A stretch of DNA of 63,339 nt, the filler included, from Stramenopiles sp. TOSAG23-2 (taxonomy: Eukaryota), in assembly GCA_900128395.1 (NCBI GenBank). It is 9 parts of 9 records of this genome, joined end to end, with 100 filler letters (N's around TTAATTAATTAA, not from the genome) between each part and the next. Parts side by side here need not be neighbours in the genome. Positions count along the whole stretch, not along the records: positions 1 to 25,938 come from LT649443.1; 8 more parts are not named here. One strand, 5' to 3'. Shown here in pieces: positions 1 through 63,339 of this stretch; the stretch's first letter is position 1, and each line of letters opens with the position of its first letter. Under the pieces are notes generated by a model that ran no database searches, was not told the DNA's origin, and saw only the letters and a list, made by a program, of their open reading frames with translations. The translations under genes were made by a program, and so were the position numbers.

Positions 1-594
1 ATACATATGTATATATATATATATATATATATATGTCATATGGATACATACTATCCTAGTAGTATATTCATTCATTCAAGAGATGCTATTGTAAAGGTAT
101 AGTAAAATGCTTACTTTGTCTGTCCACCTTCTTCAACCAACGAAAAAAATAAAAAAAAGATTTTTCTGTGGTGCTGCTGTGCTGGTATTATGTGTTAAAC
201 TTCTTGGTACTGTGTTGTTGTGTGCTACTCGATCCCCTCATCTTCGCCTGCTACAGCCCATAATCAGGAATTCTGAGCGCATAGTTGTGTGCCAGGTGTG
301 CTGGTGTGTTCTGGTGTGCCAGCCAGCTGATAACTGTGGCACTGTGGCCTTATAGCTGCTTAAAGATAGCTGGCTGGCCAGGCTGGCTGGCCCGGCTGGC
401 CTTCCAGCTTTTAGATACATAATAGAAGTTTTACGTATAAAATTAGTACTGTACAGGTATACGAGGAGTGTATCTCTAATGAAAGACCACCTGTAACCTG
501 TAAGATACTTTGGATACATTTTAAAAAGTCGTCACACACACACACATCACACACAATTATTCGTAAAAATATATATATATTATATTATAAAATA

Positions 595-1952
595 TTATTG
601 AGAAATTTTAATAACTAATGGGACTTGCAATTTCTCACTAGTTACATATACTTCTGTGTTGATACCAATACCTAAATCACATAATTTTTGTGTTAAATTT
701 TTTTCAGTAGCTTTTCTTAAACTAATAGGTTTATTCATATATAATGTCGCTCCTGCTGTACGAAAACTGCAATCGCCAAATGAATGTGGTGCCTCTTTTA
801 AAAGAAGCCTTAAATCACCTAATGTAGATGTTGTTGGGTCCAAATGAATATATACAGGTTTTCCAGAACATACAGGACATCCATCACGTTTTTTATATTG
901 TATTAATAATGAATTGACACCAGTAGCTCCCATGTATTGATGCCAACAATTCATAGTTTGTGATGCAAAGGAGACCATTTTAAATGCTTCGTTACAACAA
1001 CATGCAGCAATTAAAGCATTTGTCGATGCAATTGCAGGAATAATACTTTTTACGACACCCATGGTTAACATATAATCAGGTAATGGTGTGATATTATATT
1101 CTCTCGCCCGTTCAATAGCATTTTCACATATATAACGCATATGTTCAGGACTATCTTTATCTAACTTTGTCTCGCTGCCAAATAATTTAGCCCATCCTTC
1201 TTTAATTGGAACCGCTGATTTACCACTAACTTGACCATTTATAGCAAACATGACATATGCAATGCAATGTTCAGGTTTACGTGGATTCTCTGCTACGGTA
1301 CATATTTGAAATGCAGTAGTTGGTGTGAACGTATCCATGGAGCATTCGAAACATGAAGTGATTCTTGGTAATATCACACGAGCTTGGCCTTTAAAACCTT
1401 CTGTACCACCATCAATCAATGGTATTATAGTACTTTCATCTGGATCAATATCACCATCTTCATCATATTTCACAAAACTACATAATAATGAATTCATCCA
1501 ACGCCTCGCATCAATATTATCTAAACCAGCAACAATGCATTGGAAAGCTTTATACCACTCTTCATCTTTTTCTTGTATGCGACACGTATGCGCTACGACT
1601 TTACATGAAGGTACACGATTCATGATAAAATTTGCTGCTACTTTTGATTTATAATCACCAACATCTTTTTGCCTAAATAAAAATTGTCGATTTAAATTTG
1701 AAACATCAATTGTATCCATATCAATAACATGTATATTCTTAAAACCACTCATTGATAAATCTTTTAATATTTCACATCCCAATCCACCAGCGCCTATTAC
1801 TAATATTTTCGCTTCATTGACGGCATTGACAACCTCTTGGCCGGGTTCAAATTCACCATTTGGTAAAGACCCTGTTTCGTTACCATATGGTGATTCAGTA
1901 GTAAGAAGTCTTACATGGTCGATAATTGCACTAGTTTTATTATTATTATTAT

Positions 1953-1989
<37 letters not shown>

Positions 1990-2019
1990 CGTTGTTGTAT
2001 TTTCAACTTCCATAGACAT
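595..2019 (-). CDS. UBA3: NEDD8-activating enzyme E1 catalytic subunit
   Basis: ThiF/E1 motifs ILVIGAGGLGCEILK, DMDTIDVSNLNRQFLFR and DGGTEGFKGQARVI; catalytic-Cys region ICTVAENPRKPEHCI; IIPAIASTNA; C-terminal CPVC and E2-binding domain; poly-T/N N-terminus. Confidence 0.95.
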
Positions 2020-2196
2020 TGTTGTTGTTTTTTTTTAATGTTTATCCTTGTAATGTGATGTAGATAGTCTTTCTTGTTTAAAAAAAAAAAGTAGCATTTA
2101 GTTTGATTACGTTTGTCCTGTATATCTAATACATGTATATATATTCAATATATATTTATACCATCATCATCTTCTTTTTATTATTCAATATTTTTT

Positions 2197-2229
<33 letters not shown>

Positions 2230-2653
2230 CTTTTTATTATTCAATATTTTTTTTTTTTTTTTTTTTTTTTTTATATTTTTTCATCATCTCAATGTGCACC
2301 ACGGTTTATACGTACCATTTAAATCCCTTAAATACAGAAATCAATATCGGGATGCTTGATGTTGTACCACCTTAACCTGGCTGGGCTGGGCTTGTGCTGG
2401 GCTTCTATTGCTGGGCTTTGGAAAGCCTGGAATGGAAAGCCTGGAAAGCCTGGAAAGCCGTTTGCAGCAGAGTTTGTTATTGCACTATTGTTGCTTTTTT
2501 TTTTCATAAATAACACACACATGGTTGCACATCATGTCATCAATAAATATAATATATATAATATGTTTCTTTTATAAGAAAGCATTTACGTATAAACACT
2601 AATACACACAATAAACATTATAGTATAATAGACAACAATCAAAATGAATCATA

Positions 2654-3626
2654 ATGAAATGGAGAACACCTGCGCAGAAATTACGAACATCACCAAATGC
2701 AAAAATAAAATCTCAAGTAGAAGAATTAGAAGATCAACGAATGAAAGAAATTGAAGCTCAAAAAAAAATATCAAATTACAAACAAGCCCAAAGTGAAAGT
2801 GGTAAAACATATAATAGTGTAGCGTCTAGTAGATTTTCCGGTTCAACAAATATCTCGCTTGCAAGTATTGGATCCATGTTAGCCGATCGTTTAAGACACG
2901 TCGGAAACAGAAAAGAAGAATAAAGATGATGATCTAACATCATCAGAGGATAAACTATTATTACAAGATGATCATGAACTATTTTATGATTTTAGAGATG
3001 ATGAAGCAGATTTATTTCGCAGGTTGGAAAGACATTTGCGTATCAGTCATGAAAATAGTAAGAAAAAGAAAAAGAAGCATAAGGATAACAGTTCGATGGA
3101 TGGCTTAAGAAGTGGTGACGATGGGGAATATAATTATTCATCAGATGATGAAAACGAAAGCGAAGATAGACGAAGACAAAGTACGGCAGAATCATCGGGG
3201 ACTAATTTAAACGTAGATTTTAATTATGGCGACATCATCGAGCGAACACCAGAAGAAATATTTGATACCTTCCTAAATTCATATAAAGGATTTGCAAGGT
3301 TTAAAGAGCTGTTAATCCGAGATGGTTTCGATGATATGGAAGCGCTCATTTATGCTAAGAAAAAAGATTTACTTGATATAATGCCTAAAAAAGCAGCAAT
3401 AAGATTTTACAAAGTCTTAAAAAGGGAAAAGCCACATTGGAAAATTGTATATCGTAAGCAACGTGAACAAATTGAAATTGAACGGGCAGAAGAAAGAGAA
3501 CGGGAGGAACGATTAAAAAAAGAAGAAGAAGGTTGGTTTGTTGGTGAATATGGATCGGAGGAGGAGGAAGATTATGATGATGAATTGATGCATGATGGTT
3601 TTCATGATGGGCATGATGATTATTGA
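2654..3626 (+). CDS. Uncharacterised protein with SAM-like domain and acidic tail; two ORFs (2654-2923, and a frame open from about 2895 to 3626) that probably form one gene
   Basis: The second frame is open well upstream of 3024 (TSETEKKNKDDDL...) and overlaps the end of the first ORF with a +1 shift. FARFKELLIRDGFDDMEALIYAKKKDLLDIMPKKAAIRFYKVL resembles a SAM domain. The join could be a 31-nt GT..AG intron (2865-2895) or a frameshift error. Confidence 0.6.
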
Positions 3627-3775
3627 TGTTTAATGAGAAAATGTTTCACGTGTTTAATACGAGTACGATATTCGTAATATTTTACTTCGTATATATTTTT
3701 TTTATATATAAAAAATATTTTTTTTTAGATTTTTTGAAATATATATAAATAATTTTTTCACATATATCATACATA

Positions 3776-6700
3776 TCATATGTCCCTCCGTTTCCCATTG
3801 TAATGATCAATTTCTTCTTGGTATAATCTTGCTGCTTCCTCGCCATATGGCAATAATTCATCAACTCGTAATAAGAAGGATATACGTTCATGTATTGGAA
3901 CATCATATCGATCCCATAATTTTTCAACTCTGATTCTTGTTGCATTATATACATTTAATTGTAAATCATCATTTTTTTTCTTTTCATCTGCTTTTTTTAA
4001 CATTGTATTCAATGATTCTCGTGCACGTTGTTCACGTGTTTGCAATAAAATATGTTCTGCTGTTACCGTTTTTTGTCGTTGTGTATGATGTCGTTTTTGC
4101 ATTTCCAATTTTTGCACTGCATGATCATATTCAGCAGCATATCGGTTTGTTAATACATCATATACAGCATCGTATTTTTTTCTACATTTCAACTCTTCCT
4201 CTTGGATACGTAATTCGCCTTTTTCCTTTACAATTTTTAATTTAGATTTCCATTCATTTTCAATTTCATTGTAGATATCTTGCTTTAATTTATGTAATGC
4301 TTTTTCTTTTTGTTGCTTTGATTGATATTTTCGAAATTGTAACGTTTCTTTTTGTTGAATTAATTCTTGATTTAAACCATTTAATGTAGTTTGATGATTG
4401 GAATCTTGCAGCTTAATTGCCACTTTTAATTGTGAAAAATCTTCTGTTAATTTCTTCAATAAGCTTTCCTCATTATTTTTTTCATTCAATCGTGATGCAT
4501 ATCCTATTTTTAATTCGTTAATAGTTTGATCAAAAAAATGTGATCGACGTGCCATACGTGTTGTCATATCATCCAATTTTACACCTAATATTTTTTCCAG
4601 TTGTTCTTGTATATTGTTTGTTTCAACATTACGTTCTGTAGGTATGAAATTATGTTAGTTATTCATTGAATATCTTTTTATGCTGATGTTAATTAGTTAC
4701 TTTACTTACGTTTGTTTTGGAATGTATTACGTTTTAACAATTGATTTCGTTCAATACGTAATTTTTCAATATTACTAATAATCGATGAAATTGTTAAAAA
4801 TGAAGATGACGATGATGAATGTGGACTTTCCTTACTTTCCAAAATATCATCCAACCAACTCTCTGCATTTTTTAATTTATCTTGCATAAAAGATATATCA
4901 GCTTGCAATTCATCATTACGTTTTTGTAACATTTTACTATCACCATTTACTGCATTATTTAATGCTTGAATATTTTTTGATACGGCATAAATAGATCGAT
5001 CTAATATTTCCAGTTGCAACTCATGCAATCCATTCACCGAAACCAACTCTTCGTATTTCTGTTCATATTCTTCTTTTAATGAACTTAATTCCACATCCAC
5101 TGCTGACTGTAGAACACCAAGTCTTTTTAATGATATTGATGGGGGTGATGGTGTTGTAAAAGCAAGAACATTTATTGTGTTTTTGATATGATTATCAAAA
5201 ACAGATGGTGACGGTGATTGTTGTTGTGGTTGGGTTAGTTGTGAAGCTGATGCTGATGCTGATGATTCTGTTGCTAATGGTAATACTTTTGGAATTGGTG
5301 GTGGTGAAATTTTTGGTTCGACATTAACATCTCTAGTTTTTGTTGTTGCTGGTAATACAAGTGGCATTGGTAGTGGGTTAACAACCGCTTCATTCTTCGT
5401 TTCTACTTCAGCTTGTGGTGCACCTACCATATCAATTACTTTCGATTCTGTAATATTCTTTGTCATTTCAATTAAACGTGTGCTTCGTCTTCTACGCTTT
5501 TCTTTCATCATTGCTGTTCTTTTCTCCATTTTCACTTTCTTTTCCTCTGTTGCTTTAGTTGATGCTTGTAATTCATTCTCATCTTCAGGTGGAGGCGGCG
5601 GCGGTGGTGGTGGCGGTAAAACAGACTTACTTGATATTCTAACTACAGGTTTGTTATCTGAAGGGGGTAATGAAGGTATTGGTGGTCTTGTATAACTCTT
5701 CTTTGCTATTGCTTCTGCTTCCTCTTTGGCTTTTTGCTCTTCAAGTTTCTTTACGGCAGCAGCTATTGCTTCTTCATCATCTTTTGCTTTTTTTGCTTTC
5801 GCTGCTTTTTTTGCTTTTGCTTCTTTGTCTTCTTTTGCTTTTTTTGCTTTTGCTTCTTCATCTTCTTTTGATTTTTTTGCTGCACGTGCTTTTGCTGCAG
5901 CGATTGGTGGTGGTGGTGGTGGTCTGGCTTTTGGCAGACCATTTTTCGTCATTGTTGGCAATCCTGGCGCTTTGTTTTTCATAGCCATCGATGTAGGTGG
6001 AGGCGGAGGCCTAGACTTCGTTTTCTTAATTGCTGCTGCTGTTGCTTTCGGTGCCGGGGGCGGTGGAACTGTGAATATATTATTGTTAATGTATGTTAAT
6101 AAATTTATATATATTTTTATAAAAGGAAAGAAGCGGTAATGAAAAAATATTAATAAATAAAATACATACCTGTTTTACTAATACCAGTTGGTTTTGCCAA
6201 TCCTGGCGCTTGTTTTTTCATAGCCATTGATGTAGGTGGAGGCGGAGGCCTAGACTTCGTTTTCTTAATTGCTTTTTTTGCTTTCGTTGTTTCTTCTTGC
6301 AGTGCATTTGCTTTAGCTTCTTCATCTTTTGCTTTTTCCATGTCAGCTTCCTCTTTAGCTTTTTGCTCTTCAAGTTTCATTGCTGCATCTTTGGCTTTTT
6401 GCTCTTCAAGTTTCTTTACGGCAGCAGCTATTGCTTCTTCATCATCTTTTGCTTGTTTTGCTGTCGCTGCTTTTTTTGCTTTTGCTTCTTTGTCTTCTTT
6501 TGCTTTTTTTGCTTTTGCTTCTTCATCTTCTTTTGATTTTTTTGCTGCACGTGCTTTTGCTGCAGCGATTGGTGGTGGTGGTGGTGGTCTGGCTTTTGGC
6601 AGACCATTTTTCGTCATTGTTGGCAATCCTGGCGCTTTGTTTTTCATAGCCATCGATGTAGGTGGAGGCGGAGGCCTAGACTTCGTTTTCTTAATTGCTG

Positions 6701-6881
6701 CTGCTGTTGCTTTCGGTGGCAGAGGTAGTTTTGGGTGTGGTGGGGGTGGCGATCGTGGTATATTTAATCCAGGTGGTATTGGTGGTTTAGATTTTGATAA
6801 ACCAGGCGGTGGCTTTGGATTTGAAGCCAATGAACCATGTGGTGTTCTGGGTGGCGGCGGGGGAGGATGCTTAGGTGGCAT
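3776..6881 (-). CDS. Proline-rich, coiled-coil protein with a MAP65/Ase1/PRC1-like C-terminal segment; 3 exons (6881-6170, 6068-4710, 4635-3776)
   Basis: Introns 6169-6069 (GTATGT...CACAG) and 4709-4636 (GTAAGT...CTAAC...TACAG) join three ORF-track ORFs in frame (KT-V-PPPPAP; NK-Q-RNVETN). The C-terminus RVEKLWDRYDVPIHERISF...LYQEEIDHY resembles the MAP65/PRC1 spectrin-like repeat. Confidence 0.75.
5724..6718. repeat. Near-identical ~330-bp intragenic duplication (5724-6053 and 6389-6718) plus a partial third copy (~6198-6273)
   Basis: Direct comparison gives an offset of 665 nt. The visible differences are KAAKAKKAK versus KAATAKQAK. Confidence 0.9.
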
Positions 6882-7612
6882 ACTTCTTGTTTAATTACAG
6901 TATATATACATATACAATTATATTCTTGTTTAATTACAGTATATATACATATACATTTATACTTTACGATATATATTTACAACCGATAATATATATTAAT
7001 TTTTTAATTAATAGATTGTTTTTTCGAAGTGCAACAAGTATAATAATAATAATACAGGTAATAATAATAAAAAAAGATAATAATACCAGGTAATAATAAG
7101 AAGAAATACGGAATACGGATCCAGTAAAAGAACCTATTAGTAGCTTAGGAGTATACTCGCTCCGCTCCTCGATCCTGTCACTAATTAAAACGATACACTA
7201 TTGATTTTTAAAAATAGCATGTGTATAGCATTGTATTCGAAGATAATATACACAGCACATAGCATTATATCAATTTATATCCCTATCAGATTTTGTATTA
7301 TTATTTTTTTTTTACGTATAGCTCGAGCGAGTATACACGATTGTGTCAGGTATAGTGCATCAAAAAAGATACAATTCATTTACCAGGTATATAGCAGTAG
7401 CAATGTCATCAATATATTAGAAAAGCAAAACACATTTATTATTACATAATTTATAGCCCCTATCGATGATAGTTGCTTACCTAAAAATCCAAACGAATTT
7501 ATAAATGACTCTACCAATAAATGCAATAAAGATATACATATAGTTTCACAAATTTACATATGCAACCCAACGTAATTATTCAAACTAACTAACTAATTAA
7601 TAATAAGAAACA

Positions 7613-9472
7613 ATGCCTCGAAGATCTACAAGAAAGAAAACAAAAACCGGTGGTGGTATTCCAAAACAATCCTCCTCCTTCTCCTCTTCCTCTTCTACTT
7701 CCAAAACCTCCAAAACCTCAACTACCAAAACAACAAAAAACTCATTTAATAAACGTTTTGTAAGGCGGAAATCACGTAGATTAAATCGTAATTCAACAGT
7801 TGTAGCAGCACCACCACCAATTGATTCAGATTCGTCGTCATCAGATTCGGACTCGTCGTCGTCAGATTCTGATTTTGATGGTGTTATACCAGGAAACCTT
7901 TTCGAAACTGAATTAACAAGAGCACAAAAACAAAAAATCAATGAAAATATATTAAAACAACAAAAGATGATTAAAGCATATGAAGAAAAAGAAAAATCTC
8001 GTACTATTAATGATCTCATCGAGATGATGGAATGTACAAAAGAGGAAGCAGAGACGGCGTTACAACAAACGAAAGGTAACCACGACAAAGCGATTAACAA
8101 GCTAATTATTTTAAAACGCAAACAAGAAAGGGAAACTAGGCGCAAGCAATTAGAAGCGGAAGGCCATATATTTCCAGGACGTAAAAAAAGAAAGCTTAAT
8201 GAAATGGAACAAGAACCTGTATTATTACCTGCAAATGCAATTGTAAATACGGATTCTCCATCATCAACAAGACGGGGAAAGAAAGTAGTGTTAAAACCAC
8301 GTGTTGTCATTCAGCAAGTAAAAACTGTAGAACAAATGAAATCAATTTTGATTAAAAAAAAGAAAAATAGGTCAAGATTGGGACGGGTTACACACAAAGC
8401 TACTAAAAAATGCGAATTAATAAATATTGGTAAAATTGATACTCGAATTCGATTTTCAAATCATGGTTATATTTTTCCTGTTGGTTATAAATCTTACATT
8501 ACATACATATCAAGCAAAAATCCTAATGAACGCTGTAAGCATTTATGTGAGATTGTAGCACCAACAAATTGTGGCGAAAAAGACACAGAAGAATGGAAGA
8601 AGGCACGCCCAATCTTTCGTATAACTGCAGACGATCGTCCTGACGAACCAGTGGAAGGATTTTCAGCCACTGGGCCTTGGAAAAAAATTTTGGTTCGTAT
8701 CAATGTTGGCAGAAAGCGGGAAAAAATGCCAATAAAAAACACAGCAATTGCAGGACCGGAATATTTTGGTTTAAATGCTCCAAACGTAATCCAAGCAATG
8801 GAAGCATTACCAAATGCAGAAAAATGTACTAAATATTGGGCTGGGAAGGAAGTCTTATTGGCACAGAGAGGATTACTTGATGCAGGTGAAGATTATGGAA
8901 GGAAAAAACGTGAGAAGGGTTATACGGTAGAAAGGAAGTCGAGTGATAGTACAAGAAAAAAATCAAAATCGCCAAAAAAAAACAACATTCAGAAAATCAA
9001 ACAGTCGTCTAATAATGATCTAAATGGGGGTCAATCTTCAAATGGTAATATTAGTAGTAGCACATCAGCTCGAAGTAATTCTAGAAGGCGCCGTTCATTA
9101 CAATTTGTACAAGATGTTTTGTATACAACTGAACATGAAGACTATCAAGGATATTGGAGTACAGTTGGAAGAACGGAAAGATTAAAGAATCGACGCAGAA
9201 ATGCAGGTGAAACAATTGATGATTTAAATAAAACTGATGAGAGCAATAATCCTTTATATGGCAAAATTGATAAAATTACGCTGGATCCAATTGAAAATCC
9301 GCACATGTCGCCTGCAGGCCATGTATTAGGGTTGCAAACGTGGCTAATGTGTATTAAGCGAAATAAATTGTGCCCATTCACGAAAAAACGATTGAAGAAA
9401 ACTGATTTAATCAGATTGACAAAAGAGAATTTTGATAATTACCGTTCTAAAATTGTTGGGATGGATTTATAA
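7613..9472 (+). CDS. FYRN/FYRC-domain protein with UBA-like domain and C-terminal U-box/RING-like domain
   Basis: UBA-like INDLIEMMECTKEEAETALQQTKGNHDKAINKL; FYRN IGKIDTRIRFSNHGYIFPVGYKSYITYISSKNPNERCKHLCEI; FYRC PIFRITADDRP...GPEYFGLNAPNVIQAMEALPNAEKCTKY; U-box-like DKITLDPIENPHMSPAGHVLG...CPFTKKRL. Confidence 0.85.
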   Translation: MPRRSTRKKTKTGGGIPKQSSSFSSSSSTSKTSKTSTTKTTKNSFNKRFVRRKSRRLNRNSTVVAAPPPIDSDSSSSDSDSSSSDSDFDGVIPGNLFETELTRAQKQKINENILKQQKMIKAYEEKEKSRTINDLIEMMECTKEEAETALQQTKGNHDKAINKLIILKRKQERETRRKQLEAEGHIFPGRKKRKLNEMEQEPVLLPANAIVNTDSPSSTRRGKKVVLKPRVVIQQVKTVEQMKSILIKKKKNRSRLGRVTHKATKKCELINIGKIDTRIRFSNHGYIFPVGYKSYITYISSKNPNERCKHLCEIVAPTNCGEKDTEEWKKARPIFRITADDRPDEPVEGFSATGPWKKILVRINVGRKREKMPIKNTAIAGPEYFGLNAPNVIQAMEALPNAEKCTKYWAGKEVLLAQRGLLDAGEDYGRKKREKGYTVERKSSDSTRKKSKSPKKNNIQKIKQSSNNDLNGGQSSNGNISSSTSARSNSRRRRSLQFVQDVLYTTEHEDYQGYWSTVGRTERLKNRRRNAGETIDDLNKTDESNNPLYGKIDKITLDPIENPHMSPAGHVLGLQTWLMCIKRNKLCPFTKKRLKKTDLIRLTKENFDNYRSKIVGMDL

Positions 9473-10126
9473 AAAGAGAAGGAGTGAAAGAGAGAGATAA
9501 TTATGTGCACGCGCGATAAATATGTGTGTAGTAAAATATATTATATTTTAAATGATGTAATTAATTGATTGTATTAAAGTATTACGTTACGATCGTATCA
9601 ATATCAGGGAGAGTGCGCGCGCACGTAATTTTATCACACACATCATATATCAAATATTTTGAAGAAATCAATAATCTGAAAGGATATAGATGATTTAAAA
9701 ATAAAATATGCATATAATAATACACCATAGGAATACAGGTAAATATAGTATACGAGAATTAAATAACTCAAAAAAATAGATATATTTTATACATTTTATT
9801 CTTTTAAAAATACATGACATTATAAAAACAAATTCATCTTCTTCCTCTACAAAAATAATATTGTTGTCTACAAATGTAGCAGGATATATTATTACACCCA
9901 CACAAATATATATAATTATATAATGTGTGGTGTGTGTGTGCGTGTGAGAAAGACTTTGCAATCACTTTGGTGTATACAATACAACTTTTTCTATCTTAAG
10001 TCAAATATATATATATATCATAATGTCACGCTTTTAAACAACTATTTGAACTATACGACACTGTACAAACTAAAATATTTTCTTCTTTGAGCTACTTTAC
10101 CACATTATAACAACTAATTTAGAAAT

Positions 10127-10315
10127 TTACTTTTGTTTCTTTTCAAATTTCTTTTGTCCTCTCTTGTTATTTCTTTTTGCAAAACGTTGGTTACGTAAGA
10201 ATTTTGGGTCAACACCTTTTAAGTTCATGTAACGTTGTTTCTTTACTCTTTTAATACCATTACGATGAGCTTTGAATGTTTGATTACGTGCAGTGTGCTT
10301 CTTTTGTTTAACCAT
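10127..10315 (-). CDS. RPL29: 60S ribosomal protein eL29
   Basis: [47 protein letters not shown] matches the eL29 signature. Confidence 0.96.
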
Positions 10316-10844
10316 GTTGTTTAATTATAATATAATCTGTCAAATTGTTTTAATTGAATATATTCTGTTTCGTATGTATCAGTATTGTTACATCTATCTG
10401 TCTATCTATAGATATATCTATATGTATCTGCAATCTATATATACATATATCGTTTACTAATAATAGTATATATGCTTGCTTCCATTAGCATAAAAATACC
10501 ATTACATCACATCAATACACACTTCGATTTAATCACTGGCCATTAATCACTCAATATAAAATAACATACACACAGCATTAAAAATAGGCGACAGAAAAGA
10601 AAACACACAGAATATGTCGTTGGAACCAAGATACAACATTAATAGGTTTTCATGTTTTCATACAATATTAAGGTTATAATACAGACCAGGACGAACGAAA
10701 AACACTCTTGGTTATATAAAATAATACATACATTTGTACATTTGTAGGTAATCATCAGATAAAAACAAAATTTTACATTTTTTATATTATACAGTATGCA
10801 TATTTAAAAGATACATAAATTATGTACTTCACGGCCACACCCTG

Positions 10845-13800
10845 TTAATCGATATCAAATCTGTCACGTCTATTTCGGTTCCTAGCTAACTTTTTATTTT
10901 TTGGAGACATACTAACTTTGATCATATTTCTAGGAACATTAGATTCGTCCGTACCATCATTATATGCAATATCATAAGTACCATCCCGATGCACCCGAGT
11001 TATATTGCCTGGAAACCATTTCTTACCTTCCATAAATCTTGCTTGTACAGCCATACCTTTTGCCAATTTGCCTCCAGCCTCGGCCTCATCACTTTCATCG
11101 TCGTCACTTCTACGACTTGATGATTTCTTTTTTGATGATGATTTTTTCTTTGATTTGATTTGACTTGTTTTAACACCTGATTTACGTTCACCATCATCAA
11201 ATTTAATATCATATGTACCATCTCGATTTTTACGTGTAATTTCACCACCATAATATTTAGTCCATCCACTAACTTTAGCTTCAACACGATCACCACGCTC
11301 ATATCCATCATCATCGCTGTCATCGTCGTCACTTCTACGACTTGATGATTTCTTTTTTGATGATGATTTTTTCTTTGATTTGATTTGACTTGTTTTAACA
11401 CCTGATTTACGTTCACCATCATCAAATTTAATATCATATGTACCATCTCGATTTTTACGTGTGATTTCACCACCATAATATTTAGTCCATCCACTAACTT
11501 TAGCTTCAACACGATCACCACGCTCATATCCATCATCATCGCTGTCATCGTCGTCACTTCTACGACTTGACGATTTGCCCTGCTTCCTCGTCCTTTTACT
11601 ATCAGTATCACTATCACTGTCACTGTCATGGCTTCTGGATTTTGATCTAGATTTTCTTTTAGATAATTGTTCATCACTATCACTATCGTTGTTTTTACGT
11701 CTGGTCTTTGATCTAGATCTACGTTTAGATGAATTGTCATCACTATCACTGTCACTACCGCGCCTTCTAGATTTAGATCGAGATTTTCGTTTTGCGATGC
11801 TGCCGTCACCATCACTATCACTATCACTATGCCTAGATTCATTTTTGGTTCTTCGTCTAGACGAATCATCGTCACTATCACTATCGTCTTTATTGCTTCT
11901 ACGCCGACGGGAATTACTACGACGCGGACTTTTTGAGCGTTTTCGGGGACTTTTCGATGATGAACGCCTTGGACTTTTTGAAGATTTCCTCCTTCGTCTA
12001 TATTCATCTTCATCGCTACTACTATCTAAATCGACTTTTCTTCTCCTACGTCGCTTGACATATCTTTGCTCATCTTCTCTATCGCTATCATCATATAATC
12101 GACGGCAACGGCGAGAATTCGTCCTTTTTCTATTGCCACTACTTCCCCTTTTGCTTCTGTAACCGTCATCATCACTGGAGTCATCATCTGAATAGGAGCG
12201 ACGTGTTCTAGACCTTCCACGGTGTCTTCGACTTTCACTGCCCCACGTGACAGATTTATCTCCATCTCTTCTGCTACGACGTCTGCCATATGATTCATCA
12301 TCACTGGAATCCTCATCTCTGTATGCTCTACGACTTGCTCTTGGAGACTTGCTACTTCTTCTTGGACTTCGCCTCTTAGATGAAGGGGTTCGAGACCGAC
12401 TTGAGCGGGAAGATCTATGTTTACTGCGGCTTCTGCTGCGTGATGGGGTGCTCCAGCCACTCGCTTTTGGGCTGATGGACTCGCTTAAATCATCGTCGGA
12501 ATCATCATACTGCCGTCGACGAGTTCGTGAAGACGAACGAGATGAAGTTTGTCGTCTTGGTGAACGTCTACGCGAATGGTTTGCGATTAAATCAATGGCC
12601 TCATCCGTGTCACTATCGTCGTCATCATCATCAAAAGTTTTTCGACGTTTAGTTCTAGACGTAGGTGTCCGAGCAGTACGCCCCCTGGAGGGAGTTCTTG
12701 GGGAAGAAGCTCGAATGCTTCTTCTACCTCTACGCACAGGAGATCGCCGTCTAGGACCACGACGATGACTTCGTGGTGATAAGTTGCTATCCTCAAGCTT
12801 TAATGGTTTAGGTCTTTTACGAACCAAACGTCTACGATGAGAGTTACCATTTTGCTCAGTAAAGGCAAGGAACCCTTTGATAAAATTGTAAAAATCAACT
12901 TTCCCATTAGTAGTAGCTGGTTTCGATTTAAAATATGCAACCACATCATCTCTAGCAATGCGCACCGAAAGCTGTGCATACCCTCTACCACTCTCTGCAT
13001 GGCTTAAAACTCCATCATTATCATTATCTACTACGCTAAATATTCGTTTTAATCTAGCAATTTCGTCTACGTCTAAGCCGGTTAATTTACCCACTTTTCT
13101 ATCATTAATTGGTGATGATCCACCATCTTCATCATTGTCCCATTTTTCCTTTTTCTTCCTTTGCTTATATTTATCATTCTCATCATCTTTATTTTTCTTT
13201 TTACTTTTCTGTTGAAGAGTTTTACGTTTTTCCCTAACATTATGACGGTTATTTACCAAGTCATCATCATCATTTGAAAAAATCGCCGTGTATGCTAATA
13301 CAAATTCTTCAAATGAAACTTTTTCATCGCCATTTTTATCCCTTTGCTCAATCCAGGAAAATACACGGCCAGCTGAGTCATCTTGACCAAGAAATCTCAT
13401 AGCAGTTTTAATTTCGTTAACGCTTACAGCCCCATCGCTATTTTTGTCAACTCTATCAAATGCTTCTTTTAGCCTGGTTACTATTTTAACTCTATCAGCA
13501 TCTAAAAGTGCCATGTAGTCTTCGACACGGCCAAAATCTACGCCATATTCCAATAAATCCTTTTCTCGCATTACATCTATAGCATTCATTAGTTTTCTTC
13601 GATGCATTGGTAATGATACGCCTAACATATCTTCCAAATCTCTATTACACAATTGTAATAATAATGCACCGTCTACAGCATTTCTTGCAAAGTTTGAACC
13701 TAACTGTGGCATTTCCAAAATGTCCTCAACCCACGCGACCACGTCTTTGACGGACCATTCATGTACATTATGATCATCCTTCGGTGCTGCACCATGTGTC

Positions 13801-14810
13801 AATCTATTTTTGTTTCGATAATTTTTATTATTTTTAAAACTCCTATTTAATCTATCCTGACCTGATTCACCACGCATGGGTGTTGTTGGTACTCTTCTAC
13901 CAGCCGCAGTTGGAAACAACTCGTACGTTGTATATTTCAATCTTGTACCATCAGATTGTACAATATAGACCGGATAATCACCAAATTCAGCTAAAAATTG
14001 CCTTGAAGAGCCAGATACCATCAACGTATTGCCATCATCATTCATTGCATCACATGTTATTACAATACCAGCAAATTCTGTTTGCCCATCACTACAAGCT
14101 TTAACAATAGCTGTACGCTCAGCACTTGCACGTAAACTTTCAACGCGACTTTCAATGTTACAGCCGGTGTAAACTTTATCACCTTTTGTTATGATTGCAG
14201 CACCATGCCTAACGCCATCTAGGTCAGGCACTGCATTTAATTGAGCATCTTGTGCTTTTGAAATTAACATTTCTAACTTAGTTGTACCTTCAGAGGAATA
14301 TGCATCTAGTCCAGTATAAGTTGACATGTATTTTTCACGATATTTATTTTCACGTTTCACTTCCTCTTCTCGATCATCCCCAACGTCATCATTTCCATCA
14401 CGGTCATTTTTTTTTTCATTATGTATATTATTTTCTGCAAATGCAGAGTCTTTCGTGCCATTTTTGGTCATTAAAAAATCTAACTCCATGGATGTTGATG
14501 ATTTTAAACCTGCTAACGCGCTTTCACCCATAGCATATGCAACTAAACCAGAGTCATAATCAACTTTTTTCTTTTTTTTATAAGATAGACTATATATTCC
14601 ACCAGTATTGGTCATTTTTCTAACATCTTGCAATAAAAATTCTGCCCGTTTTTCAACATCATCGGCAAATCTGCTTGACATTTGTTGCTGCATTAAAAAT
14701 TTACGGTCATTGTATGACTTTCGTAATGATTGGTCATTCTTGTTATATTTATTTGTGCTAAAATTTACACTTTTTGATAAGTTAGATCTACCATTTTTTT
14801 TTGTTTCCAT
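10845..14810 (-). CDS. Multidomain protein: degenerate cytidine-deaminase-like domain, SAM, EF-hands, RS/D-rich region and 3 Tudor/Agenet-like domains
   Basis: CDA-like GAAIITKGDKVYTGCNIES...SAERTAIVKACSDG...SGSSRQFLAEFG; SAM WSVKDVVAWVE...NAVDGALLLQL...HRRKL; EF loops DKNSDGAVSVNE, DKNGDEKVSFEE and DNDNDGVLSHAE; Tudor GDRVEAK...YYGGEITR...DGTYDIKFDDGE twice, plus a third diverged copy. Confidence 0.85.
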   Translation of the reverse strand: METKKNGRSNLSKSVNFSTNKYNKNDQSLRKSYNDRKFLMQQQMSSRFADDVEKRAEFLLQDVRKMTNTGGIYSLSYKKKKKVDYDSGLVAYAMGESALAGLKSSTSMELDFLMTKNGTKDSAFAENNIHNEKKNDRDGNDDVGDDREEEVKRENKYREKYMSTYTGLDAYSSEGTTKLEMLISKAQDAQLNAVPDLDGVRHGAAIITKGDKVYTGCNIESRVESLRASAERTAIVKACSDGQTEFAGIVITCDAMNDDGNTLMVSGSSRQFLAEFGDYPVYIVQSDGTRLKYTTYELFPTAAGRRVPTTPMRGESGQDRLNRSFKNNKNYRNKNRLTHGAAPKDDHNVHEWSVKDVVAWVEDILEMPQLGSNFARNAVDGALLLQLCNRDLEDMLGVSLPMHRRKLMNAIDVMREKDLLEYGVDFGRVEDYMALLDADRVKIVTRLKEAFDRVDKNSDGAVSVNEIKTAMRFLGQDDSAGRVFSWIEQRDKNGDEKVSFEEFVLAYTAIFSNDDDDLVNNRHNVREKRKTLQQKSKKKNKDDENDKYKQRKKKEKWDNDEDGGSSPINDRKVGKLTGLDVDEIARLKRIFSVVDNDNDGVLSHAESGRGYAQLSVRIARDDVVAYFKSKPATTNGKVDFYNFIKGFLAFTEQNGNSHRRRLVRKRPKPLKLEDSNLSPRSHRRGPRRRSPVRRGRRSIRASSPRTPSRGRTARTPTSRTKRRKTFDDDDDDSDTDEAIDLIANHSRRRSPRRQTSSRSSSRTRRRQYDDSDDDLSESISPKASGWSTPSRSRSRSKHRSSRSSRSRTPSSKRRSPRRSSKSPRASRRAYRDEDSSDDESYGRRRSRRDGDKSVTWGSESRRHRGRSRTRRSYSDDDSSDDDGYRSKRGSSGNRKRTNSRRCRRLYDDSDREDEQRYVKRRRRRKVDLDSSSDEDEYRRRRKSSKSPRRSSSKSPRKRSKSPRRSNSRRRRSNKDDSDSDDDSSRRRTKNESRHSDSDSDGDGSIAKRKSRSKSRRRGSDSDSDDNSSKRRSRSKTRRKNNDSDSDEQLSKRKSRSKSRSHDSDSDSDTDSKRTRKQGKSSSRRSDDDDSDDDGYERGDRVEAKVSGWTKYYGGEITRKNRDGTYDIKFDDGERKSGVKTSQIKSKKKSSSKKKSSSRRSDDDDSDDDGYERGDRVEAKVSGWTKYYGGEITRKNRDGTYDIKFDDGERKSGVKTSQIKSKKKSSSKKKSSSRRSDDDESDEAEAGGKLAKGMAVQARFMEGKKWFPGNITRVHRDGTYDIAYNDGTDESNVPRNMIKVSMSPKNKKLARNRNRRDRFDID
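11096..11570. repeat. Tandem 225-bp duplication encoding two identical Tudor-like domains
   Basis: tcgtcacttctacgacttga recurs at 11101, 11326 and 11551. One visible synonymous difference (gtaatt/gtgatt). Confidence 0.9.
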
Positions 14811-15555
14811 ATTAATTGTTTAATTTGACTATTGCTTCTATAAATATATGTATCTTCGAGGTGAATTATTATATTTGATACGTCTATATATTATGATGTC
14901 TTATTTATATTTATATATAAATATTTATATGATCTAATTCTCGTTTAAATCTTTTTGTAAGATAGGTATGTATATGTTTCTATCTTTCTATTTCATATTT
15001 ATATATGTATTTGTCACTGTAAAAGCAACTATTCTTCTAACTGCCATTGCCAATTTTTAATTATATTTTCAAAATAACGAAATATCTAAGGAGTGATAAT
15101 ATCTATACGATATACGAGGTACATAGCGTTATGAAATACGGTTGATAGGAAAGTTGTACTTAAAATGAGAGTGGTCTACGACCCTCGTATGAAAAGTCAC
15201 ACTACTGTACGAGGGCATATCTTCATAGTAATAGCTTTAAATGATACACTCATCACATCATATACTACCAAGTACATAGGCTAGCACAACAACAACAGTA
15301 GGATGATATGCAATACCAAAATACCAAAATGACACAACAAGGTCAAATAAAATCGAAAATGTTGAATAATAATGGTATATTGAGATATTGAGATGCCATA
15401 TAAGCAAAGATCTTCTTTTAATTAAATACAAGTTAGATACACAGGTTCGCATAATACAATATGTGTAGACATATCTATTTGGAAAAAAAAAAGGATCATC
15501 AAATAGCAGCCACACGGGAGAGGGAAAGAATTTTCATTAGAAGAAGAAGAGTAGA

Positions 15556-16839
15556 ATGGCGTCAATATCGGAAACGAATAGCCCATCAAGTAAAAAAGGA
15601 GAAGGGGAATGGCCAACTGGTGCTGAGCATTATATATTGAATAAAGATAAGGATTTAATAGGTAAAGGTGCATTTGCTAATGTTTATCGTGCGTATTGTA
15701 ACCCTCGTAATTGTTATGTTGCAATTAAAATCATGGACTTAGAGAAAGTTACCAATGGATTGACAGATATCCGTAACGAAGTATCGACTATGAAAACATG
15801 TGTACATAAAAATGTATTAACTTGTCACGCTTGCTTTGCTGTTACAGACGAAAAAGGGAAAGATAAGTTATGGATGATTATGCCATATATGGACCGTGGT
15901 TCTGCTTTACATTTAATACGTTTGTTAAAAGAAGGTGGTGTACGCGAAGGCTTGCCAGAAACATGGGTGCGGTATATACTTTCAGAAGCATTGCAAGGGG
16001 TGAAATATTTGCATGATCAAAATTTATTGCATCGTGATTTAAAAGCTGGAAATATTCTTTTAGATAGTGAAGGAAACGTAAGAATTGCTGATTTTGGTGT
16101 CTCCGGTTGGTTACAAGAAGGTGGTGACCGTAAAAACAATCGTATGACATTCGTTGGAACACCATGTTGGATGGCTCCAGAGGTGATGGAGCAAGCTGAT
16201 GGATACTCCTATCCTGCTGACGTATGGTCCATGGGAATTACTGGTTTAGAATTGGCGAAAGGATTTGCACCATATGCACGGTATGCACCAATGAAAGTTT
16301 TGTTGAAAACATTGCAAGAAGCTCCACCGACATTACAATCATATGCAGATGAGGCGAAAGATAAGAAAACGGGAAAAGTACCACCAGCAGCGTCAGGCAC
16401 AGATTGGGTTAGGAAAAACAAGCAATTTCAAGAATTCGTGAATAAATGTTTACAACGAGAACCAGACAAACGACTTACAATATCAAAGTTATTAACCATG
16501 AAATATTTTAAAAATGCACAATCAGGAAAAGCTGATATCGTGAAACAAATTCCTGAATTATTGCCAGGAGCATTCCAGGAGAAACAATTAAAGAAAATAC
16601 CATCACAACTTAAAACAGCGGGAGAAAAGGCTATAACGGGACATATACAACATGGCCGTAAATTTGTACCAGGCGTAGATTTTGATTTTTCAGATGATGA
16701 AGTGGAAGAAGAAGAAGAAGTAGAAACAGGTAAAAAGGAATCTGCTAAGGACGGTGAAGATGAGGTTGCGAAAACTGTTGATTTAGACAACGTGACGGAC
16801 AAAAATTTTGGTGATGTATTTAATGCGGAGACGAATTAA
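15556..16839 (+). CDS. STE20-family Ser/Thr kinase, OSR1/SPAK/Fray-like
   Basis: GKGAFA, VAIK, HRDLKAGNIL, DFGVS, TFVGTPCWMAPEVMEQ, and the subfamily-typical APMKVLLKTLQEAPPTL. No C-terminal CCT domain is evident. Confidence 0.92.
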   Translation: MASISETNSPSSKKGEGEWPTGAEHYILNKDKDLIGKGAFANVYRAYCNPRNCYVAIKIMDLEKVTNGLTDIRNEVSTMKTCVHKNVLTCHACFAVTDEKGKDKLWMIMPYMDRGSALHLIRLLKEGGVREGLPETWVRYILSEALQGVKYLHDQNLLHRDLKAGNILLDSEGNVRIADFGVSGWLQEGGDRKNNRMTFVGTPCWMAPEVMEQADGYSYPADVWSMGITGLELAKGFAPYARYAPMKVLLKTLQEAPPTLQSYADEAKDKKTGKVPPAASGTDWVRKNKQFQEFVNKCLQREPDKRLTISKLLTMKYFKNAQSGKADIVKQIPELLPGAFQEKQLKKIPSQLKTAGEKAITGHIQHGRKFVPGVDFDFSDDEVEEEEEVETGKKESAKDGEDEVAKTVDLDNVTDKNFGDVFNAETN

Positions 16840-17248
16840 AAAAATGTGGTATGTATGAGAAGAGCGCGAGAGAGAGAGCGAGCAAATATTTTTTATATAC
16901 TCGTATATAAAAATATATACGCTCGTACTCTCTGGTAATATATAGGCGTTTCGTGAGGAGGAGAAAATTCAAGTGTGGCGTCAAAAGTAAAAAGCTTTTT
17001 TATTGTATTTTATTCGTAGTGTTTTATATAATATATACGAACTTCGTATTAAAAAAAAAATATTTTTTTATATTCCGCACGGTACATATTTTATGATACG
17101 AACGTTGTTTTTATAAATGCATATATTACGTCTCGTACGAAGTATTTTTTATTATAAGAAATATTTGTGTTATCATGTGATAAATATCATATCATATACG
17201 AACGTTCATGTACAAAAGTTTCTCTCTCGTGTATAATTATGCATTCCC

Positions 17249-18433
17249 TTATGACATCATCATATTGTTGCCATTCATCTTTTTCTTATTATTATCATTT
17301 TGATCATCTCTTGTTGTAAATTCTCCTTTACGTTTGCGATTTGAAACATCATTCTGCTCTTTTTGTTCCTTTAACTCTTTCTTCAAATTGGTTATTTCTT
17401 CGCCTTGTTCGATTATTTTATTTCCTAAACGTTCCAGTTCTTTCATAATAACTGAATGAAGTTTACTATTAGAATTCTCATTTTGGTTAATACGGAGTAT
17501 TTCAGCATCCAACTTATTTAAATGTGTCTGTATCATTTCATCATCCCGTGCATTATGATCAGAATCTTCCAGCGTTGTTTGATTTTGATTGCTATTTTCT
17601 GGTGTTGGCTCTTGGCTTGAAGTCAAAGAATTATTATTGTTATTGTCCAATTCAACATTATTTGGTTCAAACGAAGGTTCCTCTTTGTCGTTGTTGTTAT
17701 TCACATTATTGTTGATGGTATTAGATGTAGGTGGTAGCAGTGGTGGTGCAGTCATTTTCATACCAACATCAGTATTGTTTACGGTGCTTTCAACATCATT
17801 CTTTGCAGTTTTTTCGTCATTATCGTCATGATTATTGTTATCATTTGTGGAGCTACCGTTTTTTTCTTCCTTAGGATGACTATCATCAAAAGTCGCTTCA
17901 ATGCGTTGATCAACTTCATCCTTCGTCAACTTCATCGAATTATTGAATTCATATTTTGTATTGCTACAATATTTCGCATCAAATTGTGCTCTAATTTTTT
18001 TCAAAACTTTTTCACATGCCTCCCTTTTTGCTTTTGCCTTTCGCTTAGCTGTGTTTTTTTCGATTTTGTTTGGCAAATTCGAAGTAGCGTCATACTTATA
18101 ATCGACTGTTGCTTGACACTCATAATTATCATTTTGAAAACATTTCACAATACACGTTATAGTTTGTTTTACTTGGTTGGTTTTATATTTTGGATATTTT
18201 TCTTGATGAAATTGCATACTTTGAACAAATGAATTTAATCTTGAAATCGGGTCCTTAACATCAGCTGCATCCCTTTCGGCAGAAGGTGATATATAACCTT
18301 TCGGCAGAAAGTAATTGTTCGTTCTTCTATCATTATTCCACCGGCTAGGGTTTCTGCTTTGATTATTATTATTGTAATAATTGTTATTATTGTGATTATT
18401 TGAATAATTGTTATTATTGTTATTATACATCAT
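17249..18433 (-). CDS. N-rich protein with a divergent double-stranded RNA-binding (dsRBD)-like domain and a C-terminal coiled coil
   Basis: DPISRLNSFVQ...YPKY...ITCIVKC...KRKAKAKREACEKVLKKI follows the alpha1 and KKxAK..AA..L pattern of dsRBDs. Confidence 0.6.
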   Translation of the reverse strand: MMYNNNNNNYSNNHNNNNYYNNNNQSRNPSRWNNDRRTNNYFLPKGYISPSAERDAADVKDPISRLNSFVQSMQFHQEKYPKYKTNQVKQTITCIVKCFQNDNYECQATVDYKYDATSNLPNKIEKNTAKRKAKAKREACEKVLKKIRAQFDAKYCSNTKYEFNNSMKLTKDEVDQRIEATFDDSHPKEEKNGSSTNDNNNHDDNDEKTAKNDVESTVNNTDVGMKMTAPPLLPPTSNTINNNVNNNNDKEEPSFEPNNVELDNNNNNSLTSSQEPTPENSNQNQTTLEDSDHNARDDEMIQTHLNKLDAEILRINQNENSNSKLHSVIMKELERLGNKIIEQGEEITNLKKELKEQKEQNDVSNRKRKGEFTTRDDQNDNNKKKMNGNNMMMS

Positions 18434-18871
18434 GATGATGAGAAGAAATGCTCAGATGCGTATAGTTATACACGATTTGTTAATGAGAAGGTATTCTAAA
18501 TAGAAGGAATGTTTGATTTGTTAGTTGATTGATGTTGTATTTTCTAGATATACATACTCTGTATCATTTTATCTATCATTTGTCTATTTTTTATTTTTTT
18601 TTCTGTAGTATGTAGTAATCTGGCAATACTATACTGGAATACCAGAATACAGGTAATGATTGATTGATTGATTGATTGATTTAGAAATATTAATACAAGG
18701 TAGTGATGTAGATGATACAACAGCAAGAAATTATATATATATACATCAATTCAATAAAAAGAGAGAGAGTGGAAGAAAACGCTTCTTTTAATGAGAAAGA
18801 CATTAAACCAGTAACTAAGACATCATCATAATAATTGAAACATATTATATATTTAAAAAAAATAAAAAAAT

Positions 18872-20084
18872 ATGAATGTTATACCAAAAAAAGATTTTAT
18901 ACGAAAAATTATAGTCAATGCTATACGGACACATTGTAAACATTGTGGTACATATCAAAAACGATTGAGACAATGTATATTAAAAATACCAAAAGTAAGA
19001 AATATTGTGCAAGACGTTAATGGTGATAAAAATTACCGTATGATTTTATTGAATGAAAATGTTACATTGACTAAAGATCAAAATGAATTTATTGCATCAA
19101 TTGGTGGTGAAATAGAAACAAATTATGAATTGAAATTAGGATATGATCACTTTAGTACACAAGAAATTTTACGTCATATATTACCTGATACTGTTACAGA
19201 AGTACCATCGCATTTCGAGACAGTTGGGCATATTGCACATTTTAATTTAAGAGAGGAATTATTACCATATAAAAAAATTATTGGAGATGTTATAATCGAT
19301 AAAAATAAAAATATACGAACAGTTGTTAACAAAACAAGTTCTATCGCAACTGAATTTCGTACTTTTCCTATGGAAGTAATAAGTGGTGAAAATAATTTAA
19401 ATGTCATACAAAATGAAAGTGGGTGTAGATTTAAATTTAATTTTGCAGATGTATATTGGAATAGCAGGTTGCAAAAAGAGCATGATACTGTTGTCAAATC
19501 TATATTAGCAAGCAACAATAAGGCGAACGAAGTTGTATGTGATATGATGTGTGGTATTGGCCCATTTGCAATACCATTAGCAAAAAATGGTATTAAAGTT
19601 TATGGAAATGATTTAAATCCAGAATCATATAAATATTTAGTAGATAACAAAAAATTAAATAAAATTGTTAATGATAAACTTATTTGTTCAAATTTAGATG
19701 GGCGTGAATTTGTACGTAAATTAAGGAACGATGGAAAAACATTTACACACGTATTAATGAATTTACCAGCACTTGGTATTGAATTTTTAGATGTATTTGT
19801 TGATGGTTGCATGTCGGATTGGCCTGAGAACATTGATTTGCCATTTGTACATACATATTGTTTCTCTAAATCATCAACTCCACAAAAAGATGTAGCAGAA
19901 CGTGTGGAGAAAGTTTTAGGATACAATCCAATTCAAAATTATAAAGAAGATGTTCGCATTGTTAGAGATGTTGCACCGAATAAACTAATGTTGTGTGCTG
20001 AATTTCAATTGTTAAGAGAAGGTGATCTTGGTGGTGCTGTTGTTGTTGATGTGAATGGTAATAATAATGATGATGATGGTAGTG

Positions 20085-20123
<39 letters not shown>

Positions 20124-20188
20124 GAAAAATGGATGATGATAAATATAATAATAATAATGTAAATAACAACAAGAAAATGAAGAAGTGA
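18872..20188 (+). CDS. TRM5: tRNA (guanine37-N1)-methyltransferase Trm5
   Basis: FETVGHIAHFNLR, RTVVNK, FRTFPMEVISGE, VYWNSRLQKEH, DMMCGIGPFAIP, NDLNPES, MNLPA, VRDVAPNKLMLC. Confidence 0.95.
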
Positions 20189-20564
20189 AAAGAGTGCGAG
20201 ATAGATATTATATTATATACAGAGTATCATATACTTCGTACTTTTACACGCGGTGCTATAATACAAAGAAAAGAGATTTGTGTAAAAAAGGATAATATTG
20301 ATGCCATCATGCACTTTTCAACAAGTTGAATTTTATAAAAAAGTTTTTTTATTATACAACCGTGTGTCCATATATTATTTTATTTTCTTCTTGTTTCGTG
20401 CTTTCTCGTTCTAGTAGTTATTTTTTGTGCGTGATGATGAGGCACGTTTTGTTGTGTAAATATATCATACTATAATAATAATAATACTAAATAGACACAG
20501 TCGTCTATATATATATAGATAGATTGATAGATAGATAGATAGAGTGACGTCAAATAAAATAACA

Positions 20565-21437
20565 ATGATGGACAAAGGAAAAAAGAAAAGTAATAATAAT
20601 AATACAGATGAAGAGACGAATCAAGAGCTGTTTACAAAAGCGTTTAAACATTTTATTCTTTTTGGCCTAAGTAATTACACATTGAAGTCTATTTGTAAAA
20701 ATATTTTGAAATTAAAAAATCAACGTGAAATTAACATTGTATGTAACTGGACCATATCATTCATACATGCAACTTACTCAACTTATCTATCGTATAAAGC
20801 ATTATCATACAAAAATCAAGAATTATATTACAAGGTATTTCAAACATATAAATCCGATAAAATTGTGAATTATAATATAATTAATTTTCGTGAAAAACTT
20901 TTGCCGTGGAACCTGGGTTATTTCTTTTGGGATATGATTGATATGCCTCTTTCTGGGGCTGGATTATCGATTGGGAATATATTACATCATATAACTGGTG
21001 CATTAGGATGTTCATTAGTAATTATTTATAAAAAGTGTCAAATATTTGCATTTTCTGCATTGTTTGCGGAATGCAATTCGATTTTCCTGGCAATTCGAGC
21101 AATTTCACGTAATCCATTAATATCAATTCAAGATAATAAATTTGGAACAATTTTATATTTTGTTCATAATATTATTACTTTTTTAAATTATACTACATTT
21201 TTTATAAGTCGAATATATATTCATAGTTTAGGATTGAAACAATCTTTTTTTTTAGCATATGATACATATAAAAGACGTTTGAAAAGATTAATAGTGCCAG
21301 GAAAAGAGAAAGAAAACGAGGACCTAGATTTAAATTATTTATTGGGAATCTTTGGTAGTTTTGGTGCTTTAGTTTTTTTTGGCAACAATTTATATTTACT
21401 GCAACGATTAATTCAGGCAGATTTTTATAATACATAA
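20565..21437 (+). CDS. TLC (TRAM/LAG1/CLN8) domain membrane protein
   Basis: SFIHA, GYFFWDM, LHHI, AECNSIFL and FFISRI motifs within several hydrophobic segments. First ATG at 20565. Confidence 0.85.
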   Translation: MMDKGKKKSNNNNTDEETNQELFTKAFKHFILFGLSNYTLKSICKNILKLKNQREINIVCNWTISFIHATYSTYLSYKALSYKNQELYYKVFQTYKSDKIVNYNIINFREKLLPWNLGYFFWDMIDMPLSGAGLSIGNILHHITGALGCSLVIIYKKCQIFAFSALFAECNSIFLAIRAISRNPLISIQDNKFGTILYFVHNIITFLNYTTFFISRIYIHSLGLKQSFFLAYDTYKRRLKRLIVPGKEKENEDLDLNYLLGIFGSFGALVFFGNNLYLLQRLIQADFYNT

Positions 21438-21533
21438 TTTTAAAAAATTATATATACCTTGCTGATATTTATAATACCCGAGTATATAATTATTATACCT
21501 GGTAATTCGTACATAAATGTAAAAAAAATAAAA

Positions 21534-21569
<36 letters not shown>

Positions 21570-21708
21570 TTTTAAACATCATATGATGATCCAAGACAAA
21601 TGATATACTCGTGTGTAGCTTCTGCAAAGTGCAAAAAGTGCGTACATAATATTTGTAAAAAAATATAATTTAGGTTTAGAGGGAGAGATAATAATTTTTT
21701 CCTCGCAC

Positions 21709-22797
21709 CTAATCATCATCATCATCATCTTTATTTCCTGCTGCTGCAGTGCTGCTTAAATATGTAAGACCTCTTACCACTACACCTGCTACCCAACCTA
21801 CTGTACCGACCCAGCGGTGTTCATCGGGTACTCCAACTACTTCACTCACTTCATTTGCATAATATGCACTTCTTGCATCAGTTCCATAATATCCCATCAT
21901 AAATCCAGTCCCAGCAGCAGCAACAAGACCACCAGTATATGCGATTCTTTCAGTTGTTGACATGCCTTCCCAATTCCGTTCACCAGCTAATCCAGCAAGC
22001 ACATTTTCAAAATATGTACGTTCCTCTTGCGTTAATATTTCTGCAGGTGGTGCAGATGGATTTGTATCTAAAAATTCATTTAATCTAGCTCTATTAAATT
22101 CCAAGGATTGGCGGCATACAGGACATGTTGGTTCGACATTTGCATTATTACTATTATTACGGCATTGCCTTATCCATTGTGTCAAACAACGTGCATGAAA
22201 ATAATGATGTCTGCCACCAGCACCAGCACATCGCATACACGCATCGTCATTTGTGAGATTCTCCATACAAACAGGACATTCATGCTCTTCTTCCTCCTCC
22301 TCGTGGTGCTCTAATTGATCATTATTACTATTTATACTATTTACAGAAGACATTGGTGGTGCAGACGGGATGATTGGAGGATCAAGATTATCATTATTAT
22401 TATTTTCTATATTTGATAAAACCATTGAACGAAATTTTTCACTAGTAGAAAATAAATATTGAACAAGATTATTATCATTTTGAAACGCATCGTATACCCT
22501 AGAGTCAAATAAAAAGTTAATTTCATCACCAAGATTATTCAATAATCCACTTGCTATTTCTACAAGATGATCTGGATTTTCATTTGATGTTAACATCAAA
22601 CCATTTGTTGGGTTTAAAGGATTTCGTAAAATTAATCCAAAACTATTATTAATAGTTTCAATTACTATAACTGTTCCATCTAATATTTCAAATATAATAT
22701 TTTCATTATTACCAATTTGTACAGGTTGTGCAGAAAGTTGCACAGGTAGTTGATTTGAATTATTATTATTATCATTATTCAGTTTACTCTTACTCAT
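21709..22797 (-). CDS. RING-H2 E3 ubiquitin ligase with C-terminal Gly-rich hydrophobic segments
   Basis: CPVC...C...HYFHARC...W...CPVC, followed by two hydrophobic helices (GGLVAAAGTGFMMG; VGTVGWVAGVVVRGL). Confidence 0.85.
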   Translation of the reverse strand: MSKSKLNNDNNNNSNQLPVQLSAQPVQIGNNENIIFEILDGTVIVIETINNSFGLILRNPLNPTNGLMLTSNENPDHLVEIASGLLNNLGDEINFLFDSRVYDAFQNDNNLVQYLFSTSEKFRSMVLSNIENNNNDNLDPPIIPSAPPMSSVNSINSNNDQLEHHEEEEEEHECPVCMENLTNDDACMRCAGAGGRHHYFHARCLTQWIRQCRNNSNNANVEPTCPVCRQSLEFNRARLNEFLDTNPSAPPAEILTQEERTYFENVLAGLAGERNWEGMSTTERIAYTGGLVAAAGTGFMMGYYGTDARSAYYANEVSEVVGVPDEHRWVGTVGWVAGVVVRGLTYLSSTAAAGNKDDDDDD

Positions 22798-23717
22798 CTT
22801 TATATTTTATATATTTTGCAATCTTCTGTGATTATATATACGATTCCTCCTTGATGTTGATATTTTCAAATCTTTATACATTTCAATTTTCTATGTGGTA
22901 AAACTTTCTACTTTTTTAAATATAATATAATAAAAATATTAAAAAAATGCACAATTGGCACCAGCACAATACATGTAAAATGATTGCCAGGTGCCAGGAT
23001 TGCTGGATTGCCAGATTGCTGAATTGCCAGGATTGCCTATCGAGATGAAGATGTGTGATCTCGTGGGAGATCGATGGAGGTCCCATTTAACATCACAGCT
23101 TCTTTCTTATACTTGTTACTATAATAACAATACTCCTAACACCAGGTGGTAGACAATTCTAGCAATGGGTTCTTTCTGTGTGGGGAGTTTTAAATTTTTT
23201 GCCAAATATAGATCAGACGCACACGAAGGAAATAGTTTAAAATGTTGACTGGCCAGGATTTGTTTTTTTAACAGGCGTATTGCCATCGTATCGATAGATC
23301 GAACTAAATATCCAAACATGTATACTAATGGTATGTACATACAGTATATATATTTTATCTAAAACGATAATGTATATACACAAAAAAAATATATACCCAA
23401 ATCATTGATGAGATACGCTAGAAGATTTCTGGAGATACGATTTAAAGCAAATAGAAGAAACGTAAAACGCAAAATAGAAAAATTTTTAGATGGTAAAGCT
23501 ATAATACCAATTGAACCTGTGTGCTTGAGACAGAAAGATTAAAAATGTATGTTATGTATATTATATATATATACGAAGTATATATACATAAGAGAACATT
23601 TTATATACAGTATAGAATATGAGATATCATAGTAAAAATTTTGTATACGAATTTATATTTTTATAACCCACTGTTTTTTACTTGGCCATAATACTTACTA
23701 CTACAGTACTTGTAGTA

Positions 23718-25053
23718 CAGGGTGGGATTTTTGTTCGTCAATTTTGAGCTAGCCAGTCAGCCATTGCAAACCCTAATTTAACCGCTTATTTCAACATAAA
23801 AAAAATGTTTTTATTTGTGTCACTTTGGTAGATTTTCCTTTTCCTTAAAAGTGGCTCAAAATTGCACAACTGTGTCATGCTGTGTTGTGCTAGAATTTTT
23901 TGCCTAAGGGAAATAGAAATTAAAACAAACTAAATTTAAACTTGTTTTTCAATATACTACTAAGTATAATTTTATTCTATATATATAAATTTTATTGGCT
24001 CAAATTCAACAATTCTGTGCAATTGCTCAATGACGGAAATTTTATATAAAACAATTATTATTACTTGTTACTGTATTAATATTATATAGGAAATTATACT
24101 TTTTTTATACCGCCAATAATATATTTTCACTTTCTACAAAGTATCTATACCGCCCTCCGGAAGAAAACAAATGCACTTAATCATTTACATCTTCTACGCG
24201 TATACAAAACTTACCAACGACTAATACTTACTACTTCTACTTACCAATACGACGTACCGTTCTTCAAAAACATATTATTTAAATATTAAATTACAGTCAA
24301 CTTTGTTTTATAAAGTTAACATTTGAATATATATTTGTTGTTAGTAATGTTAATGCCATTTCTAATATCAATGAAGTACTCCTTTGGTTAATATCTGTTG
24401 AAAATAAATGCTTTTCATTTATTTTATAAACGTGCGTGGGGAACTTACCTAACAAAATACTTACCTACAATAAACCAGATTTTCGATTTGTCTTTCGAGA
24501 AGAAGAATAATCGCGTTTAGTTATTGCGAATATATAGTCGCAAGTAATATCCTTTTCTTTGTTTTGATATCTATATGTCTGTGTGTATATATTAATGTCT
24601 ACATATATATATATATATGTTTAAGTGTTTCATATGATGTCTTTAGTTTTTAATTTTTTTTGTAGCCAATTTCTTGATGCTATGTACCTGCTAATTTTCA
24701 TGATTGTGACGTTTTTGACTTAGTGATTTTTTTAAAATTGACAAGTTAAACATTTTGGATGAGATAAATTTTTGCAATGGTAACACGTGTATTTTTTTGA
24801 GAAAAAATCCTAACTGCCAAAAAATAATACAATTTAACGGTCAAGATGGATTTTGAAGTTTAAAATCAGCGCTTTGATATTTTATTTGCTCTATGAAATG
24901 ATTCTTAGTATACATTAAGTATAAAAATAAAAAAGTGTAAAATGAGTGTTAAGAGTAGGGTTCATAGGTGCCTGGATGACATTGTGCAATCCTCGTTATT
25001 TTCATGCTATTGTGTGCAATTATATGCAATGGTTGATAAAAAATCCCACCCTG
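23718..25053. mobile_element. Non-autonomous Tc1/mariner-like DNA transposon (MITE or internally deleted), 1336 bp
   Basis: Perfect 15-bp terminal inverted repeat CAGGGTGGGATTTTT (23718-23732) / AAAAATCCCACCCTG (25039-25053), flanked by TA on both sides (23716-17, 25054-55). Shared subterminal TCARCCATTGCA. No transposase ORF inside. Confidence 0.75.
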
Positions 25054-25351
25054 TATAAATGTACGCCAGTACGCTGTATACAGTACAGTATAGGTATTTG
25101 TAAAGCTATTGATTATAGAGGCCGAAACGACCGATTGAAGAAAAAAGTGGACAGTGGAAAGTGGAGGTCAAAAAAATACTGGGGGGGGTACAATGTGAAT
25201 TGAATTGGAAACAGAAGAACAGATTAATAGATAGATATAGATAGATAGAGATAGATAGATCATACATGTGTGCTTGTATATTTACAATATCTACAAGATT
25301 ATTTTGTAAAGAATACCCATATTGTTAACTTTACATCGTACATGTATAATC

Positions 25352-25622
25352 ATGACTACTGAATTAAAAAAAGAATCAAAAAATCAACGTAAATCCGATA
25401 AAAAAAGTTGTGCTGGTTTGCATGGTGTACATGGACCAGTACAAAGATATTTGACACTCAAAGATGGACAAAAATTTCTTTGCACATCAGGTAGCCCTTT
25501 ATCCTTTGATTGGCGCGATTTGCCGAATAATTTTCCTATCACGTTTCCAGCCCATGAGTTTGTTGATATTTTAAGAAAGAATAAAATATGGGTATCTGCT
25601 GATATTGAGGAATTTAAAGGAA
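25352..25622 (+). CDS. First exon of an uncharacterised gene; remainder not resolved before the scaffold ends
   Basis: ATG at 25352, protein-like MTTELKKE...SADIEEFKG, then a GTATGT donor at 25623. The scaffold ends at 25938. Confidence 0.5.
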
Positions 25623-25938
25623 GTATGTATAGACTATTATATAAATGTTCTTTTCTATATGTCGTATGTATAACTATTATTGCTACGAATGCCACAGACA
25701 GGAATGTGCGCGAATAAAATAAACTTTTGTACAACAATTAGTTGCATTAGTAAGCGTATAAGCCCAAAATAGCTCTAGCTGGCGGCTAGCGACTAAACGG
25801 ATAATACAATACTAGCAACTTATATCTGCGGAAGAAAAATAGGAGCAAAACAAAGTAATATTTTTTTTGAATTCTTCTCTCAAGTACAAAAAATACCTAA
25901 TCTGGCCTATCAAATATATCAAACACTACAAATCTACT

Positions 25939-26038
25939 NNNNNNNNNNNNNNNNNNNNNNNNNNNNNNNNNNNNNNNNNNNNTTAATTAATTAANNNNNN
26001 NNNNNNNNNNNNNNNNNNNNNNNNNNNNNNNNNNNNNN
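25939..26038. other. Artificial 100-nt scaffold linker (N-TTAATTAATTAA-N); identical linkers at 51925-52024, 53558-53657, 55190-55289, 56822-56921, 58453-58552, 60083-60182 and 61712-61811
   Basis: The 12-mer gives stops in all six frames, the length is fixed at 100 nt, and the pieces between linkers decrease in length. Confidence 0.97.
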
Positions 26039-26155
26039 GAGTTTTATTAATATTGTTAGAAATCGAATCAAATCCATGGTCGATTGAGTGTGTTTATATG
26101 TGTTTATTCATTTTTATAGAATGTAAAATATGATATTATGACTATCATATCATAG

Positions 26156-26376
26156 TGACTACATATGATGCTCAACATGGTTTTGGTGGTTTTGGTGGTG
26201 GTCTTCAAGGGTACCAAGAATACATTGTCAAAACTGTTATAAATGCAAGTACCATGAATGCTGGACAATCAAAAGTTACGGACGTATCCTATGTAGAGAA
26301 CGCTGCCATTGCTGAAAAAGCGGGCCTGGACGCAAATTTCATATTAAAAAATTGGCATTGGTATTCTTTTACGTAG
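26156..26376 (+). CDS. Terminal exon of an uncharacterised gene (5' part missing)
   Basis: CATAG acceptor at 26154-55, then an open frame TTYDAQHGFGGFGGGLQGYQEY...WHWYSFT-stop at the start of the scaffold. Confidence 0.5.
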
Positions 26377-26532
26377 GTAAATGTATAAAATGTACGTACG
26401 AACCGGTACGAATCGTACTTTGGGTAAAACATACGAACAATAAAAAAAAAAACAATGCGTTTTATCTCGCTCAATAATTTCATTTTTACGAGCTTCGTAT
26501 AATTTTTCAAAAAATATATTTTTAAAAAGGGT

Positions 26533-28392
26533 TTAAAGCCTCGCGGTATAATTATTATTCGTATTATTACTCTTCTTCATCATACCACTACCGTATTCTG
26601 AAACAATGTATTTTCCACATTTTTTCCCAATCATCATTATAGCCGTATTAATATTGCCAGATGTGCAAAATGGCAAGACACTTGCATCTGCAATTCTTAA
26701 TCCATCGATTCCTTTTACCTTTAATTTTGAATCACATACTGCATTTGGATTATTATGTACATCTCCCATGCAACATGTACCGCAATGATGCCACGTTGAT
26801 CCAGTATCTTTTCGTAAATATTCTTTTAATAAATCATCATTATCTAACACTTCCTTCGATAATGTTGCTTGTTGAATGATTTTTTGTAAGGACGGTTGTT
26901 GACTTATTTTATAGGCTTCACGTAAACCATGCATCATTGCATTTAAATCATTTTCATTTTCAAACATATTTGGATCAATATTTGGTTTATCATGTGGGTC
27001 ATTTGAATTTAATGTTAATTGCCCACGTGATCGACATAAATTTAACATAACTACAATTGCAATAACTTGTGGTGGTACAACATTTTCTGTTAATCGCTCC
27101 TGTTCTTGTGCTTTTTCGATTAAAATTTGTCGTATTAACGTTTTATCATGATTCCATAGTTCTGGATTATCCGTGGCAATAGCAGTAAAAAATTTACGCG
27201 TAGAAGAGACAAAACCAGATGAAAGATTCAATTGTAAATCACATCCATATTTTATGTTGTCTCTTTTTTCATCTGCAATAATACTTGGACTTTGTATGTA
27301 ACCAAGCGATTGAACAGCAGCATATTCTAATTCTCGATTCGTATTTAAAGATACCTCTGGTTTTAACATAAATGCTATTACAGAACTTGGATGATCTTGT
27401 AAATTCCGACCGACACCTTGTAAATCAACTTTACATGGAATATCTAGACGATTTAATTCCTTTCGTGGTCCTATACCACTTAATTGCAAAATTTGAGGAG
27501 TATTAATACTACCTGCACTTAATACAATTTCTTTTGCACAATATAAATTGAAAATTTCATCAAATTGCTCAATTTCAATACCTATGGCTTTATTATTATT
27601 TTCATTTAAAAGTACCTTTCGAACAAATGTATTTGATAAAATATGAAAATTATCTTTTCTACAAATTGGCTCGCAGAAACAATTAAATGCATCTTGACGA
27701 CGATGTGATAATGGGGAGACTTGATGTTGTGATAGTGAAAAACCAGCTTGACCATGTGAACCATTGTAATCAATATTTCTGGCATAACCAGCTTCCACAC
27801 CAGCTTTTACAAATGAAACAGCATCTTGTTTTGGTGGATATGGTATATTTACTTCCAACTCTCCATTCGTTCCTCTTGATGATATTGTCGTGGAAGATGA
27901 TAATCCAAGTCTATCAGCATCTACTTTTTCAAGCTCTTTAAATTCCGTTAATACAGATTTATATGACCAATCTTCACCAAGTCCATATTGATATGCAAAC
28001 CTGTTGTAATCTTCAGGGCTGCCACGTACATATATCAAATGATTTATCGAGCTGGAACCACCAAGTGTTTTTCCACGTTCTGCAGGTAATATTTTATTAT
28101 TCAAATGTTTTTGCGGCACAGTATTATAATGCCAATCCGCTTCTGTTCTCCATAATTTATGACTATTACGTGGTATTCGTATTAAAGATGAATTTTGTAA
28201 TTCTTCACCAGCTTCAATTAATAATACGGAGCAATTCGCTTTCGCCAATTCACTAGCACATACACATCCAGCAGATCCTGCACCAACGACTATGAAATCA
28301 AACGTTGAGTTATGTTCAATTTTATTATGAAACCTATGTTCACGTTCTGATATTGGAATTTGTGGATTATCTGGTTCTGGCCGTACTTCCAT
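26533..28392 (-). CDS. GMC oxidoreductase (choline dehydrogenase / glucose oxidase family)
   Basis: FDFIVVGAGSAGCV FAD motif, RGKTLGGSSSIN, LSAGSINTPQILQLSGIGP, VGRNLQDH, and the catalytic His/Asn pair WHHCGTC / SGNINT. Confidence 0.95.
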   Translation of the reverse strand: MEVRPEPDNPQIPISEREHRFHNKIEHNSTFDFIVVGAGSAGCVCASELAKANCSVLLIEAGEELQNSSLIRIPRNSHKLWRTEADWHYNTVPQKHLNNKILPAERGKTLGGSSSINHLIYVRGSPEDYNRFAYQYGLGEDWSYKSVLTEFKELEKVDADRLGLSSSTTISSRGTNGELEVNIPYPPKQDAVSFVKAGVEAGYARNIDYNGSHGQAGFSLSQHQVSPLSHRRQDAFNCFCEPICRKDNFHILSNTFVRKVLLNENNNKAIGIEIEQFDEIFNLYCAKEIVLSAGSINTPQILQLSGIGPRKELNRLDIPCKVDLQGVGRNLQDHPSSVIAFMLKPEVSLNTNRELEYAAVQSLGYIQSPSIIADEKRDNIKYGCDLQLNLSSGFVSSTRKFFTAIATDNPELWNHDKTLIRQILIEKAQEQERLTENVVPPQVIAIVVMLNLCRSRGQLTLNSNDPHDKPNIDPNMFENENDLNAMMHGLREAYKISQQPSLQKIIQQATLSKEVLDNDDLLKEYLRKDTGSTWHHCGTCCMGDVHNNPNAVCDSKLKVKGIDGLRIADASVLPFCTSGNINTAIMMIGKKCGKYIVSEYGSGMMKKSNNTNNNYTARL

Positions 28393-28822
28393 TATTTTTA
28401 TATTTTTTTATATTTTTTTACTAGATACCAAATGTATTACTGTTATTGGTCAAAGGCGGTTAAAATGGTTGTAAATATGAATGTAGGAAGTATTATTGAC
28501 TCGAATTGTACTTGTTTGGTTTTTTTTTTACTTTACAGCAGATGCATTGTATACAACAAACGCCTTTCATAAATCAATTTTATTATAAAATAATGGGCAA
28601 AAATGTTCGATGTGGTTAGACGATCATCTTTGCCATCCGATTTTGTACTTAATATCGATTTTAAGTATACTATATATATTCGTCTATCAAAATCATAATG
28701 TATTAATATAGACACAGCACTATTCTAATAATAATCCTTAAAACTATTATACTCTCCACAACAAAATCGCCTCTTTGGGGTGCCTTGTTCCCTCTACACT
28801 TCAATCACACACATCTATTGCA

Positions 28823-30580
28823 CTATTCTTTACCATCACGCATTTGAATTTCTGCTTTAAACACTATATCGCTATGCCTCCCAACTGGTTTCCCTAGTAA
28901 ACAACCACCACCAGTCTCACCGCCTATAACATACAATTCATCGCCTACGATCGATACCAACGGATAATTATTACCAATTGGTAACGGGTCTGTCCAGAAA
29001 AATTGATCTTTTAAAATGTCATAAACCATCACACCATTTGAATAAGCCCAGATATTTACATCATTATTTAAATATGGCATTCCTGTGTATTTTAGTTCCT
29101 CTTGTGTTTTTACTATATTGTTCACAACAGCAGATTTATACCCATATCCACCAACTAAAAATATATACCTGTCTTTATAAACTTTACTAGGTGCTCTACT
29201 ATTGCCAAACATAGCAGGAGTATCTGCTAATCTCGTCCATGATTTTGTTGTTAATGAAAATTTCCAATTATCAATAACAGATTTAAATGTATTTGTATCG
29301 CCAAAACTAGTTCCTTCAGTTGCACCACCAATCACATAGATTGTATCTTTGACACACATAGCTGAATGAATAAATCGTGGTGTACCTGGTAAATTAGGTA
29401 GCCTTGTCCATGCTTCGTGTTGTGGACGCGTATCATCTCCATCAGAAGATGGAATATTGTATTGCCAAAGAAAACCAGCTAAACCTTTATTTTCTTTATT
29501 CCTATCCCAGTTTGTATGAAACTGGTTGGAATCATAATCAGAACCACCAAAAACAAATATATGCTTCTCATCACCATTTTGACATGCAATCATTTGACTA
29601 AATGAACCTTGGGAAGTTGGCAAATCTGGCAATTTTGTCCATTTAAATTTATCATCATTGGAAACAGTTAATTTGTATCCATCCACAAAGCCATATGCAT
29701 TTGACTTTTTTGTTTTAATTTTATCTTTTGCTGCAGAAACTATAAGAGGTGTGTACGAAAACCCACCCCAACAATATAAACTATTTGTATTTTCAACACT
29801 TGCACAATTTACACCTTGACGTGGTTTTCCAGGAAATGGCGCCGCCAAATTTTTCCAACATTGTTTATTCGTCGAATCCAATTTCAACGACCATCCACCA
29901 CCTAAAAAACCACGTATCCCACAGCAATATGCATATCCAAATGCATTGTTACCACCACAAAAACCACCAATTGAAATTATATGACCATTGATATAACCAC
30001 CACCATTGTCTTGCAACCCTTGTGGTAGCGTATTATAATATGAATATTTTAAGCGTATCGGTGACTTATCATAATCCTCAATATTTAAATTTTGTTGGAA
30101 CTTTTTATAACTATTATACCAGCTTTTGTTATTATCTATATCTATTCCTACACATGTATCTTTCTGCAGCTCTACACCGACTCTATCAAACTGCCCAATT
30201 AAACTAACGCCACTATCGTCTCCACAAAATTTATTGCCATTTCCTTTCGAATATGTTGCTTTTTCGTTCTGATAACATACAAGAGCTTGTTGATCTTTCG
30301 GCCCAGAATCAATTTTTAAATCTCCAATAACAGTTACAACAGATTCTCTTACATTTGTCATCATTTTCTTTCTAAGCATAACAGAGTTTCCATTATGACC
30401 CACAAACTGAAATTCCATTGTGATGGCACCATAATATATAACAAATACAAAAAAAAACATACAAAATGTTCGTGTTAAGGTTCTCGTACATCCTTGCAAA
30501 CACGAAAGTATACTAACCATAACCATATCAATAACTATATAAATACTAACGTTGAAAAAGATAATATAGGTATTATTCAT
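28823..30580 (-). CDS. Kelch-repeat beta-propeller protein with N-terminal membrane anchor (NanM/galactose-oxidase-like repeats)
   Basis: Repeated IYVIGG/LYCWGG/IFVFGG...W..L..LP motifs and a hydrophobic N-terminal segment. The true start may be a downstream Met. Confidence 0.85.
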   Translation of the reverse strand: MNNTYIIFFNVSIYIVIDMVMVSILSCLQGCTRTLTRTFCMFFFVFVIYYGAITMEFQFVGHNGNSVMLRKKMMTNVRESVVTVIGDLKIDSGPKDQQALVCYQNEKATYSKGNGNKFCGDDSGVSLIGQFDRVGVELQKDTCVGIDIDNNKSWYNSYKKFQQNLNIEDYDKSPIRLKYSYYNTLPQGLQDNGGGYINGHIISIGGFCGGNNAFGYAYCCGIRGFLGGGWSLKLDSTNKQCWKNLAAPFPGKPRQGVNCASVENTNSLYCWGGFSYTPLIVSAAKDKIKTKKSNAYGFVDGYKLTVSNDDKFKWTKLPDLPTSQGSFSQMIACQNGDEKHIFVFGGSDYDSNQFHTNWDRNKENKGLAGFLWQYNIPSSDGDDTRPQHEAWTRLPNLPGTPRFIHSAMCVKDTIYVIGGATEGTSFGDTNTFKSVIDNWKFSLTTKSWTRLADTPAMFGNSRAPSKVYKDRYIFLVGGYGYKSAVVNNIVKTQEELKYTGMPYLNNDVNIWAYSNGVMVYDILKDQFFWTDPLPIGNNYPLVSIVGDELYVIGGETGGGCLLGKPVGRHSDIVFKAEIQMRDGKE

Positions 30581-31322
30581 TCACATAGAAAGAGACACAC
30601 ACGCACACAGACACAAAAATATTGCGTATCAAACGAAGAAAAAAATTCAAAGATGAAAAACACAAATCAATGTAATATTTGAGATAATTTGTCTTTTTCT
30701 TCTATTGTTTTTGTTTATATCTCTTTCCTCTTTTTACCGATAATTACCTGGATTACTATTTTTATGTTGTAATTTTAATAATTATTATTCAAAAAAATAA
30801 TATTTTTTACTTTTTTGGAAGAAGAAGAAGAAGTACTACCTGTAGTTGTTTTCGTGGTGGGTGGTGGGGTGGTGGAACCTCCTAGTGCTATTCATATGCT
30901 ATTTGATCGGAAGAAGAATTATGACAGGGTTGTAGCTTAGTCGAGCTAGCTCGACGCTTCTTCGCAGCGAAGCGAAGAAGCTAGCTGAGCTAGTTGTAGC
31001 TATAAGAAGCTATCGCCTACTGCCTGGCTAGAGCTAAGCTATTGCAATGCTATTCAGCTATATGAACCACTACTGTTGCGAAAAGATGAACCTGGTACTA
31101 TTGGAATAGTACCTGTATACAGACTTTTTTAGAAGTCTGGTATATATCTAGTTGTCTGCATGTATGTATATAGTGCAACCTCATATATGTGCTAGTAGTT
31201 TACGAGGTACCCAAGAAAATAGATATTATACACAATATACGACAACCAAAATCAATTCAAACAAACAAAGGAGGTACAAACGTCTTTTGCTCAACACACA
31301 ACAACATACAACGATAAGAAAG

Positions 31323-32096
31323 ATGTCGACGAATGAAAAGGTACCATCAACAGGTCTTTTTCAAACAAGTCCTCAGGAAACAATTCAAGACATTGATAAT
31401 AATTCAGAACAATTGAACAATACAATGGGTCGAGTTGCAATTATTGGGGCTGGGATTTTCGTTACTGCTTTTACCGTCAATCTAGCTTGGGACGTAGTAT
31501 TAGCCAGAGAAAAATATTTATCTGATAACGGTGTATCGAGATATACTAACTATAACTCTAAATATGTTTTCATGGATCTACTTTTGGATTGTATGAGATT
31601 AGCAAAGCGTAAGTCTAAAGTTGAAAAAACTGCAGCTACTGCTGTCCGGCGTAGGTCTTCGGGAATCACCGGGTTATGCGCAAAAATTGAAAAGACTCTT
31701 GCAAAGAATCAAAAAGATAGTAAATCTAAGAGGATCGTGAGGAAAAATCCTGATTATCTAGTTCCAAGCGTATTTCACTTTCTTTACGAACCGTGGCGTG
31801 TCAACAAATTCCAAAAGAAACTAGTTATGGTGCCCCAAACAGCCGCCAACATGAAGAAAGAGTTGGAAAAAATGAATCAGGAACTAATAAAATTGAGGAA
31901 GAAACATGAACAAATGCATGATCGCGTGCATTATCTGAAGTATTATTACTATCCTTTCTCACAATTTACAACAAACAAGGTGCTTTTGATTGCGTATTTT
32001 TTATGGATAATATGGTTCATACTTTCTAATTTAGAATATAAAAACGTATTTTGTTCATGCGAACCTTTAAGTTTCAGCAACATTACATACAATTGA
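31323..32096 (+). CDS. Uncharacterised membrane protein with two TM segments and a coiled coil
   Basis: First ATG in a good context at 31323 (MSTNEK). TMs VAIIGAGIFVTAFTVNLAW and VLLIAYFLWIIWFIL. Confidence 0.6.
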   Translation: MSTNEKVPSTGLFQTSPQETIQDIDNNSEQLNNTMGRVAIIGAGIFVTAFTVNLAWDVVLAREKYLSDNGVSRYTNYNSKYVFMDLLLDCMRLAKRKSKVEKTAATAVRRRSSGITGLCAKIEKTLAKNQKDSKSKRIVRKNPDYLVPSVFHFLYEPWRVNKFQKKLVMVPQTAANMKKELEKMNQELIKLRKKHEQMHDRVHYLKYYYYPFSQFTTNKVLLIAYFLWIIWFILSNLEYKNVFCSCEPLSFSNITYN

Positions 32097-32457
32097 ACAT
32101 TTTGCATATATATATGGAGGGTACCTATCACACATCAGTGTATATGCATAGTATGTATTAAAATATTGAATTTTTTAATATGATTTTTAAAAATTTTAAA
32201 TGAGGATTGAAAAAGGGAGTGTCAGAGTGTCTTCCAGATTTTGCAAACCGCGTACGGTACAAAAACATAAGACATACGTAATATTATTTTTCGATTTTAG
32301 CGAGCGCTCTCCCTTTAAAAATAAAATACGTGGGTGTGGTTTAAAAAAAATTACGGATGTTCTCCCTTTATTTTAAAAAAAATTTTAATAAACTTTTTTT
32401 TCATATTTTTAATATATACACTCATATCACAATTCGTCGCTCTTTTTCTCCGGTATT

Positions 32458-35190
32458 TTATAAAGTTTTGTATAATAATGCAGGCGCAAATCCCATTCTT
32501 TTTGCATATGCTCTTTTTTCATCATCAGTTACTCGGTCTGTTTGCCAATATCCACTACTTCCACGTCTTTGATAACGCTTTTTCTTCATGTCAAATACTT
32601 TTTCTAAATCACATGTTGTCATATCTGCAAAAATTTCATCTGGATTTAATGGTATATTTCCAGTTACACCAAATTGAACTTTAAGTGCTTTCTTCAATGG
32701 TGACTTTCTTGCCCATGGTGCTGGCGGTTTCTTCTTCTTTTTAGGTTTTCCATCATCATCATCACTATCTGATTCTGAATCGCTACTATCACTACTAGAA
32801 TGTGGATCTGACATTCTGTAACTTTTCTGTGCTTTTTCTTCCACTTGCTCTTCTTTGCTATTATTTTTCTTACTACTTTCTAACTTTGCCTTTTGTTTCG
32901 CGGCTGCTGCTGCTTTTAATTTCTTTTCCATATCCTCTCTTAATTTTCTAGCTTCTGCTTCTCTTTTTTTACGAATCTCAGTTGCAGTTTCTTTAACTGC
33001 AGCTTTTTTACTATATTTATTATTATTACTTCTCAAATTTCGTTTTGCTTCCTCTTTTTTCTTTTGTTCTATTTTAGCTTTTTTTGCTGTTTCCAATGCT
33101 TTGATCTTTCCTACTTTATTTTTACTTGGCTTAATCACAGGTGCTTTGCCTTTTGCTACAATAGGTCCTTTAACTAAACGTGCACCACCTTTACCCTTTA
33201 GAGCTGTCGTAGTTGCACCAGCGACTTTTGCTGAAACAGCAGCTGCACTAGTAGCATTGTTAATACCAGTTTTATCATCACTTTTTAATTTCGCCTCTGC
33301 TTCTCTTCTAGCTTTTGCACGTTCTCGAATTTTTAAACGCATTTTTTGAGCTTCATTCATAACTTCTTCTTCATTTGCTGATTTAGTATTACTATTATTA
33401 TTATTTGTCGCAGTTATTGTTGTTTTTGCTACTGTTACATTAACAACTTCATCGATATTGGATTTCTTTTCTGTGCTATGTTTTTCAATATTACGCCCAA
33501 GAAGCACTGGAGTTGAGACTTCTTGCGTTTTGATTTTGTTCAATTTATTGCGGATACTTTCCAATCTTTTAGCACTTGAATTGCTACCTGACTTTTTATT
33601 ATCATTCTCATCATTATTACTATTGCCACTAATATCAGATTCTTCTACCTCCATATCAATTTGCTCTGTTCCATCCATAGATATACCGTTTGATTTTAAA
33701 AATTCAGTAATATCTTCCTCACTATTTCCTGTTTCATTTATTTTATCATGATCATCCTCATCATCATTACCATTACTAATACTGGTTTCTTCAACAGCAA
33801 TATCATTTTTATCTGCTTCTTCTTCCTCCTCTTCTTCCTCCTCTTCTGCCAGAGCTTGTAATAATTCCTCAGCAGCTTTAATTCTTTCTTCTTCTGCGGC
33901 TTTTTCTTCTTCTGCTATTTTTGCCAATCGCAATCGTTCTGCTTCTTCCTCCGCAACTTTTAATTTTGCTAATCTCTCATCTTCTTCTTTCTTCAATTTT
34001 AATGCTAACGCTTTTGCTTCTGCAGCAGCTTGTTCCTGTGCTTCTTTTTCTTGCTGTTCTTTTAATAATCGTTGCTTCTCCGCTTCAATTTCTACTTTAA
34101 TCTTTGTAACAATTTGTTTTGCAAAACATTGACGGGCAAATGATTGTATCTTAATTGCAGCATTGTTTTTCATATAATCCATGCGGAGTTTGTAAAATTT
34201 TTTGCGAGCAACGTAACTACGGAAAAATGAAGAAATTTTTGTAGCAGCAATGGCATTTTTGATTTTTTGTTGTTTTTCTTGTTCTTGTAGAATTTTTAAT
34301 TCCATTTCTTCTTTCAATTTCTTTTCCTTTGCTTCTTTTTCCGCCGCTTCTTTTTCTGCTGCTTCTTCTTCTTGTTGTTGTTTTCTTTTTTCATTTAATT
34401 CGTCGCAATCATCGTCCTCTGTAATAGTTTCTAATGATACAGAGTTTAATGATATTGTTTTAGCAGACTCTTCAACAGTTTCAATAGCTTTTTGTTCCGT
34501 GTTGTTATTATTATCTTGATTTTCATCTTCTTCTTCTTCTTCTGCAGCTTCCTTAGCGGCATCTTCAGGGAAATTCAAAAATTCTTTCTCCTCATCAAAT
34601 TCTTGTTTCATCATTTTGACTAATTTTTTCACTAATTGAGCTTTTCGACCTCTTAATTCTTTGCCAGAGCATCCAAGCATTTTTAATTCTTCTCGAATTT
34701 CTGTAACTTTTAATTGCTTGACCTTTTTTGTAGCTTCTTTAACATTAAAAACTTCCGCAGATGCATTACTATTTAAAATCAGATCAACTTCAGATGATTT
34801 TCTTCGTTTAACTTCCGAATTATTATTATCTTCTTCTGATTTACGTTTTGATTTTTTTTTACTTTTGTTTTCAGAAATAGTTTCGTTTGTTACGTTGCTT
34901 TTACTGCCATTTTCAATGTTTGCGATATTATCATTCGATGAAGAGCTTTCACTTAATGGTTTCACACCTTGTTGTTGTTGCAATAGTGCCTTTTTATCAT
35001 TACTACTAGTTTTAAAACGTTTTTTACTTGATGTTTCCAAATAATTTTCTAAAGTTCGTTTACTTTTTTGAACCCAAGATTTCGTCCAATTGATGTTCTC
35101 CGTATTCATTTCATTGATTTCGTTCTCATAACCTTTATTTGTTTCCTTCATTTTATCAAGCCAAACATCTAATGTTTGCCCTTTTGACAT
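32458..35190 (-). CDS. INCENP: Inner centromere protein INCENP-like (IN-box) with SAP-like domain and two IQ-like motifs
   Basis: C-terminal IN-box SYRMSD...acidic...PAPWAR..L..AL..Q...NPDEIF....CDLEKVF......RRGSSGYW..D; long charged helix; SAP-like LKVTEIREELKMLGCSGKELRGRKAQLVKKL; IQ-like AATKISSFFRSYVARKKF and AAIKIQSFARQCFAKQ. Confidence 0.85.
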   Translation of the reverse strand: MSKGQTLDVWLDKMKETNKGYENEINEMNTENINWTKSWVQKSKRTLENYLETSSKKRFKTSSNDKKALLQQQQGVKPLSESSSSNDNIANIENGSKSNVTNETISENKSKKKSKRKSEEDNNNSEVKRRKSSEVDLILNSNASAEVFNVKEATKKVKQLKVTEIREELKMLGCSGKELRGRKAQLVKKLVKMMKQEFDEEKEFLNFPEDAAKEAAEEEEEDENQDNNNNTEQKAIETVEESAKTISLNSVSLETITEDDDCDELNEKRKQQQEEEAAEKEAAEKEAKEKKLKEEMELKILQEQEKQQKIKNAIAATKISSFFRSYVARKKFYKLRMDYMKNNAAIKIQSFARQCFAKQIVTKIKVEIEAEKQRLLKEQQEKEAQEQAAAEAKALALKLKKEEDERLAKLKVAEEEAERLRLAKIAEEEKAAEEERIKAAEELLQALAEEEEEEEEEEADKNDIAVEETSISNGNDDEDDHDKINETGNSEEDITEFLKSNGISMDGTEQIDMEVEESDISGNSNNDENDNKKSGSNSSAKRLESIRNKLNKIKTQEVSTPVLLGRNIEKHSTEKKSNIDEVVNVTVAKTTITATNNNNSNTKSANEEEVMNEAQKMRLKIRERAKARREAEAKLKSDDKTGINNATSAAAVSAKVAGATTTALKGKGGARLVKGPIVAKGKAPVIKPSKNKVGKIKALETAKKAKIEQKKKEEAKRNLRSNNNKYSKKAAVKETATEIRKKREAEARKLREDMEKKLKAAAAAKQKAKLESSKKNNSKEEQVEEKAQKSYRMSDPHSSSDSSDSESDSDDDDGKPKKKKKPPAPWARKSPLKKALKVQFGVTGNIPLNPDEIFADMTTCDLEKVFDMKKKRYQRRGSSGYWQTDRVTDDEKRAYAKRMGFAPALLYKTL

Positions 35191-36069
35191 TTTGTTTGTT
35201 TTTATTTTTTTATTGCAACTTCGCTATTCTTCGTTTACGTATTTATTAAATTATTAATATCTAAAATATGTAAATAAAAATGTTTTTAATTATATCGTAT
35301 TATACGATGATACTTAGAAAGAAATAGAAGAAAATTTTAACGTTTCCAAAAAAAGTACGTGTATGTATATAATATCCAAAGATTATTATTATTAATGCTA
35401 TTGTTTCTTCCTTGTACGTTTTGAAATAATGGAAAGGATATATATTATATATATATATATTTTTTATTACTTCACCCCCGTTTATCTTTTATTATAAATA
35501 TATATTGTATATACACGCGTATTTTGGTCTTGACTAATGGTATGTATATGCTATATAAATGCTTTGTAAAAATCCTTCCAAACGTTCATATTTGTTACCT
35601 ACTATTACCATGCTAATGACCTTGGGGCGCCCACGTTCCCTCAAAATGAATGCCGCCGCAAAATTTGTGTTCGATTTAAGGTAAAAGTAAAACATCGAAA
35701 AATATTTTTTTATAAATCGAAAAAATTTTTTTTTATGAAAACATTTACACACACAAGATAAAGACGTTTACCTTTCGACTTACATGTAAATATACATACA
35801 TCACATACCACCATATTATTTTTATTTGTTTCTTTTACAAATACTTTTTATTTATTTATACATATAGGATGATATAAAACAATCATATGATGAAACAATG
35901 TATATATATATATATATATGTAATTGAAGATTAGGTTGCTGATCGATAGACACACTTGTTTTTTTTATAAAAATACGATATCATTTTTTTTTGTTTTTTT
36001 TGAAAAACGAAAATCGAAGGACGAAGACGACGGGGTTTTGAATAATATCAGCGTATAAGTATTTAAATG

Positions 36070-36645
36070 TTACCTTCGCATGACTGTTAATTCATCCATA
36101 GCACGTTCACTAAATTTTCTTCTACGTCGTGCTTCAGCAATTGCTAAATCAGCACCATGATATTTATTTCCTACTAATCTATCATTGGTTATCCACCATG
36201 GTGTAAGTGACATATATCCATTTTGAAACATATCGTTATTAATATTTGATGAAGATGAAAAGCTATCTAATACGTTGTTGTTATTATTTGTCTGTGGCTG
36301 CTGCTGTTGTCCGTGTTGATTTATTGGAGGAAAAACTTGTCGTGGCTGCAGAGCTGGTTGCCCAAAACCCATGGATTTCAATGCTCTACCAAATTCATTA
36401 GCATTCATTGTTCCTTTACCTTGTGAAAAATGTTCAAAAATTTGTCCTGTTAAAAAATCGTCCTCCATGGTCCATACATATCCTAAACCTAATGGAGGGC
36501 CTTGCGTAAGTGGTGGTTGTTGCGTTTGAGGAGGTGGAGCAGCAGCGGCTGCTGGCTTTGGATCTTTGCTTTTCTTTTCCTTTTTGCTTTTCTTATCTTT
36601 TTTACCTTTTTTCTTATCTTTTTTCTTTGCCTTCTTTTTCGCCAT
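36070..36645 (-). CDS. Small Lys-rich/Gln-rich protein with one EF-hand-like motif
   Basis: 191-aa ORF with biased codon content. IFEHFSQGKGTMNANEFGRALKSMG resembles a degenerate EF-hand. Confidence 0.55.
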   Translation of the reverse strand: MAKKKAKKKDKKKGKKDKKSKKEKKSKDPKPAAAAAPPPQTQQPPLTQGPPLGLGYVWTMEDDFLTGQIFEHFSQGKGTMNANEFGRALKSMGFGQPALQPRQVFPPINQHGQQQQPQTNNNNNVLDSFSSSSNINNDMFQNGYMSLTPWWITNDRLVGNKYHGADLAIAEARRRRKFSERAMDELTVMRR

Positions 36646-36796
36646 ATTGATTATACTATAACTAACTATGTACTACTTTTATATATTGTATTTGAATTGT
36701 CGTTTAATTCTATGCCGTGTTCTTACTTTTTTTTTGTCACAGACACACACACAAACGTATCTTACTATATAGGTATATTATTATCAAAAAAATATT

Positions 36797-36830
<34 letters not shown>

Positions 36831-37671
36831 CAGAGGAAGCAAAACGTCTAATATATATCTATATTAAACACGTACTTATTTTTCTTCTTTGTTCCTTCTC
36901 AATCAATAGAATCATTGATCATGTTTTTTTTAAATTGTATAAATAAATAAGTCTGGAAAAGCTACTTCTTTTTCATTTATTTTTTTAACTGCCGATTCCC
37001 AGAAAAGCAGGTAAATAGCATTAGCTCCTGAGCTGCTCCTGAGCTGGGCTATAGCATCAAAATAGCAGTAGCTACGTAAAAATCCACAAAACTTTAGAGT
37101 ATGGCCTATATTAGGGTTTTTAAACTATATGGTTTTTTAAGTTACCAAACGGACGACTATTTAGAGTGGGATAAGAATAATAATATTAATATCCGATATT
37201 TAGTAATTCGTGATTGTGTTTAGTAGGTTTAGTCGATGAACAAAATTCTGAAAGTTTATTGATTTTTTTTATAAGGCAAAATCCACATCGCCACTTCAAC
37301 CATTCGCAAAAAAGTTTTTACTTTCCTTTGTCCGGAAAAATAAAATCAATAGTGTGTAGTTTTATTTTTTTTTACATGTACCCTAACAATAATTGCATGC
37401 ATAAATATTAGAAAAATAGATGCAAGAGACCACTATCTATAGTCCGTCTCACATCCGTATCAAATAAGAAGATTGAATTAATTCAATTTATACGTAGAAT
37501 TCTCATATTATACACCATCNNNNNNNNNNNNNNNNNNNNNNNNNNNNNNNNNNNNNNNNNNNNNNNNNNNNNNNNNNNNNNNNNNNNNNNNNNNNNNNNN
37601 NNNNCATATTATACACCGAGCTCACTCTCTCTCTCCCCCCCCCCATATCAGTGTGAGCAAAAACGGAAACG

Positions 37672-40137
37672 ATGAATAACATGAACATGGAAATGATGAT
37701 GAGGATGATGCAACAAATGGGTAGTGGTGCTGGTTTCGGAGGTATGATGGGAGGTGGTGGAGGTGGAATGACGAACGGTTTTGAAGGTGTTGGAAAATTG
37801 AAGGGCCATGAAAGTAAATTGTTTCGATATCAACTTGTAGTATTTAGAACAGAATATATGGAGGAGGGATTTCAACCATGTGAAGAATATGATGGAAAAT
37901 ATGTTGAAGGTGAGCTTATAAATATGTTGACACCGCATCATAAATTACAGCTTGCTGCTGATCTTGCAAAAGGGTTGTTAATAAAGTCTACGCCATTACC
38001 ACCGGAAACGATACTCCATCATGCTTTATTTTACGACTTGATGTATCGAAGATTAGTAACTGGGATTGAAGTTGAGTGTGACCAACAACGCATAGAGGAG
38101 TACGATATGGAGAAACGGAGAGAAGAAGAAAGGAAGAAGAAATATTTTGATTCTTTGAGTAAAGAAGATCAAGAAGATTTAAAAAAAAAAGAAGAAGAGA
38201 AAAGACGAAAAGAGTATAAAACGTATGAAGGACGGGCAAGTAAAACCATGTTGATAGGCGAAGCACTTACGCGAAAAGAAGAACGTGAAGCAAAACTGAG
38301 CAAAAAAATGGCAAAAAAAACAGGATTAAAAGGTGCTGATGAGGATGTATTGAGAAAAGAAATGGAATCTGAAGAATCGGATTATAATATTGAAAGCATG
38401 GCAAATGAATTTGTTGAACGGACTGAAAGTATTGCAGCTGATTTTTTCACAAATAATAATCGTAGCAATAATCAACAAAGAATTATTGATCTAGATGATT
38501 GTGAATACCATTATACACACCGTGCACTTCTGTCCAATATAATAATTGAGAGAAGTTTGAAACGAGGTATGAATTTTCCTGGACTTCCATCACTAGAAGA
38601 TAATGAATGTGATAATTGGATACATCTAATGCGTTTTCCATATGGTACAACTCTTATTGGTTTAGATGAGGATGAATCTAAATTGATTCATAATAATAGA
38701 AGAAATAAAAATCAAAGGGCGAAACTTGCTCGGAATTTGTTGCTTGAAAATATTGTCAAAAAAGCTCAAAAAGTGTTTGAATCTTCCTGGAATGTAAATG
38801 AAGCTGTCTTTTGCGAACGCCTTTTATTATGCCTCGGCAATTGTGGAGCTGCACAAGGTCATCAAATCCCTATTGTTTCCGGGGTAAAAGACCCAACTGA
38901 ACCTACTTTTGCAGAGATACTTGCATTTAAACGTGACGAAAATAATATATTATCAGTACTTTCAAAGATTACTTGTGATACATGTGATTGTGATTGTACT
39001 GAAAAATCATGGCATGTTGAAGAAACGTCGTTGGATTTTTGTGAAAAGTGTATCAAAGATATACAAAGTAAAAGTGTATTACAATACTACGGTGTTGATG
39101 CTGATGAAAACGGTTTACCAATAAAAAATTTAATGTTGAAGAAAATTCACTATGAGATTAAAAAACTGGATAGATGGTTATGGTTGGATAATTATTTTGA
39201 ATCTATGCGGGTGAATGGAAGAAATACTGATAATATAAAACATGTTTACAAAACGTTACTTGAAGTTGGAAAAGAACATGTAAATATTGATGTACAAAAA
39301 TATGGATATTATGATTTTAAAAAACAAGAGTGGGTAGAGCCTCACACGCTATACAACTTTAATGTATATGAACATCCCAAAAAATGGCGTAAAAAATGGT
39401 ATGTTAGTATTAGCTAGGCTGCTTTTTTAGCTTGTATATATCACAACTATTACATAGATTGTATAATTTTATACAGACATTGACAACTAACAAACACTCT
39501 GTGACAATTTATAAATCCTTTTTGCTCTTCATATGGCTTTCATGCCTACTACTTAAGGCATGATGAAAATTCTAAAGTTACCTGTTCAAATAAAAAGTGC
39601 AACAAGACTGATACGAAAAGTATGATGAAAATGTGCGAGGGTTGTCGGGTCGTATGGTATTGTTGTAAAGATTGCCAAACAATTTCATGGAATGAAGGTG
39701 GTCATAAGAAAGATTGTAAAATTCTACGTGAACGTTCAAAAATGGATTATGATGAAAGTGATTTCGAAGCTGTCGCAGAATGTAAAGTATGCAAAGCATC
39801 ACAAGTAAATTTATTTAGGTGCAGCCGTTGTCGTTCTGTGTCATATTGTAGCAAGGCATGTCAAACGTTGCATTGGAAAAACGGTCATAAAAAAACATGT
39901 ATCCCTGTGAAAAAGAAAACTTCAACTACTACCAGTGGTAGTGGAAGTGATGAAAATCCTAATGTAGCTAAGGGAAAAAAAGAATCTACTAATAATTGTA
40001 ATCATGTTACAGGTGCTGCAGCTGCTGTTGAAATATCTATTGATAAAACAACAAAGAAGAAAAAAAAGAAAAAGAAAAAGAAGAAAAAGAAAACAAGCAT
40101 CTTGGTGTCGGCTACAACAGAAGATGGAGAGGAGTGA
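37672..40137 (+). CDS. Protein with ZZ-like finger and two MYND zinc fingers; 2 exons (37672-39398, 39558-40137)
   Basis: Intron 39399-39557 (GTATGT...TAAG) restores KKW-HDENSKVTCSNKKC...CEGCRVVWYCCKDCQ..W..GHKKDC. Second MYND is CKVC...CSRCRSVSYCSKACQTLHWKNGHKKTC. ZZ-like CDTCDCDC...LDFCEKC. Confidence 0.85.
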
Positions 40138-40668
40138 ATGCTCTTTTAATATATATATAAAAGTGTATTCTTATACATTTCTTTAGCTTATATATTAGTA
40201 TTTGTGTGTATTATATGTTTTACAAGCTTACTGTGGCTTATAAAAACTAGAGAGGATCCGATCTAATAAAAACCTCATCACACTAAAACACTGAAAATCC
40301 ACCAAAAAAATTATCAGAAATCCAAAATTGCTCATTAAATAGGAAAATTTAAGTATAAAATCTTTATAGTATCTATTGCTATTTACCTGTTAAATTCTCT
40401 AAATGGAATTCGACGAAGGGGAAAAGAAACAGAAATACGTCATTCATAGAAAACGGGGTAAAATAGAAAAATATATATATATATATATATTTATGCCCGT
40501 GTGCGTGCACATTGACACAGAGTGCATATATATTGTATTACAACCATTCTGTGTATATTAATTCATCGTTATAGAAGAGTTTCATTTTATCTATACCACA
40601 TATATACTTAGAATAAAAGAAAAAAATAATTATTTATTTTTTTTTGTGTATATAGTTTATAAAGAATA

Positions 40669-41754
40669 ATGAATAATTTAATTGTTGAAAATACAATGTC
40701 TCGTACGTTATTACAAAATGTAACTGGTATACATCCAAGACCAAATCCAGATTCTCCAACATTTTTACAATCCTCGTGTCTATCCGGGAAATATTGGTTG
40801 ATACAAGAAGATGAAGCTGGTCCGTTGTCACAATGTGTAGTAACTGTCATATTCCGTGGTGCTCCTAGTATTATTTTCATGGCTATTTTAATGCTTGACG
40901 TATTTCTTGGATTAGAGCAACCTTTAGTAAAAGCACCTTTAAGTTTTACGTTTACTGTAAAATTAATATCGATTTTCATTTTATTTATGGGTTGTTTCTT
41001 CAATACATATTTTTGGAGCACGATGTATCGGAATGAAGATTATGTCGTAGTTAGTGAGGAAAGCGTTGAAATCTTACAAGCTGCAGCATGGTTGTTGAGT
41101 GGTGTCAGTTTGTATTTAGGGTATAATCGTGCCCGTGAACAATCTATCAGTTTACGTCTGTATATAAGTATAGAATCATTCATGAGTTTATTATTATTAT
41201 TTTTACGTCCAAAAGGATTTAAAGATAATGTTTTAGATAATGTAAATCGACCATTGTATTACATTGTGTTATTAGATGTTATCCGAGTTTTGAGCAATTT
41301 ATTATTAGCATTTTTAATGGGATATTATCCACGAGATGTGCCTGAATATTCAGATATCATCATTCATTATAAAGATACTTTGTTAATGGAAAGCCGTAAT
41401 AATAGTAATGGTGGCGGGGGTAATAATGATATTGTTGGTTTAACATCATCATCTAGTTCAGATCCTATTAGCACAAATAATATGATTAATTATGGTAGTA
41501 CTTCTGCTAATCGTAATTATAGCAATGATATTAATTATTTTAGTGATAGTACTGATGGAGAAGAACAATTCAGTCCAACAACGCAAGAAAATATAAATCG
41601 CGTCAATATGATTAAACATGCATTGAAAAGAGGATCAATGGAATTTATGCATGATGATGATCATCATCGGAACAACAACAATGTCGACTCTGATGAAATG
41701 GTGTACAATCATCTACTGGGTGATACAAATAAGATGTTGTCGTCCTCCGTATGA
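40669..41754 (+). CDS. Five-TM membrane protein resembling a stand-alone ABCC/MRP TMD0 domain
   Basis: LSQC....P.II first helix, about 5 hydrophobic helices, AAAWLL...LRLY pattern, disordered C-terminal tail, and no nucleotide-binding domain. Confidence 0.5.
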   Translation: MNNLIVENTMSRTLLQNVTGIHPRPNPDSPTFLQSSCLSGKYWLIQEDEAGPLSQCVVTVIFRGAPSIIFMAILMLDVFLGLEQPLVKAPLSFTFTVKLISIFILFMGCFFNTYFWSTMYRNEDYVVVSEESVEILQAAAWLLSGVSLYLGYNRAREQSISLRLYISIESFMSLLLLFLRPKGFKDNVLDNVNRPLYYIVLLDVIRVLSNLLLAFLMGYYPRDVPEYSDIIIHYKDTLLMESRNNSNGGGGNNDIVGLTSSSSSDPISTNNMINYGSTSANRNYSNDINYFSDSTDGEEQFSPTTQENINRVNMIKHALKRGSMEFMHDDDHHRNNNNVDSDEMVYNHLLGDTNKMLSSSV

Positions 41755-41994
41755 GAATTCAGAGATGTATATATATATATATGTGTGTGTATATTAATAT
41801 TATATTTGTGTTTGTATAATAGCGAGCGGTGCGTGTGCCAGTGTGTGCACTAATTTACACTATTTACACCAGTCCAGGCACACAGTTAAAAAGGTATTTT
41901 TGGGATTGAAATTTTAATTTAATAAGGGTTGTATAAAATTTGGTCCAAAAAAACATAAAAAATTTTCGAGTATCATAATCATACTTGTATATTT

Positions 41995-43602
41995 TTACAA
42001 CTTTTTATCACTCTCCATCACATCATGCTCATTCAACCATATACCGTGTGTACCTAATGGTATCAATCTACGTGGTGATGCAATGGTACATTTCAATGAA
42101 TTTTTTTCACCAAATGATTTACAATCATAAATTCGTAATTCAGTTCTACGTTTATTTACATTATTGATTAATACTAACATATATCCATCATCTTCCTCTT
42201 CGTGATTACGACGTGGAACAAAGATACCTTCACTACCATAAAATTTACCATCATCATCATTGGAATCATCGCTGCCTTTCCAAATTTCTTCTTTATATGT
42301 ATTTGTTTGTAAATCATATTTGTAAGCACCGAATAAAAAGGGAGCATGGTTTGGCTCCTCATAATTGACTAATTGTGAATATAAATATCTATTTTTTTCC
42401 CCTGTATATTGTAAGTTGATAACAGGAAAATCACTTCGTACATTTCCACGTAAGGTTTGTTCATGAACTTGTTTTGTTTTCATATTAAAACGCCATTGAT
42501 GTAAATTTGCTAATGGATCCCTTGGTGTTTCAAGTGGAAATGTAGGTTGGAAACCTTCATAACCAATATTATTACAAATAAGAACAATCGTATCATTATC
42601 TTCATATGCATTCACAGTATGAGAAACACAAAATGGCTCTACTTCAAACCATATAATTTCATTTTCTGATGTTGCATGTCGTGGAAAAATTCCAATACGT
42701 CCTTTGGTACTATCATCAAATTGCCACATGCCATCACCACCACCACTACTGTTATCAAATAAATTTTTCCAATTTAAAAATAAATTACTATCGAAGCACA
42801 GGGAATAATTTTTTGTGATTGCAAAATCATGTGTATATGCTGTACGACTCATGTGGATTGGAAAAGAGGTTGTGATTTTACCATTTGGACCAATGACATA
42901 ATAATCAAATATGGATTTTGTTGGATCATATCCACAACCATATCCAATTAATTCTTGCGTATCATTATCCATTTTTGGATGAGCTGTGAAAATATTATGT
43001 CGATTTTCCTTTTGTTTAAATAAATTATTATTATTATTATTATTATTTTCAAATTTATATGTTAAACCAATTGTTGATAATGATTTTGGATTGATTATAT
43101 ATGGAAGATCTGCTTCTTCTAATGCTAATAATTTATTATTGTGGAAAACTAATGATGTATTTGCTTTGCCCATTCGTATACCTTGTTCATTTATTGTATC
43201 TTCTAATAAAAAATTTCCAGTCGCCATTCCACCAAATTCATATACGGAGAAATTCTTTTTTGTATCTGTTTGTAGTCTTTCCGTATTGACCCATTTATGT
43301 GAAAATGCAATGTTATCTATGGAAATCGTAAATGATGCAATCATGCCATCTCCATCAAAATAATGATATGGATCGTTTTCTTTTGGTGGAAACATTGGAT
43401 TTGGTCCATTACGATAATATGTACCACTTGGCATATCTTCTGGAATTGAACCTTGGATTATCTTACAATTTAAATTATTAGCTTCTTCTAAAATTGGTCG
43501 AAACATTCCAGTTCTAAAATTAATTGCCGGTTCCGTCCATGCTTTTTCTTCGTATGATGACGACGAAGATGTCAAGTTCTGTTTTAATATTACACGTGAC
43601 AT
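41995..43602 (-). CDS. Carotenoid oxygenase (CCD/RPE65/lignostilbene dioxygenase family)
   Basis: GTYYRNGPNP, FDGDGM, and four iron-binding His (FTAHPK, YTHDFAIT, VSHTVNAYE, GTHGIW); SEGIFVPR...EDDGY. Confidence 0.95.
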   Translation of the reverse strand: MSRVILKQNLTSSSSSYEEKAWTEPAINFRTGMFRPILEEANNLNCKIIQGSIPEDMPSGTYYRNGPNPMFPPKENDPYHYFDGDGMIASFTISIDNIAFSHKWVNTERLQTDTKKNFSVYEFGGMATGNFLLEDTINEQGIRMGKANTSLVFHNNKLLALEEADLPYIINPKSLSTIGLTYKFENNNNNNNNLFKQKENRHNIFTAHPKMDNDTQELIGYGCGYDPTKSIFDYYVIGPNGKITTSFPIHMSRTAYTHDFAITKNYSLCFDSNLFLNWKNLFDNSSGGGDGMWQFDDSTKGRIGIFPRHATSENEIIWFEVEPFCVSHTVNAYEDNDTIVLICNNIGYEGFQPTFPLETPRDPLANLHQWRFNMKTKQVHEQTLRGNVRSDFPVINLQYTGEKNRYLYSQLVNYEEPNHAPFLFGAYKYDLQTNTYKEEIWKGSDDSNDDDGKFYGSEGIFVPRRNHEEEDDGYMLVLINNVNKRRTELRIYDCKSFGEKNSLKCTIASPRRLIPLGTHGIWLNEHDVMESDKKL

Positions 43603-44430
43603 GGTATCTATCTATATATATATTTATATATGATTTGCTGGTAGGATATACATATATATATATATATGTATTTGAAATTGTATGATATATGTAATAAATA
43701 GGTGTTTATAAAATATATATTATTTGCAGGTACACACCACCAACAAGAGTTTGTTTTGTGCTGCTTATATTTGTGTGTAATACCTGGTATCATTTTTTGT
43801 GACCACAATATATAAATACCACTCCTTACAACAAACTTGATGAAATGATTAGGGCTGTAGCTGTGTTCAGTATACCAAGTACAAGTAGTGTCGTCCAGCT
43901 GATGTGTCATTGATCCCTTAATTGAGGCCAGGTGTCTTTAGAGTACCATTATTTATGCTTACATGATCTTTATCCCTATCAAATATTGGTGAGGCCGTGA
44001 GGCCAAATTATATTGAGGTTTTAGTTTATCAAAAAAAGTCAATGAAATTTTTCAATAGTAAATAGTCTTATTTTTAAAAATTGTACAGTTTTTATTTTAG
44101 TTTTGCGATTCTGTGATAAATACAAATATAATAATACCACTCTAACTCCAGCACTGTCTTTTTTTTCCACTAGAATATTTTAATTATAGTCTTTTTCAAG
44201 CATATATACCACCAGTATTATACTTACTAATTGAAGAAATATAAACACTTATTAACTGGTGTGAAATGCGAGAAATATTTATATATATATATTATATCGT
44301 TCATTTTTATTATTCACGAAGCTAAATCTAAAGTCGAATTAAGCAACAAAAAGGACATATAGGTATATCACAATTATCGAATCTTTCCCATAATACGTCT
44401 TTTTAGATATATACTTTAATAGTAAGGAGG

Positions 44431-46191
44431 ATGAGTGTAGTCAACCCTTTGCAGAAATCACAAGGGAACAAAAACAAATCACAAATAAATAAAAAGAAAA
44501 AAACGAAAAAAGTCAGTAAAAAAAGGAAAAAAGATCCTGGACATGAATACGAGGGAAAGCAACTATCTCAAAACGTTCATTACAAGCCTATCAATTTATC
44601 TACTATTTTGGCTTTTCGTTTTGATATACACAAAGGCAGTAATGTAAAATCTGTAAAGAATGAGACAAAGAAAATAATAAAACAAGAAATGAACACTTAT
44701 TTCAATAAAGTTTATGGATCTTCTGTCAAAAATGTAACTGAGTTTAAGGAGAAGAATCCAATCGCTTCTTCATGGTTTGAAGTACTAACAGATGACTATA
44801 TAGAGCTCACCGAAACACAAGAAATTGAAAATATGTCTGAGATAAAGGGAAGGTTTTGTCTTGCAATCCATTTATTTCACTTTGAATATATCCAAACAAA
44901 GGAGACAACAAACTTTATATTTGAGCTAATACGTTCAAAAATAAAGGATGCTAAAGTTGGAGACTATACTATTTATCCTGTAGTGGACAAGTGCGTATCT
45001 GGAATGTCAAAACGGGTTTTCTCGAAGCATTTGACGAAACAAGTGATAAAAGAAGGAGTTGCAAAAAAGGAGGGTTATGAACGTTTTCGAAAGGGCTTTC
45101 TGGGGGGGTTTTCGAAAGGTGCCTTTTTATATAATATTGATATGCAGCCACTAGAAATGAATAATGGTACGCTGAAATTGCCCAAAAAAAATGCCGAGTG
45201 GGAGGTGCAAGATAAAAATATTCATATGATACCGATGCATTTCAAAACAAAAGATTATAAATATCTCGACCAAGTTCTAAAATATGAACAGTGTGAAAGT
45301 CGTGTCAAGTACGAGCCACACTATGCACCTAAGGATATTGCAGAAATTCCAAATTATATGTTTTCTTTTAGAAAAAACAATGAAAAAGAAAACAATGAAT
45401 GGGAAAAGACGCGAGATAAATTAATCAAACCGAAACTTGGCGATAGAATTGACACAATTCACCCTGGTCGTATTAGAAAACAGGAAGATAAAAAAGCCAT
45501 GTTCAATGAGAAATTCATGCCAACTGATGACGACGATGATGATGATGGTGGTGATTTTATTGAATATGAAATGATGCTTTATGATAACTCGCATGCGGAT
45601 GGTACATTGTATTATCACGACACAGGGCATGATAAGGAGCTTTTGTATAAAGACAAGTTCGAAAAGAGTATCATTGTATTAAGGCCAGAAGAAATGAACC
45701 AAATGGACGAAATATGGACGAAAAAGAAGACAACAAGATTACCTCAACATACGTTTGCAAAAAGAGATGGTAACGATACAGGTGAAATTTATAGGGCGGT
45801 TGGCTGGCTGGAAGAAGGTTTGATGTCTATGAATTGTGGTGAAGAAGCAATATTCAAATATGAAGCTATGACAGATGCATCGATTACAGGTGCATCAAAA
45901 GATTCTCCCATGAACAAAAATGAACAATATGTTCTAGTAAAGTTAAATAAGGTGGAATATGACATTGAGGGAGTAGAATGTGGTAATTTTACTTGTTGTT
46001 TAACATCTATGGGTGACCAATTAGATGCAGCTGGTGAATTACAGGAGTACTTGCGTTGCGATTCTTCCTGTAAAAAAAACGATTCCATATGCATTGGTGG
46101 TGCGAAATGTATCAGAACTATGTGTAGGTGTAGCATGGCTTCAGCTGGATTATGTGTATTTGCTGTAGCATCCCAAACAGCCACAGATTGA
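44431..46191 (+). CDS. Uncharacterised protein with a degenerate, interrupted FKBP-like domain and a Cys-rich C-terminus
   Basis: 586-aa ORF. PKLGDRIDTIHPGRI and AVGWLEEGLMSMNCGEEAIF...VLVKLNKVE resemble the two halves of an FKBP fold. Confidence 0.6.
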   Translation: MSVVNPLQKSQGNKNKSQINKKKKTKKVSKKRKKDPGHEYEGKQLSQNVHYKPINLSTILAFRFDIHKGSNVKSVKNETKKIIKQEMNTYFNKVYGSSVKNVTEFKEKNPIASSWFEVLTDDYIELTETQEIENMSEIKGRFCLAIHLFHFEYIQTKETTNFIFELIRSKIKDAKVGDYTIYPVVDKCVSGMSKRVFSKHLTKQVIKEGVAKKEGYERFRKGFLGGFSKGAFLYNIDMQPLEMNNGTLKLPKKNAEWEVQDKNIHMIPMHFKTKDYKYLDQVLKYEQCESRVKYEPHYAPKDIAEIPNYMFSFRKNNEKENNEWEKTRDKLIKPKLGDRIDTIHPGRIRKQEDKKAMFNEKFMPTDDDDDDDGGDFIEYEMMLYDNSHADGTLYYHDTGHDKELLYKDKFEKSIIVLRPEEMNQMDEIWTKKKTTRLPQHTFAKRDGNDTGEIYRAVGWLEEGLMSMNCGEEAIFKYEAMTDASITGASKDSPMNKNEQYVLVKLNKVEYDIEGVECGNFTCCLTSMGDQLDAAGELQEYLRCDSSCKKNDSICIGGAKCIRTMCRCSMASAGLCVFAVASQTATD

Positions 46192-46563
46192 GTATATTTT
46201 TTGTATGATAATAGATGGCAACAGACAGAGACTTACCAAGGTCATTTATTTGAAAAAATTTACGCATGGTTTAATGAGAAACGTAGAATATCTCGTATTT
46301 TTTAAATGTTTTTCTATTTGTATGTGTATAAAATATTTCATTTTATAAGTGTATTAAAATGCCCATTTTTCATCAACAAAAGGTTGATAACACATCTAAT
46401 GATTTATCATAAATCATATCATATGATAATAGATACGAGCGCGCGTATTAAGTGATGTGGTTAAAATCTAAGTTATAATAATTTTACACTTCTCGTGTTA
46501 AGTAATATGCTCAATACTCAATCGCAAGAGAATAATATGCTATCCTACTAGATAGTAAAGCTC

Positions 46564-46907
46564 TAATGCACCTCTGATATTATTATATAAATATTATACA
46601 GCGTTATTAAGACGTGCGCCTATACTAATTGTTATGCATTAAAATGTGCATTTGGTGAGGAATACAATGAATTGTACCCTGGTACAATTTACTCCCCACC
46701 CTCTTCATATTTTTCATCAACAGTAGGTTGATAACATCTCTTTACCTCATCCGTAATTTCTGTTACAGAAATTATTGACACACATTTTGTGAGATAGATA
46801 TTAATATTGGCTTAGTCACTGCATTCTTACTCTTCAAAAGAATACAATAACTGAGGCAATAATATCTATCTCACACTAGGGTGTTAATATTCTCATATAA
46901 GAGAATA
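46564..46907 (-). other. Cluster of nested and adjacent hairpins; candidate structured RNA
   Basis: Perfect 15-bp stem 46789-46803 / 46860-46874 closing an 86-nt hairpin, plus stems at 46564/46641, 46641/46788, 46670-46689, 46716-46732, 46754-46774 and 46888-46907. Confidence 0.45.
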
Positions 46908-46954
46908 CCAATGAAGGTAAATAGACGGTATCAACTTTCAGTAATGTATATATA

Positions 46955-49589
46955 TCAAACTATATCCCTTTCACGATTAGTCACCAGGTTCGTACTGCGC
47001 TCTCTAAAAGTACCACCTAAAGAGTTTGAATGTTTCCTACCAACTAGTTGTGCTCTTAACATGGCTGTCGAATTTCTACTCATTTTTTTTTTATTCATGT
47101 ATCCATATGCGTACCAAACGACTATGTAAAATACAAACGATGCTATAAATTTCAAACAGCTAAATAGAACATAAAATAGAATGATTTGCTCGTGTACATA
47201 TTTTTTATTGTAGTATTCAAATAATGCTTTAGGCAATGCTTGATGACCTGCAACTTTGCATTCTGTAGTATTAAAATGTTTTCCAGCACTACAAGTTTTA
47301 TTAATGCTCCGTAAGTTTTGGACCCTTTCCTTCTTCGCAAAATACTCCACATTATAACAATCCACACATTTACCAAATTCACATTTACCATCCTCATTGA
47401 CCATCCTAGTGGCCCAAATAACAATAACAAACATAATCATATTTTCAATCGTTGAAATAATATTTGTTGCAATGAAAAAATATCTTGAAAAACGATATTT
47501 CATGCTATTGATTTTATTATTTGTTTTTATTTGGACATTATTATTCGCTAACGAATCTATATTGTGCAAGCGTAACCATTTCATACTTAATGGTAAATCA
47601 ACAAAAATTGACAATAAAACCCATGGTATTGTTTCTGCAATTAGAGCATTTATGTGAAAATAGTTAATTGATGTATTTTTCGTTGCTAAAAATTTTTTGA
47701 TTTGTTGCAATTCCTCCGGCTCATTTTCGTCTTCTTCCGATTCTTCTTCTGATTCTTCGTCTTCCTCGGATACTTCTTCTGATTCTTCTTCTAATTCAGT
47801 TTTTTTTTTCCCTTTTCCTTTCTCTTCTTCTTCTTCCGACTCGATACTGTCTCCTTCCTCTTGTTCTTCTTCTTTTTCCTGTTCCTCATCCTCATCTTCT
47901 TCATCATCATCATCGCTTTCAATATATTCTGCTGAATTTTCATTTCTATTAAAGTCTAAATCAACTTCATTTTCTCTTTTCATCTTATGCTTGTGCATGA
48001 TTTTCATAATAGTGAAATTTTTTAAGCCGTCTGTACTGCATGGTCTACCATTATGACTTCTTGCTAATATAATTGCAACTAAAATAGAACGCGAAATAAA
48101 GCACATTACAAAAATACCAGCAAAACCGTACAGAAAACCAAATATTATGGCAAACGGGACCCATGAAAAAAGACGCATCAGAATATTTAGAGAATAGTAG
48201 AAAAATGTTAAGACTTGTAACAAAATGCTTCGAAATAAATTTCTTCCTCTCATTTCATCAGAAATTATTTGTGGAAATACGCCATATGGAACATCCCGTT
48301 CCATCAAATCTTGAAGTGTTATACCAACTTGAAAAATACTAATACCTAAAGAGACGGCAAATAAAAATTGATTGCCGCAAAAGTCTTCATTACTTTGTCC
48401 TCCGGTTGAAATGCTATCTTCATGATTTATGTTCCATGTATTCCATACCTTTGCTAATATCAACAATTGCAAAAATATTTGCGGCATTGATTCGGTGGAT
48501 AATTCAAAAACTTTATATATGATAAAACTTTCTGATTTAAAATCATCTGTAACTATATATATATATAATGCATATTTTGATACAAAGTAGTTAGTATTAT
48601 GTAATTGGATGAGGAGAATAGTTATATTAGAACCATTAGTAATAAGAGTGATATACCTACCATTCATGGACAATCGAACTTCGTCTTGTAGATTATTTAT
48701 TTCTGGGTCCTCTAAATCAACTGAAACACGACATGATTTAACTAGTTCTACTAACGGCCTTAACAGCGCTAAATTTACAATAATATCTATAGCTTTAAGT
48801 TTACGTGATCGATCTCTCCAGCCTCCGCAATTGGAAACATAATATGCATGAAAAATAGATGGTGCTATGATACAGCCAACGGCTATAAATAACCCTGTAA
48901 GATATAATAAAAGAAATATTAGTGTTAGAAAGACTAGAAAAAATTAGATCAAAAACAAGTTAGTAGTAGAGAGAGGAAGGATATAAGAAAAACTCACAAA
49001 ATACACGGGACTTAACTAGAACTACTTCACCATCCTCACCTGTAACACCTAATAGTCCATAAATTGCTATTATAACTAATACGTCTGAAATTGTATCAAA
49101 ATACGCCATAGCCGTCGAACAAAGCAACTTAAAGCGTGGATATGCGTTGCCTAAATTACAAGTTTTTAATGTATCAATACAACAGCATGAAGAGCAAATA
49201 TGCTGTTTACTCCTTTGCGCTTTTACCTCTGCGTAAAGAGACAATCGACGTTTAGTATCTTTCACAATTTCCTCTTTAATCTTTTTATCTAACTTTAAAT
49301 GCAATCCAATCTCTAAATTTTTAAGCTCCTTCGAAATTTCGTCACTATTATGAACAGATGATGAAACCATATTTCCGTATTCATTTAGTGTTGTTGGGGG
49401 GTGTCTTTTTAAAGCAAAAGTTAAAAATAATTCACGTCCAAGTTTATTGATATTTATAAGAGTATTGTCTTTAAGAAGAATGGAATCTGTATTTTTTTTA
49501 ATACCGGTTGTTAACTTTGTTCTTTGCGAATTCTTTTCGAACAAAGGATTCGTAGTCACCGTAGCAGGTCTATCTATTACGGCAGCCAT
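46955..49589 (-). CDS. XK-related (XKR) phospholipid-scramblase-family membrane protein; exons 49589-48998, 48894-48661, 48546-46955
   Basis: First-TM motif YFDTISDVLVI and signature FELSTESMPQIFLQL. Introns 48997-48895 (GTGAGT...CTAAC...TACAG) and 48660-48547 (GTAGGT...CTAAC...TACAG) keep the frame. Confidence 0.8.
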
Positions 49590-50331
49590 ATTTTTAATTT
49601 ACTTATTGGGTCAATCCGTTTTAAATAATCAATTGGGTGTATGTACATTGTATATATACATATATATATTATATATCTGTATTTTCTATAATAATACAAC
49701 AATGTATAATTAATCTGTACACCACCACCCACCACAGAGATACTAGAAGACCTATAGAATATAAATATATACGATATAGATTAAAGGTATTAATTATAGC
49801 CAGATAGCAGCTATATTAGCAACATTACCACTTTAAAATTATTTTAAACTACGAATGCTGACGGTCAACATAGACACAGCATTGATCGTCTTAGACATAG
49901 GGTTTTAACGTATTTTCTATTTCCAACTATAAAGTTTCTGTTTTTATCATTAATTTTATCATAAAATATTGCTACCTACTCTCATATTTATCAACTATAA
50001 ATACAATTAAAATAGATAAGATAGAATTATAATCCTTTTGGCCTTTTGGAAATGAAGATATTATGTTGCGGGATGGTGAAAATAATAAAAAAGAGGGGCG
50101 GGCCATATTGAGAAAGAAAAAGAATACAGTAAAACATAGTGCTATTCTGGTATTGATGTATAATACACATATATCAGTATAGCTATATCACAATACTAAT
50201 AAATAATAATAGTATATATATATAGATATATATACATCGATAGATGTAACATTTACTGGTAATCTTCCTTCAAACAGATCACGATTGCATTTCACATTTA
50301 AACATCATTCAATTATTTTAACTAATAGAAA

Positions 50332-51489
50332 ATGAGATTTTTGTTATTACTAGTTATAGGTTTAGTGTGTCATTCGTTTACTGATGCTCACATTCTTCGT
50401 CGCCGCTCTTCCTCTACCGAAGAAACGCGTCCACTTAGATGTTGTAAACCAACACAAACTGGCGTAACAAAAGAAAAAATGGATGCAGCGCATCAAGGCG
50501 AGTGTTGTAAACACCCAAAAACAACGAGAGACGAAGCTAAAACAATATGTGCCAGTTTTAGTTATGTCTTGTGCACACATGCAGAGAAAAACTTAGCAAA
50601 ATTCACTCACCATGCATGTACTGACCATTCGGATCCTTGGTTTGCAGACGAAGCTGCTGGATCTTCCGGTCATACGGGTCCTGCCTCTGGCTCTGGATCT
50701 TCCGGTCATACGGGTCCTGCCTCTGGCTTAGAACTTGGGAAGGGTCATAGAAGTTGGGAAGCAGTCCAAAAGATTCTGAAGGAGAAATTTAAAGGTTCTT
50801 CGTGGCCAGAGATAAGACAAAATCTTATTTCCGCTGATGAGGAAACTCAAGAAAAAATAAGAGCCGAATTACATCAGGACCTAATGAAAAAGTATCCTGG
50901 ACACTCAATTGAAGAAATCAAAAAAAAGTTGACTGACTTTAGAGATCTTTTAGATTCAGATATTCAACAGCATGCATTGCAACACTTCGATGATAAATGC
51001 CCAAAAGGGAGGTTAAAAGCAATAAAGAATGTTCTAGCACAGTTGAAAATGGAACCTGCTTTGCAAGGGAAATCTTGGGTAATTGGGCAACTAAAATGCG
51101 ACAAAGGTGCAACTACTATGGATGAGTGTCAGTGCGACTCGCTTACAACTAATCATATACCGACTCGTACAATAGATATTGATTTTGAAAAAGAAGTACC
51201 TACAGGTACACAGGAGTTTTTGATGGTTATACGGGGTGAAAATGCAGAAAGTCCCTCGGTGCCAGTATCTTGCGATGTTATTCTTGTGGAAACCGACGCA
51301 ACAAAAACAGGAACAGCCCATAGATATAAGCCAACCTATTGCCCAAGTGCAGAAGAAACAAGAATACGTAATTTAGAAAAAACAGTATCTATGTTAAAAC
51401 AAGAGGTAAAAGAGACAGAAGGTACAAGACGTCGTTTATTATCGAAACGTCGGAGGAAGTTATTACAAAGTAAAGGTTGTAGTTCGTAA
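50332..51489 (+). CDS. Secreted Cys-rich protein with C-terminal RRRLL..RRRKLLQ motif
   Basis: Signal peptide MRFLLLLVIGLVCHSFTDA, paired Cys residues, a GSSGHTGPASG repeat, and multibasic motifs. Confidence 0.75.
   Translation: MRFLLLLVIGLVCHSFTDAHILRRRSSSTEETRPLRCCKPTQTGVTKEKMDAAHQGECCKHPKTTRDEAKTICASFSYVLCTHAEKNLAKFTHHACTDHSDPWFADEAAGSSGHTGPASGSGSSGHTGPASGLELGKGHRSWEAVQKILKEKFKGSSWPEIRQNLISADEETQEKIRAELHQDLMKKYPGHSIEEIKKKLTDFRDLLDSDIQQHALQHFDDKCPKGRLKAIKNVLAQLKMEPALQGKSWVIGQLKCDKGATTMDECQCDSLTTNHIPTRTIDIDFEKEVPTGTQEFLMVIRGENAESPSVPVSCDVILVETDATKTGTAHRYKPTYCPSAEETRIRNLEKTVSMLKQEVKETEGTRRRLLSKRRRKLLQSKGCSS
50657..50728. repeat. Exact 36-bp tandem repeat (x2) in coding sequence
   Basis: ctggatcttccggtcatacgggtcctgcctctggct occurs twice. 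Confidence 0.9.
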
Positions 51490-52228
51490 ATCTTAATCTT
51501 TGTTTATGGATATGGTTTTAAAATGTCATTTTATATAAAATTTTCTCTTACTCATATATTTCATATTCATGTACGCTAATTTTCCTACGAAAAACTGTTT
51601 ACTGGATGAATTTTTTTACACTTTCCCCAAATTTTCTGTGTTTGCTCTACTAATAAGAAAAAATCGCAGCAGAAGCTGAAGCGTGCAAGCTATGAATAAG
51701 ATTTTAACCATTATTACTATGATACTTTGTAATGATATCATATCATACTCGTAAATTGATTGTACAGGAAATATGATATATCATTATATCATTTATCATA
51801 ATTATTATTTCTGGTAATTACATACATATTATATTATACAGTATGATATGTGAGTAAATATCATATCATATCATATATATGTGTTTTTCTCTTACTCATA
51901 TGTTATATAAAATTCTTTTACTCCNNNNNNNNNNNNNNNNNNNNNNNNNNNNNNNNNNNNNNNNNNNNTTAATTAATTAANNNNNNNNNNNNNNNNNNNN
52001 NNNNNNNNNNNNNNNNNNNNNNNNTTATATGTAAGAGAACATTTTATATAATACGAAATATACGAATATATATATCATAAAACTGATTGTGTCATTTTTT
52101 ACGGATTCGTACACGAATATTAAAATATTTTTTTATTCCTCGACCCACACGACACAAATATCCCCCTCTCTTTTTTATCACACACACACACACAAGAAGC
52201 ACACCTCTCCGAGAGCCACCTGCTGTGT

Positions 52229-53557
52229 TCAAAAATCTAAAATGATTTTTCTGCTTGGTTTTTCAGAATATTTCGATATATATTCAGGTATTTTGCTTTC
52301 AATTGTTATTTTTTTCTTTGTAATTGGATGATAAAATTGTAATATCCAAGCATGTAAATGCAATTTATCATCATAAAACATATCCACATTATCTCCAACT
52401 TTCTCCATAAATCGCATATATTTTTTATCTCCAACGATTGGTGTTTTCAATGAAAATGCTGATAATGCCCTCAATTGATGCTTGAAACCAGTTATAGGTT
52501 GGAAAATGATATTCTGTTTTCTCATGATAAAGTCATTATTATTATTGGTATTATTATCATTATTATCATATTGTTTTAATAATTCTAATGGGAAAACATT
52601 TGTTTTCGTACGAGTGGCGTCTGTATTATTATCTGTATCATTATTATTATCATCATCATATGCTGGTCTAACCCCATAGCTTGTTTTTGTTAAAGCATAT
52701 GTAACTAAATATTTGTCATTGAAAGTATTATTTTTTTGATTTGTTGTACTTTTCTTCTTCTTGGTTTTTTTTACATTATTATTATTATTGCCTCTTGCAG
52801 CACTGTTATTATTATTATTATTGTCAATTATTACCGGTTCACCAAATGGTAAAAAAACAGTTCCGATATAATATTTTTTAATGCCATGATTTTTAAATTC
52901 TTTTGAAAAATATTGAGCTGTTTTACGGTTTTTTGCAAACATTAAACAACCTGATGTACTTTTATCTAAGCGATGAACAATATATATTTTATTATCATTG
53001 TATTTTTTTAATAATTCATCAGTTACATTTATATTTGTTTTACTTCCATCATGAACTGCAAATTCTGCNNNNNNNNNNNNNNNNNNNNNNNNNNNNNNNN
53101 NNNNNNNNNNNNNNNNNNNNNNNNNNNNNNNNNNNNNNNNNNNNNNNNNNNNNNNNNNNNNNNNNTCATTATCTTCATAAAGTGTTTCAAATTTTATAAA
53201 TGAGACAACATCGTCATTATTACTATTGCTTTCTTCATCAGAAACCATCATCTCGTTCATATCACCATCTATTCTTAATATTTCTTCATCTTTTAAGATA
53301 AAATTAGAGTTGAAAATTTTTACTTGCATATTTGAATCTAGTTTAAAATCATTTTTATTGGATTTTGGAACTCTTTTCCCATTACTAAAAGTTACTTTAA
53401 TTTCTTTTTTACGTATAGAGCGAAATATATGTGACATTGGATTTTGAACTTTTTTTCTTATAAATTTATCAAGTCTAATACCATCTTCCGTTTGATTTAC
53501 TTTCATATCAATAATATTATTATTAACAACAGATAAAGCTCGAATTGGATTATTCAA
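52229..53557 (-). CDS. RluA/RluC/RluD-family pseudouridine synthase with N-terminal S4-like domain (possibly 5'-truncated; internal gap)
   Basis: IRLDKFIRK (S4), catalytic VHRLDKSTSG, PITGFKHQLR, TPIVGDKKY, LHLHAWILQFYHP. Confidence 0.9.
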   Translation of the reverse strand: MNNPIRALSVVNNNIIDMKVNQTEDGIRLDKFIRKKVQNPMSHIFRSIRKKEIKVTFSNGKRVPKSNKNDFKLDSNMQVKIFNSNFILKDEEILRIDGDMNEMMVSDEESNSNNDDVVSFIKFETLYEDNXXXXXXXXXXXXXXXXXXXXXXXXXXXXXXXXXAEFAVHDGSKTNINVTDELLKKYNDNKIYIVHRLDKSTSGCLMFAKNRKTAQYFSKEFKNHGIKKYYIGTVFLPFGEPVIIDNNNNNNSAARGNNNNNVKKTKKKKSTTNQKNNTFNDKYLVTYALTKTSYGVRPAYDDDNNNDTDNNTDATRTKTNVFPLELLKQYDNNDNNTNNNNDFIMRKQNIIFQPITGFKHQLRALSAFSLKTPIVGDKKYMRFMEKVGDNVDMFYDDKLHLHAWILQFYHPITKKKITIESKIPEYISKYSEKPSRKIILDF

Positions 53558-53785
53558 NNNNNNNNNNNNNNNNNNNNNNNNNNNNNNNNNNNNNNNNNNN
53601 NTTAATTAATTAANNNNNNNNNNNNNNNNNNNNNNNNNNNNNNNNNNNNNNNNNNNNTATAAAATATTAATTTATTTTTTTACAAATCCATTTTCATTGC
53701 ATCCATGGAGAACGATACATTATTTATGTGTGCATGTTATTTTAGAGAGATGGGCATAGTAATGTAACGTAACGTAAATAAAATT

Positions 53786-55039
53786 ATGAGTACAAAAAAA
53801 AAATATGGAAACATTTATTCTGTAATTCGATTTTGTGCACATTGGCTCGCCAATTGCACTATTTTCATTTTAACTTTTAACAATTGCTCAATGCATACGT
53901 GTCCCCGTAGTCTACGTCCTTTATCCGTCATAGCGGAAGTAAAGCCAAACAATTACATATTCGCTTTTGGCATGGGCACTTCGGCGCTGTTAACAATAAT
54001 CCTAGTTATAACATTACATATTTCGGTTACAAATTTTTTAGTTTCAAAAAATAATGATAGAATAGAAAAAAAGCAGAATAATAATAATAATAAAGATATT
54101 TATGAGGAAAAAGAAGAATTATTGAAAAGCGAAAATAGGAGTGATAAACACTCCAAAACAACAATGACAATACTACTACGGCCACGTGCATTACAATTAA
54201 AGAATTTTTCGAAATATATATGTATCATTGGAAGTGCATCATATTTCTTTTTATTCATTGTCACAATTACCCATGCACATAAACAAGGATTTATACATTC
54301 ATTTTTTGGTGTATTACATTTTTTCACAAGTTGGACATATTCAGTCTGCGTACAAATATTGCGTCTTTGTTTATTGGATACGTATGGTGGAGAAAATGAT
54401 GTAGATGAAGAAAATAAATCAAGGGCAGTGTTTCGCTTTCAAATTTCTCGTTATTTATTAATATTATTAATAATTTTTGACCTAGCATTCGGTACGTTAT
54501 GGATATACGTGAATATATATTCAAGTCAACGATATAAATATATTGGATTAGAAAGTGTATTAGAAGTTTTAGCTGTTTTAATACAAATTAATTATTGTTG
54601 CACGATTGTATTTGATTCGCCAGGACATTGTAACAAGGTAATAAAAAAAAATGCTTATGATGGTGGTGGTGGTGGTGGTGGTGGTGGTAGTGGAAGGAGG
54701 AAAAAACAAAGAAAGATAGATAACAATTTAGAATTATCTTCTCAAGAACACAAAAGTAATGGCTATAATAATATTACAAAACATAACCAATATAAAAATT
54801 CAATTCAAATGAATGATGATATCGTCGATGAAGAAGTATCAAATAATAGTAGTAATAATTATAGTAGCGATGATGATAGTAGTAGCGATGATGACGAATA
54901 TAATGATGAGAAGGAAGATATTTTTGTTCCAATCCATCCTAATTTAGATATAGATACTAAATATAAATGTAAGGACATGTGTAAATTATTTATAATATCA
55001 ATTTCACCATGTATAAGAGTCACAAGGAGAAATTATTAG
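53786..55039 (+). CDS. Frag1/DRAM/Sfk1 (TMEM150-like) multi-pass membrane protein
   Basis: PLSVIAEVKPNNYIFAFG, IHSFFGVLHF and LEVLAVL...TIVFD motifs, with six hydrophobic helices. Confidence 0.7.
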   Translation: MSTKKKYGNIYSVIRFCAHWLANCTIFILTFNNCSMHTCPRSLRPLSVIAEVKPNNYIFAFGMGTSALLTIILVITLHISVTNFLVSKNNDRIEKKQNNNNNKDIYEEKEELLKSENRSDKHSKTTMTILLRPRALQLKNFSKYICIIGSASYFFLFIVTITHAHKQGFIHSFFGVLHFFTSWTYSVCVQILRLCLLDTYGGENDVDEENKSRAVFRFQISRYLLILLIIFDLAFGTLWIYVNIYSSQRYKYIGLESVLEVLAVLIQINYCCTIVFDSPGHCNKVIKKNAYDGGGGGGGGGSGRRKKQRKIDNNLELSSQEHKSNGYNNITKHNQYKNSIQMNDDIVDEEVSNNSSNNYSSDDDSSSDDDEYNDEKEDIFVPIHPNLDIDTKYKCKDMCKLFIISISPCIRVTRRNY

Positions 55040-55765
55040 ATAGAGAGGAGAGAGAGAGTATATTATTATGTGAGATATTTGTGATTAGTATACGAACACC
55101 ATGCCAGCAGCCAGCATGAACACACGATACCAGGTTAAGGTAATAAAAAAAATAAAAAAAAAAAAATCAGAAAAAATTAAAAAAAAATTNNNNNNNNNNN
55201 NNNNNNNNNNNNNNNNNNNNNNNNNNNNNNNNNTTAATTAATTAANNNNNNNNNNNNNNNNNNNNNNNNNNNNNNNNNNNNNNNNNNNNTGTATTGTGTG
55301 CGTGTAATTCACTGTTTCAATAAATACTACTAATATATATGTATCCCTAAATTATCTCTTGATCTTTTTTTCATTTGATGGAAATCTTTCTCCATATATA
55401 TTTTCTATATGTATCACATGTATATCATCATTACACATGAATATCTATAAATCTAATATAAAAATTGACAGTTAAATTCATTAAAAAGAGAGTTTATTTT
55501 GCGCCGTTTACTAACGTTTACCTGGAAGATGGTACTGTATAGGTATAGCAGCTACCTAGTAGACGACTAAGTAATCTTTTTGATACAGTAGGTAAGCCGT
55601 CTAGCATAGCTTTATTATTAATATAATGCTATTTACCTCACATACTTCCCAGCTTTTTTTTCAACATACACACGTTATAAAAGTTACACAATTTTTTTTG
55701 AAGTTTTTTTGAAGATAGCAAGCGTTATGTGCTTATTACGAATATGATTTATTATAAATGAACCC

Positions 55766-55945
55766 AAATGGAAATGAAAAGCAACAGATACAAATAGTCA
55801 ATAGAATATATACTGTATGTATTATATATTTAATAAATAGATACCACTATACAATAAATGGAAATGAAAAGCAACAGATACAAATAGTCAATAGAATATA
55901 TACTGTATGTATTATATATTTAATAAATAGATACCACTATACAAT
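55766..55945. repeat. Exact 90-bp tandem duplication upstream of ARMC9
   Basis: aaatggaaatgaaaagc...ccactatacaat at 55766 and again at 55856. Confidence 0.9.
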
Positions 55946-56012
55946 ATAGATAAATACGAATATTGATACATACGTATTGCATATATATATATATATATAT
56001 ATATATACAACC

Positions 56013-56821
56013 ATGGAAACACCATTAAAAGTCGATACGACACAATTGGAAAATAACGAGCCAGTTAATACGGAGCCGCGGACAACATTATTGACAAAAG
56101 AAGAACTTATGCAACAAGATTTAGAAAACGATGGTTTTGTTAATAACGATGATGGTGATATAAATAAAAAACCAGTTGTAAAAAATATACATGACGATGT
56201 TGCAGAATGGATACAAGAATATTTTCAATTTCAAGGTTATGCTATGACGTTGGATTGTTTTCAAGCTGAATTTTTAAGTAAAAAATATTCCGTAAATGTA
56301 GAAAATGCAGTTAACGGCACTGATTTTGCTGGTTTAGCTAATAATAGAAAAAGAAAAATTGAAAAGATTATGAGATTTTTTGATGAAGGAAATGCAAAAT
56401 CATTTGTACATGAATGGAACAGTAGCGTTCCATTACACGTTAGAGAAGCAGAAACGGATGCTAGGAAAGCATTTTTCATGTCACAAGTATATTTTTTAGT
56501 ATGTGCATACAAAGAATCAGCTGCTGCTATTCAAAGTGGTAAAACTTTTTCACCTAGAAAAACAAAAAGTTCTCCACATAGCTAATAATAGAAAAAGAAA
56601 AATTGAAAAGATTATGAGATTTTTTGATGAAGGCAACGCAAAATCATTTGTACATGAATGGAACAGTAGCGTTCCATTACACGTCAGAGAAGCAGAAACA
56701 GATGCTAGAAAAGCATTTTTTATGTCACAAGTATATTTTTTAGTATGTGCATACAAAGAATCAGCAGCTGCTATTCAAAGTGGTAAAACTTTTTCACCTA
56801 GAAAAACAAAAAGTTCTCCAC
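56013..56821 (+). CDS. ARMC9: LisH-domain ciliary protein ARMC9, N-terminal part (truncated; last ~240 bp duplicated)
   Basis: LisH EWIQEYFQFQGYAMTLDCFQAEF, then FDEGNAKSFVHEWNSSVPLHVRE...ARKAFFMSQVYFLV, matching the ARMC9 N-terminal pattern. Confidence 0.75.
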
Positions 56822-56921
56822 NNNNNNNNNNNNNNNNNNNNNNNNNNNNNNNNNNNNNNNNNNNNTTAATTAATTAANNNNNNNNNNNNNNNNNNNNNNN
56901 NNNNNNNNNNNNNNNNNNNNN

Positions 56922-57454
56922 ATACTGGAATCAGGCCATGGAATATTCAAAATCGTAAAAGTCGAAAAGATGGTGAATATTATAATAAAATGTGGAACGA
57001 TGCAATTGCATGTAAACCAGATGCTATATCAATCACATCGTACAATGAATGGGGTGAAGGAACACAAATTGAACCAGCTGTTTCTAAAACAATTGAAAAA
57101 GAACATATTAATGTTGTCAATCCACATTCCATGAAACGCAATCAAGGTTCATTTCGTAAATATGAAGATTATGGTATTCATGGGCCAAGTTATTACATTG
57201 ATATGACACGAACATTTAGTAAAAGATTTGCGAATCGAATGAAAANNNNNNNNNNNNNNNNNNNNNNNNNNNNNNNNNNNNNNNNNNNNNNNNNNNNNNN
57301 NNNNNNNNNNNNNNNNNNNNNNNNNNNNNNNNNNNNNNNNNNNNNNNNNNNNNNNNNNNNAACATTTAGTAAAAAATTTGTGAATCGAATGAAAAAAATG
57401 AAGCAAAAAACACCACTACTGGAAAGGCATCATAATCCTAAATTAGAGTTGTAA
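56922..57454 (+). CDS. MANEA: Glycoside hydrolase family 99 endo-alpha-mannosidase, C-terminal fragment
   Basis: Frame open from the scaffold start: TGIRPWN.QN...R..GEYY...ISITSYNEWGEGTQIEPA, containing the GH99 catalytic ExxE motif. Confidence 0.88.
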
Positions 57455-57748
57455 GAGAGAGAGAGAGAGAGGGTGTATATATATAACATGACCCTGAGTA
57501 TTTGAATATAAAATTCATTAAATGTATATGTATATCATGCATATAATGGGAACTAAAATTCGTTTTGTCTTGTTTTTTTAATTTTTTTTATTTTTCGAAA
57601 CCCGTGTGCGTATTTTTTTTTCGAGGAATGTGTTTGGTGTGTATCTGTTGCTCTGTAGAGTGTAAAATCGTCTAAAAAAAAAGGGGGGGGATATAAAATG
57701 TTTTATAAACGGGAGAGATTCTTTTCTTTTTTAAATTTAATTGTATTG

Positions 57749-57753
57749 AAAAA
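57749..57753 (-). terminator. Putative RNA polymerase III oligo-T terminator of the RNase MRP gene
   Basis: TTTTT on the minus strand 4 nt after the 3' strand of P1. Confidence 0.55.
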
Positions 57754-57757
57754 TTGG

Positions 57758-58069
57758 AGTGTTGATAAACACTGATAGATAAGCCCCGTTCTGTTGACGA
57801 CAGCTACATATTATATAAATACAATACATAGCTGCCGTTAAGGGTATAACTTTGCTATGACGAACTCATTTAAAAAGCGTACAAGACCAGGGCTCAGACC
57901 ATAAATGCCTTCATCGCCACGACGGTGTTTGCTAATTAAAAGGTTACCTTTACGGTTGGCACTCTCTGCCACATTGTCCGGGGACTTTCCCCAAGCCCAA
58001 CAACTATATATAAATATATTGGTTGTAAATTACGGCTCGAAACCCTTCCTATTAATGAATAACAACACT
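57758..58069 (-). ncRNA. RMRP: RNase MRP RNA (~312 nt)
   Basis: Minus strand shows CR-I GGGGAAAGUCCCCGGAC (57992-57976), P8 GGCAGAGAGUGCC with a GARAR loop (57970-57958), and CR-V AACAGAACGGGGCUUA (57795-57780) pairing with CR-I as P4. Terminal P1 is AGUGUUG/CAACACU; P2 is AAGGGU/ACCCUU; P3 and P19 hairpins are present. A T5 run follows at 57753-57749. Confidence 0.93.
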
Positions 58070-59115
58070 GAGAAGGGAAAAGGAATCAAGTTAAGATCGG
58101 TATCTTACTCACATATTATATCTATTATATATATCTATTTATCCACTTGCCATTCATTTTTTTAAAAAAAAAAGAAGAAGAAGAAATATCGCTCGTCGCT
58201 CCTCTATGCCTCTTCTCTATCAAATGACCACAATAATTTATATACTATTATTATACTTGAAAGTTTGCCCCCCGACCTGCACTATTTAAAACGATACACT
58301 ATTGATTTTTTTAAAATATAGCATGTGTTTCCACCGAAAACGTTTTACCTTAAATACAAAAATACAAAATACTCTCGATTTTTCTATTTTCTCTATCAAA
58401 TGACATTAATTTATACTTCTAGAAAGCGGAAATTAGTAGTATTAATATATATNNNNNNNNNNNNNNNNNNNNNNNNNNNNNNNNNNNNNNNNNNNNTTAA
58501 TTAATTAANNNNNNNNNNNNNNNNNNNNNNNNNNNNNNNNNNNNNNNNNNNNATTTGGTACTAAATCTAAAAATCAGCACTTCCTGTGCAAATATTGTAG
58601 AAGAATGCTCTTTATTTTCTTTTACTGTACAGTATAATACCAGGTATTATTAATACAGTTTTTTTAGTTTGTTCTTCTTTGCCTGGTTTGCATGCGCAAC
58701 ATGCCTTTTTTTATTATAGAAGATAATAATATAAATAGTATAGTATTATATATATATACAGTAGGAATGCACGAATGGTATTTACAATTTATAATTGATA
58801 ATAGATGTATATAACTTGTACACATCCAAAACGAAGAAATTCAAATCAGAAAAAGTACAACACATAGTCTAAGATATAAAAGATAGTTATTATTGTATAT
58901 ATTATATATTATAGGTTTCGAATCGAATATATAGGTATATTATATAATTGCAGTGATATTTGATATTTATATCAATATTTATTTATTTACAATTAGAACA
59001 ATAGTAATATCAATACCATAAATCGTATTATTTATAAATATTTATTTATTTACAATACCAAAAATAGGAGATATTTTCTTTTGCAACAGCACTGACAACA
59101 ACAACAACAATAACA

Positions 59116-60082
59116 ATGGATAATGAAAATCACTTAAAAAAATTATTAAAACAATATAATTTGGAAAAATTTTATACAAAACTCGAAGAAGAAGGTTATG
59201 ATTGCCTTGAAGATGTATGCGATATTAATGATGCTGAACTAAAAGGATATGGCTTTAAAGCTGGGCATATCAAAAAGTTTCATCGTGCCATATCAGAAAA
59301 CATGGAATCCGCAAATCGTAGTAATAGCATAGATAGTGCACCTTCCATCACGCCATCTGCTTCAGTAAAGAAAGCCCCGGCACCACCAAGTCGAATGAGA
59401 AGGAGTTCAAGTATCCAAGCAGGCAAATATACTATTAGTCTATATGATAACGAGAAGAAATCAAGTGGGAAAACCATTATAAGAAGATGTACCAAGAAAG
59501 GGAAATCAAAGGGTTACGTAGCAAAAATAGGGGGGAAAGGAGATACGTCGTTACAACTGGAAAGAAACGTTCTCGAATTTCTTTCGGAACAAGAGGGCCA
59601 TGATGGTTTTATTGTTTCTTATGAAGAGTGGGAGGATGACTGTGTATCTGAAAATGGAGAACCAACTGGTAATAGTGCCTTAATTATGGAATTGGGTGAA
59701 GGATTGGATGATGATACCGGGAATTTATCAGAACAAATTAAATCATATTTTAACAGTTGGAACTATTCTCGTAAATTGGATATTGCAGAACAATTGTTGA
59801 AATGTTTTAAATTTATACATAAATTTGGTATTGTACACAGTGATGTCAAACGTAAGTTTTAATCTGTTAAAACGATGAGGATATTTATTTTCACTTTCTT
59901 TCCTGATAATAAAATACTAATAACTAGTTATTAAAAGGATATTCTAACATTTTAACTACTTGAACATACACAATCTAGCTGGCAATTTTGTTACGTTTAA
60001 AGTAAAAGGTACAACTCAATTCAAAGCAATTGATTTCGATTCGTGTTTTATTGATGAAGAAATAGCAGGAAATTTAACGATG
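59116..60082 (+). CDS. SAM-domain protein kinase, 3'-truncated; exons 59116-59851 and 59979-60082+
   Basis: SAM LKQYNLEKFYTKLEEEGYDCLEDV...GFKAGHIKKF; YVAK. Intron 59852-59978 (GTAAGT...CTAAC...CTAG) restores VHSDVKPGNFV...FKAIDFDS. Confidence 0.85.
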
Positions 60083-60522
60083 NNNNNNNNNNNNNNNNNN
60101 NNNNNNNNNNNNNNNNNNNNNNNNNNTTAATTAATTAANNNNNNNNNNNNNNNNNNNNNNNNNNNNNNNNNNNNNNNNNNNNAGTTGATCTGATATGTAG
60201 TACTGTATTTCTTCTTGCATCTATGTTTCTTTTGTATCTAATCTCTCTCTCTCTCCTCTTATCTATTGATGCATTATTATTGAAATTATTTTCTGGTAAA
60301 TTGGTTGGTTTTCCTTGAAATTAAGGACAACAAGAGGGACCGCCTCTGCGCGCGCGCATGCAAGATTTTATGTACTCTTTAACTATATATTAAAAGCCTA
60401 TCATAAAAACACATGCGTAATTATTTTAGGATTATATATAATATTATACGAAGCCGTGCATAACACTTATTTTCAGATTAGGACACCACAATCTCAATTT
60501 ACACCACACACACACACACACA

Positions 60523-61167
60523 CTACGAATATTTCTGTTTCAAAATATCAGCAACTTTCACTCCTTTTCTAGCGTATTTCGTTTTACAAACAAAACATTT
60601 CCAATCGAAGACATCTTCACCAAATTTTTTTAAACATTTTGTTTTTAAATTTCGCATTGTGCAACGTTTACATGTCCAATCCACTTGGGGTGGTCTATAT
60701 TCTCTATGTGAACATTGTTCTTTCAAATGATATTCTAAATCTTCAAAACGCATGGTTTCTCTACATTCATTTGGACATGAAACAAATCGAAGATGGCAAT
60801 CGTTTTTTTCATGTAATTTACGTTTAATGTCACTTATTTGCAAACCACATCCAAGACTACAAAAAACGATGCGTTGCCTACATTGCCATTTTTCATGATA
60901 TTCAAGATCCTCCGCCAACGCTTCACAATTACTACCAGGTTCTCCAACGATAAATACAAGCCGCAATTTATCTTTCCACGCTATTAATGGATCTTTAGGT
61001 GTGTATGCTGGTTCTGTTTTTACGTTTTGTGTTTTTTTCTTTGGTATTGGTGGAACAGGTTTTGTTGCATTAATTATAAACGATTTTTTCAAGGATTTTA
61101 ATTTATCAGATTTTGGAACTTTATTCATTTGTTGCAATAGCAACTGAAATTCCTCATCTTCATCCAT
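60523..61167 (-). CDS. TRAF-type zinc-finger protein with RanBP2-like C-terminal finger
   Basis: H....C..RIVFCSLGC...H....C..RFVSCPNEC...H....C repeats; DWTCKRCTMRN...CFVC. Confidence 0.7.
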   Translation of the reverse strand: MDEDEEFQLLLQQMNKVPKSDKLKSLKKSFIINATKPVPPIPKKKTQNVKTEPAYTPKDPLIAWKDKLRLVFIVGEPGSNCEALAEDLEYHEKWQCRQRIVFCSLGCGLQISDIKRKLHEKNDCHLRFVSCPNECRETMRFEDLEYHLKEQCSHREYRPPQVDWTCKRCTMRNLKTKCLKKFGEDVFDWKCFVCKTKYARKGVKVADILKQKYS

Positions 61168-61811
61168 TAGTATTTGATGTTAATGTAGACTATCTGGGAT
61201 TATATGCATGTGTGTGTTTGTTAATTTATATTTATGTGTATGTCAGAGTTGTCTGCAATGTATGTATGGATATTATTAATATATGTACATATTGTATTTA
61301 ATATATGAATATATGTACAGGTTATTGCTACAAGTATACTCTGATATTATTAGCTCGCCTTAGGCAGAGTTTTAAAAGATGGCGATGTGATGGCGATATT
61401 TTGCCTTAAAAAAATCAATAACATTTCAGGAATTTTATCATATTAAAATAATCATCAAATAATTTTATGAAAATAATAAATAATTGAATAATATCGGATA
61501 TTATTCTTACTATTCCACTCTAAATAATCAGTTCGGTAACTTAAAATTTCTAAACCCTAAAATATAATATGGCGGATTTCACGGCTGTTTTTGATGTGGT
61601 GATGCATCATCATCGAACACCCAAAAACAACTGGCAAAATGTATATGGATATAACAAAAAAAAAATAGATGATAATCAAAAACATCGATACATATTGTAA
61701 CATAACATAACNNNNNNNNNNNNNNNNNNNNNNNNNNNNNNNNNNNNNNNNNNNNTTAATTAATTAANNNNNNNNNNNNNNNNNNNNNNNNNNNNNNNNN
61801 NNNNNNNNNNN

Positions 61812-62881
61812 ATAATCCAACTGTAACTAAATGTACAAATGATGGTGATCCATATTTAGTAAGTGGTTGTACTAAAATGACTGTAACCAATGGACCAGTC
61901 ACAACATCTCCAACATTAACTCGTACAACTTTACCCCCTGCTGAAGCAATTGAAACCCTTGTTGTAGAACAAAAAATTGAATTTCGTGGGATAACGAAAA
62001 AAGAAATGGAAGATAATAAAAAAAATATGGAAAGAGCATTGGCAAAATCATTAGGAGTACAAGCGGACAAAGTTACAATTGTCAATATTATTGAAGTGCA
62101 GAAAAGACGAAGATATTTACTTGGGTCAAATACTATTGTCAAAATTATTTATGAAGTAGAAGTTGATGACAATATTGAAGCAAAGGAAATTGAAGCAAAC
62201 ATGAAAACAGATACATTTAAATCCACTCTTGAAACGAATGTTGAAGAAGAGTCACCAAGTGTAAATGCTGTCATAGAAAATGTAAATGAGCCTAATATTA
62301 AAACGAAATACACAAAATCTGGAAATGTGAATGCAGTTCGTAGCTATGGTGATGATGAAGCCAACGACCATGCAACAGGTGGTAATGACAATGAGGAAGC
62401 AAACTCAAAAAACATCTCATCAGTAAGTGCCATAATTGTTTCCTTGCTGTTCGTTGTAGCATTATCATATGGTGGATTTGTGGTATATAAACGAATATTC
62501 AAAAAGCCAAAAGATGATTTTAAAAATAATATCAAGTTACAAAATAGAAATACATGGGATATGAACGCTATTGAACTGAAACAACGTAATAAACCAAAAG
62601 ACAACAATGACAGTGACAATAGTGAAAAAACTAAAAATAATAATACGTTTCACTTAAACCCAATTCGCGAATCAGCAATTGGTTTTGCTATTGAAGATCA
62701 ACTGCCCAAACCAAGTTTAAATAAAAATTCAAAACCAAACCGTCGTTCTATAATGACAATTGATAATGAAAATGAATGGATTGAATATATTGATGAAACC
62801 ATGGGTAAGCCTTATTATCACAATGTGACAACAGGAGAAACAACTTGGGAGGCACCAGATGTGTTATTTCAAAAGGCATAA
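61812..62881 (+). CDS. Single-pass surface protein C-terminus: SEA-like juxtamembrane domain with RRRxLL, TM, and cytoplasmic WW domain (5'-truncated)
   Basis: Frame open from the scaffold start; ALAKSLGVQADKVTIVNI..KRRRYLL; TM IIVSLLFVVALSYGGFVVY; WW WIEYIDETMGKPYYHNVTTGETTWEAP. Confidence 0.8.
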
Positions 62882-63171
62882 GAATTCATCTGTATTTTAC
62901 CTTCATCGCGGTATTCGCACCTAATGCGAGTAATAAAATTAAATGATTATTTAATATTATGCGTATAAACTTTATATTATGTCTTATATATTTAAAATAT
63001 ATATATGTAATATCTCGAACACTGGAAGATGGACCTTAAACGTCTTGCCTTTCGGTTGCCCCATCTTAAAGCCACTGCGTGGCCTATTTCTTTCGATTAT
63101 TTACCGCTCCATCATTTCGACTTCCTTACGTATTCACCAACCTTTTTTTAAACCATAAACAACATCGAATT

Positions 63172-63339
63172 TCACACCCAGGCACTTTTAGGTACTAAAT
63201 ATCATAGTGTTAGCAGCCAACGAAAAAATAAATAGGCAAATCATACTAAAAACGCTCACACACTACACCATCTTTAGTACTGTAACTGCCGTAAAGATCA
63301 GGACTGGTAGGAGGCGATAGCATGGTATGCTTTTTAAGC
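63172..63339 (-). CDS. Possible 3' end of a gene cut by the scaffold end
   Basis: Open frame LKKHTMLSPPTSPDLYGSYSTKDGVV, a candidate intron 63259-63195 (GTGAGC...GCTAAC...TTAG), then LPKSAWV-stop. The frame after the intron is ambiguous. Confidence 0.3.

Follow-up and report, generated by a model that had tools for sequence, protein, structure and literature searches.

A stramenopile multidomain protein with a cytidine deaminase fold lacking its zinc ligands, a member of the deaminase-SAM-Tudor family

The gene described here, found in a window of 63,339 nucleotides (the whole stretch of DNA analysed) from Stramenopiles sp. TOSAG23-2, is a catalytically dead-type member of a stramenopile-specific deaminase-SAM-Tudor family described computationally in 2011. 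Its single 3966-base frame, with no internal stop codon, encodes a cytidine deaminase (CDA) fold, a SAM domain, two EF-hand pairs, a 428-aa Arg/Ser/Asp tract and three Tudor-like domains (Table 1); an earlier note had read this composition from the DNA, and Pfam, PDB and Foldseek agree on it. The same note took the architecture for an undescribed one, which does not hold: the text of Iyer, Zhang, Rogozin and Aravind (2011, PMC3239186) sets out a CDD/CDA branch confined to stramenopiles, whose members combine a deaminase at the N terminus with SAM and 1–22 Tudor domains; its oomycete forms are described there as potentially active RNA editors, and its Ectocarpus version is classed as inactive. 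The statement that no such protein is characterised is literally true, literature searches having found no experimentally characterised member of the family.

Table 1. Features of the gene and their positions in the window.
Feature	Position	Strand	Basis
Whole gene (P0001), 1321 aa	10845..14810	-	ORF, P0003 identity, metatranscriptome contigs
Conserved N-terminal motif, aa 40-72	14595..14693	-	phmmer (also in P0002, P0015, P0031); aligns with P0002
Family-specific helix, aa 150-164, then CDA-fold domain without zinc ligands, aa 165-310	13881..14363	-	Pfam, PDB phmmer, AlphaFold2, Foldseek, four-copy model
S229, codon AGT, at zinc ligand 1 (human C65)	14124..14126	-	1mq0 alignment and codon reading
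S266-G-S-S269, codons TCT GGC TCT TCA, at zinc ligands 2 and 3 (human C99, C102)	14004..14015	-	1mq0 alignment and codon reading
SAM domain, aa 349-415	13566..13766	-	Pfam, AlphaFold2, Foldseek
EF-hand pair 1, aa 445-507, canonical loops at aa 455 and 491	13290..13478	-	Pfam EF-hand_7, loop pattern, Foldseek
EF-hand pair 2, aa 584-649, canonical loop at aa 595 and one degenerate	12864..13061	-	Second EF-hand_7 stretch, SAPC2_N
Arg/Ser/Asp-rich low-complexity linker, aa 660-1087	11550..12833	-	Composition
Tudor-like domain 1, aa 1094-1145	11376..11531	-	Pfam Tudor_5, Tudor_3, 53-BP1_Tudor
Tudor-like domain 2, aa 1169-1220, protein-identical to domain 1	11151..11306	-	Tandem repeat and alignment
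Tudor-like domain 3, aa 1250-1299, 39% identical to domains 1 and 2	10914..11063	-	Pfam Agenet and alignment

The protein shares with the oomycete family in the text of PMC3239186 its stramenopile lineage and the succession of N-terminal CDD/CDA-type deaminase, SAM and C-terminal Tudor repeats, and it is directly homologous in sequence to the oomycete proteins P0007 of Pythium oligandrum (E 2.8e-55) and P0030 of Plasmopara halstedii. It differs from the oomycete forms, potentially active editors in that paper, in having no zinc ligands, and from the family as worded there in carrying two EF-hand pairs between SAM and Tudor; 'EF-hand' and 'calcium' have no occurrence in the text of PMC3239186 (the text, not the figures), from which both the EF-hands and the conserved replacement triad reported below are absent. 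The inactive Ectocarpus version, compared by its description only, likewise links a deaminase domain from this branch to Tudor repeats, 23 of them against the three found here. The order CDA, SAM, EF pair, EF pair, R/S-rich linker and one to about 31 Tudor repeats is common to oomycete, labyrinthulomycete and MAST-4 homologues, and phmmer with the protein's own domains returned the same order in proteins of Pythium, Plasmopara, Thraustotheca and Hondaea. Nine family members were scanned with Pfam: all four domain types (deaminase, SAM, EF-hand, Tudor) were confirmed in three, deaminase, SAM and EF-hand in two more, one of them at sub-threshold scores, and SAM only in three, while two short proteins end before any Tudor array. 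At least one EF-hand pair is present in most fused rows by phmmer, oomycete rows included, and in six of the nine relatives by Pfam, in one of them under the cut-off.

That the deaminase domain is a genuine CDA fold without zinc ligands, inside an intact ORF, is confirmed by several comparisons. Pfam dCMP_cyt_deam_1 (PF00383) matches aa 178-253 (E 9e-7, 29.2 bits against a cut-off of 25), and in PDB phmmer searches aa 165-310 match human CDA 1mq0 with E 1.6e-18 and mouse CDA with E 1.4e-16. The AlphaFold2 model of the domain (pLDDT 86.9) superposes on mouse, human and B. subtilis CDA, with Foldseek E values of about 1e-12 (2fr5, 5.8e-13), target-normalised TM of 0.8–0.87 and rmsd of about 2 Å. 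S229, S266 and S269 align in 1mq0 with the human zinc ligands C65, C99 and C102 (numbering from the text of PMC12386326). The codons and this alignment bear out the earlier reading that all three zinc Cys are Ser and that the NIE motif and the catalytic Glu are kept; the retained residues are N218-I219-E220 and A230-E231-R232, which includes the catalytic Glu. The homotetrameric CDAs (human 1MQ0, mouse 2FR5, B. subtilis 1JTK) have in common with this domain the fold, at 34–36% identity, the catalytic Glu and the next Arg, the N-x-E motif and a Glu close to where the last strand ends (E297), and a tetramer is also predicted for the present protein. Unlike in these enzymes, Ser stands here for each zinc-binding Cys, Val for the Pro preceding ligand 2, and Val, Ala and Glu for the pocket Phe, Phe and Tyr, an N-terminal helix is added, and the domain sits within a multidomain protein.

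The Cys triad is absent in 39 of the 69 distinct family domain rows, some of which are near-duplicates. The position of ligand 1 in these 39 rows is Ser in 29 and Thr in seven (S/T in 36), that of ligand 2 is Asp in 20, Thr in seven and Ser in seven, and that of ligand 3 is Ser in 31, the usual replacement triad being Ser/Thr, Asp, Ser. Four relatives at 63–78% identity have T/S/S (P0169, P0171, P0173 and P0175; in P0171, which is cut N-terminally, only ligands 2 and 3 are readable), the orthologue P0002 (56% identical) has S/D/S, the MAST-4 protein P0004 has T/C/S, and relatives with 20–31 repeats have S/S/S (P0009, Hondaea), S/D/T (P0018) and S/E/S (P0167). Since the nearest relatives share the loss and so do deep clades, it is, on these alignments, a conserved feature, and the domain is, as had been proposed earlier, a pseudo-enzyme and not a decaying copy. 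Among the listed population variants, 13 of 16 in aa 135-640 are synonymous, and in the linker five of 21 are synonymous and 16 protein-changing. Those in the deaminase domain comprise three synonymous and one conservative change (I206V), and a TCA>TCG variant at 14004 leaves S269 unchanged; aa 135-640 thus appear to be under purifying selection.

The SAM domain is recognised by Pfam SAM_1 (aa 350-415, E 4e-13) and SAM_2 (E 2e-10), has pLDDT above 95 in its part of the AlphaFold2 model, and is matched in Foldseek by the SAM domains of CNK/HYP, Shank2/3, DGK-delta, SARM1 and Ph/Scm. The two EF-hand pairs claimed earlier are seen as EF-hand_7 matches in two stretches (E 6e-15 at aa 445-507), and three of the four loops follow the canonical 12-residue pattern. 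Pair 1 resembles the calmodulin N-lobe, centrin and troponin C in Foldseek; pair 2 is weaker (Pfam SAPC2_N, E 6.6e-4, under the cut-off), and its region aligns with P0002 aa 616-693. As in the EF-SAM calcium switch of STIM1/STIM, an EF-hand pair directly adjoins the SAM domain, and C. elegans STIM EF-SAM (6pw7) is a Foldseek match at rank 40 (E 0.023). The order is, however, reversed relative to STIM, SAM preceding EF, and since pTM for the two-domain SAM-EF model is no higher than 0.52 and its hinge is of low confidence, a fixed, compact unit is unsupported here.

The linker is composed of 25% R, 24% S and 13% D, with 52 RS/SR dipeptides and basic runs such as KRRRRRK at aa 919, and contains a 66-bp imperfect tandem repeat (11607-11793). 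Downstream of it Tudor_5, Tudor_3 and 53-BP1_Tudor are all over their Pfam cut-offs and Agenet, at 1264-1292, is just below its own (25 bits against 27), so that matches were obtained for the deaminase, SAM, EF-hand and Tudor families that the earlier note had named for a HMMER check. Repeats 1 and 2 lie within a 225-bp tandem duplication (2.2 copies, 98% matches). Only methyl-lysine-reader families score above cut-off, including SGF29_Tudor and Agenet in relatives, and PF00567 is under the cut-off in the sole relative showing it. A profile of the three repeats, which are single Tudor barrels in series, matches the solved Tudor structures of PHF20 (E 5e-6), 53BP1 (E 3e-4) and PHF20L1 (E 1e-3). 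Their best solved-structure matches and their Pfam families are thus of the 53BP1/PHF20/PHF20L1/SGF29/KDM4A class of methyl-lysine readers, although the similarity is only distant and, at one position of the aromatic cage, Val replaces in repeats 1 and 2 the Y (52%) or F (22%) seen across 125 family repeats.

For a four-copy model of the deaminase domain the score was 0.78 (best of three controls, 0.25), partner pLDDT was at least 70 and the runs agreed in at least 52% of contacts. In a calibration with two copies, not four, 21 of 30 solved homo-pairs and none of 23 single chains attained the mark for this score, and the score itself may stem from the predictor having learned solved CDA tetramers. 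The oligomerisation hub suggested earlier is supported at the level of the model. It is probable, though well short of certain, that a multivalent scaffold that reads methyl marks, probably in the nucleus, is built around a dead, tetramerising pseudo-deaminase. The zinc of human CDA is described in the text of PMC12386326 as essential, held by three Cys and activating the catalytic water, with the catalytic Glu named too; a domain without the zinc site would be unable to activate water, and hence would not deaminate. Its main role would be that of a zinc-free tetramerisation core, in which the Ser/Thr-Asp-Ser replacements probably hold two helix ends formerly bridged by zinc. On the tetramer there would be four SAM domains, for further self-association, and four sets of the Ca2+-binding EF-hands, for regulation, together with four RS-like charged disordered tracts, whose basic runs resemble nuclear localisation signals, and four sets of three 53BP1/PHF20/SGF29-type Tudors. 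Such a protein would be a Ca2+-responsive scaffold gathering methylated chromatin or RNP proteins in the nucleus, a location to which its composition points as probable. Against the scaffold reading weigh the cage Val of Tudor repeats 1 and 2, the missing support for a fixed SAM/EF unit, a CDA/SAM junction bridged by no RNA contig at 31 or more letters in four RNA runs, and the retention of pocket residues in Cys-less rows described next.

The zinc-less pocket could instead be a site where a pyrimidine nucleoside, a nucleotide or an unpaired RNA cytosine is bound but left unconverted, with binding and Ca2+ together controlling SAM/Tudor assembly; this use as a sensor, put forward in the earlier note, we regard as rather unlikely. 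The retention of N218, E220, E231 and R232 speaks for it, and among the 39 Cys-less rows the catalytic Glu is kept in 35, the Asn at the N218 position in 22 and the ribose-side Glu (E220 position) in 21, whereas the Asn is retained in just two of 16 oomycete Cys-retaining fused rows. Such retention exceeds a purely structural need and leaves room for ligand binding. The text of PMC3239186 also raises, in a passage on Perkinsus proteins, the possibility of a regulatory, RNA-binding role for inactive deaminases. The nucleoside-sensor role is nevertheless weakened because the pocket positions of stand-alone CDAs are replaced throughout the fused family, V200 and A303 standing here where 13 and 12 of 14 stand-alone CDAs, respectively, have Phe, and E224 where nine of 14 have Tyr. 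In CDA crystal structures these aromatic residues stack on the pyrimidine and close over it, and much of the energy of transition-state-like binding would be lost together with the zinc and its water.

That the domain is still an enzyme, its Ser/Asp(Ser)/Ser and Glu site binding another metal or working metal-free and editing small RNAs in a Tudor-assembled RNP, is highly improbable. The replacements are, it is true, non-random, being small polar or acidic residues (S/T, D/E/S/T, S) that deep clades have conserved, and the catalytic Glu is still present; but in the protein's own clade ligand 2 is Ser or Cys and not Asp, so the acidic residue is not constant either. We know of no zinc-dependent deaminase-fold enzyme working without His or Cys ligands, and the zinc requirement of human CDA argues in the same direction. 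Small-RNA editing in a Tudor-assembled RNP was proposed by Iyer et al. for active members, in the text of a paper that already classes the Ectocarpus version as inactive (PMC3239186).

The reading of the gene as decaying or mis-assembled, in which the deaminase part would be what is left of a pseudogene, or another gene brought next to the rest by chance or by an assembly or annotation artefact, is close to refuted and of almost negligible likelihood. In its favour, the RNA contigs each cover only part of the gene, and at the CDA/SAM junction there are just two, with an overlap of nine bases; against it, the frame is free of stops, the deaminase model is confident and its variants are silent or conservative, homologues at 24–57% identity from four named stramenopile groups have the same domain order, the CDA/SAM region contains no splice-like joint in the four RNA runs, and at least half of the sampled words are present in 16 DNA and RNA runs from 13 studies. 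It is also worth mentioning that P0003, a 365-aa database fragment, is 100% identical to the protein from their shared first Met, and that metatranscriptome contigs from four runs of four studies lie on 10869-14883.

The 1321-aa protein encoded by the subject gene carries a domain with the fold of the homotetrameric cytidine deaminases (CDAs). Pfam places dCMP_cyt_deam_1 (PF00383) at aa 178–253 (29.2 bits, cut-off 25), human CDA (1mq0) aligns with aa 165–310 at E 1.6e-18 together with other homotetrameric CDAs, and the best PDB matches of the domain are cytidine deaminases throughout, by sequence as well as by structure. The AlphaFold2 model of aa 150–320, built from a 39-row alignment, has a mean pLDDT of 86.9; Foldseek superposes it on mouse, human and B. 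subtilis CDA at E ~1e-12, with a target-normalised TM of 0.8–0.87 and an rmsd of ~2 Å. According to text in PMC12386326, the essential zinc of human CDA is held by C65, C99 and C102, and E67 is catalytic. In the 1mq0 alignment, in which chain numbering is six off from residue numbering, these four residues are aligned with S229 (codon AGT), S266 (TCT), S269 (TCA) and E231, respectively. Table 1 of Iyer et al. 2011 (PMC3239186) gives the CDD/CDA motifs as C[H]AE in helix 2, with zinc ligand 1 and the catalytic Glu, and PCxxCR in helix 3, with ligands 2 and 3. Unlike active CDD/CDA enzymes (EC 3.5.4.5), the subject domain lacks both zinc-ligand motifs, reading S-A-E at the first (S229, Glu 231) and V-S-G-S-S-R at the second (aa 265–270). 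The Glu that terminates strand 5 is present (E297 of Y-E-L-F-P, compared with human E-L-L-P), in a column where 10 of 14 stand-alone CDAs and 25 of the 39 Cys-less rows described below have E; N218-I-E220 and R232 are also retained. The zinc-less CDA domain reported in the earlier note was thus correct in every detail checked.

The loss of the ligands is shared with relatives. Word-based homologue searches (1 and 20 matches) serve close relatives and are not a census; the sole match of the first, database protein P0002, is 56% identical over aa 160–520 and carries S-A-E-R and P-D-G-N-S-R, while P0169, P0171, P0173 and P0175 (63–78% identical) have T-A-E-R and L-S-G-A-S-R, that is T/S/S at ligand positions 1/2/3, the fragment P0171 being represented by the second motif only. 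The nearest named relative, P0004 from MAST-4 (57% identity), is T/C/S. A HMMER search with aa 1–700 against 1.84 billion representatives returned 3701 matches at E ≤1e-3, 34 of them at E ≤1e-30. From the best 150 of the 3701, with later look-ups, 69 distinct rows covering the deaminase were collected: 28 are SAM-fused without the full Cys triad, 11 lack the triad with SAM not detected (mostly fragments), 16 are SAM-fused with C/C/C and 14 are stand-alone or other proteins with C/C/C; these counts are not independent because some rows are near-duplicates. In the 39 Cys-less rows ligand 1 is replaced by S (29), T (7), P (2) or A (1), ligand 2 is D (20), T (7), S (7) or C, E, N, A or G (1 each), ligand 3 is S (31), A (4), T (3) or C (1), and the catalytic Glu is retained in 35. 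The named C/C/C members are oomycetes throughout (Pythium oligandrum, Pythium insidiosum, Plasmopara halstedii and Thraustotheca clavata), and the named Cys-less members are the labyrinthulomycete Hondaea fermentalgiana and MAST-4. In a quick tree of 33 rows with CDA, SAM and EF, built without an outgroup, the rows with C/C/C group together and those without the triad fall into several deep, well-supported clades. The Cys-retaining label needs 2 changes on this tree, and an AU test constraining the 13 C/C/C rows together, a group chosen after the tree had been seen, gave p 0.073, which neither rejects nor establishes a single C/C/C group. The zinc-less form is widespread and conserved, and its Ser/Thr-Asp-Ser replacement of the zinc ligands, recurring in marine heterotrophic stramenopiles and a labyrinthulomycete, is, as read from these alignments, new here.

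The role of an oligomerisation hub, proposed for this domain in the earlier note, receives support at the level of a model. For four copies of aa 150–320 the score was 0.78, compared with 0.25 for the highest of three controls, a result that may be memory of solved CDA tetramers; in the calibration, which used two copies and not four, 21 of 30 solved homo-pairs and 0 of 23 single chains attained the score mark. Partner pLDDT is at least 70, the runs agree in at least 52% of contacts, and the modelled interface takes in the helix with S-A-E-R and residues S266-F272.

The deaminase domain is immediately followed by SAM_1 (aa 350–415, E 4e-13), then by EF-hand_7 (aa 445–507, 55.7 bits against a cut-off of 30) and by a second, weaker EF-hand pair at about aa 584–649, all found by Pfam. 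Three loops (aa 455, 491 and 595) fit the 12-residue pattern D-x-[DNS]-x-[DNSG]...[ED] and are putative Ca2+ sites. The AlphaFold2 model of aa 335–520 is confident within its domains (pLDDT 84.4), with a pTM of only 0.52 and a weak hinge where the long C-terminal helix of SAM meets the entering helix of the first EF-hand. Foldseek matches the SAM half to SAM domains known to self-associate, those of CNK/HYP, Shank2/3, DGK-delta, SARM1 and Ph/Scm, and the EF half to the calmodulin N-lobe and to centrin; the E-values are weak because each match spans half of the query. A compact SAM-EF unit working as a STIM-like calcium switch is unsupported, given the low pTM, the low-confidence hinge and single-domain Foldseek matches with E 2e-3 or weaker. 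The best ESM Atlas score, 0.78 for a SAM/EF cluster, is below lead level. In the 428-residue linker between the second EF-hand pair and the first Tudor repeat, Arg makes up 25% of the residues, Ser 24% and Asp 13%; there are 52 RS/SR dipeptides and runs of basic residues, KRRRRRK among them. No RRM was found in the subject protein by Pfam up to E = 1, so that the RS plus RRM combination of SR splicing proteins is not present.

The C-terminus is formed by three Tudor-like repeats, matched in Pfam by Tudor_5 (39.8 bits, cut-off 31), Tudor_3 (36, cut-off 25.8), 53-BP1_Tudor (30.9, cut-off 22) and Agenet. Their joint profile matches PHF20 (E 5e-6) and 53BP1 (E 3e-4), as well as PHF20L1, KDM4A and SGF29. 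Across the subject protein and the nine relatives scanned, Pfam recognises Tudor_5, Tudor_3, 53-BP1_Tudor, SGF29_Tudor, Agenet and LBR_tudor; the one match to PF00567, of the SMN/TDRD type, is in a relative and below the cut-off. This spectrum would point to methyl-lysine (chromatin) reading and not to the dimethyl-arginine reading invoked in 2011. Among 125 family repeats five aromatic columns, candidates for the aromatic cage of the Tudor ‘royal family’ of methyl-mark readers, are conserved (Y/F, Y/W/F, Y/F, Y/F and Y/F); in the alignment the first is Val in repeats 1 and 2 and Phe in repeat 3. Repeats 1 and 2 are identical in protein and correspond to a tandem duplication. Family members carry between 1 and 31 Tudor repeats, which suggests that the array lengthens through recent duplication of units.

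The order CDA, SAM, EF, EF, linker, Tudor(n) is common to distant homologues found by phmmer with the window's own domains. In Pfam, three of nine relatives contain all four domain types and three show SAM only; the short P0002 and P0004 have deaminase (below the cut-off in P0002), SAM and EF-hand, and P0030 from Plasmopara has deaminase and EF-hand sub-threshold and no Tudor match. P0007 from Pythium oligandrum matches query aa 156–509 at E 2.8e-55, and deaminase plus SAM homology is also found to P0016 (Thraustotheca), P0030 and P0009 (Hondaea). With its N-terminal deaminase of the CDD/CDA clade, following SAM, three Tudors (1–22 in the family), oomycete homology and relatives that place its source among the stramenopiles, the protein belongs to the stramenopile family of Iyer et al., and the earlier view of an undescribed architecture fails, since the deaminase-SAM-Tudor family was described in 2011 (PMC3239186). 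The architecture is already in print and the family is uncharacterised; the subject protein is a new member, of inactive type. The text of PMC3239186 proposes that the Tudor arrays assemble an RNP, within which the deaminase would edit small non-coding RNAs; the words ‘EF-hand’ and ‘calcium’ do not occur in that text, figures and supplements aside, and full-text literature searches turned up neither a further paper on the family nor an experiment. By domain comparison, the EF-hand pairs recurring across the family are a new detail, and their presence in oomycete and non-oomycete members would imply calcium control. Few other multidomain families confined to one lineage are, like this one, predicted to mark a nucleic-acid or chromatin pathway specific to stramenopiles. 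The protein P0067 (298 aa) has two tandem CDA-like domains and may belong to the two-domain PITG_06599-like clade of Table 1 in PMC3239186.

We regard it as fairly probable that the dead, zinc-free deaminase domain tetramerises and thereby forms the core of a multivalent scaffold, which would respond to calcium, read methyl marks and probably be nuclear. The substrate pocket bears on the alternatives. Human F36, F137 and Y60, which we take to stack on and close over the pyrimidine in CDA crystal structures, are Phe, Phe and Tyr in 13, 12 and 9 of 14 stand-alone CDAs, respectively, and are V200, A303 and E224 here. In the 69-row alignment these columns are replaced across the whole fused family, zinc-ligand-retaining oomycetes included; this family-wide loss of the pocket aromatics is a new detail. 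The ribose-side Asn is present in 22 of 39 Cys-less rows versus 2 of 16 fused C/C/C rows. The ribose-side Glu of N-x-E is found in 9 of the 16 fused C/C/C rows, zinc-less members retain N-x-E more often, and in the zinc-retaining fused members of oomycete type (P0006, P0007, P0012, P0014, P0020 and P0030) N-x-E is mostly lost; the two subfamilies have thus lost complementary parts of the active site. The nucleoside sensor suggested earlier keeps N218, E220 and E231 in its favour and is weakened by the replacements at the F36, F137 and Y60 positions; the pocket and the Asn pattern tend to disfavour ordinary nucleoside binding for the family, though the Cys-less forms may to some extent accommodate a different ligand, and a pseudo-deaminase acting as a ligand sensor is on balance unlikely. 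More doubtful still is a repurposed site rather than a scar: the Ser/Thr-Asp(Glu/Ser)-Ser triad that took the place of the Cys3 zinc site, together with the Glu, Asn and Glu that remain, would hold a hard metal or small ligand, and the tetrameric sensor and the EF-hands would gate the assembly of Tudor-mediated chromatin or RNP bodies. If this were true, the dead form rather than an RNA editor would be the norm across non-oomycete stramenopiles, and the 2011 editing hypothesis would be overturned for most lineages. That the domain is still an enzyme is very improbable. Its catalytic Glu is in place; bound zinc and deaminase activity are presumably absent because the ligands are missing. The pocket aromatics are replaced in zinc-retaining members too, and this speaks against ordinary nucleoside deamination throughout the family. 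Together, the widespread zinc-less form, the pocket loss and the EF-hands move the working model away from an RNA editor and towards the calcium-regulated multivalent scaffold, and indicate labyrinthulomycetes as a tractable test system.

Population variants were taken from metatranscriptome contigs (four runs of four studies). Among the 40 listed of 45, 13 of 16 in aa 135–640 and 5 of 21 in the Arg/Ser/Asp linker are synonymous; those in the deaminase domain are 3 synonymous ones and the conservative I206V, and one synonymous variant sits in the codon of S269. As relatives are also Cys-less and variants in the folded half are mostly synonymous, the Cys loss is, on this comparison, not decay, and the conserved pseudo-enzyme of the earlier note holds. 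The frame of the gene is continuous, with no stop inside, and a 365-aa database fragment shares its first Met. Between 40 and 59% of sampled words of the gene are present in six RNA-labelled runs, and contigs from the four metatranscriptome runs cover 10869–14883; 10400–10868 and 14884–15700 have no RNA contig in these runs, which is not evidence of absent transcription. None of the contigs spans the whole gene, and the CDA/SAM junction is covered by two with a 9-base overlap; the contigs are consistent with a single transcript for 10845–14810. An artefact or a decaying gene is, with this open frame, the domain order found in homologues and the shared Cys loss, scarcely credible. One contig skips 176 bases (11628 to 11805) in the repetitive linker, its shorter side being 23 letters; as a splice joint it was set aside, and it is probably a repeat artefact.

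Coordinates of the subject gene, its internal elements and neighbouring open reading frames in the window
Feature	Position	Strand	Details
Subject gene	10845–14810	-	1321 codons
Tandem duplication	11086–11576		225 bp, 2.2 copies, 98% matches; Tudor repeats 1 and 2
Imperfect tandem repeat	11607–11793		66 bp, 2.8 copies, 71% matches; codes alternating basic (K/R/S) and acidic (D/S) linker blocks
Family-specific helix	14319–14363		aa 150–164, ahead of the deaminase fold; conserved across the family (R-E-K-Y...G-L); no Pfam match
Conserved motif	14595–14693		aa 40–72; common to relatives P0002, P0015 and P0031; no Pfam match
Protein kinase	15556–16839	+	427 aa; Pkinase E 4.5e-58
INCENP-like ORF	32458–35190	-	910 aa; INCENP ARK-binding box at C-terminus
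RPE65-type carotenoid oxygenase ORF	41995–43602	-	E 1e-104
Pfam-less ORF 1	4702–5988
Pfam-less ORF 2	17249–18433
Pfam-less ORF 3	31164–32096
Pfam-less ORF 4	37672–39417
Pfam-less ORF 5	40669–41754
Pfam-less ORF 6	44431–46191
Pfam-less ORF 7	46955–48667
Pfam-less ORF 8	50332–51489

The surrounding window is AT-rich (G+C of 25–41%), and in it long, unbroken ORFs that encode ordinary eukaryotic proteins are densely packed. A search by tblastn with three stand-alone CDAs found no second CDA in the window, only the subject domain. A scan for bacterial promoters and terminators downstream of the gene gave 5 sites versus 6.1 expected from shuffles and is not meaningful in a eukaryote. Eight long ORFs of 310–586 aa have no Pfam match at E ≤1e-5. 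Besides the ORFs in the table, the neighbours encode a ThiF/E2-binding E1-like enzyme, an FYRN/FYRC protein, TYW2, a TLC-domain protein, a GMC oxidoreductase, a Kelch protein and a pseudouridine synthase. The protein kinase gene is divergent from the subject gene and lies 745 bases upstream of the start codon of the latter.
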